Shown: one piece after another, positions 1 to 64,000 of the stretch
How the letters are laid out: each line of letters starts with the position of its first letter
Position numbering within the stretch: position 1 is the stretch's first letter
DNA from: Candidatus Aphodosoma sp.
GTDB taxonomy: Bacteria; Bacteroidota; Bacteroidia; Bacteroidales; Paludibacteraceae
Direction of reading: 5' to 3'
Assembly: GCA_045658305.1 (NCBI GenBank)
Contig: JAZOUT010000087.1
Span: 1,046 to 65,045 of the forward strand
DNA: 64,000 nt
Made by a program: the position numbers and the translations under genes
Notes under the pieces: generated by a model
The model's input: the letters and a program-made list of their open reading frames with translations, nothing else
Told to the model about the DNA's origin: nothing
Databases searched by the model: none

Positions 1-3000
1 GTTCCCCAACATATTGTATCAACAATAGTTGTTGTTTGAGGTTCTATTACATTCAATGCAAGTGTTACGATAGAGTCACAACCATTTTTAGAAGTGAATT
101 TTTGTCTATAAACACCTGTTTGCATCAAACCTGTGAAACCATTTTCGTTGTAAACATTACCAGCACAGATTGCAGCATCAATATCAGTTTCAGGAGCATC
201 AGCTACATTGAGGTTCAATACGAGCAATGTATCAGAATTTTCTGAATTAAGTTGCCATTTAGAGAATTTGTTTTCACCAAGTTTAGTGTTGCTTGACAAT
301 ACAAAGAAGTCGTTGTCTTCGAAGTCGCAGAACTCACATGTTGTAGCTTGATACTCTTTAGTTGCATACTTGTTAATATGAACATTGTCAAGGTGAGCAT
401 CAATAGCTTGAGTACCACCATAGTAGAAGAGAACTTGAATATTTTTACCTTTATATTTATTCAAATCAATAGAATATTCTTTACCGCGATGAGGTATTTC
501 AAGGAAATTATATTCAGGGTTCATCATAGAAGCATTAGACTTCCATAAAGTAACATCTTCACGATTATAATAATAACCTTTTTCAGTATCGACAATCACT
601 ACCGCAAATATCATAATAGTATCACCTACCGACATTGAGAAATCGACTGGATTATTATTGCCTTTTTCGGTCAATCCCAAGTCGAATGACAAGTGTTGGT
701 CAGCTGTTTCGTCCAATTCGATTACTGGAGATATTGCCCACATCATAGATGTCGAACTTGTAGTAGAAGTAGTTGCAACCATGTGTTTTGATGCAAATTT
801 ACCATCTGCGAACAATGCTGGTTTAAGTTTCCAACCCCAAGTATTTCCCGAACCAGGAACACCTGGAGAAACTATAGTTGAACCCTTAACGAAATTATCA
901 AAAGAAGGGTTGAATGAGTGCAACCAATTTGCTGGGTAATGAGTTGGTTCCTCTGCAAATTCACTATCATAGCAAACACCTGTTGGAGTTACAAACTCTA
1001 TAGTACGAGAATAAACAGATTTATCCAAATCAGAGCAGAGTACTCTTGCTCTCAAATAATATTCAGTAAGTGGTTGCAAACCTGTCACTGTAAATGGATT
1101 GGTATTGAATGTATCGCGCGATACAACATTTGCAAAGTTTTCGTCAGTAGCTACCTCAACCTCAACAGTAGGAACACCTTCATAAGCATAACTTATAGTA
1201 ATAAGAGATTCTCCCACTTTATCAATCTTCATCATCTCAGGAGCTGGACATTCAGGAATTTCTTCAACTGAGATATCGTCGAGATACATGTGGAGATTTT
1301 TCAATGCAGTTGTAGTACCATAATGCTCGTAACGGAATGCAATATATTTACCTTTAGCATTTGCCAACGAAACAACAGCACGGTGCCAACCTTTATCGCC
1401 ACTAGGGTCTTTTTGTTTGAGGTTTTGTGAAGAAGAATAATCAGTACCGCGATAAGGATATTGAACTGTATCGAGAGGCACAAATGTAGTTGCATCGTTA
1501 GGGTCTGTCATAGTTCCGACAGTAATCTGACGAGATTGGTTGTCGAGAGCCATAGTCGAAGAGAACTGACCAGGATAATAATTTGTGATATACTCAACTG
1601 TTGCAGATGCTTCATATGAAGCAAAACCTCTCATATGGAATACCAAACGTTTATTTTCGAAATCGCCAGCATAAGGCAATGCAACTGTAGCACCAGCAAC
1701 GCTAGTTGATCTTGAGCCAAACCACAACGAACGTTTACCTGTGCGACCATATTTATAAAGGCTTCCATTTCTAAGTGAATCTTGTGCTATTTGAGGTTGG
1801 TAAGCAGCATAAGATTTAGAGAATTTAGCTATACTTGATGTAGAAGTAGTAGAGCGAGTCAACCATTTATGGAACAAAGTAGTGACGTTGTTATAAGTTT
1901 TATCACCATTAAATTCCCACATATGGCCATCAGTATAAGAAGGATAATATACCAAATCTTCTTCTTCGAAACTGAATACATAACCAGTAGGAACAGAAAG
2001 ATCGGTAGTAAACTCTACAGGATTAGCCCAGAAGTTATACTGGCCTGAACAAGTAGGACGAACATAAACATAATATTTTGTAGCATCCGCCAAACCTGTA
2101 ATAGTAGTTTTAGTAGTAGAAGCAGTTCCAACATAAGCTTTTTGAGCATCAGTTGCAGTGTTAGGGTCTACTTTGTCATTAAGCACAACCACATCGTAGC
2201 TTGTCACTGTATTGTCAGCACAATTCCAGCTCAAAGAGACCGAATTAGTTGAGAAACTATCTACTTTCACATCAGTTACATAAGGACACTCGCTCTTAAC
2301 GATAGACAAGTTGTCGATAACCGCAGCACGATAACCGTCAGTTGCAGTCTCAGCTTTAGTACCACCATAGAATAAGAACATGAGCATATAAGTACCAGCC
2401 AACTCTTCTGTGATTGTCACATTAGCAGTTTGGTGTTGCCATTGTTGTTCGAGAGGCAAAGACAAGTCAGTACCACATAAAGCACCATGAGTTTTTTCGC
2501 CAAAAGTGTGATAAACAGACAAATCAAACCAATCAGTAGGTATGTTTGACACAAGAGGATCGATGTATGATATTGATATAGTACGTCCTTCTTGAGTTTT
2601 GAAGCCAGTACCCGATGTCATAGTTACAGTTGAAGGCACCAAAAGAACACGGCAAAGGTTGCTTTCGAACATAGCTTGAGAAGTAGTAAGCCTTGGCTTA
2701 CCAGGAGCAATCCAATCGTAAGAGAACTGATAATTACCAGCTTCGAGTGTAATATAGCGATAAGTATTTACACCACCAGTTTTGTTATCAGAAGTAGCAT
2801 TAGTTCCATCATTGTAAGAGTAATAGAGGGCATTGTCAGTTGAATTTTTCTTGTCAGCAACAAGACTATCTACGTCGACACCCATATACCAGCCACGAGA
2901 AGATGATCTTTTATGTTTCCAATTTGCATTTTCAACAGCATCGCTAAAGTCGTTGTTGTAAGGGAATTCAGAAATGAGCGATGGCAATGTTGTGTATTTT

Positions 3001-6000
3001 CCAACATATACCCACTTAGATGCATCTTGCTCAGTACATAATGCTCTCACATACACATCGTATGGCACTTCAGAATATAAAGAGTCAATCTTAAATTGAG
3101 TGCCAGTGAATGAGAGTGTTTTAGCACTAGGATGTATTGCGTTAGTATTAAGATCTTCTAATAAGCCCGCCATAGCATATACAGCCTCATATCCAATAGC
3201 TCCATCATGAGTGAATGACAATTCAATAGAACGGTCGGTGATGTTTTCAGTTACAAATGAATTTGGCACGTAACAAGAAGGGATATAATCCACCACAACA
3301 TTATCAATATAGATTACTGTATATGGATATTGAGGATAGATTGTTGCAGTAAGATTTGCATCGACCTTAAATCCAATGTGTTTAGAATTGCCAGTATATT
3401 TAGACAAATCTATTCTGAAATAAGCCCAATTAGCTCTCATTTCAGGTGTAATTATAATAGTATCGAGAGGCTCGAATGTAGCTTCGATATTGTTAGGATC
3501 GCTAACGAAACCGACAATAAATGGTAGAGGTTGATCAGGGAAAGATGAAACAGGAGCAGAAGTGTAAGCTCTAAATTCTAAGTAACAATCGCTTAGTTTA
3601 TCAACTTTCAACTTAGGAGTTACCAAATAAGTGCGAGTTGAGCCAGTGTTATTTCCTATCAAATAAGCACTATATTTACCACCTGTCACTGAAGAAGCAG
3701 AAAGGGTTGGATAAGTTTTCAATTGAGATTCACTTTGAACATAATAGCCATACCAATCGTGAGGCAATGCTCCATAAGAAGCAGAATAAGGATTGCTTTC
3801 AAAATCATCTTTGAAAGGAATGCTTCTCTCTAATGAATCGGCAGGATATGCAGAAAGCACGAGTTTCCAATCTTGACATGTGTTATCTACAGTAGAACGA
3901 GCAAAGAAGAAGTACTCTTTGTGATTTTGCAAGCCATCGATAGTAATAATATTAGATGTACCAACTTCAGATGGATAAGTATTCAATGTATCGTTGTTGA
4001 AATCATTGTTAGTTGTAGTTGCACTTGTAGAAACTTTAACTTCGTAAGAAGCAGGAGCCTCATCAAATTTGATAGTAACCGAAGAAGGAGTTACTGCCTC
4101 TACATGACCTTTGAAACGAGGGCAACTATCAATTAATTCAAGTGAGATATCATCAAGATAAATATTATTACGAACATCAAAGTTGCTATAGAATGCTACA
4201 AATTTACCTGTATCGCCATTAAGGTCACATACATATTTGTCTAAATAAACCTCATATGGATAAGGACTGTAGTGTATATTCTCTATAGTTTCGATTGGTG
4301 TGAATGTCGACATGTCGTAAGGGTTTGTAACCACACCAACAATAACAGAGCGAGCATAGTCGTTTGAACCAGAACCTGTGTACATGTAAGATGTGGTAGT
4401 AAACGCTTTAAACATAACTTTGTATTTGTTGATATTGTCGATATCCATACTTGGTGTAACAATATATGTACCATTGATGTTTGGTTGACCTGTTGTCAAC
4501 ACAGCACCATTGGTAGAAGAGAGCAACAATACTTGACCATAGTTACTAAGCGATACTACTTTAACATAATTTACGAGAGTATTGGTTGATTGGTATACAC
4601 CACTTGTTTTTCCAGCAAACCAGCAATCAGGAATTTGACCAGATGTATCATCTGTGAAATTAGCAAAGAATGTTTCTGGCGATGTTGCAGGACAGTAAGT
4701 ACTGAATGTATAAGCGTCAGAGTAGTCGGTGTAGATACCTGAACAGAACGACTTCATATAGACATAATATTCTTTATTAATTGTGAGTTCTGTTAGTTTA
4801 TAATTTTTAGCACCAACGATAGTATCGACAGAGATAATAGATGCAGCATGAGCAAAGTTAGGCAAATTACCTGCTACGTAATCATCCAAATCAATCAAAT
4901 CAGTGAATGCCAATGCTTTGTCAGTTACAATAGAGATAAACTCATTAGCATCTGATTTCCAATTGAGTTGAGCCGAATTAGGAGTTACGTCAGAAGCGTA
5001 GATATCGTAAGGGATATCGCATGGAGCAGCAATATTAACCTCGATATTGTCGATATAAACACTATCGGTATTAGTACCACAAATATATTCGCTACCCTTT
5101 TCAGGAGAAGATGTATACTTATCTGTTTCGCGGATAGCGATGTGTTTACCATTGCCTGTGTAGTCATCGAATTTAACAAGAATACGTTCCCAAGTTTTTT
5201 CTTTCGAAGGTTTAACAAGAGCAACTTGTTCGAATGTATTAATATCCATAGGGTCGGTCATAACACCAACTGCAAGCTCTTGAGCATTCCAATAAGTCGA
5301 AGAATTCTTCAAAGAATAGAGACGGAATGTGATTTGCAAAGAATCGATAGGTTTATCGAGTTGAGGCAAAGCCACATAGTAGCGACTAGAAGAATTATAT
5401 TTTTTGCAGACAGGCAAAGAATTTTCGCCATTGTAAGCAACAGAATTAGTTACGTATGGATAGTAATATTTGTTTTTGTAGTTACTTGTTGCATTAGGAA
5501 TGTTACGAGTCCATTGTTTTGTAATCATACATTCTACAGCAAAACCATCCCAAACGTTGCTACCAATAGCAGTAACATCATCGAAATCTTGAGTATAAGG
5601 CACAGAGTGAACTGCAGGACAGAAAGTTTCGAACGAATTAGGCATAGTCCAATCGGCAGCAACACCACCACATACTGGTTGCAACCAGTAGTAATATGTT
5701 TGGTTAGGATATTGCAAGCCTGTGACTACGGCTTTAGGCTCAGTTACTTTACCTTCGAATGCAAATTCGAAATCTTCGTTTATACCAAATTGATTTTTAT
5801 CATATTCGGTAGTAGCCACTTTGACATTCCATTCTGTAACACCATTAGCAGCCCATGTGATTGTAGCTTTAGAAGGGTCGTTTACATCAACCTCAGCAGC
5901 AATTTCAGATGGAGATTTGCAATCTACAGATTTAGCAAATGTCACATTGTCGACATGGATTTTGTTGGTATAAGTAGTTACGCTTGTGTGAGTATATTCA

Positions 6001-8240
6001 AACTCATTTACTTTAATAGCAAAGAAATTACCTTTAGCCTCTGGATACAAAGAGAAGTCATATTCATAGTAAGTATACTCTTCGAAGCTTGGTTCGATTG
6101 TGTCGATAGCGATGAACGAATTGATATCGTTGGCATCGGTCATAATACCAATAGCTGCTTTCGATTTATAATTGTTTTGGTTTGAAGCAGAATTTGGGTC
6201 TAGACTTTTAGAAGACATACGACCAACTGCATAGAACGAAACTTTAGTTTTCGACATATCCACCTCAGGGAATACTGCAATAGTAGTAGCTTTGTAAGGC
6301 CAATAACAACCAATTTGGAAATCAGTTTTACTAATAGGCTCAGCCATACGATAGCTAGCACCAGCCCAGTCGAGAGAGTCGACAAGTTTGAATGTAGATG
6401 AAAGATATGTACAGAGAGGTTTAATTACCTTAGGTAGAGTAACAGATGAAGAAGAATAGCCGTTTATATCAAGAGATACTTTAGAGATATTTTCGAAATC
6501 CATTACATAAGGCAATGTATTGTAATCTAAACGAGAAGGCATTTCGACGTAACGAGGATAATTCCATCTGCCTTTTTTGTCGCCTTTGACACCACGAACA
6601 TAAACATAATATCTTGAATCAGGAGTTAAATCTTCGATAGAACCCAAGTCAGAGATGTTATGTTTAGAGTAATAACCTAAAGTATCAGGGAAATCGCTAT
6701 CACGATCGATTGTATATTCAGATGAAGTGAGGATAATTTCGTAAGAATCGAAAGTTTGTTCGAAATCGAATTTCATTGTAGATGCAGTAGGCATCATGAT
6801 GTCGAATTGAACATTTTCTTTTTCGTCGCGAGGTTCGATGATGAGATTTTCGATAGTAAAGTGGTTTGATTTCGAGAAATCAGACATGAACGCGATATAT
6901 TTACCATCGCCAGTATAGTCTTCGAACGTAACAGTGAAATCTTCGTAAATGTAAGGACGGTCGTTGATGATAGTTTTAACTGGAACGAAAGTTGAGCGGT
7001 CTTCAGGGTCGGTCATAACACCAACTATGATACCAAATTGGTCTGCTACATAACGATTATAAATGAAAGATTCGAAAGAAATTTGCAAATCTTTTATATT
7101 ACCTTTGATTTCAGGAGTTGCAGCATAAGCCCAAACGCCAGCAGGCAAAGAACCTGAATAACATTGAGGTGTTAGTTTGCCACTTGATAAATAGTAAGTA
7201 AATACCATACTTGCAGTACCATTGTAAGAGCCACCATATTTCCAGTCAGAACCATAGGCATTTACATAAGGTTTGTACTCTGGAGAAGATGCAGCATAAT
7301 ACCAACCATCAAGAAATGCTAATTGACCTTTTTTAGAATCGTCGGCTGGGAGGTCGAAAGTAATAGTATCAGGAATATTAAAGATGTTGGCTGTTTTAAA
7401 TTCGATAGAAGCCCATCCTGAGATTTCGTGTTCGCATTGAGATCTTACATAGCAATAGTATTTTGTGCCTTGGGTAAGACCCTCGAAATCCATAGAAACG
7501 CCATCAGTTGTAGTATCGCAAACCAATTCAGTTGCTGATGATTCGAGTTCGGCTGCAGAGAGCGTATCTTTTGAAAGTTTTACATAGAAATACTCAGCAT
7601 CGAACGAACCCATCCAGTTAACTGTGATAGAGTTGTTAGTTACGTTTGATGTGTAAAGATCTTCTGGGTTGAAACAGCTTGGAGTAGAACGGATGATAAC
7701 ATCGTCGATAACAACACCACGACCCAAGTTATCTGCAGCTTCGAATGCAATTTGGCAATAAGAAGCAGAAGGCAAGAAGATCGTGTCGCGTTGCCATCTT
7801 GCGATGTAGTTGTCGTAAGCTGTCAAAGTTTTCCACTCGCCATCGGCTGATGTACGACACAATACGCGAAGAGAGTCGAAGTCGCCACTCCACTTGTCTT
7901 GAGCGTGAGAGAAAACAAGGATAGGTTGGAACAAAGAAGCCACCTCAACAGGAGGTAATACTAAACGAGTAACTGCTTTGTTAGTCACGCCTGAAGTGTT
8001 GCGGAAAGCAACACGTGCAAGACTGTCGGCAGCACCATTAGGATAGGTGAGATTTTGACTCTCTACTACCCAATTGACTTGACCAGAAACATTTTCTTGT
8101 TTCCAGTCGGCTGGAATACCTTTTTCGAAACTTTCGTCAATACGGATACCATAAGCAGGGTCGACATACTGAGCGAAAAGAGCGAAAGGCAAAAAGAGCA
8201 TTGCTATAAAAGCAATCATTTTTTGAAAATCTCTTTTCAT
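1..8240 (-). CDS. Giant secreted surface protein, 5' end complete and 3' end beyond the window (>2,746 aa). Built from repeated beta-sandwich (choice-of-anchor-J/MAM-like) plus Fn3-like modules. Paralog of 9019..19575.
   Basis: ATG at 8240-8238 (rc) reads MKRDFQKMIAFIAMLFLPFALFAQ (signal peptide), then FEKGIPADWKQENVSGQVNWV and YYCYVRSQCEHEISGWASIEFKT. The track has no complete ORF ending at 8240, so that frame must stay open to the window edge; all minus ORFs listed in 1-8240 are in another frame. Hand translation of 1-130 gives GCDSIVTLALNVIEPQTTTIVDTICWG, matching the Cys-repeat stalk of the neighbour. I did not check every codon. Confidence 0.85.
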   Translation of the reverse strand, partial: MKRDFQKMIAFIAMLFLPFALFAQYVDPAYGIRIDESFEKGIPADWKQENVSGQVNWVVESQNLTYPNGAADSLARVAFRNTSGVTNKAVTRLVLPPVEVASLFQPILVFSHAQDKWSGDFDSLRVLCRTSADGEWKTLTAYDNYIARWQRDTIFLPSASYCQIAFEAADNLGRGVVIDDVIIRSTPSCFNPEDLYTSNVTNNSITVNWMGSFDAEYFYVKLSKDTLSAAELESSATELVCDTTTDGVSMDFEGLTQGTKYYCYVRSQCEHEISGWASIEFKTANIFNIPDTITFDLPADDSKKGQLAFLDGWYYAASSPEYKPYVNAYGSDWKYGGSYNGTASMVFTYYLSSGKLTPQCYSGSLPAGVWAYAATPEIKGNIKDLQISFESFIYNRYVADQFGIIVGVMTDPEDRSTFVPVKTIINDRPYIYEDFTVTFEDYTGDGKYIAFMSDFSKSNHFTIENLIIEPRDEKENVQFDIMMPTASTMKFDFEQTFDSYEIILTSSEYTIDRDSDFPDTLGYYSKHNISDLGSIEDLTPDSRYYVYVRGVKGDKKGRWNYPRYVEMPSRLDYNTLPYVMDFENISKVSLDINGYSSSSVTLPKVIKPLCTYLSSTFKLVDSLDWAGASYRMAEPISKTDFQIGCYWPYKATTIAVFPEVDMSKTKVSFYAVGRMSSKSLDPNSASNQNNYKSKAAIGIMTDANDINSFIAIDTIEPSFEEYTYYEYDFSLYPEAKGNFFAIKVNEFEYTHTSVTTYTNKIHVDNVTFAKSVDCKSPSEIAAEVDVNDPSKATITWAANGVTEWNVKVATTEYDKNQFGINEDFEFAFEGKVTEPKAVVTGLQYPNQTYYYWLQPVCGGVAADWTMPNSFETFCPAVHSVPYTQDFDDVTAIGSNVWDGFAVECMITKQWTRNIPNATSNYKNKYYYPYVTNSVAYNGENSLPVCKKYNSSSRYYVALPQLDKPIDSLQITFRLYSLKNSSTYWNAQELAVGVMTDPMDINTFEQVALVKPSKEKTWERILVKFDDYTGNGKHIAIRETDKYTSSPEKGSEYICGTNTDSVYIDNIEVNIAAPCDIPYDIYASDVTPNSAQLNWKSDANEFISIVTDKALAFTDLIDLDDYVAGNLPNFAHAASIISVDTIVGAKNYKLTELTINKEYYVYMKSFCSGIYTDYSDAYTFSTYCPATSPETFFANFTDDTSGQIPDCWFAGKTSGVYQSTNTLVNYVKVVSLSNYGQVLLLSSTNGAVLTTGQPNINGTYIVTPSMDIDNINKYKVMFKAFTTTSYMYTGSGSNDYARSVIVGVVTNPYDMSTFTPIETIENIHYSPYPYEVYLDKYVCDLNGDTGKFVAFYSNFDVRNNIYLDDISLELIDSCPRFKGHVEAVTPSSVTIKFDEAPASYEVKVSTSATTTNNDFNNDTLNTYPSEVGTSNIITIDGLQNHKEYFFFARSTVDNTCQDWKLVLSAYPADSLERSIPFKDDFESNPYSASYGALPHDWYGYYVQSESQLKTYPTLSASSVTGGKYSAYLIGNNTGSTRTYLVTPKLKVDKLSDCYLEFRAYTSAPVSSFPDQPLPFIVGFVSDPNNIEATFEPLDTIIITPEMRANWAYFRIDLSKYTGNSKHIGFKVDANLTATIYPQYPYTVIYIDNVVVDYIPSCYVPNSFVTENITDRSIELSFTHDGAIGYEAVYAMAGLLEDLNTNAIHPSAKTLSFTGTQFKIDSLYSEVPYDVYVRALCTEQDASKWVYVGKYTTLPSLISEFPYNNDFSDAVENANWKHKRSSSRGWYMGVDVDSLVADKKNSTDNALYYSYNDGTNATSDNKTGGVNTYRYITLEAGNYQFSYDWIAPGKPRLTTSQAMFESNLCRVLLVPSTVTMTSGTGFKTQEGRTISISYIDPLVSNIPTDWFDLSVYHTFGEKTHGALCGTDLSLPLEQQWQHQTANVTITEELAGTYMLMFLFYGGTKAETATDGYRAAVIDNLSIVKSECPYVTDVKVDSFSTNSVSLSWNCADNTVTSYDVVVLNDKVDPNTATDAQKAYVGTASTTKTTITGLADATKYYVYVRPTCSGQYNFWANPVEFTTDLSVPTGYVFSFEEEDLVYYPSYTDGHMWEFNGDKTYNNVTTLFHKWLTRSTTSTSSIAKFSKSYAAYQPQIAQDSLRNGSLYKYGRTGKRSLWFGSRSTSVAGATVALPYAGDFENKRLVFHMRGFASYEASATVEYITNYYPGQFSSTMALDNQSRQITVGTMTDPNDATTFVPLDTVQYPYRGTDYSSSQNLKQKDPSGDKGWHRAVVSLANAKGKYIAFRYEHYGTTTALKNLHMYLDDISVEEIPECPAPEMMKIDKVGESLITISYAYEGVPTVEVEVATDENFANVVSRDTFNTNPFTVTGLQPLTEYYLRARVLCSDLDKSVYSRTIEFVTPTGVCYDSEFAEEPTHYPANWLHSFNPSFDNFVKGSTIVSPGVPGSGNTWGWKLKPALFADGKFASKHMVATTSTTSSTSMMWAISPVIELDETADQHLSFDLGLTEKGNNNPVDFSMSVGDTIMIFAVVIVDTEKGYYYNREDVTLWKSNASMMNPEYNFLEIPHRGKEYSIDLNKYKGKNIQVLFYYGGTQAIDAHLDNVHINKYATKEYQATTCEFCDFEDNDFFVLSSNTKLGENKFSKWQLNSENSDTLLVLNLNVADAPETDIDAAICAGNVYNENGFTGLMQTGVYRQKFTSKNGCDSIVTLALNVIEPQTTTIVDTICWG

Positions 8241-8481
8241 AGTTGATAGATTAAGTTAAACAATGTATTAATAATAAAAAAAATAAGTCCAAAAAGCAAA
8301 AAAAATAATAATAAATCACAAATCAACAAATGTCATATACATTATGTATAATGTGTAAAGCTTTCTTTAATAAGCAAATAACGCCCAATAAACACAACTC
8401 ACAAAATGAGGGATAAAGATACAAAAATATTCAACAAATTCCAAATTTTATTTTACCTATTTTTATTTTATTCTTCAAACA

Positions 8482-8489
8482 CAAAGATA
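8482..8489 (-). promoter_or_regulatory. Candidate Bacteroidetes -7 promoter motif (TATCTTTG on minus strand) for the giant gene starting at 8240
   Basis: The plus strand reads caaagata, whose rc is TATCTTTG and matches TAnnTTTG. It lies about 240 nt upstream of the ATG, an unusually long leader. Confidence 0.3.
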
Positions 8490-8648
8490 TAAATAGTAAC
8501 AATTATAAACCACAATGCGCAATATTTTTATATTTTAAAAGCAAATATAAACATATATCTTAATAAAAAGAATTAAAAAATGTAAAATAATAAAAAATGT
8601 AACTTTAATAATAAAAAAAAGACAGGTTATCAATCTACAATGTCTATT

Positions 8649-8702
8649 TTATGTGAGTTTGATATAATTTTATGGCTCAACGGAAGGCACGGATGATAGA
8701 GA
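8649..8702 (+). repeat. Left copy of a ~50-bp imperfect direct repeat flanking 11-mer array A
   Basis: ttatgtgagtttgatataatttt...ggcacggatgatagag here compares with ttaatgtgagttcgatatattttt...cacacggatgacacggatacc at 8899-8949. Confidence 0.5.
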
Positions 8703-8788
8703 TTAGCTCTAACGTTTTATATCGAACTGACATTAATTTACCTTAAATTTTCTCAAACGTTTATCATAGATGATTATACAGATTGTTT

Positions 8789-8876
8789 TATAATATATTT
8801 ATAGTATGTTTATAGTATATTTATCCTATATTTATAATATATTTATAATATATTTATCATATGTTGTAGTATAAGA
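8789..8876 (+). repeat. 11-bp tandem array A (7 units plus 1 degenerate)
   Basis: tataatatatt tatagtatgtt tatagtatatt tatcctatatt tataatatatt tataatatatt tatcatatgtt gtagtataaga, with exact 11-nt phasing read from the sequence. Confidence 0.9.
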
Positions 8877-8898
8877 GAAGTTGGGGTTCTTCGTTAGT

Positions 8899-8949
8899 TT
8901 AATGTGAGTTCGATATATTTTTTTATTGCACACGGATGACACGGATACC
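8899..8949 (+). repeat. Right copy of the direct repeat flanking array A
   Basis: See 8649..8702. It contains a tandem 9-mer, cacggatga cacggatac. Confidence 0.5.
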
Positions 8950-8962
8950 AGTTGAAATAAAT

Positions 8963-9001
8963 AAAAAAGGCTGAGTCAGATAATTCTTCTCAGCCTTTTT
9001 A
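8963..9001. terminator. Bidirectional Rho-independent terminator downstream of 9019..19575
   Basis: Stem ggctgag (8969-8975) pairs with ctcagcc (8989-8995). An A-run precedes it and a T-run follows. Confidence 0.8.
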
Positions 9002-9018
9002 TTTTATGTTATAGTTGA

Positions 9019-12000
9019 TTACTTAACTATCAATTTGCCTACATATAAATCGCCTGTTCCAGTGATAACTCGGATGTAGTACAAACCACTGACATTTATT
9101 CCACTAATAGAAATTGGATATTGAGTTGGATATTGCATTGCAATAATCTGACCCATAGAATTAACCACTTCTACACGCAAACCACATTGCTCTTCGGCAG
9201 TAAATTCACGATTTATGTAAGTTGTTTGTCCTTGACCTATAGGGTTAGGTGCAACAATCAATGGTAATGCATACACATTATCAATCGATGTACCTACTTC
9301 AAGAGTGAGAGTTACAATAGAATCACAACCTAACGATGTTACGAATGTCTCTTTATAAACACCAGCTTTAGTCAATGTTTTCTCTCCAAATTCGTAATAC
9401 TCACCTTGAATAATACCAACCGTAGTATCAACATGGACAGTAGGAACAAAGTCAACATGCAATTCAATAATAGAGTCGCAACCTTCGATAGTTTTCACTG
9501 TGCGATACAATACTGTGTCGGTCTTGATTTCTCCTGCTTGTGTTTTGAACCCGAAACCTACATATTCATATCCTTCACAAACATAATCTTCAAAGATACC
9601 GCGAGCTGGCTCCCTAACCGCTAAATTCAATGTAATGATAGAGTCACACCCAAGAATATTAACCATAGAGTCAACATAAACTCCTGCCTCGGTAAGCTCA
9701 CGTGCACCAAACAAATAACTTGAACCTTGACAAATAGTAGCATTAAGCTCTACAAATGTAGATAATACAGTTAAATTCAAGACTTCAATACTATCACAGC
9801 CATTTGCATTTGAATATCTACGTTCATAACGACCTGATGTAGTCAACAAAGTATCATTCCATTCAAAAGGCTCACTTTGACAAATAGTCAACGATGATTC
9901 ATGTGTTGTAGGAATAACAACAAGAGTAAGTATCTTGACAGAATCGCAAGAGCCAGAATTTGGAATTGTATCAACATAAATACCTGTTTCAGAATAAACG
10001 TTATTGCCAAATTTATAGCTTTCGCCTTCACAAATAGTGGCATAAATATTCTCACGCAAATCAAGCACCTCAAGGTGCAAATAAGCTACAGAATCACAGC
10101 CACAACTTGACATTCCACGATACCAAACTTCATATACATTAGTCTCAATACAAGCAATATCGCCCCACATGTAAATATCGCCACGACAAATTGTGTCGTA
10201 TGAATGACTTGAAGACATAGGGTTGACAGTAACTTCAAGATGCTTAAGCGTATCGCAATTGTCAGATGTAACAAATTTAGTAAATGTATTTACTCCAACA
10301 AACAATTCGTTACTTGAAACAGAAAATCCATAACCAACAAAGCCTTCACCTTGGCAAACTGATACTTTATCCGTTTTCTCGCCAGCATAACAAGCAACAC
10401 GCATATCATCAATACCAATTACTCCACCTTCTTTATTAGCTTTTGCATCAACTATAAATGCCAATTGGATAGTATCACCTTTATAAGCTGAAAGATCTAA
10501 CAATTTTTGTTGCCAACCTGAATGTCCACCTTCAAGAATTACATCAGAGAATTGACGTACACCTACACCTCTTACTTCTACTTTCAACTTATCGGTATGA
10601 GTGAGATTTCGATAACTATAGGAAAGAATGGTGTTATCTTCAACAAATACCATCGGTGAAAGAAGAACTGCAGTACCATACAACTCAGAAGTATTTACTG
10701 AAGCTGATTTATTACCAGCGTCCACTTTAATACTCCAATTTTTAGTATTATCAGTAAGAGTAGTTTCAGACATGTTATCCCAACATACAGGAATAGAGCC
10801 AGATGCAACATTTTCAAAGTTTTGCACAAATGTAGGCAATGCAACATCACAATCAGTTGTAAACATTGTCTCAATCCAATCAGACTCTTGACGAGGATTA
10901 TCAATAATACCACGTACTCGAACCCTATAAGTTGTAGCAGGAGACAAATTACTAAATAGATATGCCAAATTTGGAGTTGTACTATCTACTAACAATTCAG
11001 TTTCTTTATAAAGCTGCACCTGATAACGGTCGGCAAGACCCACCCATGAAACTTGAGCTAAAGTTTTTGCTATTGTGTCAACCTCCAATTGGTCAGGCGC
11101 ACCAAATTTAAGCACCTCTACTTTGAAATTATCAACACTTGCAAAAACTACTGAAAGTCCTGCATTCAACGTAAATCCTAAATCATAAACACCAGTCTCA
11201 CGAGGCACAAATACACGACGGACTTCACAATATTTCTCAGAGCTTACTTCTTGCTCAGCAAGCACCTCTTCTCCATTCTTCAACTGTAATGTTGTACGAC
11301 CATACTCTTTATCTACCACAGGCGACATGATACTCCATGCAGAAATACAATAATAAACCCCGCCTTCAAGATAGAATTGACGTGAAGCATTCACAACATT
11401 ATTACCATCAGCAAGAGTCAAATATTTAACACCTTCCATAGCATAAGCATTATAACCCATATCAACATCTGAAGAAACATAAACTAATTGACCAGCATGC
11501 TTATATGATGTAGTCCAACAATTATCCAAATTAGCTTCGTTGAGATAATTTTCAAAACCTTCAAAATAAGGATTTGCTTCTGTAACCTCAATTGGAGAGC
11601 AATCTGTTGTAAATGAAATCATTTGCCATTCAGATGCAATATTTTCATAACATTGTGCTTTCACGAACAAATAATATGTAGTACTACCCTTCAAACCTTC
11701 AAACGAAATTGTATCAGCAAATGTAGTATCAGTAGCAAATGCCAAATCCACATTATTAGATGCCGAAATCGCACAAACTGTAGCCGATTCATTATAATTT
11801 TTGAATGTTGCTGTAACAGATTGATAGTCCGAATCAAGCACTTTCAATTCATCAATTACAGCACAACTTTCCTTGTTAACCTCTACATTATCCAACCACA
11901 AAGGAAAAGTACCAGTATAATCACCCTTATTATACCATTGGACAACAAGTTTATATCTTCCAGGTTCAGAAATGAAGAATGGATTTTCAACATGAGTACT

Positions 12001-15000
12001 TGACAATTTACCCGACAATATACCACCATCAAGAGCTATACATTCGGCAGGAAGTGTAGCCACATAAGTTGTAACATTAACATTACCTATACGTTTACCA
12101 GCCTCAATATCATAAGATGCTGGAACAAGAAATACACGACCATAATCTAATTTAGAACCTTCAGATTTCCAATCGTATGATACGGCATATTGTCCTTTTT
12201 CAAAACTAAACAATCTATATGCATACGCAGCAGTCTCAATATTACTATCATAACCATATACCGCTGTTTCTGCTTTTTGAGGTTCAGATGTAATATACAA
12301 TGATTTAGAATCGTTACCAATTACAAAACCATTTTTTTGATTTCCATTCACAATTATCCATTGTGAATTTTCATCAGCATTACTAAAATCAGACACATAA
12401 GGGATAACCGCAGCGGCTTTTTCTGTTCGGAATGCTATAGATTGATAATTTGAACTTTCATCCTCACCACAAACCGAACGTACAAACAAATAGTAATCAG
12501 TAGCAGGTGTAAGATTTGTCAATTCTATTGTTTTTGTAGCAGATGAACCAGCAGATAGATAATCCTCAACATCGTTAGATTTACACAAACGATATTCATA
12601 AGTATCAGCATCTGAGATTGTATTAATTGCAATCTTGGCATTTACATCATCCACCATAATCAATTGCAATGACTGAGGCATTGGACATTGCACTTTACGA
12701 ACTGAAATATCATCTATTGCCAATGGAGTTTGAGCACCACCAGAAGCATTGTTATACCACTCAATAACCAAGTTATACTTAACTGCTTTGTCAAATACAA
12801 CATCGACTACAACATCATTCCATTTTGGAGAAACATTCAAACCTTTGTTGTCATTAGAAAGCATAATACAACCTGAAACTTCATCCATATAAGAACTAAT
12901 ACGTCTACCAGCAACAATCTCTTTATCAACAGGAGCAAGATAAATTTTTCCATAGTCGGCATTATAAGCATCAGTACGTTCACCCACACATTTCCAAGAA
13001 TAAGAAATAGTGTATTGACCTGGTTCAAAATCAAATAAGCGATAAACATACGAAGATGATGCACTTCCTATTGAATATTGATTCAATTGACCATCATTTG
13101 TAATATACAACGCTTTATCACCAGATTTAACACCTAACTTATCGTCTCCAACAACAAAATAGTTAGTTTGACCTTCACCACAATATACCCAGTTGTTACT
13201 TTCTTCATCTTCAAATCCTAAAGCATAAGGCAAAGTTGGAGCATTTGCAAGTGTACGGAAACTTATTGTTTCCCAATCTGAATATTTATCAGCAGAACAT
13301 TGACAACGAACTTCAAATTGATAATTAGTAGCAGGCAACAAATCAGTCAAAGAGACAGAAGGAGTTGCAACCGTTCCAGTCTTAACTTCTGTATTATTCC
13401 ACAAAAGACGATACTCGAACGCAGTTACTGAACTATTTTCGTGATTCCATGTCAATGTAACTCCATCAGACAATCGTTCAGAAACAACCAAACCGTCAAC
13501 AGTATAACAATAGTCAGATGGAACAATTTCGATATTATCGAGACCAGCCCAAATTGCTTGTCTATCTTTAGGGTTTTTATTGTAGCGGAATACGATATAT
13601 TTATCACTCAAATCAATCTTCGCATCTGCATCGGCAAATGAATAGAAATAAGATTCAAAACCATGAATTGATGTAAATGGTAATTCTACGAGACGAGTAT
13701 AAGATTGCTCAACATTAAGGTCTGCCATAACACCCAATTCCAAAGATGTTGCAACCGTTGGATAATCTGCATCATACTCATTACGATAATCGAATGATAT
13801 TTTAAGCTCACGAAGAGGTTTGCTCATCAATGGCAATGCAAAATACATACAGTTGTTAGGCGATGAAACCAATACCAAACCTTGAGTACCTGCACTTACA
13901 TAAGTACGAGTATTTAATTCAGCTGTAGGATATGGTTCTTCCAATGACTTAAAGCTAAATAATTTAAAGCAATTATCATTTAAAGAAGTTATTCCTTCAA
14001 AACCTTCGTAATAAGGGAAATCCACATCCATTAAACATGCAGTTTGGAATTCGATAGGTCCACGCCAATCGCTATAAGTATTAGAACCACAAACGGCACG
14101 AACATATACCTCATAATTTGAAAGCGGATTCAAACCTTGTATTTCAAAGTTTTTACTACTAATTGATATTGGAGTAGCTTTATTAGGGTCAAAGCCAACT
14201 TGCCCTACAACATACTGCCAATTTGAATTAAGAGTAGTATCATTCAAAGTGAATTTAGCAAAAGTATCATACGCCACAATGAGTTTTATACTTACCGGAC
14301 GTTTGCAGCTTTGCACTTCTTCGATTGAGAAATTATCAATCAAAACAAATGATTCACCTACACCAGAAGAGGTAGCTTCAATTCCGATACAAATATCATT
14401 ACCTACATATTTAGACAAATTAAAGTGTAATGACAAAGTATCAGTCATAAATGTATAACCGCTACCTAACACAATATCAAAATTATTTCCTCCATCTTTA
14501 GACAATAAAATACGAACACTACCACTATTTTCATTATACAAATCAAAAGACAACAATGCATCTGTAACGTCTTTTAAGTCAATAATTGGAGAAACCAACA
14601 TTGATGTATAATCCTTAGAATAAACAATTTGATTATAATCATCTACATCATATGGTTGTTTATAATAATAAGCACCCATTGTATGTATCCAATAGTTACC
14701 CTCTTTATTTGGATAAGCTAACCCTTGTTTCCAACATTGAGGATGGTCTGTACCTATAAATGTTTGATCATAAGGTAATCCGTAAGAAGCACATTCTGTT
14801 TTTATTTCACCAGCCTTAGACCACCAACTTCTATCTACATCAGAACAAATTGCACGAATTTCAAAGTTATATGTCGATGCTGAATTCAACCCTGAAATAA
14901 TTGCAGGATTTGTTGTTACAATAGTATCTACGACTAACTCACTCTTATAGTAACCATTTACTTGCCACTTAGTTGCAGAACCATTCTCATACCAACGAAT

Positions 15001-18000
15001 TTCACAACTATTTGTAGTTACATTTTCTGTATACACCTCTGTTGGAGACAAACAAGTAGGTATTTCAACAACTTCTAAATCATCGATAAAGAACTCAGTG
15101 CCATTACCTACAACAAATGCAATATGTTTAGCATCCGCAAATTCAGCGAAATCAGGTTTAGCCAAATCAGAAAGGTATGCAACAAACTCACTCCATTCAT
15201 AACTTTTACGCACAAAGACATCCGCAACAGATTCAAATGTTTCCAATGGATTTGTAATATCTTTCACAACACCTACTGAAATATGAGCATTATCTTTAGA
15301 GGCATGCACATATCCTTTCACAAGATAATTAGCCAATGACGAAACATTAAATTCAGGCAATATTGTCATTGATTCATACATCTTATACGAAACTTTACCA
15401 CTATATGCAACATAATTTGATGGTTCAGATTTACTTGTATATTCATTTGTCAAATTAGAAGACCAACAAACAATATTATTCAACTCTGGATCATCAAAAT
15501 TATCATAATACGGCAATTCAAAAGTAGAACAAATTGTACGAAATGTCTTCACATGACTCCATTCGCTTGGTTCAGCACACAATGAACGGAAAGAATAGTA
15601 ATACTCTTTGTTTGTTTGTAAGCCATTGATTTCATAGTGTTTTTCACGTATTGTATCGTGAGCAATATCTGCCACACCATACTCAGGGTCGAAATTAACA
15701 CTTGCCACCTTAACTTCCCAAACATCAGCAATAGAATGGAAGTCTATCTCTGCTGATTTTGCTGTAATTTTAGATTCTTTAATTTGAACAGGAGGAGCAC
15801 ATTCTATTTCTTTAACACTGAAATTATCAATAACAGAATTATTTTGCTGAACAGATATACCCCAAGTTATTGTATTTATACCAATATAATATACCCCATC
15901 TTTAGGTGCATTTATCCAACCTTTATACTCGCGCCACTCACTCACAAGTTCTTGTGTTACCATTGTATCTACGAGCATTGACATTTCAGGCTCAACAAAA
16001 TAAGCCAAACTCAAATTCATACCAAAATCACAATCTTGACGAGCCATTACAGACACTTCATAATTGCTATTTGCCTTCAAATAAAATGGACGTAACAACC
16101 ATGTATCATTATTATAAGGCAACGCAGCAAACATACTACCTTCATATGGCGTCATTGTAATTACTCCATCATCATTATATGTTCCTGTTTTTGCCACAAA
16201 TATACCATCAGCAGAAACATTAGCAACTTGTTGATAACAACCAAAAACATATTCGTCGACTGTAAAATTCTCAAATCCTTCAAAAAATGGATTATCAAAA
16301 TCAACAACAATAGGAGCACATTGAGTAGAGAATTGAAGAACAAACTCACTCCATGGTCCGTATGTACCATCAGCACATTTACGACGAGCATATAATTCAT
16401 AATCAGTTTGAGGAGTCAAGTCAGTAATAGTAACACTTGCACCAGTTGCATCAAAAATATTTCCTGTATTAGGATTAAATCCAGGCAAACCAACACTAAC
16501 TTGCCATACATCAACTTCAGAAGTCAAGTTTGTTACACGAGCTACATTTGTTTTAATAGAGTCAATCTTGACATCCATATAATCACACGATGTTTTCTCT
16601 CGTATCACAACATTATCAATATACATCGCCATTGTGCCTTGGTGTACACCTTCGAAGATTACGTACTTATTGCCTGACGCTGTAATAGTAAATTCATATT
16701 TATACCAACCTTCTTTTTCTACTTTTGGAGCAAACTGACTACCAACATTGATATATCCTAATTTAGTAGCATTATCAACATTAGGTTGATCATTAACCAA
16801 AATATTCAAACCCTCGTTATCAACAGCAGAAGTATTATCCATATCTTTAGGCTCAGGCATACGATAAAACCAGAACGAAACCACATATTCTTTGCCAGAA
16901 TTAAAAGTAAACTGAGGTGACACTAACGCCGACTTAATACCCGAACTTGATGTCTGCAATTTAGCAGATGCATCTCCAGACTTAATCAATTCTGGATTCC
17001 AAAATTTATCATCATTGCGCACCCATGCTTCATCTTTATAGTCTGTAGCAAATTGATCATTAGGATTTCCATATGCCTGACTTTGATATTGTCTCCAACA
17101 ATGAGGAGGGAAACGCTGTTCATCAAATGTTTGAATATATGGTAATGCTGTTATAGCATCACAATCAGTTTCAAATTTTTGAGCAAACTCAACAGGCTCA
17201 CCCATATCATCAGCACCACAATTTGAAATAACACGCGCATTAATTGTATATTGAGCACCTGGCGATAAGCTTGTAATATCTAATTCTGGTGTACCTTCTA
17301 CAACCAAAGTATTAGATATTTCATGTTGCCCACTTACCAAAGTGTATCTTACATTCCATTTAGATTCATTCAAACCTTTAGTCCATGATAATTTAACAGA
17401 ATTTGTAGTTATATTACTCAATTTAATATCGGACACCTTGCGACACAAAGGAGCTAATTTAACCTCTACATCATCAATAAACGTACCATACGAACCACCA
17501 CTCACACCTTCAAAAATAACATATACATTTCCAGCCAAAGGAATATTATATTCATATTTGTACCAACCCTCTTGTTCCTCTACTGGATACATTGTATAGA
17601 TACTATTAATAAAACCTAATTTTGTTCCACCAATAGTATCAGGACGATTGTTAACCCAAATATTCAAACCTTCATGTTCTTTTGCAGCATAAGTATAAAC
17701 AGCATCACGATACACCCACAATGACAAATCGTAATGAGTTGGAATATCAACGTATATAGGCTGAGTAACCAAGAGCGTATGAATTCCAGCTCTTGAATCA
17801 CGCAACTTAGCCGCATACTTTCCTTCGTACACTTCATCATAACTTGAATTTGATTTACTTAAAGTCCAAGCTTCATCACCATAATCAATTCCAGATGACA
17901 AACCGCCAGTAGAAGTAGGTTTTATTGTTTGACGCGAGAACCAACATTCAGGAGGAAATATTCCAGCTTCAAAACCTTCGAAGAAAATAGTCTCAGCTCT

Positions 18001-19575
18001 CACCCCACAAGATGTATGTATAGATATAACATTACTCCAAATAGAAGTGTCATTTTCACTACATATAGCACGCACTTTAATAGTATATGCCATATTTTTC
18101 TCTAAATCATCTATGGTGCAAGGATGAGAATTAACTTTATAAGATTTAGAAATTGTTATAACAGAATCTTTATCAGCAACTTTAGATTTTCCCACACTAT
18201 CTTTAGAAACCAATACCTCATAATTACCTGCTACAATATACTCATTCCAATCAATTATAGTGAAAGTAGAATCTGACACTATCTCTCTCAAATTTTCCAA
18301 TTTAGGACATGTTGGAGCTGTAGTAAATTTCATATTATCTACATACACTGTTGCATCTACCCCCGATGGCATAAACACAACCACAGCCATACCAACATCA
18401 ATCAAATCTGTCACAAGTGTATTAAATGTCAAATCTTCCCATTCATTATTTTTTTGAATTTCAACATTTTCCCACAAAGGAACAGCTTGCGACATATCAG
18501 TAGGATCTGGAGTTAAGAAAATAGAATATTTAGTACCCTTTTTCCCATAAATACTCATTCCTATTTCTATATTATTAGCAGCCTTATTCAATTGAGGAGA
18601 AATAAGATATGCTTCTGAAGAACTCGTTGATGTTAACTTAACTGCAGAAGTTCCTATTTTAATAGCTTCTTGCACTGACACACCAGATTTAGAACCCAAC
18701 CAACAATCAGGCAAAGTGTTCCAACCATCAAAAGAATGAGAGTATGGCAAATTTTGATTTGGACATAATGTTGTAAATTTTACAGTAGCAAAATCAGAAA
18801 TACCTTGTCCAGAAGCACTACAATTGGTTTTTAAAACAACCTCATAATTAGTAGAAGGAGTCAAACCTTCAACCTCATACATATAATCTTCAGCAACAAT
18901 TGTTTGATTAAAGACATTGGCATTTGTTTTCAAATCTTTAACCTGTAAATCAAAATCTGGTGATTTTGCTCCATCTTTACTCATTGACCAAATAAGAGAA
19001 ACCTTATTTTGATTAACGGACATTACAGACAAATCGATAGGACGAGCACAATTAGGCTTAGTAGCAACTTTAACATTGTCTATAATATACCATTCTGTTT
19101 CAAAAGTACCTTTACCGCCACATTCCAAACGAAAACCTATAGTTACACTATAACCTGCATAATCAGACAAGTCACAAGAAACCTCAGTCCAGCCTTTAGT
19201 TTGCACCTTAGCTAAAATAACCTCCTTAGCGCCATATTTCAGAAAAACAGACATTTGCGCTATTTGGCCAGGAGCATTAACATTAAAAGTCAATTGACAA
19301 CCAGCTGGTAACTGATTCAACATTGGAGTTGTTAAAGTGGCATACCCCTTTTGTGTTCCATTAATGGCTTGACATGCCACCGCTGATGAACCATTAAACC
19401 CAGAAGCATAATAAGCCCATTGATTCAAACCAGAAACATAGTCGCTATTATCCCAACCATTTGGAACTCCATAGCGAAGATTGTCGAAAGTTTCATTTAA
19501 TTGCGCACTTACATTTGATGCAAAAAGCACAAAAGAAACAATCAAAACAGCATAGTTTATAAAACGCTTAAACAT
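9019..19575 (-). CDS. Giant (3,518 aa) T9SS-secreted surface protein: signal peptide, ~12 beta-sandwich modules alternating with ~11 Fn3-like modules, a 7x Cys-repeat stalk and a T9SS C-terminal sorting domain
   Basis: Complete ORF. N-terminus MFKRFINYAVLIVSFVLFASNVSAQ. The module-start motif recurs (LPY..FD/FEGFE...CW, e.g. FFEGFEAGIFPPECW, PYIQTFDEQRFPPHCW, NPYFEGFENYL..NCW). The Fn3-like signature Y.[FV].[VA]R..C...S.W.....F.T.C occurs about 11 times. The C-terminus SGLYYIRVITGTGDLYVGKLIVK is typical of a T9SS CTD. Confidence 0.93.
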   Translation of the reverse strand: MFKRFINYAVLIVSFVLFASNVSAQLNETFDNLRYGVPNGWDNSDYVSGLNQWAYYASGFNGSSAVACQAINGTQKGYATLTTPMLNQLPAGCQLTFNVNAPGQIAQMSVFLKYGAKEVILAKVQTKGWTEVSCDLSDYAGYSVTIGFRLECGGKGTFETEWYIIDNVKVATKPNCARPIDLSVMSVNQNKVSLIWSMSKDGAKSPDFDLQVKDLKTNANVFNQTIVAEDYMYEVEGLTPSTNYEVVLKTNCSASGQGISDFATVKFTTLCPNQNLPYSHSFDGWNTLPDCWLGSKSGVSVQEAIKIGTSAVKLTSTSSSEAYLISPQLNKAANNIEIGMSIYGKKGTKYSIFLTPDPTDMSQAVPLWENVEIQKNNEWEDLTFNTLVTDLIDVGMAVVVFMPSGVDATVYVDNMKFTTAPTCPKLENLREIVSDSTFTIIDWNEYIVAGNYEVLVSKDSVGKSKVADKDSVITISKSYKVNSHPCTIDDLEKNMAYTIKVRAICSENDTSIWSNVISIHTSCGVRAETIFFEGFEAGIFPPECWFSRQTIKPTSTGGLSSGIDYGDEAWTLSKSNSSYDEVYEGKYAAKLRDSRAGIHTLLVTQPIYVDIPTHYDLSLWVYRDAVYTYAAKEHEGLNIWVNNRPDTIGGTKLGFINSIYTMYPVEEQEGWYKYEYNIPLAGNVYVIFEGVSGGSYGTFIDDVEVKLAPLCRKVSDIKLSNITTNSVKLSWTKGLNESKWNVRYTLVSGQHEISNTLVVEGTPELDITSLSPGAQYTINARVISNCGADDMGEPVEFAQKFETDCDAITALPYIQTFDEQRFPPHCWRQYQSQAYGNPNDQFATDYKDEAWVRNDDKFWNPELIKSGDASAKLQTSSSGIKSALVSPQFTFNSGKEYVVSFWFYRMPEPKDMDNTSAVDNEGLNILVNDQPNVDNATKLGYINVGSQFAPKVEKEGWYKYEFTITASGNKYVIFEGVHQGTMAMYIDNVVIREKTSCDYMDVKIDSIKTNVARVTNLTSEVDVWQVSVGLPGFNPNTGNIFDATGASVTITDLTPQTDYELYARRKCADGTYGPWSEFVLQFSTQCAPIVVDFDNPFFEGFENFTVDEYVFGCYQQVANVSADGIFVAKTGTYNDDGVITMTPYEGSMFAALPYNNDTWLLRPFYLKANSNYEVSVMARQDCDFGMNLSLAYFVEPEMSMLVDTMVTQELVSEWREYKGWINAPKDGVYYIGINTITWGISVQQNNSVIDNFSVKEIECAPPVQIKESKITAKSAEIDFHSIADVWEVKVASVNFDPEYGVADIAHDTIREKHYEINGLQTNKEYYYSFRSLCAEPSEWSHVKTFRTICSTFELPYYDNFDDPELNNIVCWSSNLTNEYTSKSEPSNYVAYSGKVSYKMYESMTILPEFNVSSLANYLVKGYVHASKDNAHISVGVVKDITNPLETFESVADVFVRKSYEWSEFVAYLSDLAKPDFAEFADAKHIAFVVGNGTEFFIDDLEVVEIPTCLSPTEVYTENVTTNSCEIRWYENGSATKWQVNGYYKSELVVDTIVTTNPAIISGLNSASTYNFEIRAICSDVDRSWWSKAGEIKTECASYGLPYDQTFIGTDHPQCWKQGLAYPNKEGNYWIHTMGAYYYKQPYDVDDYNQIVYSKDYTSMLVSPIIDLKDVTDALLSFDLYNENSGSVRILLSKDGGNNFDIVLGSGYTFMTDTLSLHFNLSKYVGNDICIGIEATSSGVGESFVLIDNFSIEEVQSCKRPVSIKLIVAYDTFAKFTLNDTTLNSNWQYVVGQVGFDPNKATPISISSKNFEIQGLNPLSNYEVYVRAVCGSNTYSDWRGPIEFQTACLMDVDFPYYEGFEGITSLNDNCFKLFSFKSLEEPYPTAELNTRTYVSAGTQGLVLVSSPNNCMYFALPLMSKPLRELKISFDYRNEYDADYPTVATSLELGVMADLNVEQSYTRLVELPFTSIHGFESYFYSFADADAKIDLSDKYIVFRYNKNPKDRQAIWAGLDNIEIVPSDYCYTVDGLVVSERLSDGVTLTWNHENSSVTAFEYRLLWNNTEVKTGTVATPSVSLTDLLPATNYQFEVRCQCSADKYSDWETISFRTLANAPTLPYALGFEDEESNNWVYCGEGQTNYFVVGDDKLGVKSGDKALYITNDGQLNQYSIGSASSSYVYRLFDFEPGQYTISYSWKCVGERTDAYNADYGKIYLAPVDKEIVAGRRISSYMDEVSGCIMLSNDNKGLNVSPKWNDVVVDVVFDKAVKYNLVIEWYNNASGGAQTPLAIDDISVRKVQCPMPQSLQLIMVDDVNAKIAINTISDADTYEYRLCKSNDVEDYLSAGSSATKTIELTNLTPATDYYLFVRSVCGEDESSNYQSIAFRTEKAAAVIPYVSDFSNADENSQWIIVNGNQKNGFVIGNDSKSLYITSEPQKAETAVYGYDSNIETAAYAYRLFSFEKGQYAVSYDWKSEGSKLDYGRVFLVPASYDIEAGKRIGNVNVTTYVATLPAECIALDGGILSGKLSSTHVENPFFISEPGRYKLVVQWYNKGDYTGTFPLWLDNVEVNKESCAVIDELKVLDSDYQSVTATFKNYNESATVCAISASNNVDLAFATDTTFADTISFEGLKGSTTYYLFVKAQCYENIASEWQMISFTTDCSPIEVTEANPYFEGFENYLNEANLDNCWTTSYKHAGQLVYVSSDVDMGYNAYAMEGVKYLTLADGNNVVNASRQFYLEGGVYYCISAWSIMSPVVDKEYGRTTLQLKNGEEVLAEQEVSSEKYCEVRRVFVPRETGVYDLGFTLNAGLSVVFASVDNFKVEVLKFGAPDQLEVDTIAKTLAQVSWVGLADRYQVQLYKETELLVDSTTPNLAYLFSNLSPATTYRVRVRGIIDNPRQESDWIETMFTTDCDVALPTFVQNFENVASGSIPVCWDNMSETTLTDNTKNWSIKVDAGNKSASVNTSELYGTAVLLSPMVFVEDNTILSYSYRNLTHTDKLKVEVRGVGVRQFSDVILEGGHSGWQQKLLDLSAYKGDTIQLAFIVDAKANKEGGVIGIDDMRVACYAGEKTDKVSVCQGEGFVGYGFSVSSNELFVGVNTFTKFVTSDNCDTLKHLEVTVNPMSSSHSYDTICRGDIYMWGDIACIETNVYEVWYRGMSSCGCDSVAYLHLEVLDLRENIYATICEGESYKFGNNVYSETGIYVDTIPNSGSCDSVKILTLVVIPTTHESSLTICQSEPFEWNDTLLTTSGRYERRYSNANGCDSIEVLNLTVLSTFVELNATICQGSSYLFGARELTEAGVYVDSMVNILGCDSIITLNLAVREPARGIFEDYVCEGYEYVGFGFKTQAGEIKTDTVLYRTVKTIEGCDSIIELHVDFVPTVHVDTTVGIIQGEYYEFGEKTLTKAGVYKETFVTSLGCDSIVTLTLEVGTSIDNVYALPLIVAPNPIGQGQTTYINREFTAEEQCGLRVEVVNSMGQIIAMQYPTQYPISISGINVSGLYYIRVITGTGDLYVGKLIVK

Positions 19576-19623
19576 AGATATATAGATTTATTTGTTAATA
19601 AATAAACAAAACAATTCACCTTG

Positions 19624-19631
19624 CAAATTTA
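19624..19631 (-). promoter_or_regulatory. -7 promoter motif TAAATTTG for 9019..19575
   Basis: The rc of caaattta matches TAnnTTTG, 49 nt upstream of the ATG at 19575. Confidence 0.55.
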
Positions 19632-19661
19632 ATAAAAATACTCGAAAATTACAAATATCAA

Positions 19662-19696
19662 CAAAAAGAGGTTAACTATCTATAAGCTAACCTCTT
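19662..19696 (-). terminator. Rho-independent terminator of ileS
   Basis: Stem agaggtta pairs with taacctct. A T-run follows on the minus strand (plus-strand aaaaa at 19663-19667). Confidence 0.7.
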
Positions 19697-19718
19697 AAAA
19701 TACCACAAGTAATATTTA

Positions 19719-22700
19719 TTAGACTTTTTTCACTGATACTTTTACGATATACTCCTCAAAATCGAGTTCTGTAGCCTCTGCAATTGCATCAACCAACTTG
19801 ATTTCGTTAGCAAGCACTTGACCACCAATATAGTCAGTGTAATTAACTACTGCATCATTGATAGCATCGAGGCGTTCGATTTCAACCACAATCTTATCGG
19901 TGATTTCGTAACCATTCGACTTACGGATGTTTTGGATACGGTTAACCAATTCACGAGCAATACCCTCTTGACGAAGTTCTTCTGTTACAGTAACATCAAG
20001 TGCAATAGTAAGTGTACCTTCGTTAGCAACCAACCAACCTGGCATATCTTCAGTAGCGATTTCTACATCGGCAAGTTCTACTACAACTGCGCCCGAAGCT
20101 AATGGCAATTCAACCGAGCCATTACGTTCGATTGTAGAGATGTCAGCTTGATCCCAAGCAGAGATAACAGCAGCAATCTCTTTCATTTGTTTACCATATT
20201 TTTTACCTAACGTTTTGAAGTTAGGTTTAATACGTTTCACAAGCGAAATAGACGAATCATCAGCACCTACAATTTCAAGTTCCTTCACATTCACCTCAGT
20301 CTTAATCAGTTCAGCGATATATGACAACTGCTCGCGTGTCTTATCATCTGCAGCAGGGATAACTGCTTTTTGAAGTGGTTGACGCACTTTTTTCTCTGCT
20401 TTACGACGCAATGCAAGAATCATAGACGATGATGCCTGAGCAAGTTGCATACACTCTTCGAGGTTTTTGTCGATGAGCGAATCGTCGCATACAGGGAATT
20501 TAGCCAAGTGAACTGATTCTGCAGTCTCTTTGCCTGTAGCGGCATTCAAGTCAAGATACAATTGGTCAGCAAAGAATGGTGCGATAGGAGCCATAAGTTT
20601 TGCTACAGTAGCAAGACAAGTATAAAGAGTTTGATAAGCAGAGATTTTATCTGTATTGTACTCGCCACCCCAATAGCGTTTGCGGTTGAGACGTACATAC
20701 CAGTTCGAAAGGTTTTCACCTACGAAGTCTTGAATTGCACGCCCTGCACGAGTTGGCTCGTAGTTTTCGAAGTGCTCTGTGCACTCTTTAACCAACGTAT
20801 TCAAAAGAGAAAGAATCCAACGGTCGATTTCAGGACGTTCTGCTACTGGCACATCAGCCTCTTTGTATTCGAAGCCATCCACGTTAGCGTAGAGAGCGAA
20901 GAATGAGTAAGTATTGTAGAGTGTGCCAAAGAATTTACGGCGCACCTCTTCTACACCATCAACGTCGAACTTGAGGTTATCCCAAGGCGATGCGTTTGTC
21001 ATCATATACCAACGCAATGGGTCAGAACCGTATTTCTCGATTGTAGAGAATGGGTCAACAGCATTGCCAAGGCGTTTCGACATCTTGTTACCATTCTTAT
21101 CAAGCACAAGACCATTAGAGATAACATTCTTGAATGCTACTGAATTAAATACCATTGTGCCGATTGCATGAAGAGTAAAGAACCAACCACGAGTTTGATC
21201 GACGCCCTCAGAGATGAAGTCGGCTGGGTATACTGATTTAGAGTCGAATGCTTCTTTATTTTCAAATGGGTAGTGGATTTGAGCGTATGGCATAGCACCA
21301 GAGTCGAACCAAACGTCAATCAAGTCGAGTTCGCGTTTCATTGGTTTGCCCGATTCGCTGACAAGGATAATACCATCAACGTATGGACGGTGAAGGTCGA
21401 TATTTTTAGGGTCCCAGTTCTCTTTGCTCATGTCGCCGAGACGGAAGTTTTTGTATGGGTTTTCAGTCATGAAACCTGCAGCAATAGATTTCTCGATTTC
21501 GCCCATCAACTCTTCAACAGAACCGATACATTTCTCTTCTGAACCATCTTCAGTGCGCCAGATTGGGAGCGGAGTACCCCAATAACGAGAACGTGATAAG
21601 TTCCAATCTTGCAAGTTTTCAAGCCATTTACCGAAACGACCAGTACCAGTAGATTGTGGTTTCCAGTTGATAGTTTCATTAAGAGCAATCATCTCGTCAC
21701 GTACGGCAGTTGTGCGGATAAACCAAGAGTCAAGTGGATAATAAAGCACAGGTTTGTCAGTACGCCAGCAATGAGGATAGTTGTGGACATGTTTTTCGAT
21801 GCGGAATACTAAATTTTGTTGTTTCAACATCATACAAATAGCCACATCAAGAGTTTCATCCTGGTCAGTGAGAGCTGGGTCGTAAGCATTTTTCACGAAA
21901 CGACCAGCAAATTCATTATATTTTTCTACATCAACTTGTACTTTAACAAAATCCGCATCAAGATCTTCGAGCAAGAAGAATTTACCTGTCATATCCACCA
22001 TCGGACGAGTTTCGCCCTTAGCAGTAGTCATAGTCAAGCCAGGAACACCTGCTTTTTTAGCCACGAATGCGTCATCCGCACCAAATGTTGGCGCAATGTG
22101 TACAATACCAGTACCATCTTCAGTTGTTACATAGTCACCTTGAATTACTCGGAATGCACCTTCTCCTGGATTTACCCAAGGAATAAGTTGTTCGTATTCA
22201 GAATCAACCAAATCAACACCCATACACTCGCCCACTACGCGATAAGGCACAAGTTTGTCGCCTGGTTTATAGTCTTCCATAGCTACTTCAGCAGCTTTAG
22301 GATTGAACAACGAAGCAAACAAAGGTTTAGCCACGATATATGTAGCAGGGATGCCAGTATATGGATTAAAGCTTTCTACTGCGAGATATTCAATTTTAGG
22401 ACCAACGCAAAGGGCAGTATTTGAAGGCAAAGTCCAAGGAGTAGTAGTCCAAGCCAAGAAATATACATCACCTTTGAGGTTGTTGAAACCATTTACTTTT
22501 TTAGCTTTGAATTGAGCAGTACAAGTTGTATCTTTTACATCACGATAGCAACCTGGTTGGTTCAATTCGTGAGTAGAAAGACCTGTACCAGCAGCTGGCG
22601 AATATGGTTGGATAGTATAACCTTTGTACAACAAGCCTTTGTTATACAACTGTTTGAGCAACCACCAAAGTGTTTCAATATATTTATTATCGTAAGTGAT

Positions 22701-23147
22701 ATATGGGTCATTCATATCTACCCAATAACCCATTTTATGAGTAAGATCTTCCCACTCACGAGTATATTTCATAACGTCAGCACGACAAGCAGCATTATAT
22801 TCGTCAACCGAAATCTTCTTACCAATATCTTCTTTAGTGATACCAAGGCGTTTTTCCACACCAAGTTCAACAGGCAAACCGTGAGTATCCCAACCTGCTT
22901 TACGTTTCACTTGGAAACCTTGCATTGTTTTATAACGACAGAAAGTATCTTTAATTGTACGCGCCATAACGTGATGAATACCAGGCATACCATTAGCCGA
23001 AGGTGGTCCTTCATAAAACACAAACGAAGGATAACCCTCACGTTCAGCAACACTCTTGTGGAACAAATCTTTTGCGTCCCACTCCTCTAACATTCTCTTG
23101 TTCACATCGGACAAATTTAGTCCGCCATACTCTTTGAATTTTTTCAT
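19719..23147 (-). CDS. ileS: Isoleucine--tRNA ligase (type 2, long form, 1,142 aa)
   Basis: PSANGMPGIHHVMARTIKD (HIGH-class motif), KMSKRLGN (KMSKS), a WCISRQ-like NLSRSRYWGTPLPIW, and length typical of Bacteroidetes IleRS. Confidence 0.96.
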   Translation of the reverse strand: MKKFKEYGGLNLSDVNKRMLEEWDAKDLFHKSVAEREGYPSFVFYEGPPSANGMPGIHHVMARTIKDTFCRYKTMQGFQVKRKAGWDTHGLPVELGVEKRLGITKEDIGKKISVDEYNAACRADVMKYTREWEDLTHKMGYWVDMNDPYITYDNKYIETLWWLLKQLYNKGLLYKGYTIQPYSPAAGTGLSTHELNQPGCYRDVKDTTCTAQFKAKKVNGFNNLKGDVYFLAWTTTPWTLPSNTALCVGPKIEYLAVESFNPYTGIPATYIVAKPLFASLFNPKAAEVAMEDYKPGDKLVPYRVVGECMGVDLVDSEYEQLIPWVNPGEGAFRVIQGDYVTTEDGTGIVHIAPTFGADDAFVAKKAGVPGLTMTTAKGETRPMVDMTGKFFLLEDLDADFVKVQVDVEKYNEFAGRFVKNAYDPALTDQDETLDVAICMMLKQQNLVFRIEKHVHNYPHCWRTDKPVLYYPLDSWFIRTTAVRDEMIALNETINWKPQSTGTGRFGKWLENLQDWNLSRSRYWGTPLPIWRTEDGSEEKCIGSVEELMGEIEKSIAAGFMTENPYKNFRLGDMSKENWDPKNIDLHRPYVDGIILVSESGKPMKRELDLIDVWFDSGAMPYAQIHYPFENKEAFDSKSVYPADFISEGVDQTRGWFFTLHAIGTMVFNSVAFKNVISNGLVLDKNGNKMSKRLGNAVDPFSTIEKYGSDPLRWYMMTNASPWDNLKFDVDGVEEVRRKFFGTLYNTYSFFALYANVDGFEYKEADVPVAERPEIDRWILSLLNTLVKECTEHFENYEPTRAGRAIQDFVGENLSNWYVRLNRKRYWGGEYNTDKISAYQTLYTCLATVAKLMAPIAPFFADQLYLDLNAATGKETAESVHLAKFPVCDDSLIDKNLEECMQLAQASSSMILALRRKAEKKVRQPLQKAVIPAADDKTREQLSYIAELIKTEVNVKELEIVGADDSSISLVKRIKPNFKTLGKKYGKQMKEIAAVISAWDQADISTIERNGSVELPLASGAVVVELADVEIATEDMPGWLVANEGTLTIALDVTVTEELRQEGIARELVNRIQNIRKSNGYEITDKIVVEIERLDAINDAVVNYTDYIGGQVLANEIKLVDAIAEATELDFEEYIVKVSVKKV

Positions 23148-23241
23148 ATCTTATCAGTAATAAGCGCAAGTAGTAAATCACAAGACTTACTCGCTATGCT
23201 CGTTTTATTTTAATCAAAATACAATAATCCCAAATAAAGCG

Positions 23242-23249
23242 CAAAGGTA
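23242..23249 (-). promoter_or_regulatory. -7 promoter motif TACCTTTG upstream of ileS
   Basis: The rc of caaaggta matches TAnnTTTG, about 95 nt upstream of the ATG at 23147. Confidence 0.5.
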
Positions 23250-23273
23250 CAAAAAAAAATTAAAACTTCAAAC

Positions 23274-23301
23274 AAAAAGAGACGCAAAATATTGCGTCTC
23301 T
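23274..23301 (-). terminator. Rho-independent terminator of the acyl-CoA ligase gene (TAGAGRYGCAA-family hairpin)
   Basis: Stem agagacgcaa (23278-87) pairs with ttgcgtctct (23292-301), loop aata, with a T-run on the minus strand. Confidence 0.8.
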
Positions 23302-23326
23302 ACATATTATATAATACAAAACTACC

Positions 23327-25228
23327 TTATTTCAATGCATCAAGGTTTTGTTGGTTTTGAGATTGTTTACCTTCTGCGGTGTACATATAATCGATACGCT
23401 CAGCATAGGCTTTCTCAATTTTACCACGTACCATCTTCATTGTGCTGTTGATCATTTGGTTTTGTTCAGTAAATGGCTCTGCCAATACAGCAAAAGCACT
23501 AGGAAGCCAACGTTCTGGGAACATACCTTCAAATTCACCACCTTTCTTATATTTAGCCAATTCTTCTTCAAGTTTCTTAACTGTTGCTTTGCGACCTTCT
23601 TCAGAATCAAGAGTAAGATTGAGATAAGAAAGTTTACGTTTAAGAGCTTCACGATTAGGAACAATCAAAGCAGTTGTGAAAGGTGATTGGTTATTATAGA
23701 GCATCACTTGATCAATATATTTAGATTTTTCAACCAATGCTTCTTCGATACCTTCTGGGCTATATTTTTCGCCATCGCTTGAGATAAGGAGAGATTTGAA
23801 ACGACCTTTCACATAGAGAAGACCCTCTTTAGTCATATAACCAAGGTCGCCAGTATAGAGATAACCATCACGAACAGTTTCGGCAGTGGCTTCAGGGTTT
23901 TTCCAATAGCCTTTCATGACGTTTTCGCCTTTGACTACGATTTCGCCCATCTCGCCAAGAGGAAGTTCTTTGCCATCACTATCGCAGATTTTGAGTTCGA
24001 TAGGCTTAACGAGTTTACCACTTGAGCCAAAGCGGTAGAGGTCAGGACCATTAGACGAGAGAACAGGGGTAGCCTCAGAGAGACCGTAGCCTTGGAACAT
24101 AGGGATGCCGACACCGACATAGAACTTTTGGAGGTCTTTATCGAGAAGGGCACCGCCACCGATGAAGAAACGGAGTTCGCCACCGAAATTGTCGCGGACC
24201 TTAGAGAATATAAGTTTGTCGAAAAGAGCTACAAGGGGATAGAGCAAGAGACGAAGACCTTTGCTGTCGAGATTGCTGTCGCCAAAATAGATTTGACGGA
24301 GACGAAGTCCGAAGTTGAATAGGCTGACAGTGAAATTGCCTTTGGCGCGGATTGCTTGCTCAATGTTCTTTTTGAACGTTTTGGCAAGAGCAGGCACAGA
24401 GAGAATGAAGTGAGGGCGCACCTCTTTAATATTAAGAGGTATGTTTTTGAGCGTTTCGAGCGGAGTGCGACCTACTTGCACGGTAGCCACAGATGCACCC
24501 TTAGACATCATAATATAGAAGCCTACGACGTGAGCGAAACACTGGTCGAGAGGCAGAATGATGAGCGTGCGCCAAGTTTCGTCGATATTGACAAGCGTGC
24601 AAGCTTGCTCGACGTTGGCTGTGTAGTTGCGGTGAGTGAGCACCACACCTTTAGGGTCGGCAGTTGTGCCTGAAGTATAGGTGATTGTGGCAATATCGTC
24701 GTTTTGGAGCGATTTGCCCACGGCGAGGAATTCCTCAAGAGAGTGAGTGTTCATAAACTCATCGCCGAGAGTCATCACGCGGCTGTAAGAGACTTCGCGC
24801 TCTTCGTAGTCTTGAATATCGTCGAGAACGATAATGTATTTGACATTAGGGAGTTGGTCTTTGATAGCGCGGACTTTTTTGAGTTGAGTGCGCGACACCA
24901 TAATATATTTCACGTCACCATGTACGAGACGGAAAAGGAGGTCGTTGGACTCTTCGAGCTTGATAGACAAAGGCACATTCATCGCACCAGCATAGAACAT
25001 AGCCAACTCGCCAATAATCCATGAGTTGCGACCCTCGCTAAGAAGCGCCATGCTGTCGCCTTTTTTCACACCAATAGCCTGAAGACCAGCACCAAGACGA
25101 TACACTAAAGTTTTTACTTCGGCATAAGTAGTAGGCTCGAATTTGTTAGATGTTTTTTCGAGCAAAAATGTATTGTTAGGGTATAAACGTACCGATTCCT
25201 CGAATAAGTCGACAAGTGTTTTTTTCAT
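23327..25228 (-). CDS. Long-chain-fatty-acid--CoA ligase / AMP-dependent synthetase (633 aa)
   Basis: AMP-binding signature ITYTSGTTADPKGVVLTHRN, plus later GYGLSE and YTGDLGY...GRFKSL motifs of the ANL superfamily. Confidence 0.9.
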   Translation of the reverse strand: MKKTLVDLFEESVRLYPNNTFLLEKTSNKFEPTTYAEVKTLVYRLGAGLQAIGVKKGDSMALLSEGRNSWIIGELAMFYAGAMNVPLSIKLEESNDLLFRLVHGDVKYIMVSRTQLKKVRAIKDQLPNVKYIIVLDDIQDYEEREVSYSRVMTLGDEFMNTHSLEEFLAVGKSLQNDDIATITYTSGTTADPKGVVLTHRNYTANVEQACTLVNIDETWRTLIILPLDQCFAHVVGFYIMMSKGASVATVQVGRTPLETLKNIPLNIKEVRPHFILSVPALAKTFKKNIEQAIRAKGNFTVSLFNFGLRLRQIYFGDSNLDSKGLRLLLYPLVALFDKLIFSKVRDNFGGELRFFIGGGALLDKDLQKFYVGVGIPMFQGYGLSEATPVLSSNGPDLYRFGSSGKLVKPIELKICDSDGKELPLGEMGEIVVKGENVMKGYWKNPEATAETVRDGYLYTGDLGYMTKEGLLYVKGRFKSLLISSDGEKYSPEGIEEALVEKSKYIDQVMLYNNQSPFTTALIVPNREALKRKLSYLNLTLDSEEGRKATVKKLEEELAKYKKGGEFEGMFPERWLPSAFAVLAEPFTEQNQMINSTMKMVRGKIEKAYAERIDYMYTAEGKQSQNQQNLDALK

Positions 25229-25303
25229 AAAATTCTAAGTTTTAAGCATTCGATAATAAAATAAAAACTCACCATTTTATCGAAAATAGTTGATAATAAT
25301 GTG

Positions 25304-25311
25304 CAAAGTTA
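25304..25311 (-). promoter_or_regulatory. -7 promoter motif TAACTTTG for the acyl-CoA ligase gene
   Basis: The rc of caaagtta, 76 nt upstream of the ATG at 25228. Confidence 0.55.
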
Positions 25312-25379
25312 CTAAAAAATATTAAATGTTGTATAAAAATCATATAAAAATTTAATAGATGGGTGGTAGGATGGTGCGT

Positions 25380-25456
25380 GCAGTATGATTTATAGTATAT
25401 TTATCCTATATTTATGGTATATTTATCCTATATTTATAGTATATTTATGGTATGTT
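25380..25456 (+). repeat. 11-bp tandem array B (6 units plus 1 degenerate)
   Basis: (gcagtatgatt) tatagtatatt tatcctatatt tatggtatatt tatcctatatt tatagtatatt tatggtatgtt. Confidence 0.9.
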
Positions 25457-25460
25457 GTGG

Positions 25461-25527
25461 GTAGGGAATAAAGAGCAGAGAGTAGGGAGCAAGGAATACG
25501 GAAAAAAGAATAAGGAAAAGGGAGGAG
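25461..25527 (+). repeat. Purine-rich heptamer array directly following array B (9 units)
   Basis: gtaggga ataaaga gcagaga gtaggga gcaagga atacgga aaaaaga ataagga aaaggga, phased every 7 nt. Confidence 0.75.
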
Positions 25528-25550
25528 TTGCGTGTTTGGATTTTTTTTTG

Positions 25551-25558
25551 TAACTTTG
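25551..25558 (+). promoter_or_regulatory. -7 promoter motif TAACTTTG upstream of the His/Cys-rich protein operon
   Basis: Exact TAACTTTG. It is only 5 nt from the GTG at 25563, which implies a leaderless or near-leaderless mRNA, or a different true start. Confidence 0.45.
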
Positions 25559-25562
25559 CAGC

Positions 25563-26045
25563 GTGAAGAAGTATGTTTTTCAAATAGTTAGTCTTTGTTT
25601 AGCAATGTTCATTGCGTATATTGGTGGTGGATTGAATATCTATCACTATTGTTGCGATGCTTGCGAAAAACATGGACACGATATATTTCAGACTATATCG
25701 TGCGAAGAGGTGCATGCAGAGCATCATTGCACAGAGGATGATTGCCACCATGAGCATCATAATCACACTCGTATTATAGAAAATAGAGATGATTTGTGCA
25801 CTCATTTGATGGCAAATTCGGCTCACTGCGATGTGCATCATGTGGAAGCACCTTATTTTTCACAATCTAATCCTTTGAAAGTGAACTTTGTGTCACCATT
25901 GATTGCGATACACCCTATATCAATGCACAATGCACAATGCATAATGCACAATATTGAGTGCAAGATACAAAGTGAGGCTATTCCTTTAGTCCAAATTCTC
26001 ACAGGACGAGCCATAATTGTGCGAAAATCTGCGTATTTGATTTAG
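25563..26045 (+). CDS. Small N-terminally membrane-anchored His/Cys-rich protein (160 aa), putative metal-binding. Reminiscent of the Bacteroidota HYC_CC_PP-type small proteins found next to TonB-dependent receptors (from memory, unverified).
   Basis: GTG start, one TM helix (VFQIVSLCLAMFIAYIGGG), then IYHYCCDACEKHGHD...HAEHHCTEDDCHHEHHNH. First gene of a same-strand cluster with a TBDR and an HMA protein. Start codon uncertain. Confidence 0.7.
   Translation: MKKYVFQIVSLCLAMFIAYIGGGLNIYHYCCDACEKHGHDIFQTISCEEVHAEHHCTEDDCHHEHHNHTRIIENRDDLCTHLMANSAHCDVHHVEAPYFSQSNPLKVNFVSPLIAIHPISMHNAQCIMHNIECKIQSEAIPLVQILTGRAIIVRKSAYLI
25921..25952 (+). repeat. Heptamer array (AATGCAC x4.5) in frame inside the His/Cys-rich protein CDS
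   Basis: c aatgcac aatgcac aatgcat aatgcac aat, translated as SMHNAQCIMHN. Confidence 0.9.
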
Positions 26046-26055
26046 CCAATAATAT

Positions 26056-26100
26056 AATTAGTTGAATTGGACTAATTAGTCAAATTGGATAGATTAGATA
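26056..26100 (+). repeat. 9-bp tandem array (5 units) in the spacer between the His/Cys gene and the TBDR
   Basis: aattagttg aattggact aattagtca aattggata gattagata. Confidence 0.7.
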
Positions 26101-26149
26101 TTAAAAATAAATCACATAATAATTAATTTTCACCCCTACAAAATATATT

Positions 26150-28540
26150 ATGAAAAAAATAATAATGATTGTATTGTGCGTGATGCATTGTGCATTGTGC
26201 ATTAACTTGAAAGCTCAAGAGTCGACTGGAGGCACACTTTCGGGTAGCGTGATTGATGAGAACGGCGAACCAGTAATTGGAGCTGAGATATTTTGGTTAA
26301 ACTCGACTATCGGTGCGGTTACGGATATTGATGGCAATTTTACTATTCCAATGACTGTGGATAGCCACCACTTGATTTTTAATTATTTGTCGTACAAAGC
26401 TGATACAGTAGATATTACTAAGGCTTCGATGCCTCTTGTTGTGCAGATGAGCGAAGATACAAAAGAGTTGCAAGAAGTAACAGTTGCAGCACGTGGAGCA
26501 AGTACGATTGCGAGCCGCGTGAGCGCATTGCAAACTACTAAAATCACTGGTGCAGAGTTGTGTAAAGCGGCTTGTTGCAACTTGTCGGAGTCGTTCGAAA
26601 CTAATGCCTCAGTGGACGTAGCGTATGCTGATGCTGCTACTGGCGCAAAAACAATTAAATTACTCGGTTTGTCAGGCACATACGTTCAGTTGTTGACCGA
26701 AAACACTCCAGGAGTGCGTGGTTTGGCTCAAAACTATGGTATGGAATATATCCCTGGTGCTTGGATGGAGAGCATCCAGGTATCGAAAGGTACTTCGTCT
26801 GTTATAAATGGTTATGAGGCCACTACAGGTCAAATCAATGTTGAATACTTGAAACCTCAAACCCAAGACCCTATTGCGTTGAATGGTATGGTGAGCACAT
26901 CGCTTCGCGCTGAGTTGAACGCTACTGGCGGTTGGGATATCAACGAAAAATGGAGCACTGGCGTGTTGGCTCACTACAAAAATGAGAGTATGGAACACGA
27001 CACAAATGGCGACGGATTTATGGATTTGCCAAAAGGTCAACAAGCCAATTTGTTGAATCGTTGGTATATGAAAGATGGTGCATATACAGGTCAATACCTC
27101 GTGCGAGGCTTGTATGACGAGCGCAATGGCGGTCAGACAATGAAATATATTGACGAAAATGGCATTGCTGACCCATATAAAATTGGCATTCGCACATGGC
27201 GCATGGATGCGTTTATGAAACAGGGCTATGTGTTTGATGAAGCAAAAGGTACAAGTATCGGGATTATTGCAAGTGGTTCGTACCACAATCAACACAACGT
27301 ATATGGTCATCGCGTGTATGATGGCGTACAAGGCAACTTCTATTTGAATGCTATGTTCCAAACATATTTTGATGAAACTGACAAACACAAAATCACTGCG
27401 GGTTTGAGCCTCAATTATGATAACTATAAAGAAGGGATGATATCAGACAAGGCGGAGTTTATACTATCATACGATAATAATCCGATGGGAGATTCACCAG
27501 ATGCACCTGCTGGATTACCATTAGGTGATTACACTAAACTATTAGATATGACTCGCGATGAATGGACTCCGGGTGTATTTGCAGAATACTCATTGAAAGT
27601 AGATGAAAAATTGTCGCTTTTGGCAGGTGTTCGTGGCGATTATAGCACACAGTATGGATTCTTTGTAACACCACGTTTCAACGTGCGCTACTCGCCATGG
27701 GAATGGTGGAACTTGCGCGGTTCGGTGGGTATGGGCTATCGCTCGCCTAACTTGTTGAGCGACCACGCTTCAGTGTTACCTTCGTCGAGAACAATAGCAA
27801 TTGAAAGCGATGTATTAAAACAAGAACGTGCAGTAAATGCAGGTGCAAGCACTACGTTCTATATTCCTATTGCGGGTCGCGAATTGCAAATTACGGCAGA
27901 CTACTACTACACTCATTTCTTGGAATGTATGGTTGTAGATATGGACTCTGACCCATATACTGTTATATTCTCTAACCTCACAGAGGAGGGCGTAGAAGGA
28001 GGCAAAAAACCTCGCTCGTATGCAGGCAACTTCCAAGTAGAGGCATCGATGGAGGTGTTGAAAGGTTGGACTATGACACTCGCCTACCGTATGTCGGACG
28101 TAAAAAGTACAATCAATGGTGAATTACGCGAAAAACCTCTTACAAACCGCTATAAAGCACTCATCACAACTTCGTATATGACACCACTAAAACACTGGCA
28201 ATTCGACGTTACAGCACAATTTAATGGTGGTGGTCGTATGCCTGATAATTTTTATAAAGGCAATGAATCACTTCGTCCATCATGGACTATCGACCGTGGC
28301 AATGGTCAATATGATTTTCCTTGGCATGCGCAGTTGATGGCTCAAGTAACTCGTTATTTCCGCACATGGAGTATCTATGTCGGAGGCGAGAATATCACTA
28401 ACTTTACACAAGATACACCTATTATTGGCGCCGGTGACCCATACGGACAAAACTTTGATGCATCAATGGCTTGGGGACCTATCCATGGATGGAAAGTGTA
28501 TGCAGGCTTCCGTTGGGCTTTGAACCGTAAGGAAAAATAA
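26150..28540 (+). CDS. TonB-dependent receptor with N-terminal carboxypeptidase-regulatory-like domain (796 aa)
   Basis: Signal peptide; GSVIDENGEPVIGAEIFW...TDIDGNFTI (CarbopepD_reg-like); plug-like ESFETNASVDVAYADAATGAKTIKLLGL; long barrel ending in an aromatic-rich strand (YAGFRWAL). Confidence 0.88.
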   Translation: MKKIIMIVLCVMHCALCINLKAQESTGGTLSGSVIDENGEPVIGAEIFWLNSTIGAVTDIDGNFTIPMTVDSHHLIFNYLSYKADTVDITKASMPLVVQMSEDTKELQEVTVAARGASTIASRVSALQTTKITGAELCKAACCNLSESFETNASVDVAYADAATGAKTIKLLGLSGTYVQLLTENTPGVRGLAQNYGMEYIPGAWMESIQVSKGTSSVINGYEATTGQINVEYLKPQTQDPIALNGMVSTSLRAELNATGGWDINEKWSTGVLAHYKNESMEHDTNGDGFMDLPKGQQANLLNRWYMKDGAYTGQYLVRGLYDERNGGQTMKYIDENGIADPYKIGIRTWRMDAFMKQGYVFDEAKGTSIGIIASGSYHNQHNVYGHRVYDGVQGNFYLNAMFQTYFDETDKHKITAGLSLNYDNYKEGMISDKAEFILSYDNNPMGDSPDAPAGLPLGDYTKLLDMTRDEWTPGVFAEYSLKVDEKLSLLAGVRGDYSTQYGFFVTPRFNVRYSPWEWWNLRGSVGMGYRSPNLLSDHASVLPSSRTIAIESDVLKQERAVNAGASTTFYIPIAGRELQITADYYYTHFLECMVVDMDSDPYTVIFSNLTEEGVEGGKKPRSYAGNFQVEASMEVLKGWTMTLAYRMSDVKSTINGELREKPLTNRYKALITTSYMTPLKHWQFDVTAQFNGGGRMPDNFYKGNESLRPSWTIDRGNGQYDFPWHAQLMAQVTRYFRTWSIYVGGENITNFTQDTPIIGAGDPYGQNFDASMAWGPIHGWKVYAGFRWALNRKEK
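26165..26202 (+). repeat. Heptamer array (ATTGTGC family, opposite orientation) inside the TBDR signal-peptide coding region
   Basis: gattgt attgtgc gtgatgc attgtgc attgtgc att, translated as IVLCVMHCALCIN. Confidence 0.8.
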
Positions 28541-28643
28541 TTGAGTGATTAAACTTAATTTAATACATATAGTCTAATCATATAAACAGAATATTTAATA
28601 ATAACAACGGACACGGGATACGTGTTCAAACAAACTCTAAAAT

Positions 28644-29012
28644 ATGAAAAAAGTATTTCTTACACTTGCTCTTGCAGCAGGTATTTCGGTAGCCGTAATG
28701 GCAGAAAAACAGACAGTGCGCCTTTATGTTCCTGAAATGGAATGTGACAATTGTAAAGGTAAAGTAGAAAATGTATTGGCTTATGAAAAAGGAGTAAAAA
28801 AACTTAATTTCGATGTAGCTCACCGCATCGTAACAATCGTATTCGAAGACAAACGCACTAACGTAGAAAAACTTCAAGCAGCTTTAATGAAATATATTAA
28901 ATATGAATCAAAAGAGTTGAAAGAAGGCGACCACGTAGAGTGCAACCACGAACACCATCATGGACACGACCACGGTCATGGACATAATCACGACCACGGA
29001 CATAAACACTAA
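28644..29012 (+). CDS. Secreted heavy-metal-associated (HMA) domain protein with His-rich C-terminal tail (122 aa)
   Basis: Signal peptide MKKVFLTLALAAGISVAVMA; HMA CxxC motif MECDNCKGKVENVL; tail HEHHHGHDHGHGHNHDHGHKH. Confidence 0.88.
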   Translation: MKKVFLTLALAAGISVAVMAEKQTVRLYVPEMECDNCKGKVENVLAYEKGVKKLNFDVAHRIVTIVFEDKRTNVEKLQAALMKYIKYESKELKEGDHVECNHEHHHGHDHGHGHNHDHGHKH

Positions 29013-29028
29013 ATAAATCACCACTTGT

Positions 29029-29070
29029 AAAAAAAAAGTCCATTTCGATTAACATCGAAATGGACTTTTA
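29029..29070. terminator. Bidirectional Rho-independent terminator between convergent genes
   Basis: Stem gtccatttcgat (29038-49) pairs with atcgaaatggac (29054-66), flanked by an A-run and a T-run. Confidence 0.85.
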
Positions 29071-29084
29071 TAGTATTGATCATA

Positions 29085-32000
29085 TTATTGTACGAACACT
29101 TTAGCTACACCTACAGCAGTTCTTACCAAATAAACACCTGCTGGCAAACCAACTACATTCATACGATTTTCACCTCGCATTACCAACTGTCCGTTTATAT
29201 TGAAAATGTACATATCTCCTTCTGCCACCAAATCATCACCTTCGAACCAAACTACCATCTGCGAATTATCTACAATATTTTCCACATTATCTGCCTCTGG
29301 CTCTACTACCTCTTCAAAAGTCTCAAACCACAAACGTATATCGTTCGCTTCTTCCATTACCCATGGAGAATCAATATTTTCACCAAATACAAAACCATGC
29401 TCTACTAACCATTCTGTAGTCATCAATGAGCGTGCCATTGTAGCACCTTCTGTAGTTGTATCATTCAACTCTATTGTCGTATCAATTGCCGCCAAATCTG
29501 ACACTACATAATTATTTTTCAAGCATTTTTCAGGATCATTATAAATTTTTCCTCCTGAATCTAAATTATCCCAATCATATTCAAAACTATCTCCATTTGA
29601 ATAACCGACTATACGATGCGCATACAATTCTACATCAATAGGCACTTTTATATCTTCGATAGCCACAATATTGTTAGCCACCAAAGCATATACCGAATCA
29701 GATAATGTACTACCCATAGCACCTATTACACCCCCTACTTTTACAACATTTGCATTATCACTCAATTCCATAGTGCCTTCTACATAGCAATTCAATACAT
29801 ACGAACGGTCGCTTGTTCCGACAATACCACCAGCAGTTCCTTTAGTATAAATATCTGCTGTAACATGGCAATTATTAATCACATCATCAGCACCAGACAC
29901 AGATACAATACCACCGGCTTCTATACCTGCCTCAATATTTCCATCAAAAGCACAAGCAGAAATCTTAGTCGATGTTGCTATTTTACCTGCAATACCGCCG
30001 ACACTTTCTGCTATTGGAGCATAAATATTAGCATACGACATAGAACAACCCTCTATATTCGCATACAATGAAACATCCCCAACAATACCACCCAACACAC
30101 CATTAAAACCATCCAATCCAACAATATACGGACATACGACATGCACATTACTGATTCTACAACCATAACCCGCACCTGACTCAGCAAAGGTACCCACCAC
30201 CTCATTAGCCAAAATACCTATACCTATAGCATCAGTAAACATCGAAGCCGACAATACAGAATTACGCAAAACAATATTTTCCACTACTGCCGAATCACGC
30301 AAAGAACGGAACAATCCACAATCATCCAACACAAGATTTCTAATCTCAAAATTACCACCATCCAATTTACCCGTAAACTCACCAACAACACCACCAAATA
30401 CAGCATTCATAAAGTCAATATCATTAACTACCTTATAATAAGCATCAAGATCATTATCTATTTTAGTAAAATCATAGGCACATGCTATTTCATAAGGATT
30501 TTCAGCTGTACCCTCTCCCTTCATATCTGCAACATTCAAAGGCAACTCTGTATATTGAAGCATAATTGTCCTTCCGTCACTGTAAGGGCACATCAATAAT
30601 GGTTTTATATGCGTATTCAACAAACAAATCGAACCCAAATCCCCTCCTTTTGTAGCATCAGAACCAAGCTCAAGCAACATTTCACCATTTGTACTACAAA
30701 TAGCCAAAACCTTATCTTTCGCATCCGAATTTTTACGAGTTTTAGTCAACAGCACCATATACTCTCTCTCATCATCGCTATTAAACAAATGAGGATTCAA
30801 TGCCTCTGTCGTAATATTAAACATCGCATTCTCAACTCCCTTACCCAAATTCAACACATCATAACGATCAAACGAACCATCTTTATCAAACCAAGCTATT
30901 CTATGTTGAGCCGAACCATCTTTCGTTCCCTCACCTTGCAACAAAGCAACAGCATACTGATACGAAGTCCCCTTTCCATAACGGTCAATTGAAGACGACA
31001 ATACCACCTCATCTTTTGTCACTACAGGCAACTCCGCCACCACATCGCATGCCGGAAAATCCACAAACGTAAACACTCCATACTCTCCCTCTTCTCTCGC
31101 AAACATCCATTGGTCTGAGTGCCCAACAATCGAACCCATCATCCTACTACTTATCACATTATTCGCAATATCTTTCAATTTATTACCCTCCACATCATAC
31201 AATTTATACGACGTAACATAACTATCCGAACTTGTTTGATAATTCTTTTCAGTAATAATATAGGCAGGTGCATCACCTCCATTATAATTAACAAACACAT
31301 CACCCGACATATTCAAACTACCCAAATGTGGAAACGAATACAAATATTCAAGACTCAATTCCACAGGAATCTTAGTCTCATACTTAAGCCCAAATTTATC
31401 ATCATAATACTTAACAACCAAACTATTCCCCTCATTAACAATCATATCCTGATTCACATCTTCTGGAATTGTGAAATAAGGCTTTTCATATTGTACCAAC
31501 ACATAATTAGCCTTACCCCCATTGTTCACCATCAAAATTGGCGAAGGCTCCTCGCCCGACGACGAAATATATTTATAATCCACCGTAAACGTATGTTTCT
31601 TCTCTGCCTTATAATCCGAAAAATAAGTCGCCTTTGTATACACATCATAATGATACAACAAACTATTATCATCGCCCCTCTCTTCTCTTTGAAACACCAT
31701 TGTGTACGCCTCGCTATACGAATTCACCGACATATTCTCTGCCATATGAAACGTCCCCTCTATATCATACAACCTCGTAGCCTCACCATCTGTCAACGAA
31801 TATATATAATGCAAATACTTACCCTTATAATCCAACGTATTAGCATACACAAACACCATCACCTCATAATTATTATCCTGATTGAAGAACTTTTTAGTCA
31901 AATAAGGCTGCACATTCACCATTCTCACACCAGTCGCACCCTCCACATTCAAACTATCCGCAATCGCACTAACCAACCTATTCTCCCCATCATAAATCTT

Positions 32001-32195
32001 CACTTCCATATAGGTATAATACCCATTCTCCTCCTCAAACGAAGTAGTATACACCCAGTCCAAACCATCAGGACCATTCAAAAAACCATAGCCCATAGCC
32101 GGACCAATCGTTATCGTTTGCAACTCAGCAGACACACCGCCCACCACAGCAAACATTGCCACAACAGCAACAAATAAACGTAGAAATCTTTTCAT
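29085..32195 (-). CDS. T9SS-secreted protein (1,036 aa) with GLUG-motif beta-helix region and T9SS C-terminal domain
   Basis: Signal peptide MKRFLRLFVAVVAMFAVVGGVSA. Repeated GG[IV][IV]G motifs (VGGIAGKI, AGGIVSV, AGGIVGT, VGGVIGAM), preceded by GTAENPYEI...DIDF...F.GKLDGGNFEIRNL, as in GLUG-domain proteins. C-terminus AGVYLVRTAVGVAKVFVQ. Confidence 0.85.
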   Translation of the reverse strand: MKRFLRLFVAVVAMFAVVGGVSAELQTITIGPAMGYGFLNGPDGLDWVYTTSFEEENGYYTYMEVKIYDGENRLVSAIADSLNVEGATGVRMVNVQPYLTKKFFNQDNNYEVMVFVYANTLDYKGKYLHYIYSLTDGEATRLYDIEGTFHMAENMSVNSYSEAYTMVFQREERGDDNSLLYHYDVYTKATYFSDYKAEKKHTFTVDYKYISSSGEEPSPILMVNNGGKANYVLVQYEKPYFTIPEDVNQDMIVNEGNSLVVKYYDDKFGLKYETKIPVELSLEYLYSFPHLGSLNMSGDVFVNYNGGDAPAYIITEKNYQTSSDSYVTSYKLYDVEGNKLKDIANNVISSRMMGSIVGHSDQWMFAREEGEYGVFTFVDFPACDVVAELPVVTKDEVVLSSSIDRYGKGTSYQYAVALLQGEGTKDGSAQHRIAWFDKDGSFDRYDVLNLGKGVENAMFNITTEALNPHLFNSDDEREYMVLLTKTRKNSDAKDKVLAICSTNGEMLLELGSDATKGGDLGSICLLNTHIKPLLMCPYSDGRTIMLQYTELPLNVADMKGEGTAENPYEIACAYDFTKIDNDLDAYYKVVNDIDFMNAVFGGVVGEFTGKLDGGNFEIRNLVLDDCGLFRSLRDSAVVENIVLRNSVLSASMFTDAIGIGILANEVVGTFAESGAGYGCRISNVHVVCPYIVGLDGFNGVLGGIVGDVSLYANIEGCSMSYANIYAPIAESVGGIAGKIATSTKISACAFDGNIEAGIEAGGIVSVSGADDVINNCHVTADIYTKGTAGGIVGTSDRSYVLNCYVEGTMELSDNANVVKVGGVIGAMGSTLSDSVYALVANNIVAIEDIKVPIDVELYAHRIVGYSNGDSFEYDWDNLDSGGKIYNDPEKCLKNNYVVSDLAAIDTTIELNDTTTEGATMARSLMTTEWLVEHGFVFGENIDSPWVMEEANDIRLWFETFEEVVEPEADNVENIVDNSQMVVWFEGDDLVAEGDMYIFNINGQLVMRGENRMNVVGLPAGVYLVRTAVGVAKVFVQ

Positions 32196-32230
32196 AGTAT
32201 ATAGTTTTAATTACAATATTTCCTAAACTA

Positions 32231-32238
32231 CAAAGTTA
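32231..32238 (-). promoter_or_regulatory. -7 promoter motif TAACTTTG for 29085..32195
   Basis: The rc of caaagtta, 36 nt upstream of the ATG at 32195. Confidence 0.6.
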
Positions 32239-32404
32239 CAAAAAACTTTTGAATCTCGCAACCCACCCACCAACCCTTAGACTAAAAAATAATAGTTCCG
32301 CAGCACGCCCTATCCGCCCAATCCCCCGACCAAACAACAGTAGAGACGTAGCCCGCTACGTCTCCAAAAAGCAAAACCTCCAATCAGCCGCAAGGCTGAC
32401 CCCA

Positions 32405-32444
32405 CCAGACAAGCGCAGCGTTCCAGAATCTCTGGAATATCCGC
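32405..32444 (-). repeat. 40-nt conserved hairpin module (copy 1). About 37/40 identical to 62387..62426 when reverse-complemented.
   Basis: The rc reads gcggatattccagagattctggaacgctgcgcttgtctgg, against gcggatagtccagatattctggaacgcttcgcttgtctgg at 62387. It contains the hairpin ttccaga-N3-tctggaa. Confidence 0.8.
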
Positions 32445-32469
32445 CCCAAAACACCCCAAAGCCCACCAT

Positions 32470-32518
32470 CTTCCCTACTCCCTGCACCCTATTCCCTGCT
32501 CCTTATCAACTCCCATAC
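32470..32518 (-). repeat. Heptamer array (purine-rich on the minus/sense strand) adjoining array C
   Basis: Plus strand: cttccct actccct gcaccct attccct gctcctt atcaact cccatac. The rc gives GGGAnnn-type units. Confidence 0.65.
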
Positions 32519-32530
32519 CTCACCCATACT

Positions 32531-32598
32531 ACAACATACAATAAATATACTATAAATATAGGATAAATATATCATAAATATACTATAAACATACCATA
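32531..32598 (-). repeat. 11-bp tandem array C (6 units, minus orientation)
   Basis: The rc reads tatggtatgtt tatagtatatt tatgatatatt tatcctatatt tatagtatatt tattgtatgtt gt. Confidence 0.9.
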
Positions 32599-32662
32599 AC
32601 CCTATCCTCTCCCTCCCCTCACCCACCCCAATCACAAAAATCCACACACACCAACACACAAC

Positions 32663-32695
32663 AAAAAAATAGAGGCGCAACACATTGCGCCTCTA
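32663..32695 (-). terminator. Rho-independent terminator of 32723..38104 (TAGAGRYGCAA family)
   Basis: Stem agaggcgcaa (32671-80) pairs with ttgcgcctct (32685-94), with a T-run on the minus strand. Confidence 0.8.
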
Positions 32696-32722
32696 TTACC
32701 ACTATATAATTCCTATCAGAAA

Positions 32723-35700
32723 TTATTTCACAAATACTTTATAAGCCACACCATTCACACGGATAATAGCAATATCAGTAAGACCATTGATAACAGTAGT
32801 ATTAGTATTAGAAACACCACCATATACGCGAAGACCGTTCACTGTATAAACTTCAATCATCACGCCAGCCTCAGTTTCTACATATACCGAACCATTGTTA
32901 GCATAAATATTAACAACAAGCTCACCATTTTCAATGTCTACTTTATTTTCAGTTTCACCTACTTTAATAGTTGCACCCTTAACAATCAATGTTTGACCTT
33001 GAGCGATAGAGTTCCAGTCGAAACGTGCTTTAGTCACATCGATAGTAGCTGCATCTTCAAATGTAGCTGCTGGAAGATTTTCAGCTTTCACATTGAACAA
33101 TTCACCAGCGAAGTTGTAATAGTCTTCTGTTAATTTAGGAGATACAGATACGTATGTTGTACCCTCTTCTTCGTATGATTCTACATCAAATGCAGTTTCT
33201 GCATCCCAATACATATAAGCATTAGTTGAAGTAGTACCTGTAAGATAATCCATAGATTGTTCTGCATAGTAAGAAGCTGTTGTATCAACAACCAACAATT
33301 TACCAGCGTATGCCATACGATTAGCAAGCACATCAAGAAGCGAAGCCTCTACTGCTTCTTCTACGAAGTCACTTGCAACACAAGCACCAACGAAGTCTGC
33401 ATTAGATTCTGAGATATCCCAACCTTCTGCATCAACACCTGTAACTTTAGACACATAAGTCAACACAGGAGCGCCATAAACTTCACCTGTAGGCAACCAT
33501 GTTTCATCATCAACTAAACACTTAAAGTCAACAGTAGCCAATAAGCCAGCAGGAAGTTTTTTACCTACTTCAATATTAAGACCTTCAATTGGTTCTGGGA
33601 AACCATTAGGATCATCAGCTGGAGCTTGAAGAACGATAACACCTGTACCATCATTGAGATAGTAGTTGTTCATTGGACCCATGTGACCAAGAGCTGTTAC
33701 TTTATCAACAACTGTTGGTTGTGAGTTGAGACGTGCAAGAAGTGATTGAGCTGAATAATCTGCATAACGAGATTTTTCCCACATACCTTGATCATAGATA
33801 GCTTTGATATTAGCGAAATCAATAGCAAAGATATCGTGAGAAATATAGTTGAGTTGTTTATTTTCTTTATAAATACCAACTGTACCTACGATAGAAACTG
33901 GAGTCATAGTACCCCAAGCAGCATCAAATTTATATTGGTTGTAGATAGAAGCTTCTTCTTCTTTATCATTAGCCACAGTAGCATTACGATTTGAAGATGT
34001 AAATGCAAGAGGTTCAGTAAATCTAACTTCATTAAGAACTACATATTCGCTAAGTTCTGCAGTTGCCAAATCAGCCACTGAAATAGCACGTGGAGCAATA
34101 GCTTCACCAGCTTTAGCAGCAGGAAGAGTTGCATCTACCATTTCTGGAAGACCATTGTAATCTTTATATTTACCTTTTACGCCTACCAAGCGGTCGCCAT
34201 TCACGTAACCTGCATTTTGATAGTCAAAGTCATAAATCAACAATGAACCTGAGTTATCGCGTACATAGATGTTTTCACCATTTTGATAAGTAACAACCAC
34301 TTCGTTAAGGATTACAACCTCATTTTCTGTATCAGCAGCAGCCAAGAAGCCTGCAATATTTTCAACAAATTTGAAGTCAGCTTCGATATTAGCCAAATCA
34401 GAAACATAAAGAGAAGGAAGATCCTCAAGAGCATAACCAATATCAAAATTACCTTTAACTGTTACCTCTTGGTTAGCGAATGCACTAAAGTTAATACCGC
34501 TGAGACGAAGTTTATTTTCACCAACTTTGATACAAGCAGAATATTCATAAACGGTTTCACCATCCCACTCATATGAAGTAGTATCAATAACCACAGTACC
34601 TGTAATAGCATAGTTTTTAGCTTGATATTCTACAGCTCCAGCACCGAAGAAACCTGTAATATCACTAACTTCTGTATAAGTAATTTCATTACCTGAATTA
34701 AGTTTTTTGATGAGAGTACCAAGTTGAACTTCTACAATATTAGGAAGAACCATCTCTCCATCAACCTCAATAGAATCCACATCTGCAGGATAATCAATAT
34801 CACCAATATGGTAGTCATAACGATACGCATTGATAGAACGACCACGAGCATAACCTTCTTTACCATAAGTAGAAGAAAGATCTTCATATGGATAATAACC
34901 ACCTTTACAGAAATAAATAGAGTCACCAGCTTGGAAATTAACACCTTCTGCTACTTCCATAGCCCAAACTGTAAGACCTGTGATTGAGCCATCAGCATTT
35001 GTTTGTTGCACATTAAGAGCAGTACCACCTTGCGAAGAGAATACACTATTAACAAGAACTGGAGATGTAAAACCAGAAACTGTATATTGTTCACCAGTCA
35101 CAGGAGCCCATTTAGCCATGTAGTCTTTCAACTCGTGGAACATGAGCACGCGATTAGAACCTGTATTATAGAAATCATAAGATTCTACTGTGAATGCTTG
35201 ACCTTGTTCTGCACTTGTGTGATATACAATACCTGACAACTTAGCATCTGCAGGAACAACTGCACCTCTAACAGCGATAGTTTTACCATCTGTTGTAGCC
35301 ATTGTATAAATACCTTCTGATATACGAGTTGTTTTAGCTACTGCAATATCAATAAGCTCACCTTCAAAGTTAGCAATATTATTCACAAGTGAATCAATTG
35401 TAATAGTCTCTTTAGAGAAACGACCACGTCCCGATACTTCAAGTGCAGTAGGAACGATACGAGCCATACAATCTGCACTTGATGGATAATATGTACCTTC
35501 CACGTTAGTTACTTTTTGACTGAGAGCAATAGAGTCAACTCCATCAAGAAGAATAGCACCTGTACCATCTTGAATAAGAAGACCACGATCTGTCAAATAA
35601 GTTGTAGTTGCTGAACCTGTAAATTTAACAGGTTTAGACGCTGTATTATTGCGGATACTAAGAATAGTTGCACCTTCTTCTTGTGAAACAGCATTTTCAA

Positions 35701-38104
35701 TAGCTGATTGGCTGATTGGCATGAAACCATAAGTAGAAGTCATCCAAGAATTATCTGCGATAGCAGTAATGTTGTTTGTTGGATAGAAAGTAAATCCACC
35801 AAGATAATCTTCAAAGTTAGCTCTTGAATAAGTAATTTTGTATGCACCTTGAATGAAATCACGGTCTTTACGAGTAGTAGAATAGATCGTTGTATCGCGC
35901 TCTACAAAATCAACACCTTCAAAACGAACAAGCTTAGCGTTGTAAGTACCAGCTGTTTTAGCTTCGAGATATTGTTGAATTGTAATCACTTCTGGAACAA
36001 GTGCATTGCCTGAATTTTTAACAGTATAAGTAGTCTCTGCACCAGCAATTTTAAGACCGTATGTGCTATATGTACCTTTGAAACCAACGATAGAGTCACC
36101 TACAACACCAGCAAATACTCGTGTCGCAACAGTATCAAGTTCAATACGCAAACCACCAGTAGCATCTTGAACATAAAGATAATATTTAGCAACATCTTCC
36201 ATTGTAGTCCAATTAGTTTCAGAGCTTTGTTGGATATATGTCAAAATAACTGGGCTTGTAAGCTCATAAGTGATACCAGAAGCTGCATTACCAGCAGCTT
36301 TCATATCTGCAATCGAGTTGAATTTTACGTTAGAAGGAACAATGTCTGACTCTTGAGTAAGGATAAGTTGAACATTAGCACCAGAGTTCATTACGTCAGT
36401 AAATGCTTTAAGACCAACGCGACCAAGCATTGCTTCTGTAATTTGGAATGTAGGAGCAATAACAAGAATTGAGTCACCTTTATCACTGAAGAACCAGTGT
36501 TGATTATCAATAAGTTTAAGTTCACCTACGTTAATTGTCATATAACGAGCTTCGTAAGAACCAGCTGAACGTTTACTTGAACCAACAAGGTATGCAAGAT
36601 CGTAAAGTGAGGTAGCTGCAGGTGTTGCATTGCCTGTACTGATAATTTCAATAGTGTTAGCTTCTCTTGGATTAGTTTCCACATAAGTACCTGTTATGAT
36701 TTCACCTGCAGTTTGATCAAAGCCAAATGCAGCCAAGAAACCTTTAACGCCTTTGATAGAGTCACCTGCTGCGTATGCTTTACCGTTTTTATCAGTAGCC
36801 GATTGTGTGCGAATCGCAGCGTAATAATAAGTACTATAACCTACTTTTTGTGTTACAAACAAAGTAGTTGCGCCACTACGTGGGTTAGAAACTACATGCG
36901 TAACAAGCATTGGATCAACAATTGCAGATGAAGTAGTAGATTTATTACCTGCACCTACAGCTGTTTTATATTCATTAATGTCAGAATAACCTGTTGCTAC
37001 TGATGTAAGAACATACAAGAATTTGTTTGTGCCTGAAGATGTAGCTTTTTCAATAAAATAACCTGTAACGGTACCCATACCAGGAATTGTTACACCATAA
37101 GGAGCAGTCAAATATACTTTTTCTCCATTATAAACTACACATTTATAAGAACTATAACCAACAGTTTCTGTTGTAGCAACAAAGTCAGCTACAGTAATAG
37201 TTTCATAAGTGAAATCAACCACTACAAACACTTCGCGAGTTGCTTGAAATACATTATAATTTTCGTCATAATACTCGTAAGTCTCAGTAGCTTTATAACC
37301 TTTAAGAGTAGTTGCTACTTTAGGAAGCTCGTTGTCACCTGAATAAGAAACACGAACTTTTTCTTCTCCAATCATAACATATTGAACTTCAGTATAGTCT
37401 TCTTTACTATATTCTGAAATAATATTAGCATTTTGAATAGTTGTATATTCGATTTCTGCTTCAATTACGTTGAACACAGTACCACGACTTTCACCGTATG
37501 GGTGAGGTCCATAGTAACCATAAAGTACTGCTTCGCCAGGAAGGTTACCATTATAATAAAGAGCAAGAGTAGTGTCAGTGCCTGCTGCTATTGCAGGATT
37601 GCCACTCTTATCACTAATGATAGCTGTTTTAGCAATTTTCACTGCTTTATACTCATAACCTTTGTAATTGGCAATAAGTTCAGCAGCTGTAGCAGTAACG
37701 TATGTAACGCCTACTGAATCGCCAAGAGTGTAAGTGAGGGCTTCATCTTCTGGATTATAAATAACCCCAGGATACTCTATTGTACCAATTGAATCACCCC
37801 ACCAGTCATATTCTACACCTTCATAATTAGCATAACCATTTACAGAAGTGATTTTTTTACCTGGAACAAGACCTTTTGCTTCCTCTCTTGCCCAATAATA
37901 ACTTTGACATTTAATAGCACCACTTGCATCTTCAATAATGATACCATCTGTGGTAAAGAAAGTAACAACTGCATTAGGAGAATTAAGAGTCACAGGCACT
38001 GATTTTCCTGTAATAGCCTTAACCTCAGCAATCGTTGAATAAGATTCGGCCATTGATATCACCGACACCAATAAAGCCATCATGAAAAGAGAAATCTTTT
38101 TCAT
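32723..38104 (-). CDS. T9SS-secreted multidomain surface protein (1,793 aa) with repeated OB-fold-like modules
   Basis: Signal peptide MKKISLFMMALLVSVISMAES. Recurrent module signature: YLYVQDATGGLRIEL, LLIQDGTGAILLDG, IYVRDNSGSLLIYDF...GDRLVGVKGKYKDYNGLPEM, YYLNDGTGVIVLQA. C-terminus IAIIRVNGVAYKVFVK. The domain assignment is inference. Confidence 0.85.
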   Translation of the reverse strand: MKKISLFMMALLVSVISMAESYSTIAEVKAITGKSVPVTLNSPNAVVTFFTTDGIIIEDASGAIKCQSYYWAREEAKGLVPGKKITSVNGYANYEGVEYDWWGDSIGTIEYPGVIYNPEDEALTYTLGDSVGVTYVTATAAELIANYKGYEYKAVKIAKTAIISDKSGNPAIAAGTDTTLALYYNGNLPGEAVLYGYYGPHPYGESRGTVFNVIEAEIEYTTIQNANIISEYSKEDYTEVQYVMIGEEKVRVSYSGDNELPKVATTLKGYKATETYEYYDENYNVFQATREVFVVVDFTYETITVADFVATTETVGYSSYKCVVYNGEKVYLTAPYGVTIPGMGTVTGYFIEKATSSGTNKFLYVLTSVATGYSDINEYKTAVGAGNKSTTSSAIVDPMLVTHVVSNPRSGATTLFVTQKVGYSTYYYAAIRTQSATDKNGKAYAAGDSIKGVKGFLAAFGFDQTAGEIITGTYVETNPREANTIEIISTGNATPAATSLYDLAYLVGSSKRSAGSYEARYMTINVGELKLIDNQHWFFSDKGDSILVIAPTFQITEAMLGRVGLKAFTDVMNSGANVQLILTQESDIVPSNVKFNSIADMKAAGNAASGITYELTSPVILTYIQQSSETNWTTMEDVAKYYLYVQDATGGLRIELDTVATRVFAGVVGDSIVGFKGTYSTYGLKIAGAETTYTVKNSGNALVPEVITIQQYLEAKTAGTYNAKLVRFEGVDFVERDTTIYSTTRKDRDFIQGAYKITYSRANFEDYLGGFTFYPTNNITAIADNSWMTSTYGFMPISQSAIENAVSQEEGATILSIRNNTASKPVKFTGSATTTYLTDRGLLIQDGTGAILLDGVDSIALSQKVTNVEGTYYPSSADCMARIVPTALEVSGRGRFSKETITIDSLVNNIANFEGELIDIAVAKTTRISEGIYTMATTDGKTIAVRGAVVPADAKLSGIVYHTSAEQGQAFTVESYDFYNTGSNRVLMFHELKDYMAKWAPVTGEQYTVSGFTSPVLVNSVFSSQGGTALNVQQTNADGSITGLTVWAMEVAEGVNFQAGDSIYFCKGGYYPYEDLSSTYGKEGYARGRSINAYRYDYHIGDIDYPADVDSIEVDGEMVLPNIVEVQLGTLIKKLNSGNEITYTEVSDITGFFGAGAVEYQAKNYAITGTVVIDTTSYEWDGETVYEYSACIKVGENKLRLSGINFSAFANQEVTVKGNFDIGYALEDLPSLYVSDLANIEADFKFVENIAGFLAAADTENEVVILNEVVVTYQNGENIYVRDNSGSLLIYDFDYQNAGYVNGDRLVGVKGKYKDYNGLPEMVDATLPAAKAGEAIAPRAISVADLATAELSEYVVLNEVRFTEPLAFTSSNRNATVANDKEEEASIYNQYKFDAAWGTMTPVSIVGTVGIYKENKQLNYISHDIFAIDFANIKAIYDQGMWEKSRYADYSAQSLLARLNSQPTVVDKVTALGHMGPMNNYYLNDGTGVIVLQAPADDPNGFPEPIEGLNIEVGKKLPAGLLATVDFKCLVDDETWLPTGEVYGAPVLTYVSKVTGVDAEGWDISESNADFVGACVASDFVEEAVEASLLDVLANRMAYAGKLLVVDTTASYYAEQSMDYLTGTTSTNAYMYWDAETAFDVESYEEEGTTYVSVSPKLTEDYYNFAGELFNVKAENLPAATFEDAATIDVTKARFDWNSIAQGQTLIVKGATIKVGETENKVDIENGELVVNIYANNGSVYVETEAGVMIEVYTVNGLRVYGGVSNTNTTVINGLTDIAIIRVNGVAYKVFVK

Positions 38105-38285
38105 AAAATGCGTGTTTTTAAGTTAATGAATAATGTTAATAATTACAATTTTGTTCTATATCTTTATTATAGTAGATAAGCTCAGTTCCATTTATTATTC
38201 GTATTTGTATAAACACAACCAAACTACACCAATATATATTTTAGTATCCTTTTTTACTATGGCACAATACCCCAAAATAAGACGA

Positions 38286-38293
38286 CAAAGGTA
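38286..38293 (-). promoter_or_regulatory. Candidate -7 motif TACCTTTG for 32723..38104
   Basis: The rc of caaaggta, about 185 nt upstream of the ATG at 38104. Confidence 0.35.
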
Positions 38294-38340
38294 AGACTTT
38301 TTTTTCAAATAACAAAATTTTTTACAAAAAAAACAAATAA

Positions 38341-38375
38341 AAAATAGAGATGCAAGATATTGCACCTCTATTTTT
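38341..38375 (-). terminator. Rho-independent terminator of 38394..42005 (TAGAGRYGCAA family)
   Basis: atagagatgcaagatattgcacctctattttt. On the minus strand agaggtgcaa pairs with ttgcatctct with one G-U pair, then a T-run. Confidence 0.75.
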
Positions 38376-38393
38376 ACCTTCAAACTATAAATA

Positions 38394-41300
38394 TTATTTA
38401 ACCACAACTTTACCTACAGCAGTAGCAGTACGAACTACATAAACACCACTTGGGAGGCTACCATTCATATCTGTTACATTTTGACCTGTGACAGTAAAGA
38501 TTTGGAATTCACCATCTACTACAATCAAGCCATTTTCAGTATAAAGGTCAGCAAGTGTTACATATTCTACTTTAACACCACTACCTGCAACTACAGATTC
38601 GGCATTCAATGGTTGGATTGAAGCAGTTTGACCATTAATGATTGTATAGTCAGCAATACCTGTAAGAGAAGTAATTGCATAAGGAACTGCTATCCTACCC
38701 CAATAGTAAGTTGACACTTTAATTGAATCTTCTCCTTGAACTAACCAAGGCCATTTTTCATCTTCTGGATCATCTGTACGTGTAAGACCTTTCACGCGAA
38801 CCACTTTATTTGCATATTTTGACAAATAGAAGTCGCCCATCATAATTGCGTCTAGAACCAATGCTACGTCTGCATTAAATTCAGCCAATGTAATATCAAT
38901 AGGTTCAACAACACCTTTTGACACTTTTTCTAACTTGAGGTTGCTAACATACTCATCACCTGACCACATAAACGCAGCCGCGTCTCCAAATGTTGTGAAA
39001 CCTTCAACTCCCTTGATAGAGTCGCCAGCAACTACATCATAAGGGAATGGAGCTGTATATTCACCCATTTCGTCAGCTTCACCAAGACCTTTGATAGCGA
39101 TAGCACCTGTTGAGTCTTGTACAAAGATTGTGTAACCAGCAAATTGGTTATGGCTGATGTAAGTCAACAATACTGGGTTACGCAATGCGCTTGACATTGT
39201 GTAATCTGTTTGAGCACCAGCAGCAAGCAATTCAGCAATAGTATTATAATAAAGTTTAGACTCTTGAAGTTCTGTTACATAGAAAACAGGAGCACCTTCA
39301 GAAGGATCCAAATCAATAACACCAGCCACAAGTTTATCTAAATCTTTACCTACGTATGCAGAAAGGTCAACAGGACCAGCAACCATCAATTTAAGAGAAT
39401 CTGTTACTAATACCTCATCATACATATTTGTTTCTGGATTTTCAACATAATCCACATAAGAAATTACATAATAGTAACCATAATCATCTTCTGCAATTTT
39501 ACCACCTTTTGACAAACGGCCCAAAGAAGCATAATATTCAGATACATATTTAAGACCATAAGAAAGGTCAATAGAAGCATAATTAAGTTTATTATTTTCA
39601 CTTACAACTGTAGCTGTTTCAAGAGCGAAATATGCAGGGCGTTGCATTACATCGTTTTCATCATAAACCGCAGGAGAATAAGAACCCTTAATTTGGATAG
39701 CATCACCTGCTTTTGATTGATACATTGACATACGGCCAGCTTGAACCATAAGACCTTGCCAAGAAGATCTGCCCATCATATTTTTAACTTCATATTGAAC
39801 ATAGAAGCTAAACATACTTGCCATTGTAACTACTACAGGCTCTTTAATTTCGTAAGAAGCCATTTTTTGTTCGTCAGTAGCTTCGTTTTCAACGAAATCA
39901 ACGAGGTCGCCCATATTATTAAATGCATAAATAGCTACAACTGAATCTACTACGAATGTAGGAGTTGCTTCCGACCATTCATCAGCAACGTATGCTGAAT
40001 TATAAGTACCATAAACATCCATTTTTGCAGGAATTACATTACCTAAATAGTTCAATACAGTTACACTATCTGGCATGAAATATTCAGTATAAGAACCCCA
40101 ACCTCCACCTATAGTCACTTTCGCAGGTTCCAAACCTTTATACAATACACGTTTACCCTCATTTGCTTTAAGTTCTACCATTGTTGTTACTTCACCTGAT
40201 TGTACTTTACCTACTGTATAGTTCAATACAATTTCCTTGCTAATACCTGTAGTACCAAATGTTACTACTCCAGCAGGAATTCTAACTACATATTTACCTT
40301 CTCTTGCAAATGACTCTTCACCACCAGTATACATAGGATCTACATAAAGACGAAGACCATTTGCTGAAAGTGTATCTGCTTTAAACATAATGTAACCAGC
40401 AGGCATCATTGAACTTGTCAATTCATCTTCAATATATACTTGAGGAATATTTGAACCATTTACAAAATCAGGCTCCGCAACTGCAATTGCTGTATATTCA
40501 GTAAATTGAAGCACTATTTCACGAATTTCTGACACTATACTATTATTAGCAGGTGTAGCAGTATAAACCGCATCAACCTCAGGAAGAACAACTACATCAT
40601 TTTCTATTACAAAATTCAAAACATAATCTACTGTATTCTTATTTGCATTGTCATCGTTGAATTTAACCATGCCAGCAGAAAGAACAATACGATATTTTCC
40701 AGATGTAATTTTACCTTCATAGCATCCAGCATCTTCATCTACCCAAAGTTTAACCGAAGCACCCGAAGCTATTCTATCAAGAACACCATCACCAGAACAA
40801 TTTGTTTTCACAAGTGTTGCAGTACCATCTTCTGCCACTTTATAAAAACAAGCAGGATACATACTTGTAGTTGTTGCCTTTTCTACACCTGTAAATGTAA
40901 TTGTCGCTTCTGTAAATGACTTAAGTGTATCGCCCTCTTCAATATCCCATGTCGCTGTGATAGCAGGAGCTGGTTCTGCTATTACTGTATAAGTTGCACC
41001 TTGTGCTGTTTCTGGAGTAGTATTGTATTTTGTAAGATAACCCACAACCTCAATATAATCACCAACTTTACAAATTGTTTCATTTGTTGATTTACCTCTA
41101 TACAATTCAAATACTTTACCACCATCTTTTGTATCAGCCATCCATACCGAAATATTTTTATAGTTTTCATCGTATGCTGTAGCAATTTCTGTTACGTAAC
41201 CTTTAACCACATACTGACCACCAACATAATTTACATTATTACCAGAAACAGAAGCAGCATATTCAGCAGCTTTAGCGCAAGTCAAAACTGTAGCTTCTTT

Positions 41301-42005
41301 AACAGTAACCGCACAAGTAGCTGTAAGTTCTCCTGCCTTAGCAGTAATAGTAGCTGTACCAATAGATTTTGCAGCAACAGAGCCATCAGCTACTGAGACA
41401 ACGTCATTATTAGACGAAGTCCAAACAACTGTAGTTGTAGCATTAGATGGAGTAAGTGTAGCAGTCAATTGCGCTTCACGATATTGCTCAAGAGCCAAAG
41501 TTGTTTGATTAAGAACAATAGCTGTAGCTTCTACTTTTTCACCACCTGCTATATATGTTATTGTGAGAGCATCAAAACGAACTTGACCATCTGTTAAAGA
41601 AAATTTATAAGTATTTTTTGTGCCATCAAGAGCAACAACTACTTTATCTGAACTTGCAGATGCAGTACTACCTATTGATTTTTGCAAAGATGTTGCATAA
41701 GCTGTACTATTGCAATCAAATTCAATTTTTGAAATTTTATAATCCTCTGCAATTGCAATAGTTACACTTGTACCTTTATAACAACGCATAGGATTATAAT
41801 ACTCTGCCAAATCATTTGCATAACCTGCCTTATCATAAGTAAAAGTAATTCCATTCTCTACCCATACTTGTTGTGATGTTGTACTAACAGTACGCTTTGA
41901 CGCATTGTCAAATGTTAAAGTTGCAGTCTCGGCCCAAACAGAGAATGAGAAAAAACTCAACGCTAATACTACGAATAGCGATTTTAAAAAAGTAATTTTT
42001 TTCAT
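38394..42005 (-). CDS. T9SS-secreted surface protein (1,203 aa) with a Big_2 (bacterial Ig-like) domain and OB-fold-like modules; partial paralog of 32723..38104
   Basis: The track ORF begins at a TTG (42044). I prefer the ATG at 42005 (MKKITFLKSLFVVLALSFFSFSVWA) because the TAACTTTG motif sits at 42053-60. Big_2-like LTATLTPSNATTTVVWTSSNNDVVSVADGSVAAKSIGTATITAK. Also IFVQDSTGAIAIKGL...GDSIKGVEGF. C-terminus SGVYVVRTATAVGKVVVK. Confidence 0.85.
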   Translation of the reverse strand: MKKITFLKSLFVVLALSFFSFSVWAETATLTFDNASKRTVSTTSQQVWVENGITFTYDKAGYANDLAEYYNPMRCYKGTSVTIAIAEDYKISKIEFDCNSTAYATSLQKSIGSTASASSDKVVVALDGTKNTYKFSLTDGQVRFDALTITYIAGGEKVEATAIVLNQTTLALEQYREAQLTATLTPSNATTTVVWTSSNNDVVSVADGSVAAKSIGTATITAKAGELTATCAVTVKEATVLTCAKAAEYAASVSGNNVNYVGGQYVVKGYVTEIATAYDENYKNISVWMADTKDGGKVFELYRGKSTNETICKVGDYIEVVGYLTKYNTTPETAQGATYTVIAEPAPAITATWDIEEGDTLKSFTEATITFTGVEKATTTSMYPACFYKVAEDGTATLVKTNCSGDGVLDRIASGASVKLWVDEDAGCYEGKITSGKYRIVLSAGMVKFNDDNANKNTVDYVLNFVIENDVVVLPEVDAVYTATPANNSIVSEIREIVLQFTEYTAIAVAEPDFVNGSNIPQVYIEDELTSSMMPAGYIMFKADTLSANGLRLYVDPMYTGGEESFAREGKYVVRIPAGVVTFGTTGISKEIVLNYTVGKVQSGEVTTMVELKANEGKRVLYKGLEPAKVTIGGGWGSYTEYFMPDSVTVLNYLGNVIPAKMDVYGTYNSAYVADEWSEATPTFVVDSVVAIYAFNNMGDLVDFVENEATDEQKMASYEIKEPVVVTMASMFSFYVQYEVKNMMGRSSWQGLMVQAGRMSMYQSKAGDAIQIKGSYSPAVYDENDVMQRPAYFALETATVVSENNKLNYASIDLSYGLKYVSEYYASLGRLSKGGKIAEDDYGYYYVISYVDYVENPETNMYDEVLVTDSLKLMVAGPVDLSAYVGKDLDKLVAGVIDLDPSEGAPVFYVTELQESKLYYNTIAELLAAGAQTDYTMSSALRNPVLLTYISHNQFAGYTIFVQDSTGAIAIKGLGEADEMGEYTAPFPYDVVAGDSIKGVEGFTTFGDAAAFMWSGDEYVSNLKLEKVSKGVVEPIDITLAEFNADVALVLDAIMMGDFYLSKYANKVVRVKGLTRTDDPEDEKWPWLVQGEDSIKVSTYYWGRIAVPYAITSLTGIADYTIINGQTASIQPLNAESVVAGSGVKVEYVTLADLYTENGLIVVDGEFQIFTVTGQNVTDMNGSLPSGVYVVRTATAVGKVVVK

Positions 42006-42052
42006 AATTATTAAATATTTAGTTAGTAAAAAATTGATTACCAATTAGCACA

Positions 42053-42060
42053 CAAAGTTA
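42053..42060 (-). promoter_or_regulatory. -7 promoter motif TAACTTTG for 38394..42005
   Basis: The rc of caaagtta, 48 nt upstream of the ATG at 42005. Confidence 0.6.
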
Positions 42061-42231
42061 CACATTATATCTTACATACACAAACTTTACACTCAAATAT
42101 TGAATTTCAAATTTAAATTTTTCTCAAAAAAATAAAATTCAAAAGCACAAAAAACAAAAACCTCCATAAAAACCACTTCCAAAACCCTCCTCCTCAATCC
42201 CCAACTCTCATAACAACATCTCTCCAATATT

Positions 42232-42299
42232 ACAACATACTATAAACATACTATAAATATAGAATAAATATACTATAAATATAGGATAAACATACTATA
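42232..42299 (-). repeat. 11-bp tandem array D (6 units, minus orientation)
   Basis: The rc reads tatagtatgtt tatcctatatt tatagtatatt tattctatatt tatagtatgtt tatagtatgtt gt. Confidence 0.9.
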
Positions 42300-42344
42300 C
42301 AAAAACCTTCACCCTACAAAAAAGAACAATCCACCCCTATCAAA

Positions 42345-42383
42345 AAACAAAAAAAATAGAGATGCAAAACACCTGCACCTCTA
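42345..42383 (-). terminator. Rho-independent terminator of lplA, overlapping its TAG stop (TAGAGRYGCAA family)
   Basis: tagagatgca (42357-66) pairs with tgcacctcta (42374-83). The long A-run on the plus strand is a T-run on the minus strand. Confidence 0.7.
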
Positions 42384-43358
42384 CCTTTTCTCTACCAACA
42401 GCAAAAAATCTTCTGCCGTAGCACCCAATATATAATCCCCAATTTTCACCCTATCCAGCACTTCTCGCATCGCCTCAATCCGAAACTCAACATCAACAAA
42501 CGCATCATACAACGATTGCAAATCCTGATGCGTAAAAAAATCACCATTACACTCCATCGCCCTAATCCTCCCATTCTTCACATCCAAGCGCACCTCTATC
42601 CCACCCCATGCAAAACGCTGACGATTCTTGAATGTATAAGGTGGATTATTGCCCCACATCCATTCGTCAGAAAGATATTCAGGTTCGATACCACACACCT
42701 CAGCGAATTCATCGGCAGAGAGAGCCACTCGCTCAGGAGCAATAGAATTTTCGAGATGACGCATAAGTTGCTCACGCCCAAGATCCATATAGTCGCCTAC
42801 ATTGATAACTCGTTGGCGCACACTCTCTATTCCCTTAGAAATCAACTTCTCATTGTCGGGGGTAATAGTGCGCACGAGTTGCTCTATATCGGTCTTATAT
42901 AATAATGTGCCGTGCAAGATAGAGCCATTGTCGTTGCGATAATAGGCATTGCCTGAGAATTTTTTGCCTTGAAAAATTAAATCATTGCGTCCCGAGAGTT
43001 CAGTTTCGAGTCCAATCTGGGCAAATGCCTCTACCACAGAAGAGAGACAATGACGGAAAACATCGTCGCGCTTGCCTTCACGCTTCACAAATGTGAACAT
43101 AAAGCAACCTTCGTCGGCAAAGATAGTACCTCCACCAGAATGACGACGATAGATAGGTACACCGATTTTGCGCGCATGCTCAAGATTCACTTCAGCCTCA
43201 ATAAGTTGGTGTTTGCCACAAACGATAGCCGGATGGATGTCCCAAATAAAGAAAAGGTCGTCGTTACGCCAATTGGGCGAATTGAGAAGATAACGCTCTA
43301 ACGCTAAATAAAACGATACCGTCTGACGTCCATATTTACTTAAATCAATAGTTTTCAT
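42381..43358 (-). CDS. lplA: Lipoate--protein ligase A (325 aa)
   Basis: RRHSGGGTIFADEG (the LplA RR.SGGGAV.HD motif), GKKFSGNAYY, and overall length and organisation. Confidence 0.9.
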   Translation of the reverse strand: MKTIDLSKYGRQTVSFYLALERYLLNSPNWRNDDLFFIWDIHPAIVCGKHQLIEAEVNLEHARKIGVPIYRRHSGGGTIFADEGCFMFTFVKREGKRDDVFRHCLSSVVEAFAQIGLETELSGRNDLIFQGKKFSGNAYYRNDNGSILHGTLLYKTDIEQLVRTITPDNEKLISKGIESVRQRVINVGDYMDLGREQLMRHLENSIAPERVALSADEFAEVCGIEPEYLSDEWMWGNNPPYTFKNRQRFAWGGIEVRLDVKNGRIRAMECNGDFFTHQDLQSLYDAFVDVEFRIEAMREVLDRVKIGDYILGATAEDFLLLVEKR

Positions 43359-43380
43359 ATTAAATCAATAGTTTTCATAT
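43341..43380 (-). repeat. Perfect 20-bp tandem duplication spanning the lplA start codon and the mtnN stop codon
   Basis: taaatcaatagttttcatat occurs twice (43341-60 and 43361-80). Confidence 0.95.
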
Positions 43381-44088
43381 CATTTCAATAAGTTGTCGCA
43401 ACACCGCAAACGTCATCTTTGGTGCTTCTGCAAAAAAATCAAGATATTGCGCTGTATTATCCGTCTCCATACCTGGAGTATCGCTCACAATACGAAGACT
43501 CATAAATGGCACATTCTTAACATAACACACCTGTGCAATAGCAGCACTCTCCATATCAACAGCCTTACCATCAGGAAAATTACGTTTAATACCCCGCAAA
43601 ATAACCAAATCCGAAATAAATTGGTCGCCAGTACAAATCAAACCAAAAACGAGTCGCGAATTAAGATTCAATTGTGCATTGTGCATTATGCATTGTACAT
43701 TGTTCATTACCTCAAGCAAATGCTCATTAGCAGAAAATTTCAACGGAAAACCTTGCACTTGCCCCCACTCGCCTTCGCCACACCACACATCATGATAACA
43801 AGTTTCAGTACCGACAACAATATCCCCTTGATGCATACCTTCGCCAATGCCACCAGCTACACCACTATTAATAATGTAGTCAAGATGCATTTCGGCAATC
43901 AACGAAGTGACTTGCATTGCCGCATTCACCTTACCTATACCCGACTTAAGAAGTATAATTTGCTTACCAAAAAGCTCACCCACAAGAGCCTTAGCGCCTC
44001 CAATTTCTCGAGACTCAGCATTCTCCAATATATTGCTCACAAGATTAAACTCGCTTTGCATTGCAACTATAATTGCTATTCGTTTCAT
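43375..44088 (-). CDS. mtnN: 5'-methylthioadenosine/S-adenosylhomocysteine nucleosidase (237 aa from the ATG at 44088)
   Basis: MKRIAIIVAMQSEF, SGIGKVNAA, NSGVAGG, VDMESAAIAQV and LRIVSD match MtnN/Pfs motifs. The track ORF starts at an upstream TTG (44100). Confidence 0.9.
   Translation of the reverse strand: MKRIAIIVAMQSEFNLVSNILENAESREIGGAKALVGELFGKQIILLKSGIGKVNAAMQVTSLIAEMHLDYIINSGVAGGIGEGMHQGDIVVGTETCYHDVWCGEGEWGQVQGFPLKFSANEHLLEVMNNVQCIMHNAQLNLNSRLVFGLICTGDQFISDLVILRGIKRNFPDGKAVDMESAAIAQVCYVKNVPFMSLRIVSDTPGMETDNTAQYLDFFAEAPKMTFAVLRQLIEMI
43674..43720 (+). repeat. Heptamer array (ATTGTGC family, ~6 units) in frame inside mtnN
   Basis: attgtgc attgtgc attatgc attgtac attgttc atta, translated on the minus strand as NNVQCIMHNAQLN. 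Confidence 0.9.
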
Positions 44089-44096
44089 ATATATCC

Positions 44097-44154
44097 TCAA
44101 AAAAGACAGAATAACATAATAACAAAAATTTATGTTTTTATGTTATTTTGTCTT
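44097..44154 (-). terminator. Rho-independent terminator of the decarboxylase gene
   Basis: Long stem aagacagaataacata (44103-18) pairs with tatgttattttgtctt (44139-54), followed on the minus strand by a T-run. Confidence 0.7.
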
Positions 44155-44164
44155 CTTATATTAA

Positions 44165-45556
44165 TTAGTACCCAAGTATTTTCAACATTGATTTATACGA
44201 TTGTTCTTTTGCAAACAACTTAGTAAACCACTCGCCCTCTTCGTCACGGTCTATTACCACCAATTTAGGTCCTGGTATCAAACAGTGTTGAATACCACCA
44301 TAACCACCAAGACTCTCTTGATAAGCCCCCATATGAAAAAAACCAACATATTGGTCCTCTCCCTCCTTGATTTTAGGCATAAAGACCGCATTCGAGTGCG
44401 CTTCAGCATTATAGAAGTCCTCTGAGTCACAAGTCAAACCTCCAAGGTTGACACGTTCATATTCCGAGTTCCAATTATTTATCGCCAATAGGACAAAACG
44501 TTGATTGATACCCCACGTATCTGGCAAAGTTGTCATAAACGACGAGTCAATCATATTCCACTTCTCACGGTCATTTTGTTGCTTTTGGTTAACGATGCTA
44601 TAAAGCATAGCACCACTTTCTCCAACAGTATAACTACCAAACTCCGTAAAGATATTTGGCTCAGGCACATTATTGTTTTGACAAATTGTTTTCACTTGTG
44701 CTACAATCTCTTCGACCATATATTCATAGTCAAACTCAAAGTCCAAGTGCGCTTGAATAGGCATACCACCACCAATATTAAGCGAATCAAGTTCAGGGCA
44801 AATCTCTTTCAAATCACAATAAAGATTCACTGCTTTTGCCAACTCATTCCAATAATAAGCCGTATCGCGAATACCTGTATTCACAAAAAAGTGAAGCATT
44901 TTAAGTCGCACATTCGGATTATGTTGTATCTTATTTTGATAATAAGGAATGATATCATTATAACGAATACCAAGACGAGACGTATAGAATTCGAACTTAG
45001 GTTCCTCTTCCGATGCAATTCGAATACCCACATTCAACTCTTTTACTTCATTCATATCAAACAAATCCAACTCAAATTTATTATCAAGAATTGGAATTAC
45101 CTTATTAAATCCACGCTTAATCAAGTTTTGAATATTCTCTACATATTGAGGACGTTTGAATCCATTACATAATATATATGTATCAGTTTTCAAATGACCT
45201 GACTCATGCAAAGCCTCAAGCATATTGATATCAAAAGCCGAAGAAGTCTCAATATTCACCTTATTTTTAAGCACTTCCTCCATTACAAATGAAAAATGCG
45301 ACGATTTAGTACAATAACAATAGTTATATGAGGCATTATAATCTACCTTTGCCATAGCTACATTGAACATACGACGAGTCTTCTGTATATTCGCTCCAAT
45401 CTTAGGTAAATAACATATACGCAAAGGTGTACCATACTGTTTAATAACCTCCATCAAAGGAATACCAAACCATTGAAGTTCACCATCTTCCATAGTAAAC
45501 TCTTCATTAGGCACTTCGAACGCCTGCTGAATCAAATCGATATACTTATTTTTCAT
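44165..45556 (-). CDS. Type III PLP-dependent (Orn/DAP/Arg family) decarboxylase, arginine-decarboxylase-like (463 aa from the ATG at 45556)
   Basis: YCTKSS (PLP-Lys region), LNIGGGMPI (GGG motif), GGLTCDSEDF (catalytic Cys motif). The track start at 45574 is a TTG. Confidence 0.8.
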   Translation of the reverse strand: MKNKYIDLIQQAFEVPNEEFTMEDGELQWFGIPLMEVIKQYGTPLRICYLPKIGANIQKTRRMFNVAMAKVDYNASYNYCYCTKSSHFSFVMEEVLKNKVNIETSSAFDINMLEALHESGHLKTDTYILCNGFKRPQYVENIQNLIKRGFNKVIPILDNKFELDLFDMNEVKELNVGIRIASEEEPKFEFYTSRLGIRYNDIIPYYQNKIQHNPNVRLKMLHFFVNTGIRDTAYYWNELAKAVNLYCDLKEICPELDSLNIGGGMPIQAHLDFEFDYEYMVEEIVAQVKTICQNNNVPEPNIFTEFGSYTVGESGAMLYSIVNQKQQNDREKWNMIDSSFMTTLPDTWGINQRFVLLAINNWNSEYERVNLGGLTCDSEDFYNAEAHSNAVFMPKIKEGEDQYVGFFHMGAYQESLGGYGGIQHCLIPGPKLVVIDRDEEGEWFTKLFAKEQSYKSMLKILGY

Positions 45557-45659
45557 AGCAATGAATTTTATCAATCCAACTCACTCGGATTGTATTTTTT
45601 TTTACCAATGTAATCAACTTAGTTTATCCACAAACAAGACAACCTAAATATTTCGACTG

Positions 45660-45667
45660 CAAAGTTA
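45660..45667 (-). promoter_or_regulatory. -7 promoter motif TAACTTTG for the decarboxylase gene
   Basis: The rc of caaagtta, about 104 nt upstream of the ATG at 45556. Confidence 0.5.
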
Positions 45668-46159
45668 CACAATATTTCACAAATACACAATACCCCAATC
45701 CAACAATCTATCATTCTTTTCTAAACAAAATCAAATAGATATAAAAAATAACACTATTTATATATTAAAATACTTTTATACCTATTCTTTACGCCTTATT
45801 CTCTATCAACACTCACTCTCATTGTGCATCATTTTTGAATGTTTACTTCGGTGCAGATTGCTCAAAGTTACTTAAAGTAAGTACACACTCTCATTGGGTA
45901 TTTAGGATAAAAATCATAATCTTTATCACAAAACACCGAATATTTCGCACAAAATCAAATTTAATCATTTTTACTAATTAAATATACATTGATTTTCAAA
46001 TACATAAATATATACATTCAGAAAAACATCGAATTACACCCAAGCAAACTACCTTAGACCGCCAACGTCTCAATAGGATGTTGTAACTTTGCAAAAAATT
46101 TAAAACAGATTAGACATCATCTTCTTAAAGATCAAAATCCACAACCAACAGAACAAACA

Positions 46160-46202
46160 CACAAAAACAAAATAGCACCGATAACCATATCGTTATCAGT
46201 GC
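46160..46202 (-). terminator. Rho-independent terminator downstream of the tRNA
   Basis: gcaccgataac (46175-85) pairs with gttatcagtgc (46192-202) with one G-U pair. The minus strand then reads tattttgtttttgtg. Confidence 0.7.
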
Positions 46203-46209
46203 CATCAAG

Positions 46210-46281
46210 TACCCCCGTCGAGAATCGAACTCGAATCTACGGTTTAGGAAACCGCTATTCTATCCGTTGAACTACAAGGGC
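46210..46281 (-). tRNA. tRNA-Arg (anticodon CCU)
   Basis: The rc folds by hand as GCCCTTG TA GTTC AACGGATA GAAT A GCGGT TTCCTAA ACCGT AGAT TCGAG TTCGATT CTCGA CGGGGGT A. It has a canonical T-loop GTTCGATTC and the anticodon loop TT-CCT-AA. The acceptor stem has several G-U pairs, including position 1:72, so isotype and ends need tRNAscan-SE confirmation. No encoded CCA. Confidence 0.75.
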
Positions 46282-46287
46282 TTTGTT

Positions 46288-46374
46288 CAATGCACAATGC
46301 ACAATTCACAATGTAAGATGCTCAATTAGCCATTCGGCATCAAATAATTAATTATAAATTGTGCATTGTGAATT
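46288..46374. repeat. Inverted pair of heptamer arrays between yidC and the tRNA
   Basis: Left arm caatgca caatgca caattca caatgta (46288-315). Right arm aattgtg cattgtg aatt (46357-374). At least 13 nt are complementary, with a spacer of about 41 nt. Confidence 0.8.
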
Positions 46375-46377
46375 ATT

Positions 46378-48306
46378 TTAGTGTCTGCCTTTTGAGTTTG
46401 ACTTCATTTGACGTGCTTGTTGCTCACGAAGGGCTTGTTGTTGCGCTTTTTGAGCTTCTTCAAGACGTTGCATGAAACCTGATTTCTTTTGTGGTTTTGT
46501 TTTATTTTTCTCGAGTTGCGCAAGCACTTTTTTGTCATCAACAAAAAGACGGAACAAATATGTTTGAAGTATTGTAATCAAAAGCGATACGAAATAGTAG
46601 TATGAAAGACCTGACGCATAATTATTAAAGATGAACATAAACATCACTGGCATCATATACATCATAGTTTTCATCATACCTGCACCTGGCTGGTCGCCTG
46701 CACCTGTTGTTGCCATATTGATTTTTGTATAGATGATGTTTGTAACTGTCATCAAAAGGCAAAACAAAGAGATGTGGTTACCGAAATATGGTGTGATAAG
46801 TGGAATATACATATCCCAAGAGAGGATAGCATCGTAAGATGAGAGGTCGTCTGCCCAAAGGAATGATTGTCCACGAAGCTCAAATGCTGTTGGGAAGAAG
46901 CTGAACATAGCGAACAAAATAGGCATTTGGAATAACATAGGAAGACAGCCACTCATAGGACTTACGCCTGCTTTTTGATAAAGAGCCATAGTGGCTTGTT
47001 GGCGTTCCATTGCTTTTTCGGCAGGGATGCGAGCATTGATTTCATCGATTTGAGGACGAAGTACACGCATTTTTGCCGACGACATATATGATTTGAATGT
47101 AAATGGAAGTATCACCAATTTGATAATGATAGTCAACAAGAAGATGATAAGACCATAACTACCGATATATTTACCGAGGAAATTGAACACAGGAATGATA
47201 ACACAAGTCGTAATCCAACGGAAAAGCGACCAACCCATAGGGATGATGTGTTGGAGACGGAGTTTATCTTCGCCATCAATGTGCTTATCGTAAGATTTCA
47301 ACACACGATATTGGTTAGGACCATAATATGTATGAAATTTAGTTGAACGGGCACCATTAGGGTCGAACGCAACGCTTGCTTCCATCGAGTGTTTTTTGAT
47401 AAACTCAGAACGCTCAGGCATAATTTCAGTTTCAACAGCTGTAGCAGTGAAAGCATCATCGGCAATCATAATAGTGCTAAAGAAGTGGTCTTTGAATGCC
47501 ACCCAACGCACTTTACCTGCAAGTTTTTCTGAATCATTGCGAAGTTCAGAAAGACGTTCCATATCGTCAGAAACAAACTTATAATTAAGTGTTGCATAAC
47601 GAGACTCAAATTTGCGACCCTTCTCGTTTTGACGAATGAGCGATTGCCATTGCATATCGAGCGACGATGTATTTGGCGAGAGATATTGAGCCATATTGTG
47701 AGCTTTAATCTCCATCGAAGTCATAAAATCGTCATTAGGAATTGTATAGATGAAGTCAATATGAGCATCTGCATCAACAGCAAGACGCATAGTTACGATT
47801 TGAGCTTCATCAGTTTTGCTAACTATTGGTTCAAAATAGAGGCTCTTAGTGCTGATAATACGATTGTCGCTTGTGAAGAGAGTAAAACCAAGAGAAGCAT
47901 CACCATCAGCAAAAAGCATCAAAGGAAGCGAGTCATAACGAGTGTAATTCTTCATTTCGGCAGCACAAACGCGACCACCTTTGTTAGAAAAAGTAAGACG
48001 AATTTTCTCATTCTCTACAGCAAATTGCTCTTCTACACCAACGCCTGCAGCCGCAAAATAGCCATAAGTTTTTTCAAGACGAGCTGAATCAAGAGTCATT
48101 TCGCCAATAGCAGCAAGAGAATCCGCAACTGCTTGCTCTCGTTCAAGTTCTAACTGAGCAAGATATGCCGCCTCATTAGCAGCAGCAATAGAGTCACGCA
48201 CATGTTGACGACGCGCCAACTCTTCTTTACTTGGTTGGTTCAACCAACTGAAACCGAATATTACGGCCATTATTAGGACTAAGCCTATGACGGTGTTTTT
48301 ATCCAT
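46378..48306 (-). CDS. yidC: Membrane protein insertase YidC (long Bacteroidetes form, 642 aa)
   Basis: N-terminal TM, large periplasmic domain, conserved core GCLPMLFQMPILFAMF...SLLITILQ, and a basic C-terminal tail. Confidence 0.93.
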   Translation of the reverse strand: MDKNTVIGLVLIMAVIFGFSWLNQPSKEELARRQHVRDSIAAANEAAYLAQLELEREQAVADSLAAIGEMTLDSARLEKTYGYFAAAGVGVEEQFAVENEKIRLTFSNKGGRVCAAEMKNYTRYDSLPLMLFADGDASLGFTLFTSDNRIISTKSLYFEPIVSKTDEAQIVTMRLAVDADAHIDFIYTIPNDDFMTSMEIKAHNMAQYLSPNTSSLDMQWQSLIRQNEKGRKFESRYATLNYKFVSDDMERLSELRNDSEKLAGKVRWVAFKDHFFSTIMIADDAFTATAVETEIMPERSEFIKKHSMEASVAFDPNGARSTKFHTYYGPNQYRVLKSYDKHIDGEDKLRLQHIIPMGWSLFRWITTCVIIPVFNFLGKYIGSYGLIIFLLTIIIKLVILPFTFKSYMSSAKMRVLRPQIDEINARIPAEKAMERQQATMALYQKAGVSPMSGCLPMLFQMPILFAMFSFFPTAFELRGQSFLWADDLSSYDAILSWDMYIPLITPYFGNHISLFCLLMTVTNIIYTKINMATTGAGDQPGAGMMKTMMYMMPVMFMFIFNNYASGLSYYYFVSLLITILQTYLFRLFVDDKKVLAQLEKNKTKPQKKSGFMQRLEEAQKAQQQALREQQARQMKSNSKGRH

Positions 48307-48315
48307 TTATTTTTT

Positions 48316-48350
48316 AAGTTGAAAATTAAAAGTTGTAAGCTAAAAGTCCA
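48316..48350. repeat. Heptamer array (5 units) in the yidC 5' leader, 10 nt from the start codon
   Basis: aagttga aaattaa aagttgt aagctaa aagtcca. Confidence 0.65.
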
Positions 48351-48411
48351 CCTAACCTTAAGAATATTGCCTTCCGACTTACCACTTTTTATTTGTTACC
48401 AATAAAGTGTG

Positions 48412-48419
48412 CAAAGTTA
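48412..48419 (-). promoter_or_regulatory. -7 promoter motif TAACTTTG for yidC
   Basis: The rc of caaagtta, about 106 nt upstream of the ATG at 48306. Confidence 0.55.
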
Positions 48420-48471
48420 CAAAAATTTATTGAAATGTGCAAATCTGTTTTTCATCCCACCCCCAAAAAAC

Positions 48472-48513
48472 AAAAAAAGTCTGAAAAATATTTAACATAT
48501 TCTCAGACTTTTT
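48472..48513. terminator. Bidirectional terminator-like hairpin downstream of the 50136-48545 operon
   Basis: agtctga...tcagact with extended imperfect inner pairing. An A-run precedes and a T-run follows. Confidence 0.65.
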
Positions 48514-48544
48514 ATCATAATTACTAAAATTCGCCAATAAACAT

Positions 48545-48898
48545 TTAACCAATAAAAGATAAAATCTCCATTAGTCTATCAGTCTCACTTAAAATAGGAG
48601 ACCAAATTAAAAACTGAAGAAAATACATCACAATAACAAAACTTTCCAATAAACGAACCCCAGTCCCATTGTCCCTTCTCACTTCTGCATTATCTTTTAT
48701 AATTAGAGCTAATATAAACATAAAAAACAATACATTTATAATCCACGCTATCAACTGAACTATAAGAGCCACACTCTCTGTTTCAAACAATGTCGGCAAT
48801 AACAAGTCTATAGGCAACAACAATATTGGTGTCCACCACATCCATCCACGAACTGCAACAGTTCGTATAGGGCGAAAGAAGCAAAATTTGTTTTTCAT
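48545..48898 (-). CDS. Small 3-TM membrane protein (117 aa), tandem paralog of 48910..49254
   Basis: Shares AVRGWMWW/AVRGWMYY, LFE[ST][EK]SV, VQLI.W.I..L.F.F..A.IIKDN and FLQFLIW.P with its neighbour. No family recognised. Confidence 0.8.
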   Translation of the reverse strand: MKNKFCFFRPIRTVAVRGWMWWTPILLLPIDLLLPTLFETESVALIVQLIAWIINVLFFMFILALIIKDNAEVRRDNGTGVRLLESFVIVMYFLQFLIWSPILSETDRLMEILSFIG

Positions 48899-48909
48899 GA
48901 TTTCAAGAT

Positions 48910-49254
48910 TTAATTAAAAAAAGATAAAACATCTACAAGTTTATTAGCTCCACTCATCATAGGAGTCCAAATTAAAAACTGAAAAAAGAATAATACAGTA
49001 AGAAAACAATAAACCAAACTAATATTAGTCTCTTTATTTTTGTTCAGTTCTATATTATCTTTTATTATTACCGCTATAGTAAAAAGGAAACACAATATAT
49101 GTATTGCCCATATAATCAGTTGAACCGTATACTCTACAGATTTAGACTCAAATAATAAAGTAATAAAATTAGCACATAGCAACAAAAATGGCACATAATA
49201 CATCCATCCCCGAACTGCAATACTTCCCATGAAGAAAAATTTTACGTCTTTCAT
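48910..49254 (-). CDS. Small 3-TM membrane protein (114 aa), tandem paralog of 48545..48898
   Basis: See the paralog. An 11-nt spacer separates it from the downstream gene and 15 nt from the upstream gene. Confidence 0.8.
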   Translation of the reverse strand: MKDVKFFFMGSIAVRGWMYYVPFLLLCANFITLLFESKSVEYTVQLIIWAIHILCFLFTIAVIIKDNIELNKNKETNISLVYCFLTVLFFFQFLIWTPMMSGANKLVDVLSFFN

Positions 49255-49269
49255 AATCTATTTTTTTAA

Positions 49270-50136
49270 TTAAGGTTGAATAAAAATAACTTTTTGAATT
49301 GACTCTAAACAGTCCATATACTCTCTCCAATATTCCAATCTCTTTTGCGCATATATAACCAAATTATAAGCCAATGTTACTGTATAACTATTTACACCAA
49401 AAAGCAAAAAAACTGTAGATGCCAAAAAACCTGATATCAAATCCTCATCTGCTTGCATAACATTTTCCCTATAAGTATGCAAGCAATCATCTTCAGTTTC
49501 TTCTTCTTCATTTGCATAATAAGCGTTAAGTGCTGTTACAAAATCAGAAGAATTACTAAACTCTAAAACCGAAAAAGCCCCTACGTCATAAGGTTGATAA
49601 ATTATAGTATTCGGATTTGTAATATTGAGTTCATAATCGTTTATATAACTTACAGGATTTCTATCTATCAAAAACTTACCTTCATTAGTTTCCATAACCA
49701 AATAAACATCAATATATCGATTAAAACTATTAATCGCAGCTGCTGTTATACACAACGACAACTTTTCCTCATTTGTCAAATCAACACCATCAAACATAGA
49801 CATCAAATCTGCTACAGAAACAGAATACGCTCCCTGAATCTGCTCTAAATATTCCATACACAACTCCGACACCTCACAAGAATCATAATAATTCACAACA
49901 AATCCATATTCCTCACAAATAAAATGAAATTCAGAGTTAAAAGTCCCCGCATCTAAACCTCCACCAAAATAATTAAAATAAAGTTCATGCAAAGATTCAT
50001 AAAGCGCATAATTATTATTTAAAGAATCTAAAGAGCGAGGGCTTTCTTGTACATCAACTACTTCGACAGAAGCTTCTTTTGAGCAAGAAACCAAAACAAA
50101 AATCAAGCTCAAACAAAAAAATATTATTTTTTTCAT
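49270..50136 (-). CDS. Lipoprotein of unknown function (288 aa)
   Basis: Lipobox LVSCSKE after MKKIIFFCLSLIFV, an acidic patch ANEEEETEDDC, and a hydrophobic C-terminal segment. First gene of a three-gene operon. Confidence 0.8.
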   Translation of the reverse strand: MKKIIFFCLSLIFVLVSCSKEASVEVVDVQESPRSLDSLNNNYALYESLHELYFNYFGGGLDAGTFNSEFHFICEEYGFVVNYYDSCEVSELCMEYLEQIQGAYSVSVADLMSMFDGVDLTNEEKLSLCITAAAINSFNRYIDVYLVMETNEGKFLIDRNPVSYINDYELNITNPNTIIYQPYDVGAFSVLEFSNSSDFVTALNAYYANEEEETEDDCLHTYRENVMQADEDLISGFLASTVFLLFGVNSYTVTLAYNLVIYAQKRLEYWREYMDCLESIQKVIFIQP

Positions 50137-50293
50137 AGTCTAAATAAATTAAAAGAATTATACTCAAGTTCACTAATTCACAATATGATAAGCTCGATAC
50201 ACCTCTGTGTATCAAATAACTAACCCAAGTTATTCTTACCTAATTGTGACAATAAACGATTCATATAAACTTTATTTATAGACTAAACTGCCA

Positions 50294-50301
50294 CAAAGTT
50301 A
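50294..50301 (-). promoter_or_regulatory. -7 promoter motif TAACTTTG for the lipoprotein operon
   Basis: The rc of caaagtta, 158 nt upstream of the ATG at 50136. Confidence 0.45.
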
Positions 50302-50380
50302 CAAAAAAAACAACAATAAAAACAACACATCTTCACAATATTTTCAAAAAAATCAACAACAACCATACCCTCACCAAATC

Positions 50381-50451
50381 TATAACATACTATAAATATA
50401 CTATAAACATACTATAAATATAGGATAAACATATGATAAATATACTATAAA
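50381..50451 (-). repeat. 11-bp tandem array E (6 units, minus orientation)
   Basis: The rc reads atagtatatt tatcatatgtt tatcctatatt tatagtatgtt tatagtatatt tatagtatgtt at. Confidence 0.9.
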
Positions 50452-50514
50452 GCAACCATCACCCACACCCAAAACACACAAAACAACCATCTTGCCCAAA
50501 CAAAAAAAAATTCG

Positions 50515-50522
50515 TAACTTTG
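50515..50522 (+). promoter_or_regulatory. -7 promoter motif TAACTTTG for 50554..52224
   Basis: Exact motif 32 nt upstream of the ATG. Confidence 0.6.
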
Positions 50523-50553
50523 CACCCTGAAAATTAAAACATTAAAACACCCT

Positions 50554-52224
50554 ATGAAAACTACATTTTTAAAAACCCTTATGATGCTTGTTCTCACAAG
50601 CACAATGTTCATTTTCTCGGCTTGTGACAACACAGAACAACCAGAAGACCAATCAATAAAAGAAACAAAACTCATCGGCTATTGTGGCAACAACATCAAC
50701 GTCAACATCGCCGCAGGTCAAATGGCACGCATGGGCGGTGGCACAACACTCCCGAAAGCAATGTTTGGCGACTCCAAATACATCGTCGGCGCGCGCGTCT
50801 ATATCGGCGCCGAAGCCACCGACACAAAAATCTTCATCTCTAAAGACCTACAAACCAACCTCTACGAACAACCATTCGAAGTCGTTCCTAACGCATGGAA
50901 TTACGTCAAATTCACTACCCCATTCGAACTTACCGACTCTCTCGCAGGTGTTTACATCGGCTACATCGGCATATCCGACGGAGCTATGCTCGGCATGGAA
51001 AGCGGAGAATTCCAACTAAACTCAGGCGGAATGGGCATGGACATCTACTACGATAGCACAGAAGCCGAACAATGGCAATTCTTCACCAAAGTAGGTGGCT
51101 ATGGCTACAAAGGCAAACTCGGCATCCAAGCCGTAGTCACAGGCGGAGACTATAGCGCAGACATACAAAACGACATCTGCATCGCAAATGTCCGTACCGA
51201 CAACAAACTACCTATCAACTCATTGAACAACATCAAATTCGACGTATTCAACTACGGCATCAAAACAGTCAACGACCTCACAATCGAATACGAATACAAC
51301 GGCGAAAAAAATTCTATAACATACAACAAACTCGACCTCTGGAACGGCATGGGCAAAACAATCAACATCACCAATCTCAAAACCCCAGCCACAGAAGGCA
51401 AATACACACTCAAAATCACAGCCAAAACAACAAGCGACCAACAACAAGACAACAACACATACTCAACCGAACAAGAAATCTACGCATCTGGCTTCCCTCG
51501 CAAAGTCCTCATCGAAAAATTCACAGGCCAAAGCTGTTCTGCTTGCCCTAATGGTGCCGAAATCATAAAAGCCACTCGCGCAGCATTCGAAGGTCGTTCA
51601 ATCGAAGTCGCTCACCACGAAGGCTTTGGTCCCGATGCTTTCACAATTGACGAAAGTAAAGAATACGCAAACTTCTTCTACTCTCAACCTAAATTCTCGC
51701 CTGCTATAATGATTGACCGCAATGTTGCTAACTCAGAGAATCCCGAATCAGTCGTAGGTCGAGTAAACGATAACGCAACTCCACTCTTCACCGAAGACGC
51801 CCTCGCCAAAGCACTCGAATCAATCGCACCACTCAACATAAACATCACACACACATATAATGAAACAAACCGCCAACTCGCAGTTACCATAAGTGGAGAA
51901 GCAATCCAAGCACTCCCTAATGCGCGTGTTAACGTATGGCTCACACAATCCAACATCAAAGCATTCCAAATAAAAGGTGGCGACGACTACTCTCACAACC
52001 ACGCCATCCGCGCTACTCTAACAGGCACTTGGGGACAAGAACTCGTCCTCACACCTGACAACAAATACGAAATGACATTCCGCTACCAACTCCCTGAAAA
52101 AATCGGTGACTTCGACGTAGTCATCGACGACATGGAAATCGTAGCATTCATCGCCGACTACGACGCTACAAGTAGCTTCAACTGCCGCGTCCACAACGCC
52201 GAAGCCATAGCACTCAAAAAATAA
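50554..52224 (+). CDS. Outer-membrane lipoprotein with thioredoxin-like CxxC motif, Omp28-related (556 aa)
   Basis: Lipobox MFIFSACDN. VLIEKFTGQSCSACPNG resembles the conserved E.FTG..C..CP motif of Omp28-family proteins (family assignment from memory). Confidence 0.6.
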   Translation: MKTTFLKTLMMLVLTSTMFIFSACDNTEQPEDQSIKETKLIGYCGNNINVNIAAGQMARMGGGTTLPKAMFGDSKYIVGARVYIGAEATDTKIFISKDLQTNLYEQPFEVVPNAWNYVKFTTPFELTDSLAGVYIGYIGISDGAMLGMESGEFQLNSGGMGMDIYYDSTEAEQWQFFTKVGGYGYKGKLGIQAVVTGGDYSADIQNDICIANVRTDNKLPINSLNNIKFDVFNYGIKTVNDLTIEYEYNGEKNSITYNKLDLWNGMGKTINITNLKTPATEGKYTLKITAKTTSDQQQDNNTYSTEQEIYASGFPRKVLIEKFTGQSCSACPNGAEIIKATRAAFEGRSIEVAHHEGFGPDAFTIDESKEYANFFYSQPKFSPAIMIDRNVANSENPESVVGRVNDNATPLFTEDALAKALESIAPLNINITHTYNETNRQLAVTISGEAIQALPNARVNVWLTQSNIKAFQIKGGDDYSHNHAIRATLTGTWGQELVLTPDNKYEMTFRYQLPEKIGDFDVVIDDMEIVAFIADYDATSSFNCRVHNAEAIALKK

Positions 52225-52228
52225 ATTA

Positions 52229-52387
52229 TTTTTTTAACATAAGTACATAACTATCTCGCATTAAGTACATAAACAAACTTTTATATGTACTTAAAAAAGA
52301 TTTTATCCACTGAAAAACACAAAATGTAAAATAAAATCAGTGAACCTACTAACAATTTTTTTGTACTTATGTTGAAAATAAAAAAAC
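52229..52387. repeat. Nested-palindrome element (motif order F F R R of TAAGTACAT), copy 1
   Basis: Outer arms aacataagtaca (52236-47) and tgtacttatgtt (52362-73). Inner arms ttaagtacat (52261-70) and atgtacttaa (52285-94). T/A runs flank it. Confidence 0.75.
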
Positions 52388-52416
52388 AAACTATTGCACA
52401 ATCAAAATATTTATTA

Positions 52417-52424
52417 TAACTTTG
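52417..52424 (+). promoter_or_regulatory. -7 promoter motif TAACTTTG for rpsO
   Basis: Exact motif 70 nt upstream of the ATG at 52494. Confidence 0.6.
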
Positions 52425-52493
52425 CAATCCGAAAGTGCTTCACGGAGTGAAAGCTCTTAAGTAACTAATTATTAACCAATAAACTTTATCTGT

Positions 52494-52763
52494 ATGTACT
52501 TAGACGCAGAAAAAAAACAAGAAATTTTTGGTAAATACGGTAAATCAACTACTGACACAGGTTCTCCTGAGTCTCAAATTGCGTTGTTCTCTTTCCGTAT
52601 CGCTCGTTTGACAGAACACCTTCAATCAAATCGTAAAGATTATAGCACTGAGCGTGCTTTGCGTATGTTGGTAGGTAAACGTCGTCGTATGCTCGACTAC
52701 TTGAAACAAGTTGACATCGAACGCTACCGTGCTATCATTAAAGAATTGGGCCTCCGCCGCTAA
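52494..52763 (+). CDS. rpsO: 30S ribosomal protein S15
   Basis: 89 aa. MYLDAEKKQEIFGKYG...DTGSPESQIALFS.RI..LTEHL..N.KD..S.R.L..LVGKRRR.L.YL is the canonical S15. Confidence 0.97.
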   Translation: MYLDAEKKQEIFGKYGKSTTDTGSPESQIALFSFRIARLTEHLQSNRKDYSTERALRMLVGKRRRMLDYLKQVDIERYRAIIKELGLRR

Positions 52764-52780
52764 TTCTGAAAAGCACACAG

Positions 52781-52819
52781 AAAAAAAAAAGAAGCCTCTA
52801 TTACGAGGCTTCTTTTTTT
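52781..52819 (+). terminator. Rho-independent terminator of rpsO
   Basis: agaagcctc (52790-98) pairs with gaggcttct (52805-13), followed by T6. Confidence 0.85.
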
Positions 52820-52905
52820 CATAACCATCTAACACGCCATGCAACTTTACAACCTATCTTAACAAACTAATAAAAACCTTAAAAAAATCACTTCAACAAA
52901 TACCA

Positions 52906-53304
52906 ATGAAAAAAATCCACCTATTAATAACAGCAGCAATTATTTGGGGAATACCTGGCATCTCATTAACCATCAAAGGCATATCGGCATATCTCGCTCA
53001 ACAAAAATCTGACCTTTGGTGGCTTTTGCTCATTACTCTTTTCGTATTAACCTCATTCTTCTTCATATTCCGAAAGATAGTCAATCGCTACTCCGACAGA
53101 ATAATAAATCTCCCAGAGCGAAACAACCTACTACAAACATTCCCCTTTCGCGGCTGGTTTCTTCTTATATTCATGATGGGTTTAGGCATATCACTCAAAT
53201 ATATACCAAACATTCCTCTTGCTTTCACCGCTTGCTTCTATTCTGGATTAGGACCAATGTTAATTCTATCAGCAATAAAATTTCTTACATACACAAAAAA
53301 ATAG
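52906..53304 (+). CDS. Small 4-TM membrane protein of unknown function (132 aa)
   Basis: Complete ORF with four hydrophobic helices and its own terminator. No family recognised. Confidence 0.7.
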   Translation: MKKIHLLITAAIIWGIPGISLTIKGISAYLAQQKSDLWWLLLITLFVLTSFFFIFRKIVNRYSDRIINLPERNNLLQTFPFRGWFLLIFMMGLGISLKYIPNIPLAFTACFYSGLGPMLILSAIKFLTYTKK

Positions 53305-53335
53305 AGATGCCAACATTACGCATCTCTATTTTTTA
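53295..53335 (+). terminator. Rho-independent terminator overlapping the TAG stop of 52906..53304 (TAGAGRYGCAA family)
   Basis: atagagatgc (53301-10) pairs with gcatctctat (53320-29), followed by a T-run. Confidence 0.8.
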
Positions 53336-53340
53336 TCATA

Positions 53341-53559
53341 ACCATTAAGCGAATAATTCTACATTATGAACCGAAGGTCATGAGCCTTTAGGCGAATAAT
53401 TGTGAATTGTGAACCGAAGGTCATGAGCCGTTAGGCAAATAATTATGCATTATACATTGTGAACCGAAGGTCATGACCGTTAAGGCGAATAATTGTGAAT
53501 TGTGCATTGTGCATTATGCATTGTGCATTGTGAATTGTGAATTGTGAATTGTGCATTAA
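53341..53559. repeat. Composite satellite downstream of polA: three ~44-52-bp units (GCGAATAATT-heptamers-GAACCGAAGGTCATGAGCC) followed by a 9.5-unit heptamer array
   Basis: gaaccgaaggtcatga(g)cc occurs at 53368, 53412 and 53461. The pure array 53491-53557 reads aattgtg aattgtg cattgtg cattatg cattgtg cattgtg aattgtg aattgtg aattgtg catt and ends 2 nt before the polA stop codon. Confidence 0.9.
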
Positions 53560-56541
53560 CTAATGCGCCTCAAGCCAATTCGACCCCACACCAATATCCA
53601 CTCGCAATGGCACCGACAATTTCACGGCTCCTTCCATCTCTTCGCGCACCAATGCCTTCACTCTTTCCACCTCATCAAGCGGAACGTTAAAGTTCAATTC
53701 GTCGTGCACTTGCAATAGCATCTCTGCCTTCAATCCCTCGCGCTTTAATCTATCGGCTATCTTCACCATTGCTATCTTTATAATATCTGCCGCCGTGCCT
53801 TGTATTGGCGCATTCACAGCATTGCGCTCGGCATATCCTCTCACATTTGCGTTCCGTGAATTTATATCTGGCAAATATCTCCTGCGGTGCAACATCGTCT
53901 CTACATACCCATCTCTACGCGCATTCTCTATCGTTGTGTCAATATAATCTTTCACACCTGGGAAGCTCATAAAGTATCCATCTATCAACTCCTTAGCCTC
54001 AGCACGCGATATACCCAATCTCTCCGACAACCCAAAAATAGAGATACCATATATAATGCCAAAATTCGCAGTCTTAGCCTTCCTACGCATATCGCTCGTC
54101 ACCTCCTCAATCGGCACTTTATAGATATTTGCTGCCGTTGCCGCGTGAATGTCATGGTCGGCATTGAACGCCGCCAACATATTCTCATCTTGCGACAAAT
54201 GCGCCATCAATCTTAGCTCTACTTGCGAGTAGTCGGCCGACATAAACACGTGCCCTTCAGATGCTATGAATGCCTTGCGTATCTCTTTGCCTTGCTCATC
54301 GCGAATAGGTATATTCTGCAAGTTTGGGTTCGACGACGACAATCGTCCCGTAGCCGTAACGGTTTGGTTAAACGATGTATGCACTCTGCCTGTCCGCCCA
54401 TTTATCAATTTTGGCAATGCATCTATATAGGTGCTGAGCAACTTCTTCACTCCCCTATATTCCAATATCTCGCCCACCACTGGGTGTTTCGCTCTCAATC
54501 CCTCCAATGTCTCCTCGTCCGTAACATATTGTCCACTTTTTGTTTTCTTAGCTTTATCGCTTATTTTCAACACATCAAACAACAATTCTCCCACCTGTTT
54601 AGGCGAACTAATATTTAGGTTCGAGCCCGATATTTCACGTATATGACGCTCTATGCGCTGCATTTCGGCTGTCATCACGCCCGACGATTGCGCCAATGCA
54701 AAGTCGTCTATTATCACCCCCGTGCGCTCCATCTCTGCCAACACTCTCACGAGTGGCATCTCCACTTCATAAAACAATCTCGCCAAACTTCCATTGTCCC
54801 CACTATTGTCCCCCTGTCTTAGGGGGACGAGCGTAGCGGAGGGGGTCAAACCCACAGGGGGCAAACTCACGGGGGTCAAACCCTCGGGGGTCAAACTCAA
54901 TTGTGGCTCCAACACACCCCTCAATCGCAACGTAATATCAGCATCCTCTGCCGCATAATTGGTTATCTTATCCAACGGCACATCGCGCATCGACCCCTGA
55001 TTCTTTCCCTTCGCGCCTATCAACTCATCGATATGTATTGTCTTATATTTCAACAATATCTCTGCCAAGTAGTCCATACTATGACGCAACTCTGGTTGCA
55101 ACAAATAGTGCGCTATCATCGTGTCAAATAGTTGTCCTTTCAACTCAACACCATAATTTGCCAGCACCATCAAGTCGTATTTAATGTTATGCCCCGTCTT
55201 CTCAATCGCCTCATTCTCAAATACTGCGCGAAACAAATCTACCGTCTTTTGAGCCTCTGCCCTATCCTCACTCACCGGCACATAATATGCTGTAGGCAAT
55301 TGTGAGTTCTCCGACAAGTCCGACAGGTCTGACCCGTCCAACAAATCCGAATTGTGCATTGTGCATTGTACATTGTGCATTGCAAAAGAAAATCCCACCA
55401 ACTCCGCATCCAACACATCCAACGACGTAGTCTCTGTGTCGAACGCAAACATCTTCACCCCCATCAACATCTCCACCAACTCCCTCTGCTTCTCCTCCGT
55501 ATCCACACACACATAATTCACCTTCTCAACATCAAAACTCGCAAACTTCACCTCCTCATTCTCAATTCTCAATTCTCCATTCTCAATTCTCAATTCCTCA
55601 TTCCTAATTCCTAACTCCTCATTATCAAAAAGCGACCCCATCCCCGAATTATCCTTCACTCCTAACTCCTCATTCCTAATTCCTAATTTCTTAATGTGGC
55701 TCCTAAACTCCAACTCCTCATAGATTTCCACCAACGCCTTCACATCTGGCTCCTCTATCACAAATCGCGCCTCATCAAACTCTACAGGCGCATCGGTCTT
55801 TATCGTAGCCAAGAATTTCGAGAACCTAATCTGCTCCACATTTGCCTCCACCTTCGCCCTTAGCGCACCTTTTATTTCATCCGTATGCGACAACATATTG
55901 TCTATACCGCCAAATTGTTGCAACAACTTCACCGCTGTCTTCTCTCCCACGCCTGGGCAACCAGGTATGTTGTCCGACGCATCACCCATCAATCCCAACA
56001 AATCAATCACTTGCGCAGTCGATTCCAACCCCCATTTCTCCAACACCTCTGCCACGCCGAGCGTATCAAATCCCGACCCGCCAAATCGTGGTTTATAGAT
56101 TTTAATATTCTCTGTCACCAACTGCCCATAATCCTTATCAGGCGTCATCATCAACACCTCAAAACCCTCCTTCTCAGCCAACCCTGCCAACGTACCAATC
56201 ACATCATCTGCCTCATAGCCCGGCACCTCAATCACCGGTATTCTATATGCCTCCACTATCTGCTTGATGATAGGCACCGCCTTACGAATATCCTCTGGCG
56301 TAGCCTCACGATTTGCCTTATACTCCTCGTATGCCTCATGCCTGAATGTCGGACCCGACGGGTCGAACACCACTGCCAAATGCGAAGGCTTCTCCCGTGT
56401 CAACACATCCTCCAGCGTATTCACAAAACCAAATATCGCCGACGTATTCATCCCCTTCGAATTAATCCTCGGCATACGCATAAATGCATAATAAGCCCTA
56501 TAAATCAACGCATAAGCATCAAGCAAAAACAATCTTTTCAT
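53560..56541 (-). CDS. polA: DNA polymerase I (993 aa) carrying three in-frame short-repeat insertions
   Basis: 5'-nuclease N-terminus (LFLLDAYALIYRAYYA), 3'-5' exo (FAFDTETTSLD), polymerase motifs (DYSQVELR, RRKAKTANFGIIYG, QVHDEL). Low-complexity inserts are detailed under findings. Confidence 0.96.
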   Translation of the reverse strand: MKRLFLLDAYALIYRAYYAFMRMPRINSKGMNTSAIFGFVNTLEDVLTREKPSHLAVVFDPSGPTFRHEAYEEYKANREATPEDIRKAVPIIKQIVEAYRIPVIEVPGYEADDVIGTLAGLAEKEGFEVLMMTPDKDYGQLVTENIKIYKPRFGGSGFDTLGVAEVLEKWGLESTAQVIDLLGLMGDASDNIPGCPGVGEKTAVKLLQQFGGIDNMLSHTDEIKGALRAKVEANVEQIRFSKFLATIKTDAPVEFDEARFVIEEPDVKALVEIYEELEFRSHIKKLGIRNEELGVKDNSGMGSLFDNEELGIRNEELRIENGELRIENEEVKFASFDVEKVNYVCVDTEEKQRELVEMLMGVKMFAFDTETTSLDVLDAELVGFSFAMHNVQCTMHNSDLLDGSDLSDLSENSQLPTAYYVPVSEDRAEAQKTVDLFRAVFENEAIEKTGHNIKYDLMVLANYGVELKGQLFDTMIAHYLLQPELRHSMDYLAEILLKYKTIHIDELIGAKGKNQGSMRDVPLDKITNYAAEDADITLRLRGVLEPQLSLTPEGLTPVSLPPVGLTPSATLVPLRQGDNSGDNGSLARLFYEVEMPLVRVLAEMERTGVIIDDFALAQSSGVMTAEMQRIERHIREISGSNLNISSPKQVGELLFDVLKISDKAKKTKSGQYVTDEETLEGLRAKHPVVGEILEYRGVKKLLSTYIDALPKLINGRTGRVHTSFNQTVTATGRLSSSNPNLQNIPIRDEQGKEIRKAFIASEGHVFMSADYSQVELRLMAHLSQDENMLAAFNADHDIHAATAANIYKVPIEEVTSDMRRKAKTANFGIIYGISIFGLSERLGISRAEAKELIDGYFMSFPGVKDYIDTTIENARRDGYVETMLHRRRYLPDINSRNANVRGYAERNAVNAPIQGTAADIIKIAMVKIADRLKREGLKAEMLLQVHDELNFNVPLDEVERVKALVREEMEGAVKLSVPLRVDIGVGSNWLEAH
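54791..54898 (-). repeat. In-frame repeat insertion 3 in polA: 2x12-bp units, a 7-bp-stem palindrome and 4x15-bp units
   Basis: attgtcccc recurs at a 12-nt spacing. Palindrome gtccccc-tgtctta-gggggac. Four 15-mers, (g)gggtcaaac-type, at 54839-54898. Translated as LTPEGLTPVSLPPVGLTPSATLVPLRQGDNSGDNGS. Confidence 0.85.
55311..55383 (-). repeat. In-frame repeat insertion 2 in polA: 5x9-bp (CCGACAAGT family) abutting 4.7x7-bp (ATTGTGC family)
   Basis: ccgacaagt ccgacaggt ctgacccgt ccaacaaat ccgaattgt, then attgtgc attgtgc attgtac attgtgc attgc. Translated as AMHNVQCTMHNSDLLDGSDLSDLSE. Confidence 0.9.
55554..55688 (-). repeat. In-frame repeat insertion 1 in polA: 10-unit and 4-unit heptamer arrays (AATTGAG/AATTAGG/AATGAGG on the coding strand)
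   Basis: Plus strand 55554-55623: cctcatt ctcaatt ctcaatt ctccatt ctcaatt ctcaatt cctcatt cctaatt cctaact cctcatt. 55661-55688: cctaact cctcatt cctaatt cctaatt. Translated as NEELGIRNEELRIENGELRIENEE and LGIRNEELG. Confidence 0.9.
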
Positions 56542-56582
56542 AATTCAAATATTTAATATCTTAATAAAAATCAACAACCATT

Positions 56583-56624
56583 ATTGACCATCGACTATCG
56601 ACGATTGTCCATCAACATTTCAAC
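56583..56624. repeat. Heptamer array (ATTGACC/ATCGACT family, ~6 units) in the polA upstream region
   Basis: attgacc atcgact atcgacg attgtcc atcaaca tttcaac. Confidence 0.65.
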
Positions 56625-56690
56625 CACAAAATTAACAAAAAAAATCCAAACAACCATCACATTCCCACAAAAAATCCACACATAACAAAC

Positions 56691-56776
56691 CAGTGCAACC
56701 AGTGCAAGCAGTGCAACCCCCAAAAAACTGAAAATGCACCTTGCACACCTTGCACTACTTGCACTACTTGCACTCC
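56691..56776. repeat. Two 9-bp tandem arrays in inverted orientation (potential ~27-bp imperfect stem)
   Basis: cagtgcaac cagtgcaag cagtgcaac (56691-717) against ttgcacacc ttgcactac ttgcactac ttgcactcc (56741-76). cttgcactg is the rc of cagtgcaag. Confidence 0.8.
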
Positions 56777-56859
56777 CAATCATGAGCGAAGCGAATAACT
56801 CTTAATTAACACAACGCCGCATGGCAATTTTATCGCCAAAGGCACAAAGACCTTCGGTT

Positions 56860-56887
56860 CTTAATTCTTAATTGTTAATTATTAATT
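56860..56887. repeat. Heptamer array (CTTAATT x4), preceded by gaccttcggttc, the rc of the GAACCGAAGGTC module seen at 53368/53412/53461
   Basis: cttaatt cttaatt gttaatt attaatt. Confidence 0.8.
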
Positions 56888-57189
56888 CCCCCCCACTCAT
56901 AGTGTGTACTACCCCACAGCAACCCTCAAGCAACCTGCAAGCAAGCAAACAGTCAAGGAGAGAACGCAAACACACACTCACAGTATGTGTTTTGCTGAGC
57001 GACGCAGACTGTTCACGACCGAAGGGAGTAAACCGTCAAAAAGCGAACGCAAAAATACACAACGAGAGTGTGTATTCCGCAGTGTAGGGACACTCGGTTC
57101 GAGTGTCCTCTCAACCGACAGGTTGAAAAAAACATAATCATTTGTCTCTAACGAAACATCGGACGCACGAACCGAGCATCCCTGCTAAT

Positions 57190-57221
57190 AAGATACATCC
57201 CTCACGATGTATCTCTTTTTT
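57190..57221 (+). terminator. Orphan plus-strand Rho-independent terminator with no annotated gene upstream
   Basis: agatacatc (57190-98) pairs with gatgtatct (57205-13), followed by c plus T7. Confidence 0.7.
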
Positions 57222-57402
57222 TAATGAGTAAACAACATTAAACAATCATTTCTATCTTAAACAATCACAAACCGTCAGTGCCCCAGCAAAATATCGTAAC
57301 TTTGCACCGCATTTCATCACCCAACATAGCACTCCACAACACCCATCATCACATTAATCAAAAAAACATAAAAAAACTTATTGCCAATTACAAAAAAATC
57401 AC

Positions 57403-57410
57403 TACCTTTG
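57403..57410 (+). promoter_or_regulatory. -7 promoter motif TACCTTTG for the hydrogenase gene (a second motif, TAACTTTG, lies at 57297-57304)
   Basis: Motif 92 nt upstream of the ATG at 57502. The upstream copy is 198 nt away. Confidence 0.5.
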
Positions 57411-57462
57411 TACCTTGAAAAATTATACACAAAAAAACTTCATCAAAGTGAGATAAAAAGCT

Positions 57463-57497
57463 CACTAATAACTAGTAACTAGTAACTAATCACTAAA
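57463..57497 (+). repeat. Heptamer array (5 units) in the hydrogenase 5' UTR, ending 4 nt before the ATG
   Basis: cactaat aactagt aactagt aactaat cactaaa. Confidence 0.75.
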
Positions 57498-57501
57498 TAT
57501 T

Positions 57502-58962
57502 ATGGCTTTTACTAACAATGTAATGATTGTTCGCCATGGTCTTTTGGCGAAACTCGTAAAACTTTGGAAAGAAGACAAACTCGTTGAAGAAATCGACGAG
57601 CTCCCTATCCAGCTCTCTCCACGTCAATCTAAAGTTCGTGGCCGTTGCTGTATTCACAAAGAACGCGCAGTGTGGAAATACAAAACTTTCCCTCTCCTCG
57701 GCTTCGATATGTCTGACGAAGTGAGCGAAAACACTCCACTCTCTCACTATGCTAAAGAAGCTCTTGCTCGCCAAGAACGCACTAAAAAGAACATCATGTG
57801 CGTGATGGACGAAGCTTGCTCTTCTTGCGTTCAAACTAACTACGAAATCTCTAACCTCTGCCGTGGTTGCGTTGCTCGTAGTTGTTATATGAACTGCCCT
57901 AAAAACGCAATTCACTTCAAATCTAATGGTCAAGCCGAAATCGACCACGATGTTTGTATCTCTTGCGGTATCTGTCACCAAAGCTGTCCTTACCACGCTA
58001 TCATCTACGTGCCAGTGCCTTGCGAAGAAGCTTGCCCTGTAAAAGCTATCACTAAAGACGAACATGGCGTAGAGCACATCGACGAAAACAAATGTATCTA
58101 TTGCGGTAAATGCGTCAACGCTTGCCCATTCGGTGCTATCTTCGAAATATCTCAAGTATTCGACATCCTCGAAACTATCAAAAACCCTAACAAAAAAATC
58201 GTGGCAATGGTAGCTCCTGCTATCCTTTCACAATTCAACACTACTCTCGAACACCTCTACGGCGCACTCAAAGAAATCGGCTTCGACGACGTTATCGAAG
58301 TTGCCCTCGGTGCTGACGAAACTACTCGTCGCGAAAGCCACGAGCTCATCGAGAAACTCGAAGAAGGTCAACCATTCATGACTACTTCATGCTGCCCTTC
58401 TTACATCCAACTCGTAAAGAAACACATCCCAGAAATGGAAAAATATGTTTCTACTACTCTCTCTCCAATGCGCTACACTGCCGAAATTGCTAAAGAAAAA
58501 TATCCTGACTGCAAAACAGTATTCATCGGCCCATGTATCGCTAAACGTAAAGAGGCTGAATATAGCGAAAACGTTGACTTCGTAATGACTTTCGAAGAAC
58601 TTGGCTCAATCCTCGACGGTATGGAAATCAACCTCGAACAAGTTGCTCCATTCCAAATCGACAAAGAAGCTTACCTCTCTTCTCATGGTTATGGTTCTAC
58701 AGGCGGTGTAACTAAAGCTGTTGTTGAACACCTCGGTGGTCCAGAAGTTAACGCTCTTCTCCTCAGCAACCTCAACAAGAAAAACATCGGTCTCCTCCGT
58801 GCATACGCTAAATCTGGCAAATGCCCTAACCAATTCATCGAAGTTATGGCTTGCGAAAACGGCTGTATCAGCGGTCCTGTGACTCGTATTGACAAAGCTA
58901 CTGCAGCTAAAGTCTATACAAAAGAATTAGCTAAAATGGCAACTCAACGAGAGCAAAAATAA
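57502..58962 (+). CDS. Monomeric [FeFe]-hydrogenase-type protein (486 aa) with two 4Fe-4S ferredoxin motifs and H-cluster motifs
   Basis: CISCGICHQSCPYHAI and CIYCGKCVNACPFGAI (4Fe-4S). TSCCPSY, GPCIAKRKE and EVMACENGCISGP match H-cluster signatures L1-L3. Confidence 0.85.
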   Translation: MAFTNNVMIVRHGLLAKLVKLWKEDKLVEEIDELPIQLSPRQSKVRGRCCIHKERAVWKYKTFPLLGFDMSDEVSENTPLSHYAKEALARQERTKKNIMCVMDEACSSCVQTNYEISNLCRGCVARSCYMNCPKNAIHFKSNGQAEIDHDVCISCGICHQSCPYHAIIYVPVPCEEACPVKAITKDEHGVEHIDENKCIYCGKCVNACPFGAIFEISQVFDILETIKNPNKKIVAMVAPAILSQFNTTLEHLYGALKEIGFDDVIEVALGADETTRRESHELIEKLEEGQPFMTTSCCPSYIQLVKKHIPEMEKYVSTTLSPMRYTAEIAKEKYPDCKTVFIGPCIAKRKEAEYSENVDFVMTFEELGSILDGMEINLEQVAPFQIDKEAYLSSHGYGSTGGVTKAVVEHLGGPEVNALLLSNLNKKNIGLLRAYAKSGKCPNQFIEVMACENGCISGPVTRIDKATAAKVYTKELAKMATQREQK

Positions 58963-58988
58963 AATCATACAGATTACATAAACAAAAA

Positions 58989-59022
58989 AGAGTGTGTTAG
59001 TTTTTTAACACACTCTTTTTTT
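58989..59022 (+). terminator. Rho-independent terminator of the hydrogenase gene
   Basis: agagtgtgtta (58989-99) pairs with taacacactct (59006-16), followed by T6. Confidence 0.85.
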
Positions 59023-59065
59023 ATAAAAAAAACAAAAACTGCTCTACCCACACTCGCCCTATATA

Positions 59066-59098
59066 ACAAAAAGGCTGTAAAAAAATCTTTACAGCCTA
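59066..59098 (-). terminator. Rho-independent terminator of 59121..61673
   Basis: aggctgtaaa (59072-81) pairs with tttacagcct (59088-97), with a T-run on the minus strand. Confidence 0.8.
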
Positions 59099-59120
59099 TA
59101 TCATAAACATTTACAAATCA

Positions 59121-61673
59121 TCAAAAATCCATACCTTCGTCCATACCTTCGCCACCCATATCCATACCGCCTGATTGTGGACGTTGTTTTTTAGCACGCA
59201 TATTACCAAAGTTGTAGGTCAATGTCACTGAGAACATTGTGCCTCGTGGCTCGTGAGATGAGTATTGCCAGAAGTTGTCGCCCCATGTAGTACTTGCCCA
59301 ACGACGTGAGTTCAACAAGTCGCGAACCGAAATTGCAAGATTCAACTTACGGTCTAAGAAGCTTTTACGCACACCTAGGTCAACTACATATTGCGAGTTC
59401 ATCTTGCCTTGTGCCACTACATCTGCCGAACGATACATACCGGTCAACTGAGCCGACCATCCCATTGGTATCAAGAAGTTTGCCATCAATCGTGCATTCC
59501 AAGAGAAACTTTGTTGGAATGGGTAGAGCAAATCCAATTCGCCATCGAGGTTTGTATCGTAGAACACACTATCCATCGCTGCATAATAGCAGTTTACGGT
59601 TGTGGTGAGATTCAACCATTTTGTGACTTTATTTTTTGCAACTACTTCAAGACCTGCACTCTGGCGGCGCGACACGTTTTCGAATGTCGAATACATCACG
59701 TTATCATCCAAATAACGCACACGTTCGATTGCATTGTCTGAGAAACGATAGTACAATCCTGCCGATATTGCGTGGTCATCCCAAGTTTTAAGGTAGTTCA
59801 ACTCTACTGCGCTCGAAATCTCTGGGTCCAATAATGGGTTACCGAACGAGATATTTGTCGAGTCGCTCATATCGCGGAACGAGTTGATCTGACGGCCACG
59901 AGGACGATTGATACGACGTGTGTAGTTGGCTTGCAACTCGTGATTATTTGGGAATGCATACGACAAAAATGCTGTTGGATACACCTCGAAATAGCCTCGA
60001 CGAGTTGACGACCACGCCGACTCTTCTTCTACATCGCGCGTACGCACAAACGTATTTGTATATTCGCCACGCAAACCAAGCGACATACTGAATGGACCGA
60101 ATTTCGCACCATAAGTAGCATACATCGCCGCAATCCACTCTTCATAATTGAAGTCATTGAATTGAATCAAAAGGCTATCTATATACGACGTAGATGAATT
60201 CATGTCCAAATCCCAAGCTCTCGATGGCGACAAGCGTTGTTGCCATGAACCATACAATCCAGCTTCGACTTTTTGTGTCTGTCCAATTTTTTGTGTATAA
60301 TCCAATTTATAACGCGCACTTTGATTCTTTCCATCTTGGCGTTGAACTTGAGTATACTCATGAGTATATTCAGGACTCATTCCCAATTCTCCATTCCAAC
60401 CATGAACAGCTGATTGGTCATAAATATAATCTCCCGAACGTTTATGACCCGAATATTCGATACTTGTACGCACCTCCGAGCCCATCTTGTCTATTTCATA
60501 CACATAATCTAACGCCATACTATAGGATGGATTTTTTCCATTCTGACGACTTTTTCTTACATACATTGTTGTATCCATCATAGACCAATCGACCTCAGTA
60601 TAAAGAATATCATTCGCTGTTCCATTAACTCCACCATGACCCATCAACGAGATGCCGATTGTGCTCTTTTTAGAGATATGGAAATCGGCACCCATACGAC
60701 CAAACAAGCCTAAAAACTTACGACTACTTGCCGACAAGGTGTTCAAATACGAAAGCGTATCGCCCCATTGTTCACGCACATCTTCATACGAATCCAACGG
60801 CAATCGCTCGAACGAATAACGATCTGTGTAGTTCTCCGACTCATGACTCATATAGCGCGCACCAAGATTGACATAAAAATCTACCAAACTACTATTATAA
60901 TTGAAGTTAGCACCCACGTGTGCACCTGGTGCTGGAGATCCGATATTATACATACCACCTGCCGACACCGAGCCGTAATAGCCTGCTTTACGGTCTTTTT
61001 TCAACACGAGGTTGATGATACCAGCTGTACCCTCTGGGTTGAATTTTGCCGATGGATTGGTGATAACCTCCACTGCTTCAATACTTCCCGCAGGCATCTG
61101 CTCCAATATCTGAGCGCGGTTCTCTTCGGTCAAACCACTTGGTTTACCGTTAATCCACACCTCCACGCTCGACGAGTTTCTCAACGAAATATTACCCTCA
61201 TTGTCAACATCTACCGATGGTATACCTTGCAACATCTCCGATGCCGAAGCACCCGATGCCGCCAAGTTTTGGTCTACATTAAACACTTTTTTGTCGATAT
61301 CAAATCGCATTTGTGACGCCTGACCTACTACTTCCACCTCGCCCAACATCTTGGCATCTTCACGCAACACAAGTCGGCCCAATGCCACTTGGTCACTCAA
61401 TGATTTCACGCTCACGTCACGTTTAATAGTTTGATAACCAACAAACGTAATATCCAATTCATACTCACCTGCAGGCACATTCAATACCTCGAAATGACCA
61501 GTCGCGTCAGATATTGCGCCATACACCGCGCTCTTATCCGACTTCGAGGTCAACATAACATTCACAAAATCCAATGCCGAACCACCAGCATCTACAATTT
61601 TACCTTTTACTACGGCCGCCTCCATTGCCATCACAGCAAATACAGCCACCAAAAACAATACAATTCTTTTCAT
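59121..61673 (-). CDS. Outer-membrane beta-barrel / TonB-dependent-receptor-like protein with carboxypeptidase-regulatory-like N-domain (850 aa)
   Basis: Signal peptide; VVKGKIVDAGGSALDFVNVML...ATGHFEV (CarbopepD_reg-like); plug-like region; barrel ending TLTYNF, followed by a 25-aa repeat-encoded tail ...GGMDMGGEGMDEGMDF. Confidence 0.85.
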   Translation of the reverse strand: MKRIVLFLVAVFAVMAMEAAVVKGKIVDAGGSALDFVNVMLTSKSDKSAVYGAISDATGHFEVLNVPAGEYELDITFVGYQTIKRDVSVKSLSDQVALGRLVLREDAKMLGEVEVVGQASQMRFDIDKKVFNVDQNLAASGASASEMLQGIPSVDVDNEGNISLRNSSSVEVWINGKPSGLTEENRAQILEQMPAGSIEAVEVITNPSAKFNPEGTAGIINLVLKKDRKAGYYGSVSAGGMYNIGSPAPGAHVGANFNYNSSLVDFYVNLGARYMSHESENYTDRYSFERLPLDSYEDVREQWGDTLSYLNTLSASSRKFLGLFGRMGADFHISKKSTIGISLMGHGGVNGTANDILYTEVDWSMMDTTMYVRKSRQNGKNPSYSMALDYVYEIDKMGSEVRTSIEYSGHKRSGDYIYDQSAVHGWNGELGMSPEYTHEYTQVQRQDGKNQSARYKLDYTQKIGQTQKVEAGLYGSWQQRLSPSRAWDLDMNSSTSYIDSLLIQFNDFNYEEWIAAMYATYGAKFGPFSMSLGLRGEYTNTFVRTRDVEEESAWSSTRRGYFEVYPTAFLSYAFPNNHELQANYTRRINRPRGRQINSFRDMSDSTNISFGNPLLDPEISSAVELNYLKTWDDHAISAGLYYRFSDNAIERVRYLDDNVMYSTFENVSRRQSAGLEVVAKNKVTKWLNLTTTVNCYYAAMDSVFYDTNLDGELDLLYPFQQSFSWNARLMANFLIPMGWSAQLTGMYRSADVVAQGKMNSQYVVDLGVRKSFLDRKLNLAISVRDLLNSRRWASTTWGDNFWQYSSHEPRGTMFSVTLTYNFGNMRAKKQRPQSGGMDMGGEGMDEGMDF

Positions 61674-61772
61674 TATAATTATTATAGTCCAAATTATTTA
61701 TACACTTCCAACTCGATAGACTACAAACCCACCAATAAGTTTAATCCAAAATTAAAAAAATTATAAAAATTC

Positions 61773-62195
61773 CTAATTCCTCATTGCAATCGCTTCCACT
61801 GCCAATCTATACGACTCCAATCCAAACCCCGAAATCACACCCACACAAGCTTTCGACAACAATGACACCCTACGCTCCTCTTCACGAGCATAGATGTTGG
61901 TGATATGCACCTCTACCACAGGCGTTGTGATTGCCGCCACTGCATCAGCTATAGCCACCGAAGTATGAGTATAGCCACCAGCATTCAACACCACTCCATC
62001 TGCCGAAAATCCCACTTCGTGCAATTTATTGATTATCTCACCCTCTACATTCGACTGATAATACTCTATCTCGCAATCGGCATATTGCGCTTTCAACACC
62101 TCTAAATAATCCTCAAATCGCGTAACCCCATACTTTTCTGGTTCACGAACACCCAACAAATTCAAGTTAGGACCATTGATTATCACTATTTTCAT
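61773..62195 (-). CDS. aroQ: Type II 3-dehydroquinate dehydratase
   Basis: MKIVIINGPNLNLLGVREPEKYG...NAGGYTHTSVAI.DA...EVHI.N is the canonical AroQ (140 aa). Confidence 0.95.
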   Translation of the reverse strand: MKIVIINGPNLNLLGVREPEKYGVTRFEDYLEVLKAQYADCEIEYYQSNVEGEIINKLHEVGFSADGVVLNAGGYTHTSVAIADAVAAITTPVVEVHITNIYAREEERRVSLLSKACVGVISGFGLESYRLAVEAIAMRN

Positions 62196-62213
62196 AATTC
62201 AAAAAAATTTTTG

Positions 62214-62221
62214 CAAAGTTA
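62214..62221 (-). promoter_or_regulatory. -7 promoter motif TAACTTTG for aroQ
   Basis: The rc of caaagtta, 19 nt upstream of the ATG at 62195. Confidence 0.55.
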
Positions 62222-62275
62222 CAAAAAAAAACACAACTACCCAAAGGCATTCTTTCTACATTTTCAAGATTGCTT

Positions 62276-62330
62276 TATAGTATGTTTATAGTATATTTAT
62301 CATATATTTATAGTATGTTATAGTATACTT
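62276..62330 (+). repeat. 11-bp tandem array F (4 units plus 1 degenerate)
   Basis: tatagtatgtt tatagtatatt tatcatatatt tatagtatgtt atagtatactt. Confidence 0.9.
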
Positions 62331-62341
62331 AAGGTAATACT

Positions 62342-62382
62342 AAAGAGAATCGAGAATACTCTTATTTTTATTCTCTTTTTTT
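62342..62382 (+). terminator. Terminator-like hairpin plus T-run immediately downstream of array F
   Basis: aaagagaat (62342-50) pairs with attctcttt (62370-78), with the T-run running to 62382. An alternative inner hairpin is aagag/ctctt. Confidence 0.5.
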
Positions 62383-62386
62383 AAGA

Positions 62387-62426
62387 GCGGATAGTCCAGA
62401 TATTCTGGAACGCTTCGCTTGTCTGG
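62387..62426 (+). repeat. 40-nt conserved hairpin module (copy 2), homologous to 32405..32444
   Basis: gcggatagtccagatattctggaacgcttcgcttgtctgg. Confidence 0.8.
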
Positions 62427-62687
62427 AGGAGACACTCTAAAGAATTGATTTTCAAATAAATTACATCTAATTTTAAAACTTATTTGTCATGAAACCAAAG
62501 AAATTCATACTGCGTGGGGGAATGCAAATATGATTAATAAATACTCATCTTTGAATTATTAAATAGAAAAGCAAAAAATAATTAGGTTATATTGCCGTAG
62601 CTTTTGGAGGTGCGACAATATTGTTTTTATAAAAGTTAAACTCCATAAAAAAAAGAAAAAAGACTTGCATTTAGCACAAAAATTTTG

Positions 62688-62695
62688 TATCTTTG
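62688..62695 (+). promoter_or_regulatory. -7 promoter motif TATCTTTG for 62731..63780
   Basis: Motif 36 nt upstream of the ATG. Confidence 0.6.
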
Positions 62696-62730
62696 CAAAA
62701 TATTATATAAAATTCAACACCTAATAATTT

Positions 62731-63780
62731 ATGAAACACTTGATAATCGCATGCCTCACAATCGCATCAACACTTACTGTCTTTGCTAAAACCGTAGTAA
62801 CCCCTTTCGATGCTTCCAAAGACTATCTCAACGGTATCACATATTCACTCCCTAAAACAAAAATCGACATTGTAATTACCGCACGCCACACAATCGAAAA
62901 ACCAGGTCCTTTCTACCAATATGCCGAACGCTACCTCGCCACTAAAGAGATTATCACCATCAACAACGAGACTTGGCAAATCGACAACATCGAAATCAAA
63001 TCGAATGCCATTGCCGACCCTAATCGCACATTCCAAGTTGCAATCGACAACAAAGGCATCGCCAACAACATAACATACGCCCACGACAACATCATCGCCG
63101 GAGTGAATGTTTTGTCGGACTGGTTGAACAAATCGGACAAATCGGACGAATCGGACAAGTCAGACAAAACGATTAAATTCGACTACTCCGTCCTCAACGA
63201 AGACGCCCTTGTTGCTACTTCTATTCCTAAAATGGCTGAAATGGTAGCACGCCAAATCTACCACATCCGCGAGAGTCGTACTGCACTTCTCTCTGCCGAC
63301 CTCGACCAAATACCTGACGGCAAAGCTCTCAAAACTATGCTCGCTCAACTTGATAAAGAAGAAACCGAATTAGTTGCATTCTTCGTTGGAAAATCTACAT
63401 CTTACACTGTAACAAAAACTTACAGTATCACTCCCGACGACGACCTCAAAGATTACGTCATCGCCCGCATCAGCATATCAGAAGGTCTAACCAGTGCAGG
63501 CAACGTCATCGGCGAACCTATCTATCTCAACGTTGAAGGCACTTACATCAACACCCCTCTCACCGACCCTAAAAAAGAAAAAGCCCCTAAAGGCTTCTAC
63601 TACAACGTGCCAGGCAAAGCCAAAATCACTATCGAAAGTCCCGACTTCACCACACAAACAACTCTAACTATCGCCCAATTCGGCTACACTACATATCTCA
63701 ATGCCAAATTGACCAACAACAAAACAGCACGCATCACCTTCAACCCCGAACTTGGCACAATCATCAAAATCGAAAAATAA
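62731..63780 (+). CDS. Secreted protein of unknown function (349 aa), DUF4831-like
   Basis: Signal peptide MKHLIIACLTIASTLTVFA. YSLPKTKIDIVI...GPFYQYAERYL resembles DUF4831 proteins of Bacteroidales (from memory). Contains an in-frame 9-bp repeat insert. Confidence 0.75.
   Translation: MKHLIIACLTIASTLTVFAKTVVTPFDASKDYLNGITYSLPKTKIDIVITARHTIEKPGPFYQYAERYLATKEIITINNETWQIDNIEIKSNAIADPNRTFQVAIDNKGIANNITYAHDNIIAGVNVLSDWLNKSDKSDESDKSDKTIKFDYSVLNEDALVATSIPKMAEMVARQIYHIRESRTALLSADLDQIPDGKALKTMLAQLDKEETELVAFFVGKSTSYTVTKTYSITPDDDLKDYVIARISISEGLTSAGNVIGEPIYLNVEGTYINTPLTDPKKEKAPKGFYYNVPGKAKITIESPDFTTQTTLTIAQFGYTTYLNAKLTNNKTARITFNPELGTIIKIEK
63112..63165 (+). repeat. In-frame 9-bp tandem array (6 units, TCGGAC core)
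   Basis: ttgtcggac tggttgaac aaatcggac aaatcggac gaatcggac aagtcagac, translated as LSDWLNKSDKSDESDKSD. Confidence 0.9.
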
Positions 63781-63792
63781 TTTTTTGAATTT

Positions 63793-64000
63793 AAACATAA
63801 GTACATACTTAATTCTATAGGACGATTAATGTATTTTGCCACTAAAAATTCCCTACGGCTTAATTTTTTCTAAGTACATATATTCCAAGCTAATCAATCA
63901 AATACAAGGCTTGTACTTAAATAGATAATTATCCTCACCAAAACCCTAAAAGTCCAACCTAAGACACACAAACCTATAAACAAAAATATGTACTTCTGTT
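63793..64000. repeat. Nested-palindrome element (TAAGTACAT motif, order F F R R), copy 2, possibly cut by the window end
   Basis: aaacataagtacata (63793-807), ctaagtacatat (63870-81), cttgtacttaaat (63910-22), atatgtacttctgtt (63986-64000). Confidence 0.7.

Follow-up and report, generated by a model that had tools for sequence, protein, structure and literature searches.

The window, i.e. the whole stretch of 64,000 nucleotides from Candidatus Aphodosoma sp. that was analysed, contains six intergenic arrays of 11-bp direct repeats (first given as 8789-8876, 25380-25456, 32531-32598, 42232-42299, 50381-50451 and 62276-62330, and designated a to f in this order), each of which forms the core of a larger cassette. 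Cassette b (25377-25477, plus strand) consists of a leader (~25377-25390), which includes the degenerate unit GCAGTATGATT, six units (25391-25456) and a tail (25457-25477). It is located between two outward-facing -7 boxes of the sequence TAACTTTG. One of them (25304-25311, minus strand) belongs to the acyl-CoA synthetase gene 23327-25228(-) and lies 79 nt from the array start, and the other (25551-25558, plus strand) precedes the ORF 25563/25605-26045(+) and lies 94 nt past the array end. The promoter at 25551-25558(+) repeats the one at 25302-25322 in inverted orientation.

Cassette a (8775-8886, plus strand; leader 8775-8788, seven units 8789-8865, tail 8866-8886) sits between two tandem genes (-,-) and runs against their direction. 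With its leader side it looks towards the start of gene 1-8240(-), and the closest -7 box is 239 nt off. The end of a MITE-type element (GGTTCTTCGTTAGTTTAATGTGAGTTCGATATA, 8885-8917, plus strand) begins 19 nt past the last unit and forms a 19-nt inverted repeat with 8718-8736. Cassette c (32512-32612, minus strand; leader 32599-32612, six units 32533-32598, tail 32512-32532) is preceded upstream by an intrinsic terminator hairpin (32668-32697) of gene 32723-38104, and the -7 box TAACTTTG (32231-32238, minus strand) of the T9SS-type gene 29085-32195(-) is found 294 nt past the array. Likewise, cassette d (42213-42313, minus strand; leader 42300-42313, six units 42234-42299, tail 42213-42233) has the terminator of lplA (42381-43358) on one side and the -7 boxes 42115-42108 and 42060-42053 of gene 38394-42005(-) on the other. 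Cassettes e and f both lie between outward -7 boxes. For cassette e (50363-50463, minus strand; leader 50450-50463, six units 50384-50449, tail 50363-50383) these are 50515-50522(+) of the Omp28 gene 50554-52224 and 50301-50294(-) of the lipoprotein gene 49270-50136; orthologues with six or seven units occur at L040, L099 and L267. Cassette f (62262-62335, plus strand) is flanked by 62221-62214(-) of aroQ (61773-62195) and 62688-62695(+) of the DUF4831 gene 62731-63780. It has a leader (62262-62275) and four intact units (62276-62319), followed by a unit that has lost 1 nt and by a degraded tail; an intact orthologue with six units is present in L265/L266.

The arrays are genuine. A pattern of two adjacent units was matched 23 times, always inside the six loci, versus 0.00 matches expected from 100 shuffles, and Tandem Repeats Finder called period-11 arrays with 5.4-6.9 copies at all six (8787-8862, 25382-25453, 32536-32599, 42234-42299, 50387-50451 and 62274-62331). 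Both unit sequences given by the sequence-only reading, TATAGTATRTT and TATCCTATATT, were confirmed at the six loci. A cassette starts with a short G-rich leader of 12-14 nt (TG.AGATWRSKT), continues with usually 5-6 head-to-tail units (TATnnTATrTT; in full T-A-T-[A/C/G]-[G/C]-T-A-T-[A/G]-T-T) and ends with a G-rich tail of 21 nt (GTAGGTAGGGAGAGGTTAGGG). Five or six units were counted in 61/88 arrays of a first set and 72/82 of a second, metagenomic set (~80%). The first unit is of the AG type, CC units occupy the middle and the last unit ends in GTT; although the context is AT-rich, more than 90% of the units have G or C at positions 4-5, and a purine occupies position 9 without exception. 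Leader and tail resemble degenerate units and each other. Their information content is as high as 1.7 bits per position and drops to background level outside them, and in both array sets no conserved sequence was found outside the 12-14-nt leader and the 21-nt tail. The boundary supposedly shared by all arrays exists as a consensus and not as an identical sequence, since it reads GTAGTAT in a and c, GTGGGTA in b, GTAATAT in d, ATAGATT in e and ATAGTAT in f. About 50 nt of C-depleted DNA adjoin the cassette on both sides, and in all ~170 bp are nearly free of C on one strand. Only one of 88 arrays lay inside a called ORF, which is probably spurious; otherwise the tandem core with its distinct leader and tail is intergenic.

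With regard to the neighbouring genes, array-bearing intergenic regions were divergent in 32, tandem in 30 and convergent in 3 cases, compared to 33, 238 and 57 array-free regions on the same contigs (chi-square p = 4e-14). Outward TAnnTTTG -7 boxes were present on the leader side of 60/88 and 55/68 arrays in the two sets (median ~85 nt) and on the tail side of 52/88 and 45/74 arrays (median ~100 nt). The array-to-promoter distance is roughly 50-130 bp, with a broad spread of 30-250 nt. Few inward-facing boxes were counted on the tail side (6/88 and 5/74); on the leader side they were less frequent than outward ones (24/88 and 18/68). In the window, five of the six arrays are directed towards a gene start, each with a TAnnTTTG box between itself and the start codon, and the distances of 107-401 nt to the start codons (genes starting at 25563, 32195, 42005, 50136 and 62731) are correct. 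The directionality claimed for the cassettes did not extend to the family: arrays in tandem regions were co-oriented in 26 and anti-oriented in 31 cases (p = 0.6; 175 arrays), outward boxes occur on both sides, and the leader-side gene is served by a promoter at least as often as the tail-side gene. A gene 3' end was faced by 37 of 118 arrays.

The five downstream products in the window do possess signal peptides, lipoboxes or T9SS-like C-termini, as had been stated; however, the suggested association with secreted proteins was not supported by a wider comparison, in which signal peptides were found for 44% of the genes behind array-bearing regions and 39% behind array-free regions (p = 0.26). 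Their share was 49% on the tail side and 40% on the leader side (p = 0.22). Among the neighbours in the window are also aroQ, the acyl-CoA synthetase gene and lplA; their functions are unrelated and no coherent regulon was recognized among them. No cognate gene adjoins the arrays, the neighbours being housekeeping and surface-protein genes. Three further ideas on the promoter relationship were discarded. Helical phasing between promoter and array, seen on the tail side at period 11 in the first set (p = 0.002), was not robust in replication (p = 0.19). On inspection of the sequence the arrays themselves hardly read as promoters, as the unit's TAnnTTTA is one base off the -7 consensus and no TTTG occurs at a workable spacing of 19-21 nt. 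A sigma-54-like interpretation of a TTGCTT leader fits half of the leaders only, with a spacing off by one base.

The family is far larger than the six members first recognized. At least 175 further copies were detected in at least eight Candidatus Aphodosoma/Paludibacteraceae species and in gut metagenomes; the genome scan yielded at least 80 loci in at least eight species-level MAGs, and an independent metagenome scan 87 additional loci. Dozens to hundreds of copies per genome are present throughout the clade, at a density of about one cassette per 10-20 kb. A relative with 78% aroQ identity had zero arrays in 20 kb. The 61 matches in viral contigs, mostly giant-virus MAGs, were all unrelated homogeneous AT repeats lacking leader, tail and AG/CC mosaic. 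The copies are evenly spaced: two arrays on one tile were found in 3 of 167 tiles (882 kb), 6.0-7.6 kb apart, versus 21-78 expected (P <= 1.6e-6); the closest pairs are ~6 kb apart, and the minimum gap within the window is likewise improbable by chance (P = 0.004). A search of the window and eight related loci against Rfam 15 gave no match at the cassettes and revealed only tRNAs and one unrelated sRNA elsewhere. In the literature searched, the unit sequences were absent in the context of bacterial repeats and no repeats were reported for Aphodosoma/Paludibacteraceae, whose members are known as MAGs only (PMC8035907); no exact-protein records were found for the aroQ and HMA proteins of the window. 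The earlier impression that no described Bacteroidota element matches is upheld for Rfam and the literature searched, and with high confidence the cassettes constitute a large, undescribed family of dispersed, intergenic, non-coding elements of ~100-170 bp, specific to the chromosomes of Candidatus Aphodosoma and related Paludibacteraceae.

About 20 orthologous pairs of arrays were found between species, with flank identities of 70-94%; the third-codon identity between the window and L037/L050 is 0.65. In seven pairs of equal length, the eight fixed unit positions were identical in 335/336 cases (99.7%), a figure that is partly circular because the arrays were detected through the unit pattern, whereas the three variable positions agreed in 82/126 (65%) and the outer flanks in 265/595 (45%). 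Gene conversion or unit exchange among members sharing the fixed bases could be an alternative source of this pattern. The unit number of orthologues usually differs by at most one. A profile-HMM search of the window recovered the six arrays and no decayed relics. A metagenome scan for copy-number polymorphism with the unique flank of array e gave no matches.

Of the functions considered, the one tentatively preferred, at slightly less than an even chance, is that the array is a helically phased platform and candidate docking site for a sequence-specific DNA-binding or architectural protein. The sequence-only reading had proposed an iteron-like binding platform or curved DNA, which still is the best class of explanation; it is based on the position-specific conservation across species and on a predicted bend which, in the curvature prediction, places the arrays in the top ~1% of the window. 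Anatomy, placement, spacing and copy number, the conservation across species and the constraint on single positions were observed; the binding of a protein and its effect are inferred. One protomer would occupy each 11-bp unit, with all protomers on one face of the helix, as conceivable for a winged-helix protein of the OmpR/PhoB type on direct repeats or a ribbon-helix-helix protein of the ParR type on 11-bp iterons. Five or six protomers might then form a defined nucleoprotein complex on intrinsically bent, easily melted DNA. Its action would probably be architectural, because position and orientation relative to the genes are loose: it could represent a shared upstream element or an insulator for back-to-back promoters or, alternatively, a local topological or nucleoid-organising site and not a classical operator of a single regulon. 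Docking platforms at many sites are most likely a better description than switches of secreted-protein genes. Against the platform stand the broad promoter distances, tails tolerating a MITE (14%), the partly decayed array f, an array-free orthologous region and the missing regulon; moreover, no binding protein was identified for the arrays. More far-reaching and rather doubtful is the assumption that the cassettes are the cis-elements of a new clade-specific system of chromosome or transcription architecture, in which phased hexameric protein platforms ~10-20 kb apart, between back-to-back promoters, would have been under purifying selection since before the divergence of Aphodosoma/Paludibacteraceae and would act as insulators, domain boundaries or shared upstream activating sites.

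The same physical properties could also be useful without any protein, and the array would then be a curved, TA-step-rich, SIDD-like structure between back-to-back promoters that absorbs or relays transcription-generated negative supercoiling or pins plectoneme tips, with the G-rich leader and tail as clamps. According to nearest-neighbour stability, six of the seven weakest 60-bp duplexes in the 64 kb are arrays (ranks 1, 2, 3, 4, 6 and 7), and the predicted bend amounts to 68-85 degrees per 55 bp versus a median of 25 (99.2-100th percentile after Trifonov, 97.8-99.9th after De Santis). Placement independent of orientation, the enrichment in divergent and the depletion in convergent regions, as for the SIDD sites of E. 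coli (PMC2211533), also agree with this. However, 7-35% of shuffled units bend to the same extent, so that the curvature of the unit is unexceptional, and a simplified model of superhelical opening predicted only three of the six arrays (c, f and e) as major opening sites, while a, b and d lost to longer neighbouring AT tracts; the parameters for curvature and SIDD were literature values and did not come from a validated package. Furthermore, structure requires neither eight invariant bases per unit across species nor the restriction of the variable positions to G/C or purines, and an explanation by DNA structure is considered unlikely. Still much less probable is an element acting as RNA, whose reverse transcript, being C-rich, G-poor and unstructured, could load Rho against read-through or antisense transcription, and whose G-rich forward transcript could form G-quadruplexes. 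The low C content on the array strand (<=7% within +/-50 nt, whatever the gene configuration), the 37/118 arrays facing a gene 3' end and the weak folding of the reverse-strand RNA (-2.8 to -4.5 kcal/mol over ~131-135 nt) would suit such a function; folding both strands of three cassettes revealed no structure (z-scores -0.84 to +1.75). Nevertheless, most copies are probably not transcribed, because the promoter boxes on both sides point outward and terminator hairpins precede the cassette where the upstream gene is co-directional. Canonical G4 motifs follow only 10/83 arrays, and the 11-bp unit with its fixed bases would be left unexplained.

A history as a selfish or neutral repeat would need no host function. 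A non-autonomous, BrickBuilt-like element carrying a minisatellite inside it would have colonised tolerant intergenic DNA beside promoters, its copies being homogenised by slippage and ectopic gene conversion. The minimum spacing would be explained by counter-selection of the deletions or inversions to which neighbouring copies give rise. The many near-identical copies with a common internal order of unit types suggest descent from a master copy, and one orthologous intergenic region possesses the array in L065 and lacks it in the window. Synteny breaks exactly at arrays, and other mobile elements target the cassette: a MITE of 170-290 bp is inserted at tail position +18/+19, the same point as in array a, in 24 of 175 arrays (14%). 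Which leader and tail variants occur, and whether 5 or 6 units are most common, depends partly on the genome, as would be expected from concerted evolution and equally from co-evolution with a factor. On the other hand, no terminal inverted repeats exist at the cassette ends; the flanks are unable to pair as inverted copies because both are C-poor on the same strand, and the inverted repeats near the window arrays proved to be the divergent promoters at b and f and, at a, the end of an unrelated MITE. A target-site duplication was not recognized, the match of leader and tail types (~5/20 vs 4/45, counted by eye) having been judged not significant without a formal test, and no transposase partner was seen. 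The idea that inverted array pairs are transposon ends was rejected, as arrays of the same orientation (L044, L046) are as frequent within a contig as inverted ones (b and c of the window). The ~20 copies that are orthologous across saturated synonymous divergence argue against a recent spread, and the tightly held unit number, the lack of decayed relics and the same eight fixed bases in all species do not fit either; convergent regions, usually the safest for selfish repeats, are avoided. A selfish or neutral repeat is regarded as unlikely as well. The presence of 6 or 8 units in strains with an identical neighbouring protein (one case) would also be expected of a contingency locus, in which slipped-strand changes in unit number switch neighbouring surface-protein genes, and in the window the repeats do occur near genes of surface or secreted proteins. 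Phase variation is nevertheless the least credible of the explanations and can hardly be assumed, since the promoter is 30-250 nt away from the arrays, which lie neither in the -33/-7 spacer nor in an ORF, steps of 11 bp leave the helical face unaltered, the unit number is narrowly distributed with differences of at most one between most orthologues of different species, and secreted genes are not enriched.

The docking platform preferred here has parallels among known direct-repeat sites. In plasmid R1 the par promoter is surrounded by ten direct repeats of 11 bp, the type II centromere parC, to which the ribbon-helix-helix protein ParR binds cooperatively. The cassettes share with ParR-parC and plasmid iterons the head-to-tail 11-bp repeats, about five per block, on one helical face beside a promoter; however, these known sites are single plasmid loci with the cognate par or rep gene beside them, whereas the cassettes occur in many chromosomal copies (six in 64 kb) with no adjacent cognate gene. 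Direct-repeat operators are also bound by regulators of the OmpR/PhoB family, as in pho boxes, the PhoP units of Streptomyces and ArcA sites (2-5 repeats, 11-bp spacing). Common features are the 11-bp centre-to-centre distance, a conserved next to a less conserved block and a variable number of units in phase. In contrast, these operators are short, degenerate sites that overlap the promoter or adjoin it directly, and they mark the genes of a functional regulon, while the cassettes have 5-6 near-perfect units with leader and tail, 50-130 bp from the promoters of unrelated genes. Among the extragenic repeats, REP/BIME elements of enterobacteria are bound in some cases by IHF and gyrase, and IS1397 inserts into BIMEs. 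The cassettes resemble them as a high-copy, clade-specific repeat, a possible nucleoid organiser and a specific target of a mobile element (MITE, 24/175 copies), but REP sequences are palindromic, transcribed and mostly located at gene 3' ends, and the cassettes are direct repeats without palindromes or RNA structure that avoid convergent regions (3/65). SIDD sites of E. coli are superhelically destabilised DNA defined by a physical property without a shared sequence (PMC2211533). Like these and curved DNA, the cassettes are AT-rich, easily melted, predicted to be curved and located in promoter-containing intergenic regions; unlike SIDD sites, they keep a specific repeated sequence.

Comparable in appearance is BrickBuilt of Porphyromonas gingivalis, known in a single host species from 19 elements with 1 to 22.8 copies of a 23-nt unit, leaders and tails of up to ~300 nt with terminal inverted repeats, and bidirectional promoters of their own (PMC4596501). 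Both families occur in Bacteroidales, are dispersed and strictly intergenic (49-591 nt from neighbouring genes), and show a spacer-free head-to-tail core, conserved and variable positions within the units and a distinct conserved leader and tail. The elements of the Aphodosoma type differ in units of 11 nt (one helical turn), 5-6 in number, in leaders and tails of 12-21 nt without inverted ends, in dozens to hundreds of copies with orthologous sites common to many species, and in promoters outside the conserved part.

Known dispersed extragenic repeats such as REP/BIME, Correia and BrickBuilt stem from few well-studied bacteria, and their roles are debated. The cassettes are set apart from them by one helical turn per unit, the maintenance of 5-6 units, the marking of promoter-bearing, especially divergent regions, the even spacing and the survival of orthologous copies through saturating neutral divergence with base-specific constraint. 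The helical-turn unit, the constant unit number, the placement, the spacing and the conserved sites together suggest that, in this uncultured lineage common in animal guts, a partner acts on the cassettes in trans and their role extends across the genome. A concrete bait for this partner is leader-(TATAGTATATT/TATCCTATATT)6-tail. As hotspots of MITE and IS insertion, sites of synteny breaks and contig ends, the cassettes also matter for the assembly and comparison of MAGs.

A second, purine-rich component with 7-bp phasing had been assumed behind all six arrays. It is clear behind b, where a roughly heptamer-phased tract (25457-25527, plus strand; gtaggga ataaaga gcagaga gtaggga ...) follows, and for c, whose G-rich tract beside the cassette (32472-32502, G3N4 four times) is the sole post-array tract called by Tandem Repeats Finder; it is weak for d and lacking for a, e and f. 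Neither is it a constant component of the family, in which 8/83 arrays showed a strong downstream lag-7 tract, with a mean downstream purine content of 0.57 (83 arrays). Heptamer tandem repeats are known from cyanobacteria as STRR. Abundant intergenic TAACTGA heptamers of unknown function have been described as well, and such repeats also occur in five Bacteroidetes (PMC4679880). The tracts after b and c and other 7-bp arrays of the window are similar to both, but the heptamer sequences differ, and beside the 11-bp cassette the tract is inconstant (8/83) and lies outside the conserved core. Many such other 7-bp arrays are present in the window.

Six period-11 arrays (5.4-6.9 copies, 81-87% matches) were detected in the window by Tandem Repeats Finder, and a degenerate two-unit pattern matched 23 times, always inside these loci, with 0 matches expected from 100 dinucleotide-preserving shuffles. 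All six 11-bp arrays of the sequence-only reading were thus recovered in place. With leader and tail they form cassettes a (8775-8886, +), b (25377-25477, +), c (32512-32612, -), d (42213-42313, -), e (50363-50463, -) and f (62262-62335, +). Read in a common orientation, each locus shows a short leader rich in G, then 4-7 units (TATAGTATRTT or TATCCTATATT) and a G-rich boundary; this boundary is common to all six, as claimed, as a consensus and not as one identical sequence. The heptamer-phased purine tract said to follow every array is convincing behind b and c, weak behind d and absent from the others. In this DNA of 38% G+C with Bacteroidota-type TAnnTTTG promoter boxes, the gene distances given in that reading are correct, a promoter box lies between array and gene at five of the six loci, and the secreted, lipoprotein or T9SS-like character of the five downstream products holds.

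The supposed family of six is far larger. When one genome per species was scanned for three units in tandem (TATNNTATRTT x3), at least 88 loci were obtained; 80 of those listed belong to at least eight species-level MAGs of Candidatus Aphodosoma (GTDB genus SFVR01, family Paludibacteraceae; PMC8035907) and 'Paludibacteraceae bacterium' from animal guts, and the remaining listed matches were chance AT-rich sequence in unrelated taxa. An independent scan of metagenome contigs added 87 loci, which served as the replication set. One Aphodosoma MAG matches the window at 98.9% identity over 1.2 kb, others at 80-94%. No array was found in 20 kb of a relative further removed (78% identity in aroQ), viral contigs matched only through unrelated uniform AT repeats, and neither Rfam nor the literature searched yielded anything matching the cassettes. 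Unbiased 20-kb related loci carry 1-2 arrays each and the window carries six in 64 kb, which suggests a density of roughly one per 10-20 kb.

The arrays are over-dispersed, with no pair closer than about 6 kb. A second array occurred in only 3 of 167 array-containing tiles (882 kb), at a distance of 6.0-7.6 kb, and 21-78 extra arrays were expected for densities from 1 per 10.7 kb to 1 per 40 kb (P <= 1.6e-6). Contig breaks at arrays may inflate this effect, yet it is retained in full 8-kb tiles alone (P <= 7e-4). The minimum gap in the window, 7.0 kb, was reached by 0.36% of random picks of 6 of the 15 larger intergenic regions.

Alignment of the 88 genome-scan arrays, anchored at the array ends, revealed a conserved leader of 12-14 nt (TG.AGATWRSKT) and a conserved tail of 21 nt (GTAGGTAGGGAGAGGTTAGGG), outside which conservation was limited to base composition; both consensus sequences were reproduced in the replication set. 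Five or six units are present in 61/88 and 72/82 arrays of the two sets, respectively (range 3-11). Almost no variation occurs at unit positions 1-3, 6-8 and 10-11. Position 9 takes A or G, and positions 4-5 are AG, CC or GG, so that G or C occurs there in more than 90% of units, the AT-rich setting notwithstanding. Units of the AG type come first, CC types mid-array, and the final unit ends in GTT. The array strand contains at most 7% C within 50 nt on either side, independent of the orientation of neighbouring genes, and the module therefore comprises about 170 bp. Terminal inverted repeats were not found at the cassettes, nor was any target duplication convincing; the inverted repeats around b and f consist of the two flanking promoters only. 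Cassette RNA of both strands folds no better than shuffled controls, and that of the reverse strand is almost without structure. Intergenic DNA upstream of window genes has a coding-strand C content of only 4-10%, also at array-free sites (e.g. 19576-19718, 23148-23326 and 38105-38393).

On a gene map of simple longest-ORF calls for all loci, the array-bearing intergenic regions were 32 divergent, 30 tandem and 3 convergent, compared with 33, 238 and 57 array-free regions on the same contigs (p = 4e-14; p = 4e-4 with array-free regions of at least 150 nt only). Among the 175 arrays, 55 lie in divergent and 6 in convergent regions; in tandem regions, 31 are anti-oriented and 26 co-oriented with the genes (p = 0.6). 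Orientation there is therefore random, and the proposed rule that the array points toward its gene was not borne out. The Bacteroidota -7 motif is directed outward on both cassette sides. On the leader side, an outward box was present within 300 nt in 60/88 and 55/68 cases of the two sets (inward 24/88 and 18/68), with distance quartiles of about 66, 88 and 122 nt; on the tail side, the values were 52/88 and 45/74 (inward 6/88 and 5/74), with a median distance of about 100 nt. Typically, one promoter reads outward 50-130 bp from one end of the cassette and another 50-150 bp from the other. The distance to the tail-side promoter seemed phased at 11 bp in the first set (p = 0.002) but not in replication (p = 0.19), and such phasing was rejected. 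The suggested association with secreted genes did not extend to the family, as signal peptides were not enriched behind arrays (44% vs 39%, p = 0.26), nor on the tail side versus the leader side (49% vs 40%, p = 0.22). Neighbours in the window include aroQ, lplA and an acyl-CoA synthetase beside TonB-dependent, Omp28 and T9SS-type proteins.

Orthologues of arrays b, c, e and f exist in other species, and among the tiles listed about 20 cross-species array pairs adjoin a shared conserved block, their flanks being 70-94% identical. Identity at third codon positions reaches only 64-67% between the window and two orthologue-bearing species, so neutral sites are near saturation. In seven orthologous array pairs of equal length, compared position by position, the eight fixed unit positions were identical in 335/336 cases (99.7%, a value that is partly circular because the arrays were detected via these bases), the three variable positions in 82/126 (65%) and the outer flanks in 265/595 (45%). 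Whole-unit exchange among family members could also mimic this fixed-versus-variable pattern. As an account of the family, a selfish repeat kept homogeneous by conversion is unlikely. The partly genome-specific tail variants and the modal unit number (5 in two species, 6 in the others) fit concerted evolution or co-evolution with a trans-acting factor. Every species has the identical set of eight fixed bases, and choice is restricted even at the 'variable' positions, a combination hard to reconcile with neutrality. With a profile HMM from 81 six-unit cassettes, the six window arrays and no others were recovered in the window, and degenerate relics were found neither there nor in the unbiased related loci. 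Arrays do change, however: strains whose neighbouring protein is identical carry either 6 or 8 units and unlike downstream DNA, one orthologous intergenic region bears an array in a related MAG and none in the window, and array f is out of phase after four units.

A purely structural DNA element is likewise improbable. In physical models, which are indicative only as their parameters follow published tables and not a validated package, the arrays take six of the seven lowest stability ranks among 60-bp windows of the 64 kb (nearest-neighbour energies), and their predicted bend falls in about the top 1% (two wedge models); a simplified superhelical-opening calculation gave c, f and e as major opening sites and not a, b and d. 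The helical-phase curvature envisaged earlier is thus predicted, and it is not specific to the units: shuffled units bend equally in 7-35% of trials, so it is largely a generic effect of the 11-bp period. An RNA- or Rho-level role is very unlikely. Phase variation via the cassette appears least credible: orthologous arrays mostly differ by no more than one unit. The evidence favours a sequence-specific function, because base-specific constraint coincides with a fixed number of helically phased units, the cassettes are retained at orthologous sites without relics, and they are placed beside promoters without orientation dependence. Most parsimoniously, though tentatively, the cassette may be a platform for a putative clade-specific DNA-binding protein acting architecturally on promoters or topology. 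The array would load 5-6 protomers, or else 3 dimers, on a single face of DNA that is bent and opens readily, and the loaded platform would influence local topology or the one or two promoters next to it.

The 11-bp head-to-tail geometry of the cassettes recurs in ParR-parC centromeres and in direct-repeat operators of the OmpR/PhoB type, but both differ in genomic context. REP/BIMEs are likewise high-copy, IS-targeted and possibly architectural; unlike the cassettes, they are palindromic and prefer gene 3' ends. Closest among described elements is BrickBuilt of P. gingivalis (PMC4596501), also an intergenic Bacteroidales repeat core with leader and tail. It differs from the cassettes in that its units measure 23 nt, its copy number is highly variable, its ends are long inverted repeats, and its 19 copies are confined to one host species. 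The cassettes belong among the dispersed extragenic repeat families, and possibly mark a previously undescribed architectural system.

Arrays coincide with sites of rearrangement, and synteny and strain-level differences start exactly at them. Homology to the 98.9%-identical MAG (L064) stops inside array c at 32533; an 8.6-kb gene cluster lies between an f-type array and aroQ in some relatives (L089-L104 and L267/L268, compared at window 62196-62730); and the region upstream of the 49270-50136 operon (50137-50553) varies among strains L105-L111, those differing there having an identical 114-aa protein. A MITE of about 170-290 bp with ends GGTTCTTCGTCAGTTTAGTTGAA starts at cassette-tail position +18/+19 in 24/175 cassettes, in a single orientation throughout (window array a, 8885-8917; L007, L011, L012, L033, L035, L038, L039, L048, L052, L057, L058, L060, L064, L075, L077, L084, L088 and others), and was found on the leader side in 0 of 175. 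Copies exist away from arrays too. The MITE thus targets the cassette tail site- and orientation-specifically. A second element with the end TATAACCCGTTGGCGGAATTAA splits arrays after three units in L044 (about 118-175) and L070 (about 2436-2490) and precedes an eight-unit array in L107 (about 140-165); since it occurs in or at arrays of three loci, the array core is likewise an insertion target.

Cassette a is flanked by a 19-nt inverted repeat (TATATCGAACTGACATTAA / TTAATGTGAGTTCGATATA; 8718-8736 and 8899-8917, also 8648-8667; 95% complementary), part of another repeat that recurs at the start of L105. The array of locus a may be trapped between, or within, MITE ends. Loci c and f share an element of about 40 nt (GCGGATAkTCCAGAkATTCTGGAACGCTkCGCTTGTCTGG; internal palindrome TTCCAGA..TCTGGAA) between cassette and downstream promoter (32405-32444, -; 62387-62426, +). 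Related copies occur in L012, L064, L065 and L077; the element may represent a small repeat family or the site of a regulator. In L057, from a Paludibacteraceae MAG contig, positions 2592-2637(-) match the Rfam Acido-Lenti-1 sRNA with 44.7 bits, which exceeds the gathering score; a MITE copy lies some 150 nt away.

A second dispersed short-repeat family of the window is the heptamer (GCACAAT)n with its complement (18 hits vs 0.08 expected), at 25921-25952(+), 26173-26203(-), 43671-43708(-), 46288-46313(+), 46358-46371(-), 53491-53557(-) and 55351-55382(-). Several copies lie in frame within real genes and yield 'MHNAQCI'-like peptides, for example at aa 127-140 of a PNP_UDP_1 phosphorylase, around aa 390-400 of DNA polymerase I, within the TonB-dependent receptor's signal peptide (gene at 26150) and at the C-terminal end of ORF 25563-26045. 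The gene for DNA polymerase I (53560-56541, -) encodes 993 aa, compared with 937-944 aa in relatives, and has tandem-repeat insertions at 55553-55688 (7/21-nt repeats in the linker between 5' nuclease and 3'-5' exonuclease, 'EELGIRNEELRIENGELRIENEE'), 55310-55382 (9- and 7-nt repeats) and 54840-54899 (15-nt repeats). The 960-nt divergent region between polA and a [FeFe]-hydrogenase-like gene (56542-57501) is dense in short tandem repeats (9-mers AACCAGTGC and CTTGCACTA, 7-mers TTCTTAA and ACTAATA, 11-mer AGCAACCCGCA); it contains no TATAGTAT array, and the orthologous region of L065 has one of nine units. Finally, a small gene (28644-29012, +) for a secreted HMA-domain (heavy-metal-associated) protein has 18-nt tandem repeats at its 3' end (CACGAACACCATCATGGA; 28947-29009), which probably encode a His-rich tail.

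Follow-up and report, generated by a model that had tools for sequence, protein, structure and literature searches.

Background

A repeat with a unit length not divisible by three is generally regarded either as barred from genes or as a switch that works by frameshifting. The cyanobacterial STRR heptamers are dispersed tandem arrays that fall into a few unit families and are mainly intergenic in heterocystous cyanobacteria; we know of no in-frame allele series reported for them. Rickettsia palindromic elements are 100-150 bp long, palindromic, and conserved in sequence.

According to the summaries in PMC4679880 and PMC4692102 of work by Mrazek, Guo and Shah (2007), the long simple-sequence repeats found in prokaryotes occur sporadically across lineages, have been proposed to arise by slippage, and are rare in genes when their unit is not a multiple of three. 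Geobacter metallireducens contains 49 copies of an intragenic element made of four GGACCGG heptamers (PMC2700814). TAACTGA direct repeats are found in Beggiatoaceae, Cyanobacteria, and five Bacteroidetes genomes; they are proposed translational regulators, and certain arrays are located in forward orientation directly before start codons (PMC4679880). The same paper states that stop content restricts the placement of arrays in genes. Literature searches on the exact repeat strings and on Muribaculaceae tandem repeats found nothing relevant.

We analyzed 64,000 nucleotides of DNA from Candidatus Aphodosoma sp., a Bacteroidales lineage (this whole stretch is called the window). What the window offers is a known kind of repeat in unusually clear natural form, and not a new mobile element. 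Like the heptanucleotide repeats covered by the summaries above, its arrays consist of head-to-tail 7-bp units and are much longer than expected by chance. Unlike the repeats as summarised there, a large share is found within genes that remain intact (polA and mtnN among them), the AT-rich units have an AATT core, and 21-bp steps, stop correction, and turnover are directly visible. The Geobacter elements are GC-rich, fixed at four copies, and read as regulatory RNA, whereas the window has variable copy numbers, a family of units, and an allele series. The TAACTGA arrays are nearly all intergenic and use a single unit, whereas the coding arrays of the window use other units. The STRR heptamers belong to a different phylum, and the units of the window differ from the STRR units; the unit CAACAGT in relatives may equal STRR3.

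As with Rickettsia palindromic elements, conserved proteins acquire extra in-frame peptides without being destroyed, but in the window these come from tandem arrays of 25-70 bp that vary in unit and copy number and lack palindromic ends. Fixed length, palindromic or inverted termini, and target-site duplications are absent from the mtnN and polA loop sites. An earlier note, made from the sequence alone, described the arrays as invading genes in the manner of the Rickettsia elements, which does not fit mtnN and polA, where the unit varies, the flanks are identical, and hallmarks of an element are missing. Its author was also not aware of such repeats in Bacteroidota, from which heptamer arrays of the TAACTGA class have in fact been reported (PMC4679880).

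Heptanucleotide arrays in the window

A scan for lag-7 arrays (at least 12 of 14 matches) found 11 in the window against a mean of ~0.25 in 20 Markov shuffles, or ~40 times chance. Perfect period-7 runs number 8, with 0 expected, and perfect heptamer arrays with at least two copies number 13, with 0.35 expected; periods 6, 8, and 10 gave only 0-7. Head-to-tail 7-bp copies in excess of chance, the defining property of long heptanucleotide simple-sequence repeats, are thus seen by TRF, by the lag-7 scan, and as perfect runs. The arrays are ~25-70 bp in length, and their density is 0.14 per kb in coding DNA versus 0.63 per kb in intergenic DNA.

As the earlier note proposed, heptamer arrays occur in frame within four coding sequences, on which TRF, the lag-7 scan, and translation agree; both searches, run on the window, recovered all four. 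The proposal of a single heptamer superfamily holds for a core of arrays, given that 7 of 12 are within one mismatch of AATTGTG when rotation and choice of strand are allowed (chance, 3.2% per array). It does not extend to the ACTAATA and TCCCTAC arrays, which are outside this family. AATTAGG and AATTAAG are two mismatches away, a distance at which the chance expectation is 25%.

His/Cys-rich protein and TonB-dependent receptor

25919-25952, plus strand: (CACAATG) x4.6 in a His/Cys-rich ORF (25563-26045), encoding SMHNAQCIMHN (TRF, lag-7 scan, codons)
26165-26205, plus strand: degenerate (ATTGTGC) x4.4 in the signal peptide of a TonB-dependent receptor (array delimited to 26173-26205 by TRF and scan; translation)

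The His/Cys-rich ORF is backed by 54 homologs. Comparison with these homologs reveals that the heptamer-encoded stretch is fixed in position and length across ~41-98% identity. It reads TIHNSQFIIHN in relatives and SMHNAQCTMHN in the clade of the window, such that the unit has switched in concert from CACAATT (HNSQFII) to CACAATG (HNAQCTM) with position and length unchanged. Certain members of the family have MHNAQCT arrays in place of a His-rich region.

The receptor gene (26150-28540) is identified as such by Pfam and NCBIfam. Its array spans codons 6-18 of the signal peptide and constitutes the hydrophobic core, encoding LCVMHCALCI (including VMHCALCIN). The signal-peptide region is a classic position for contingency repeats, as in Neisseria opa, and the receptor array is likewise a repeat in the 5' coding region of a surface-protein gene. 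However, phase variation of the receptor was rejected, because all four alleles compared (the window, L210, L211, and L212; ~80-98% identity, a figure measured on the adjacent His/Cys protein) are in frame, with 23-24 residues up to an AQE motif. Frame-shifting differences in copy number were absent from this small sample of four.

To judge from these alignments, the arrays of the His/Cys protein and the receptor have long been resident, and their position and length are conserved. The conserved ancestral segments that the earlier note named as a refutation of its reading are thus present in two of the four genes. The His/Cys/Met-rich peptide of a metal-binding protein and the hydrophobic core of a signal peptide may perhaps have been co-opted.

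Alleles at the mtnN site

43670-43708, minus strand: (CACAATG, in the sense direction) x5.4 in mtnN (MTA/SAH nucleosidase, 43375-44085; TRF, codons, Pfam/NCBIfam)

The mtnN array is translated in frame as NNVQCIMHNAQLN (NNVQCIMHNAQ). Alleles of 226, 229, 230, 233, 237, 241, and 244 amino acids differ in length at this single position. Among close relatives, DNA comparison finds the units CTCAACT, AATTCTC, GTCAACA, and AATGCAC at the site, with steps of exactly 21 bp. For example, the 237-residue protein P0005 and the 230-residue P0018 differ by exactly three AATGCAC units. Three units were predicted by the earlier note to add seven amino acids and leave the frame intact, and this is precisely how natural mtnN alleles differ.

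The difference between the 226- and 233-residue alleles originated in three lineages, in which the longer allele has ~4.5 units of AATTCTC, GTCAACA, or an NSQLSTF-type sequence. The 226-residue allele has CTCAACTCTCAACTC, and a two-unit proto-repeat is present already in the shortest allele. The change from CTCAACT to CTCAATT can be derived locally by one or two point changes. In a predicted structure, the insert lengthens a surface helix and loop, lying at the end of the helix (121-136) and in the loop (137-144), with pLDDT ~74 and well-modeled flanks.

Inserts in polA

54840-54899, minus strand: 15-bp repeat x3.7 within a 33-residue insert (SLTPEGLTPVSLPPVGLTP...) where the 3'-5' exonuclease domain joins the polymerase domain
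55310-55350, minus strand: 9-bp repeat x4.6 in the polA loop (TRF)
55348-55382, minus strand: (CACAATG) x4.6 in the polA loop, encoding MHNVQCTMHN (TRF, codons)
55553-55693, minus strand: AATTAGG/AATTGAG arrays with a 21-bp super-period in the linker of the 5' nuclease and 3'-5' exonuclease domains

Pfam and NCBIfam support the identity of polA as Pol I. The gene contains four heptamer arrays, one 9-mer array, and one 15-mer array in total. Mapping to Klenow, using domain limits that we take from known structures, places the three insert sites in two interdomain linkers and one beta-hairpin turn. The AATTGAG and AATTAGG arrays had previously been assigned to intergenic or 5' UTR sequence and are actually within polA.

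The turn follows the Exo I motif of Klenow, and its insert (55310-55382) encodes MHNVQCTMHNSDLLDGSDLSDLSE. Relatives have (TCAACAG) x4 or other units in this loop between identical flanks, and the anchor next to the array changes along with the unit. The nearest polA representatives in the genome collection (62-65% identity, and so informative as an ancestral state, not as recent history) have no arrays. As alignment of orthologs was expected to reveal, the segments in mtnN and polA are confined to the lineage and missing from all more distant orthologs.

The linker array encodes GIRNEEL/RIENGEL. Its phase-0 units are all AATGAGG or AATGGAG, in which a T-to-G change abolishes the stop. G at position 4 is found in 5 of 5 phase-0 units versus 1 of 10 units in the other phases (p=0.002, with units that are non-independent because they lie in 21-bp blocks); given this block structure, the five corrected units do not represent five independent mutations. 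In the relative L089, an in-frame TAA in the first linker unit appears to split polA, which is the failure mode expected under a filter against stops.

Intergenic arrays and a hairpin core

46284-46327: CAATGCA/CAATTCA array between the yidC stop (46378) and tRNA-Arg(CCT) (46209-46281, minus strand)
53345-53511, plus strand: three tandem composite copies of 43-50 bp, each with a hairpin core and two AATTGTG-type heptamers (TRF)
53398-53413: robust intergenic array
53490-53558: (AATTGTG/CATTGTG) x9.6 directly downstream of the polA stop codon (53560; TRF, scan)
56829-56860, minus strand: hairpin core, followed at 56857-56888 by (AATTAAG) x4.4, upstream of polA (TRF, motif search)
57462-57496, plus strand: (TAACTAG/TAACTAA) x4.7 in the 5' UTR of an Fe-only hydrogenase-like gene (ATG, 57502)

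The robust intergenic arrays are those at 46284-46327, 53398-53413, 53490-53558, 56857-56888, and 57462-57496. With a few weak TRF rows (32472, 48316, and 32086), these 5-6 robust arrays fall short of the at least 12 further intergenic and 5' UTR arrays counted earlier.

The 32-nucleotide hairpin core, GAACCGAAGGTC...GGCGAATAA, has a predicted 8-bp stem (-10.7 kcal/mol). A motif search found four matches in the window versus 0.53 expected, and further copies are present in the relatives L082, L086, L089, and L198. The core is a short, conserved, intergenic hairpin repeat, as are REP/BIME-type sequences. L086 contains a Y1_Tnp gene (150 aa) located 11.5 kb from a core copy, and the window has none. 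As a general explanation of the arrays the core was rejected, because nhmmer finds it in this lineage only, with a minority of the intergenic arrays, and never in genes. Folding of the repeat region after polA as RNA was not significant (z = -1.4), and Rfam matched only a tRNA in the window.

The array at 57462-57496 ends 5 nucleotides before the ATG, and its unit has stops in every frame. It differs from TAACTGA by one or two mismatches and so is not that unit, but it resembles those arrays in being in forward orientation and ending near a start codon. In L085, an ACTAACT array ends 10 nucleotides upstream of the greA start.

Stop codons and distribution across lineages

CACAATG and CATTGTG contain no stop in any phase on either strand, and a codon check bears out what had been said of them on this point. 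In the coding arrays of the window and close relatives, 37 of 42 consensus units contain no stop when read on the sense strand. The unit has stops on both strands in 2 of the 42 coding versus 11 of the 41 intergenic arrays, counts that include orthologous arrays from several relatives under mechanical ORF assignment and are not all independent. The idea that freedom from stops explains which variant is tolerated is thus half right: such freedom matters, but CACAATG is not the sole tolerated unit, and CACAATT, CTCAATT, CTCAACT, and GTCAACA arrays are common in the genes of relatives.

The window and close relatives contain 83 arrays in 159 kb versus 34 in 1.47 Mb of other Bacteroidales; because known arrays guided the choice of loci in the relatives, array density there is inflated, although the flanks are dense too. 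The closest relatives in the genome collection (L001, L002, and L037) have no arrays. The unit itself is not exclusive to this lineage, since a metagenome scan for (CATTGTG)x3 found at least 120 contigs of 29-70% GC, about half of the arrays being in long ORFs; this set is too mixed to inform on mechanism, and long ORFs are unreliable at high GC.

Copy number varies at orthologous sites of related genomes, by three units in mtnN and from 9.6 in the window to 6.4 in L089 for the array after polA. Between the window and the near-identical strains L210 and P0002, there were no differences in copy number, and hence no sign of hypermutability at present.

Origin of the arrays

We consider it probable (roughly 0.7) that the arrays are slippage-prone heptanucleotide simple-sequence repeats of a lineage with unusually active 7-bp duplication, and not inserted elements. 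Arrays would begin from short proto-repeats, usually with a CAATT-type anchor, and would turn over in place through strand slippage or unequal exchange; that slippage is the molecular process, we infer from comparing alleles. Between genes, an array could persist whatever its unit or copy number. A gene would retain an array only when its length has changed by a net 21 bp (three units, 7 aa) or a multiple of this, when the unit produces no stop in the sense direction or a mutation has altered the one in every three units that is in the stop phase, and when the site accommodates extra residues, as interdomain linkers, hairpin turns, helix ends, and the core of a signal peptide would. An array corrected for stops would then act as a 21-bp repeat. 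Steps of 21 bases (7 amino acids) at structurally tolerant sites would explain why arrays persist in essential genes, such as that for DNA polymerase I. Because repeated contraction and re-expansion homogenises units, an old array could switch its unit in concert and keep its length. The encoded peptides are probably, for the most part, neutral passengers.

Purely local slippage predicts arbitrary units, whereas the units that turn up at many unrelated sites, and take each other's place at one site, are few and related, so an extra ingredient is needed. Sequence-dependent propensity to slip, ectopic conversion between arrays, and a unit-specific process are candidates. Ectopic recombination or templated conversion, by which long donor arrays convert proto-sites that have one or two similar units, would let few unit families reach many sites without a transposase, and might supplement slippage but not replace it. 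This is a possible contributor, given that the same families are present at unrelated sites (7 of the 12 arrays being near AATTGTG), that one family is swapped for another at a fixed site with identical flanks, and that arrays of 30-70 bp suffice for short-homology recombination. Nevertheless, no donor and recipient with a common array-plus-flank sequence were found, and units at a site can also be derived locally, as noted for CTCAACT. Small mobile elements inserting in frame, similar to Rickettsia palindromic elements or miniature inverted repeats, might likewise place one heptamer family in several unrelated genes, and certain intergenic arrays do flank the repeated core, with a Y1 transposase-family gene in the relative L086. 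Such elements are very unlikely to be the source, however, because no coding array contains the core, the core is restricted to this lineage while arrays that lack it occur in other Bacteroidales, and the boundaries of the mtnN and polA loop arrays lack target-site duplications, terminal inverted repeats, or constant length. Moreover, a single site has different units and copy numbers in different lineages, and a proto-repeat is there even in the shortest allele.

It is unlikely that the arrays in general are selected devices, whether phase-variation switches, regulatory binding sites for proteins or RNA, or useful peptide modules that supply His, Cys, and Met ligands. The location of the receptor array in the part of an outer-membrane protein gene that encodes the signal peptide, the placement of the 57462-57496 array 5 nucleotides before a start codon as in TAACTGA arrays, and the fixity of the His/Cys array at ~41-98% identity, together with the replacement of a His-rich region by MHNAQCT arrays, are all consistent with function. 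On the other hand, the four receptor alleles are all in frame and nearly equal in length, polA and mtnN gain nothing obvious from inserts that vary freely among close relatives, and no regulator was identified. An assembly or sequencing artefact is exceedingly improbable, even though the source is probably a metagenome assembly and the protein collection contains the polA of the window only once. No array is as long as a sequencing read, conserved genes stay in frame through them, and the presence of orthologous arrays in independent assemblies from several other samples, together with array lengths of 25-69 bp, argues against errors of assembly.

Returning to 7-bp duplication within a slippage-prone lineage, a more specific version is that the lineage has an active, sequence-biased, genome-wide duplication process that favors a few CAATT-anchored units and is distinct from generic slippage. 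We put this forward tentatively and regard it as unlikely. Altered processing of lagging-strand flaps or array-to-array conversion are possible causes. If it operates, the process would continually supply 7-residue insertions that reshape the loops, linkers, and signal peptides found in core proteins. If the bias in units reflects a specific defect in repair or replication, it would bear on why 7-bp units dominate long bacterial repeats. The window points to an uncultured Bacteroidales lineage of the gut as a place where the cause of the heptamer proliferation could be tested.

The natural allele series illustrates how repeats that are not multiples of three persist in essential genes, and displays three-unit expansion, correction of stop units, restriction of arrays to linkers and turns, and the exchange of units in concert. 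Such arrays offer a cheap route to insertions in protein loops and linkers. The series also provides a concrete set of rules for annotating array-rich genomes. In this regard, stop-free arrays open spurious antisense ORFs, and in-frame stops within arrays can split real genes. With respect to flap processing, polA is itself full of inserts and, in relatives, seems to be split at the linker.

Heptamer arrays and their host genes

The heptamer arrays described in the earlier note are present in the window, whose G+C content is 38%. Scanning at lag 7 with a threshold of 12 matches in 14 yields 11 arrays, compared with about 0.25 in Markov shuffles. Perfect period-7 runs number 8 against 0 expected by shuffling, and a two-copy scan gives 13 arrays against 0.35 expected; periods neighbouring 7 show no comparable excess. 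Tandem Repeats Finder reports period-7 rows where the four coding arrays had been placed:

25921-25952, in the His/Cys-rich ORF (25563-26045)
26173-26203, in the receptor gene (26150-28540)
43671-43708, in mtnN (43375-44085)
55351-55382, in polA (minus strand, stop codon at 53560)

Translation confirms that all four peptides are in frame, and CACAATG and its complement are indeed stop-free in every phase. The earlier tally of further intergenic arrays was too high, as only five or six are robust, and the AATTGAG and AATTAGG arrays assigned to DNA outside genes actually lie within polA. Within the window, coding DNA carries 0.14 arrays per kb and intergenic DNA 0.63. The load is uneven: polA alone holds four arrays, whereas none occurs in the roughly 36 kb at 9019-25228 and 29085-42044, where the ORFs are very large (3518, 1142, 633, 1036, 1793 and 1216 aa).

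All four host ORFs are genuine. That of polA covers the whole of DNA polymerase I, its three domains included, and mtnN encodes 5'-methylthioadenosine/S-adenosylhomocysteine nucleosidase (NCBIfam equivalog, 190 bits). A 276-aa antisense ORF (43393-44223, plus strand) overlaps mtnN. Where neither strand of an array contains a stop, spurious ORFs of this sort more easily stay open and can mislead gene callers. The receptor is TonB-dependent, with Plug, barrel and carboxypeptidase-regulatory domains. The His/Cys-rich protein has no match in Pfam or NCBIfam, and its 54 homologs share the motifs NIYHYCCDAC, SCEEVH, HCDVHH and GRAIIVRKSAYLI. Directly after these two genes, ORF 28644-29012 encodes a MerP/CopZ-like heavy-metal-associated protein whose His-rich tail is an in-frame 18-bp repeat (28947-29009); together the three resemble an operon for metal uptake.

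The closest polA genes in the genome collection searched (62-65% identity) belong to uncultured Bacteroidales and to Candidatus Colousia, placed by NCBI in Paludibacteraceae. Relatives at 75-99% identity are metagenome proteins only, two of them labelled Muribaculaceae and Paludibacteraceae. The window is therefore assigned to an uncultured Bacteroidales lineage of gut type.

Variation at fixed sites

Alignment with 14 Bacteroidales orthologs reveals three extra segments in the window's polA:

(a) the linker between 5' nuclease and 3'-5' exonuclease, taken up by GIRNEEL/RIENGEL
(b) a 25-aa insert, MHNVQCTMHN plus SDLLDGSDLSDLSE, from a heptamer array and a 9-bp array
(c) an insert, 33 aa long, that contains a 15-bp array

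Segment (a) is the protease-sensitive linker. On the Klenow fragment, (b) maps to the turn of the hairpin that joins LVGLSFA to AAYIPV, shortly past the Exo I motif, and (c) to chain residues 193-201, the exonuclease/polymerase domain junction. In close relatives with flanks more than 90% identical, the sequence at site (b) is IKSTVNSQQSTDDS, MQITDYRLQITDTD, NSQLSTLNSQL or a shorter form. At the DNA level, (CACAATG)n in the window is replaced by (TCAACAG)x4 between identical flanks in the related loci L088 and L089, and the right-hand anchor changes along with the unit (TCACAATTG versus AGTCAATTG).

A homolog search and alignment of mtnN place its length variation at one site, between the end of helix ...LLEAAKxV and strand LVFGLICTGDQF. 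The protein has 226-227 aa in every distant homolog and some close ones, and 229, 230, 233, 234, 237, 241 or 244 aa in the remaining close relatives. In the DNA of six relatives, the sequence of the 226-aa allele is CTCAACT CTCAACT C. Of the 233-aa alleles, one carries AATTCTC x4.7 and a second GTCAACA x4.5, and the 237-aa allele differs from the 230-aa allele by exactly three additional AATGCAC units. In a structure model (39 sequences, mean pLDDT 86), the window's insert lies at the end of helix 121-136 and in the next loop, and confidence there falls to about 74.

The arrays in the His/Cys protein and receptor genes are old. Nearly all His/Cys homologs, to about 41% identity, carry (T/S)IHNSQFIIHN, encoded by CACAATT units, at fixed position and length. 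In the clade of the window, CACAATG units encode SMHNAQCTMHN instead; the whole unit set has switched together at constant length. Some homologs have MHNAQCT-type arrays at two further sites. In the receptor, four relatives have a signal peptide with LCVMHCALCI, LCIVHCALCI or LCIMHCALCI, in frame throughout, and thus there is no sign of phase variation.

Stop codons and reading frame

The sense-strand units of the polA linker, AATTAGG and AATTGAG, would create a TAG or TGA stop in one phase. Each of the five units found there is instead AATGAGG or AATGGAG, whereas G occupies this position in 1 of 10 units in other phases (Fisher p=0.002). These corrected units produce a 21-bp super-period, which Tandem Repeats Finder also reports; because a corrected array can grow in 21-bp blocks, the five are not independent events. 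In L089, AAA TAA TTA GGA replaces the window's AAG AAA TTA GGA, which puts an in-frame stop in the first unit, and polA is called as two genes (284 and 665 aa).

This TAA interrupts polA at L089 408-3287, and a TAG just upstream of the linker does so at L088 1-2161; both leave separate 5' nuclease and Klenow-like ORFs, which may reflect either a genuinely split Pol I or a metagenome error.

A census of the window and 13 close loci (159 kb) gives 83 arrays, 42 inside long ORFs as assigned mechanically. The sense-strand unit is stop-free in 37 of the 42 coding arrays. Units with stops on both strands occur in 2 of 42 coding and 11 of 41 intergenic arrays, with orthologous arrays counted repeatedly.

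Origin of the arrays

The comparisons are consistent with 7-bp units that would slip in place or exchange unequally and turn over in concert, with selection in genes for reading frame, absence of stops and structural tolerance. The earlier note wrote of arrays that invade genes. A mobile element is at odds with the data: content varies at fixed sites, fixed ends and duplications are lacking, and the shortest mtnN allele already contains a proto-repeat. Slippage alone does not account for the recurrence of a few related units everywhere. In 7 of 12 arrays the unit differs from AATTGTG by at most one mismatch, with a chance of 3.2% per array. The leading candidate additions are ectopic conversion between arrays and a sequence-dependent propensity tied to a CAATT(G) anchor.

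Distribution and precedents

Other Bacteroidales loci contain 34 arrays in 1.47 Mb, clustered in a handful of Bacteroidaceae assemblies from animal guts (L043, L073, L055, L069, L025 and L021) with related units (AATTAGG, AATTGTC, AATTATG, GTTTAGA). The trait is therefore patchy and not unique to the window's lineage. The relative L086 has 21 arrays in 20 kb, with hosts that include alpha-amylase, patatin-like protein, HPPK and RecO genes. The unit CATTGTG recurs well beyond this lineage: at least 120 metagenome contigs (L090-L209; 29-70% G+C), with termite gut, rumen, soil and seawater as sources, contain exact (CATTGTG)x3, and about half of the matches fall in stop-to-stop ORFs of at least 200 codons.

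Heptamers are described as the most frequent prokaryotic long simple-sequence repeats, largely intergenic (Mrazek 2007, as summarised in PMC4679880 and PMC4692102). Five Bacteroidetes carry TAACTGA arrays (PMC4679880), and Geobacter metallireducens has 49 four-heptamer elements, both intragenic and intergenic (PMC2700814), so arrays of this kind are already known. Like the TAACTGA arrays, the window's TAACTAG/TAACTAA array (57462-57496) ends close before a start codon, 5 nt away. Our literature search found no report of these units or of this lineage. New features are how densely arrays occupy core genes, a series of alleles that differ in 21-bp steps, arrays in which stops have been corrected, and the exchange of one unit for another at fixed sites.

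Hairpin core and other repeats

Some intergenic arrays adjoin a conserved 32-nt core, GAACCGAAGGTC...GGCGA[A/T]AA, in which GAACCGAAGGTC, a loop and CCTTTGGCGATAAA form a hairpin with an 8-bp stem (-10.7 kcal/mol on that strand):

window 53345-53511, three tandem copies after polA
window 56829-56860, one inverted copy before polA
relatives, L082 480-511; L086 15271-15302; L089 3335-3366; L198 6613-6644 and 1726-1754

Copies thus bracket polA in inverted orientation, and the flanking heptamer unit varies from copy to copy. The core was found neither in other Bacteroidales loci nor in any coding array and is confined to the window's lineage. This core may represent a REP/BIME-like element.

Another six arrays, AT-rich and all intergenic, have a period of 11 bp (22 bp) and consist of 5-7 copies of TTTATAGTATA in one orientation or the other:

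window 8787-8862, 25382-25454, 32536-32599, 42234-42299, 50380-50451 and 62274-62331
relative L089 130-194, same unit

Most lie 80-340 bp from gene starts, several between divergent genes, and a period near the helical repeat suggests curved, promoter-associated DNA. Two adjoining 9-bp arrays, AACCAGTGC x3.4 and CTTGCACTA x3.9, occupy 56688-56774 in the 960-bp polA-hydrogenase intergenic region, together with 7-, 10- and 11-bp repeats, which implies that tandem repeats of more than one unit length arise readily in this lineage.

The first 9 kb or so (1-9018; G+C 27-41%) has no Rfam matches and is nearly without long ORFs, the sole one above 120 aa (4968-6185) having no Pfam match. This is unusual for a bacterial genome, and the rest of the window is 88% coding.

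Follow-up and report, generated by a model that had tools for sequence, protein, structure and literature searches.

The intergenic gap downstream of polA in the window (the whole 64,000-nt stretch of DNA analysed here, carried by the genome G000) contains a heptamer array interrupted by three precise 29-nt inserts. These inserts are members of a module family restricted to one clade, and the site that they occupy is an orthologous, hypervariable and recombination-prone locus. On balance, we consider it probable that the gap is one allele of a repeat locus that varies at the polA 3' end throughout the subclade, in which the modules (referred to as cores) were copied into an array subject to slippage, and that this locus probably serves no polA function.

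The gap spans 255 nt (53305-53559) and separates a 132-aa ORF from polA, the two being convergent (Table 1). It had been taken for repeat DNA in its entirety by an earlier, sequence-only reading of the window; its length and its composite repeats were confirmed, but the first ~40 nt belong to a terminator-like hairpin. The region 53337-53559 is one (A/C)ATT(G/A)TG heptamer array of ~16 units, split at unit boundaries by three 29-nt inserts (cores a, b and c) of the formula AACCGAAGGTCATGA(G)CC-N4-GGCGAAT, with a truncated fourth insert at its start. TRF reported a 43-nt period (3.6 copies) at 53345-53504 and a 7-nt period (9.6 copies, 91% match) at 53491-53557, while a repeat search of the gap found three 56-nt copies with spacings of 43 and 50 nt. 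The three higher-order units proposed previously misrepresent the anatomy, which is that of a single heptamer array with three boundary inserts, and the unit as then drawn ((T/G)TAGGCGAATAATT, heptamers and GAACC...) is a circular permutation of the true one, i.e. a 29-nt core between whole heptamers. Two details of that reading were borne out: the palindrome GGTCATGACC is present in the third copy, where a 1-nt deletion in core c (GAGCC to GACC) has created it, and the mixed AATTGTG/CATTGTG array, counted then as 9.5 units, stops 2 nt short of the polA stop codon (53560-53562).

Table 1 Features of the polA locus and its surroundings (positions in the window)
Feature	Position	Strand	Evidence
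rpsO (ribosomal protein S15)	52494-52763	+	Pfam PF00312, E 9.7e-33; direct convergent neighbour of polA in sister genomes
132-aa ORF without family match	52906-53304	+	ORF list; no Pfam match
Bidirectional intrinsic-terminator-like hairpin	53294-53335		A-run, ATAGAGATGC, 9-nt loop, GCATCTCTAT, T-run
Truncated core, 3' end CCATTAAGCGAAT	53342-53354	+	Register parse, repeat families; same fragment kept in L128
Two heptamers after the truncated core	53355-53368	+	Register parse
Core a, 29 nt: AACCGAAGGTCATGAGCCTTTAGGCGAAT	53369-53397	+	nhmmer E 6.3e-7; phase continuity 5/7 at shift 0
Two heptamers, AATTGTG AATTGTG	53398-53411	+	TRF, register parse
Core b: AACCGAAGGTCATGAGCCGTTAGGCAAAT	53412-53440	+	nhmmer E 9.7e-6; phase continuity 6/7
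Three heptamers, AATTATG CATTATA CATTGTG	53441-53461	+	Register parse
Core c: AACCGAAGGTCATGACCGTTAAGGCGAAT	53462-53490	+	nhmmer E 4.3e-5; phase continuity 6/7
Nine (A/C)ATT(G/A)TG heptamers and CATTAA, adjoining the polA stop	53491-53559	+	TRF, 9.6 copies at 91% match; parse
polA, 993 aa	53560-56541	-	Pfam DNA_pol_A and both exonuclease domains
Solo end-module CATGAGCGAAGCGAATAAC with heptamer-like CTTAATT	56781-56808	+	3-4 genome copies against ~0 expected; repeat families
Inverted canonical 30-nt core (56831-56860) with four AATTAAG-type heptamers (56861-56887) on its 5' side	56828-56887	-	nhmmer E 1.4e-9; inverted repeats
TCACGACCGAAGGGAGTAA, alternative end-module of element 3, inside a different composite repeat	57010-57030	+	4 copies against 0.03 expected

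The hairpin at the start of the gap folds, as minus-strand RNA, into a 14-bp stem followed by a U-run and, judged from this structure, probably ends both the transcript of the 132-aa ORF and that of polA. It is the sole terminator-like hairpin of the gap, the cores having no T-run on either strand. The array would accordingly be located in the polA 3'UTR, ahead of the bidirectional terminator. The 132-aa ORF, which lies between rpsO and the array, was found only in G000 and in the closest metagenome contig (L128), and an exact-protein look-up gave no match for it and so no independent copy of this exact allele.

Each insert in the gap is a variant of a canonical 30-nt core, AACC-N3-GGTCTTTGAGCC-N3-GGCGATAA, of which an nhmmer profile recovered ~25 clear and ~40 probable copies in G000. 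The earlier claim that the modules recur elsewhere in the genome held: GACCTTCGGTTC, the 5' half of the core on the other strand, is present in 13 copies in the 2.56-Mb assembly, against 0.13 expected. Nearly all of the G000 cores are embedded in heptamer arrays, and the repeated unit varies among the copies (AATTGAG, AAAGTTG, AATTAAG, AAATTTG, AATGAGG and others). Tandem arrays of period 7 are frequent in this genome (668, whereas periods 6 and 8 account for 97 and 255).

The signature of these insertions is precise. The heptamers immediately on either side are in register for 17 of the 25 cores, those of the gap among them: the right-hand unit repeats the left-hand one at shift 0, whereas any other shift preserved the phase in just 0-3 of the 25. 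Once precisely 29 or 30 nt are excised, the array is continuous again, and the core therefore behaves as a discrete insert at a G/AA unit boundary. Unlike a MITE, it lacks inverted ends, its termini AACC... and ...GATAA forming no inverted repeat, and no target duplication is visible; its flanks are whole, in-phase heptamers, and a 0-bp and a 7-bp target duplication look alike inside a heptamer array. With respect to neighbouring genes, ~9 cores lie in sense and 9 in antisense orientation, 5 between convergent and 1 between divergent genes, and this mixture rules out a strand-fixed terminator or 3'UTR element. A Bacteroidetes promoter (TTTG / TAnnTTTG) was also considered for the core, but its spacing, judged by eye, appears unsuitable.

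A conserved RNA or DNA structure was likewise rejected. RNAfold favours a 7-8-bp stem (CCGAAGG/CCTTTGG) in the core, but a comparison of 123 core copies from five sister genomes revealed that its two central triplets vary freely (GAA, AAC, ATC, AAA or AGA on the 5' side; TTT, GAA, TTC, CTT or TCT on the 3' side). Not one compensatory change was found among the 123 copies, the variants breaking the pairing, and when folded as single-stranded DNA the cores gain nothing over shuffled controls (z -0.6 to -1.9). The conserved parts are the linker, the tail and the mini-palindromes ACC-N3-GGT and GCC-N3-GGC, both with free 3-nt centres. At the 3' centre, both TTC and its reverse complement GAA occur, which suggests loop inversion by intrastrand template switching.

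Modules of the same kind are found within genes. Cores and heptamers are translated in frame in truB, in the linker of a DEAD-box helicase, in dapF, in a MATE transporter and in an OMP-like protein; in truB the core forms part of the C-terminal tail, which ends ...EPKVFEPLGDEIISEANNS before the stop codon. The polA reading frame itself, as seen in its translation, holds in-frame heptamer, 9-mer and 15-mer inserts together with an insert of element 2, a G5/C5 palindrome read as PPVLGG...EGV that often adjoins cores. The segment VPLRQGDN of the polA protein is the in-frame match to this dispersed element. The earlier statement that polA is flanked by related mosaics and also carries them internally is correct on both counts, but this is no peculiarity of polA, the modules being distributed genome-wide (truB, dapF, the DEAD-box helicase, the MATE transporter and others). 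The helicase linker offers a series of states: it is empty in G257, G090 and G064, contains heptamers only in G235 and G167, heptamers and element 2 in G007, and heptamers, element 2 and a core in G000. This series shows that the arrays exist first and that the modules arrive later.

Another companion module, element 3, is ~75 nt long (ACTCCCTTCGGTCGTGA...CTCGTTTATCGCAAAAATT), occurs in at least 11 copies in G000 and folds with a terminal pairing of ~8 bp; its ends resemble both ends of the core. It has an alternative end, TCATGAGCGAAGCGAATAATT, which explains one of the matches reported on the far side of polA. That match, catgagcgaagcgaataa, was confirmed (the genome has 3 copies, where ~0 would be expected), but lies at 56781-56798 and not at 56771-56788, within an end-module (56781-56808) that is the terminal brick common to element 3 and the variant core. 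The module with heptamers noticed previously at 56849-56887 is likewise genuine and corresponds to an inverted canonical core. The motif cgaccgaagg at 57017 is also part of a real repeat, though of a different module family, TCACGACCGAAGGGAGTAA, which is found in a similar context at G000:C113:1145 and in a mosaic of G007. In turn, cgaaccgag, placed earlier at 57167 and found at 57168, occurs at chance level (6 copies versus 7.4 expected) and is part of an unrelated REP-like hairpin pair. An upstream mosaic cannot be regarded as a general flank of polA: it is absent in most sister genomes, and the polA-hydrogenase spacer of G167, G272 and G090 is plain and ~230 nt long.

The flanks of polA were then compared among relatives and a dot-plot was made, as the sequence-only reading had proposed, and these analyses revealed a hypervariable orthologous locus. 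The usual gene order in the subclade is rpsO(+), terminator, array, polA(-) and hydrogenase(+), with different polA neighbours in G007 and G167. The array at the polA end is orthologous across the subclade, yet different in every genome and metagenome contig examined, the alleles having 0.5-3 cores and 2-17 heptamers or, instead of cores, a 75-nt module. Those of the sister genomes are: (i) one core and 2 heptamers (G272), (ii) one core and 12 heptamers (G006), (iii) a core with an internal deletion and 11 heptamers (G090), (iv) a degenerate core and 17 heptamers (G064), (v) a core, 3 heptamers and the 75-nt element (G007) and (vi) half a core and the 75-nt element (G167). In G012 the array is absent from the polA 3' end. 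Ten independent metagenome contigs encoding an identical S15 protein provided further alleles of the locus: some have a single core, others two cores with 2-5 heptamers between them, and others again three core variants that differ from one another; one metagenome contig with the identical S15 had neither a polA neighbour nor repeats. The closest contig, L128, has both the small ORF and the truncated core in common with G000, and carries three copies of the 75-nt element in place of the three cores of G000. Identity between the two is 97.3% up to position 53366 and 89.5% from 53527 into polA, and this drop across the array places a recombination boundary inside it.

A 25-nt core pattern was used to establish the distribution of the family. 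It was found in 12 of the 26 genomes of the genus, in 7-30 copies each, and in none of the 275 genomes from 32 other genera of the same family and none of 8 genomes representing the order outside this family; the reversed pattern, used as a control, gave 0 matches. A phage origin was rejected, since no exact match to the 25-nt core was found in viral contigs. Arrays of the type (ATTGTGM)3 are present in exactly the same 12 genomes. These carriers are closely related: identity at the polA C-terminus is at least 89% (in the 7 of them in which polA was found) versus at most 82% in the rest, and helicase identity is at least 90% (10 of them plus G000), again versus at most 82%. By these identities, the 12 core-bearing genomes are placed as one subclade of an uncultured gut Bacteroidales genus, which rules out a patchy distribution of the kind left by horizontal gene transfer within the genus. 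Because they form one clade, the co-distribution of cores and heptamer arrays counts as one evolutionary observation. The named polA relatives that were found are distant (Candidatus Colousia and uncultured Bacteroidales, 62-65% identity).

According to the preferred explanation, the number of heptamers would be altered by replication slippage, and the cores, element 2 and the 75-nt MITE-like element would be copied precisely into existing arrays, without visible target duplication. The route of this copying would most simply be microhomology-guided template switching or gene conversion between arrays, after which a module, together with its flanking units, could be duplicated in tandem. The array probably does nothing for polA and would be merely tolerated in the 3'UTR, its main consequence being, presumably, that it marks a hotspot of recombination and rearrangement. 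We take the locus for a likely hotspot of repeat DNA, selfish or neutral, and not for a device serving polA, for which nothing suggests a special function. Three observations run against parts of this scheme. Arrays of differing units (AATGAGG, AAATTTG, AATTAAG and others) share just 2-4 nt of homology, which is little for template switching or conversion; the exact boundaries of the inserts are explained equally well by an enzyme-driven insertion; and some array persists at the polA 3' end in most alleles of the subclade (G012 lacking it), for which selection for a spacer or 3'UTR function could account.

An enzyme is central to another explanation, in which an activity targeting heptamer boundaries would mobilise the 29/30-nt core in trans, the core being a miniature non-autonomous transposable element. 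Two variants can be envisaged: an IS200/IS605/RAYT-like single-strand 'peel-and-paste' mechanism, with the mini-palindromes as end hairpins, or insertion with a 7-bp target duplication hidden in the array. We regard this explanation as rather unlikely. The precision of the insertion, which in 17 of 25 copies keeps the phase and uses a fixed boundary, the presence/absence polymorphism at orthologous sites and the high similarity of core copies across 12 species are what such an element would produce, but at 30 nt the core is far below the size of any transposable unit described, none to our knowledge being this small. The fixed G/AA boundary and the lack of both terminal inverted repeats and visible duplication, together with two subterminal mini-palindromes, recall the IS200/IS605 type; however, the stems of these hairpins measure only 3-4 bp, the core folds no better than shuffles, and no linked TnpA was found. 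A search for partners of the IS200/IS605 type found no TnpB, and no transposase linked to the cores was found. G000 does have one Y1 (HUH, RAYT-like) transposase gene, but the REPs on either side of this gene (GAGACGTAGC..GCTACGTCTC) belong to it and are palindromes unrelated to the core, which rules out the core as the REP of this RAYT. Nor do Y1 genes track the core, as they occur in only 8 of the 12 core-bearing genomes and yet in 4 of the 14 core-free ones.

It is also conceivable, but in our view unlikely, that the cores and their companion modules are minimal selfish DNA, that is, 30-nt 'array-homing' inserts that copy into heptamer unit boundaries by means of a clade-specific activity, possibly linked to IVS/Avd-like cassettes. 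If so, heptamer arrays would be landing pads through which non-coding modules spread to intergenic DNA and, in frame, to essential genes. G000 has four genes of the IVS type (PF05635), encoding four-helix bundles, each bracketed by inverted heptamer arrays. Of the 12 repeat-bearing genomes, 10 have several such genes (2-8), whereas 3 of the 14 others have a single one; in G006:C40 two cores lie within the left arm of an IVS cassette. As none of the four G000 cassettes contains a core, the core as an obligatory part of the cassette was ruled out, and the link between the two is one of co-occurrence within one clade only. The same genomes carry both, but the polA gap, unlike the heptamer-bracketed cassettes, has neither a gene nor an inverted arm. 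In the literature, nothing was found on heptamer repeats in Bacteroidales or on such repeats tied to IVS proteins.

A function in cis was weighed as well, with the array acting within the polA unit or the convergent gene pair as a REP/BIME-like 3'UTR stabiliser or spacer, as a protein-binding platform, or as a buffer against collisions with rpsO. The position of the array, between the polA stop codon and the bidirectional terminator, would suit such a role, as would the fact that most genomes and contigs of the subclade retain some array behind polA even where its neighbour has changed. In other phyla, a role as regulator-binding sites has also been proposed for heptamer repeats near gene ends (PMC4679880). 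However, content, copy number and even the type of module differ in every allele, the polA 3' end of G012 lacks an array, and the same modules occur in either orientation to genes and within coding regions. The minus-strand RNA of the gap does fold better than shuffles (z -4.0), though the terminator contributes much of this. No covariation was seen and there was no Rfam match: at the gathering threshold, Rfam 15 recognised only one tRNA in the window, and the gap gave chance-level matches only (E 0.7-0.9). A function of this kind appears distinctly unlikely.

Finally, it is very improbable that the triple-core arrangement, an allele of 3 cores and 9 heptamers known from one short-read MAG contig, is an assembly artefact, with a copy number present in no single cell and produced by joining the short reads of a mixed population: the repeat block of ~220 nt, with its internal period of 43-50 nt, exceeds a typical short read, G000 is a MAG with 7.7% contamination and many alleles of the locus co-exist in metagenomes, but the cores of the gap differ from one another at 2-4 positions and their spacers comprise two versus three heptamers, which provides unique assembly anchors, independent assemblies hold 2-core and 3-module alleles of the same design, and three canonical cores stand in tandem, 44 nt apart (30 + 14), at another locus in another genome (G257:C110).

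The locus was compared with known systems of short repeats. BIMEs (REP/PU mosaics of enterobacteria) and NIMEs (Neisseria) consist of short dispersed modules, frequently located past stop codons in the space between convergent genes; they vary among strains and are associated with rearrangements. Like these, the cores are short dispersed modules arranged in variable mosaics. Unlike BIME/REP elements, they are not convincing palindromes, form no imperfect palindrome with a stable stem-loop, have no GTAG-type head, are not tied to the RAYT of the genome and are not strictly extragenic, as they are present in frame in coding sequences.

Heptamer repeats are the commonest long microsatellites of bacteria. 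The polA array agrees with the definition of a heptanucleotide long simple-sequence repeat (LSSR), in that its 7-nt unit is repeated in tandem beyond chance and its copy number varies among relatives; as PMC4679880 summarises Mrazek et al. 2007, LSSRs are head-to-tail repeats of 1-11-nt units longer than expected by chance, among which there is a heptanucleotide class. Arrays of the TAACTGA type are known from Beggiatoaceae, Cyanobacteria and Bacteroidetes, slippage is the accepted driver of their heptamer number, and a role in gene rearrangement has been suggested for the Bacteroidetes examples, including Paludibacter (PMC4679880). These arrays resemble that of polA in their tandem 7-nt units, their abundance in intergenic regions, their placement beside start or stop codons and their variable copy number among relatives, but the polA array, unlike LSSR/TAACTGA arrays as described there, carries 29-30-nt and 75-nt modules at unit boundaries (PMC4679880). 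BrickBuilt of P. gingivalis is a spacer-less 23-nt minisatellite between leader and tail subunits, set in a MITE frame with inverted ends and always intergenic (PMC4596501). It is, like the repeats described here, a composite of a tandem repeat and unique subunits in Bacteroidales, restricted in its distribution (BrickBuilt to one species), present in tens of copies and variable among strains; unlike BrickBuilt by its description, the period here is 7 nt, the bricks are inside the array and the modules also occur in frame in genes (PMC4596501). Rickettsia palindromic elements (RPEs), as they are mentioned in PMC1779305 and PMC10969869, are small non-coding repeats of one lineage found both in intergenic regions and in frame in housekeeping genes. 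According to these mentions they differ from the cores in being palindromic and ~100-150 bp long, with no tie to microsatellites, and there is no sequence relationship between the two.

None of the compared systems (LSSR/TAACTGA arrays, BIME/NIME, BrickBuilt and RPE) combines a 7-nt array with inserts at unit boundaries. In one gut Bacteroidales clade, heptamer arrays thus act as carriers of discrete, unique modules that enter at unit boundaries, can substitute for each other at an orthologous site and are able to persist in frame within housekeeping genes. The locus and its module family offer a concrete, testable system in which to study the seeding of genome plasticity by short repeats. They also warn annotators that the intergenic 'satellites' and the odd low-complexity protein inserts of this lineage have a common origin.

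Comparison of the source genome (G000) with its closest metagenome contig (L128) revealed that both share 97.3% identity in rpsO, the small ORF and the terminator, which falls to 89.5% in polA, and this fall was located across the array, at window 53366-53527. On this identity profile, a recombination boundary between G000 and L128 lies at the repeat block. In another genome of the genus, G012 (contig C64; loci L101/L121), comparison with window 52494-57600 showed that polA is inverted in place, with rpsO on one side and the [FeFe]-hydrogenase gene on the other, so that its stop is directed toward the hydrogenase start and its start toward the rpsO terminator. The order rpsO(+), polA(-), hydrogenase(+) was found in G000, G272 and G090 (the rpsO-flanked subclade genomes examined). 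The breakpoints of this inversion map to the two spacers that bear repeats.

Comparison of 123 copies of the core (the module inserted in the heptamer arrays) from G003, G064, G167, G235 and G257 showed two forms of the centre of its 3' mini-palindrome, GCC-N3-GGC: TTC and the reverse complement, GAA. This is consistent with loop inversion, which would yield both, and the alternation hints at hairpin formation in replication. At the locus 3' of polA, some strains carry element 3 in place of the cores. This MITE-like module of 75 nt (ACTCCCTTCGGTCGTGATTTTTGC...CTCGTTTATCGCAAAAATT; seen in loci L098, L096, L128 and L135) has terminal pairing of approximately 8 bp and is present in G000 in at least 11 copies (e.g. 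C46:13998, C66:18772 and C139:22166).

Modules were also found within coding genes: cores, heptamers and the G5/C5 palindrome (element 2) are translated in frame in five G000 genes, and the helicase site exists in sister genomes in three states, i.e. empty, heptamer-only and module-bearing. Inverted heptamer arrays, e.g. (AATGCAC)n ... (ATTGTGC)n, bracket all four IVS-type genes of G000. Of the 12 genomes of the genus that bear the repeats, 10 have multiple copies of genes of this type. In G006, the left heptamer arm of one such cassette (C40:55950-56800, L125) holds one complete and one partial core, placed 5' of the IVS gene and in its orientation.

The polA-hydrogenase spacer carries further repeats, including heptamers resembling the TAACTGA arrays known upstream of start codons (PMC4679880).

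Repeat-associated features of G000 (C, contig; L, locus)
Feature	Position	Remark
IVS-type four-helix-bundle gene (PF05635; L090-L093)	C5:4557-4910	
same	C25:1786-2151	
same	C77:8152-8508	
same	C147:10665-11036	
truB	C81:1762-2538	in-frame modules
DEAD-box helicase	C79:28486-29820	in-frame modules
dapF	C81:11522-12499	in-frame modules
MATE transporter	C4:1105-2463	in-frame modules
OMP-like gene	C12:9480-11477	in-frame modules
RAYT-like Y1 transposase gene (L089)	C2:5072-5620	own REPs (TTTTTGAGACGTAGCAGGCTACGTCTCTAC) on either side
REP-like hairpins AGGGACACTCGGTTCGAGTGTCC / GGACGCACGAACCGAGCATCCCT	window 57086-57183	polA-hydrogenase spacer; similar to REPs of Y1 gene
TAACTAG/TAACTAA-type heptamers	window 57464-57496	immediately 5' of hydrogenase start codon
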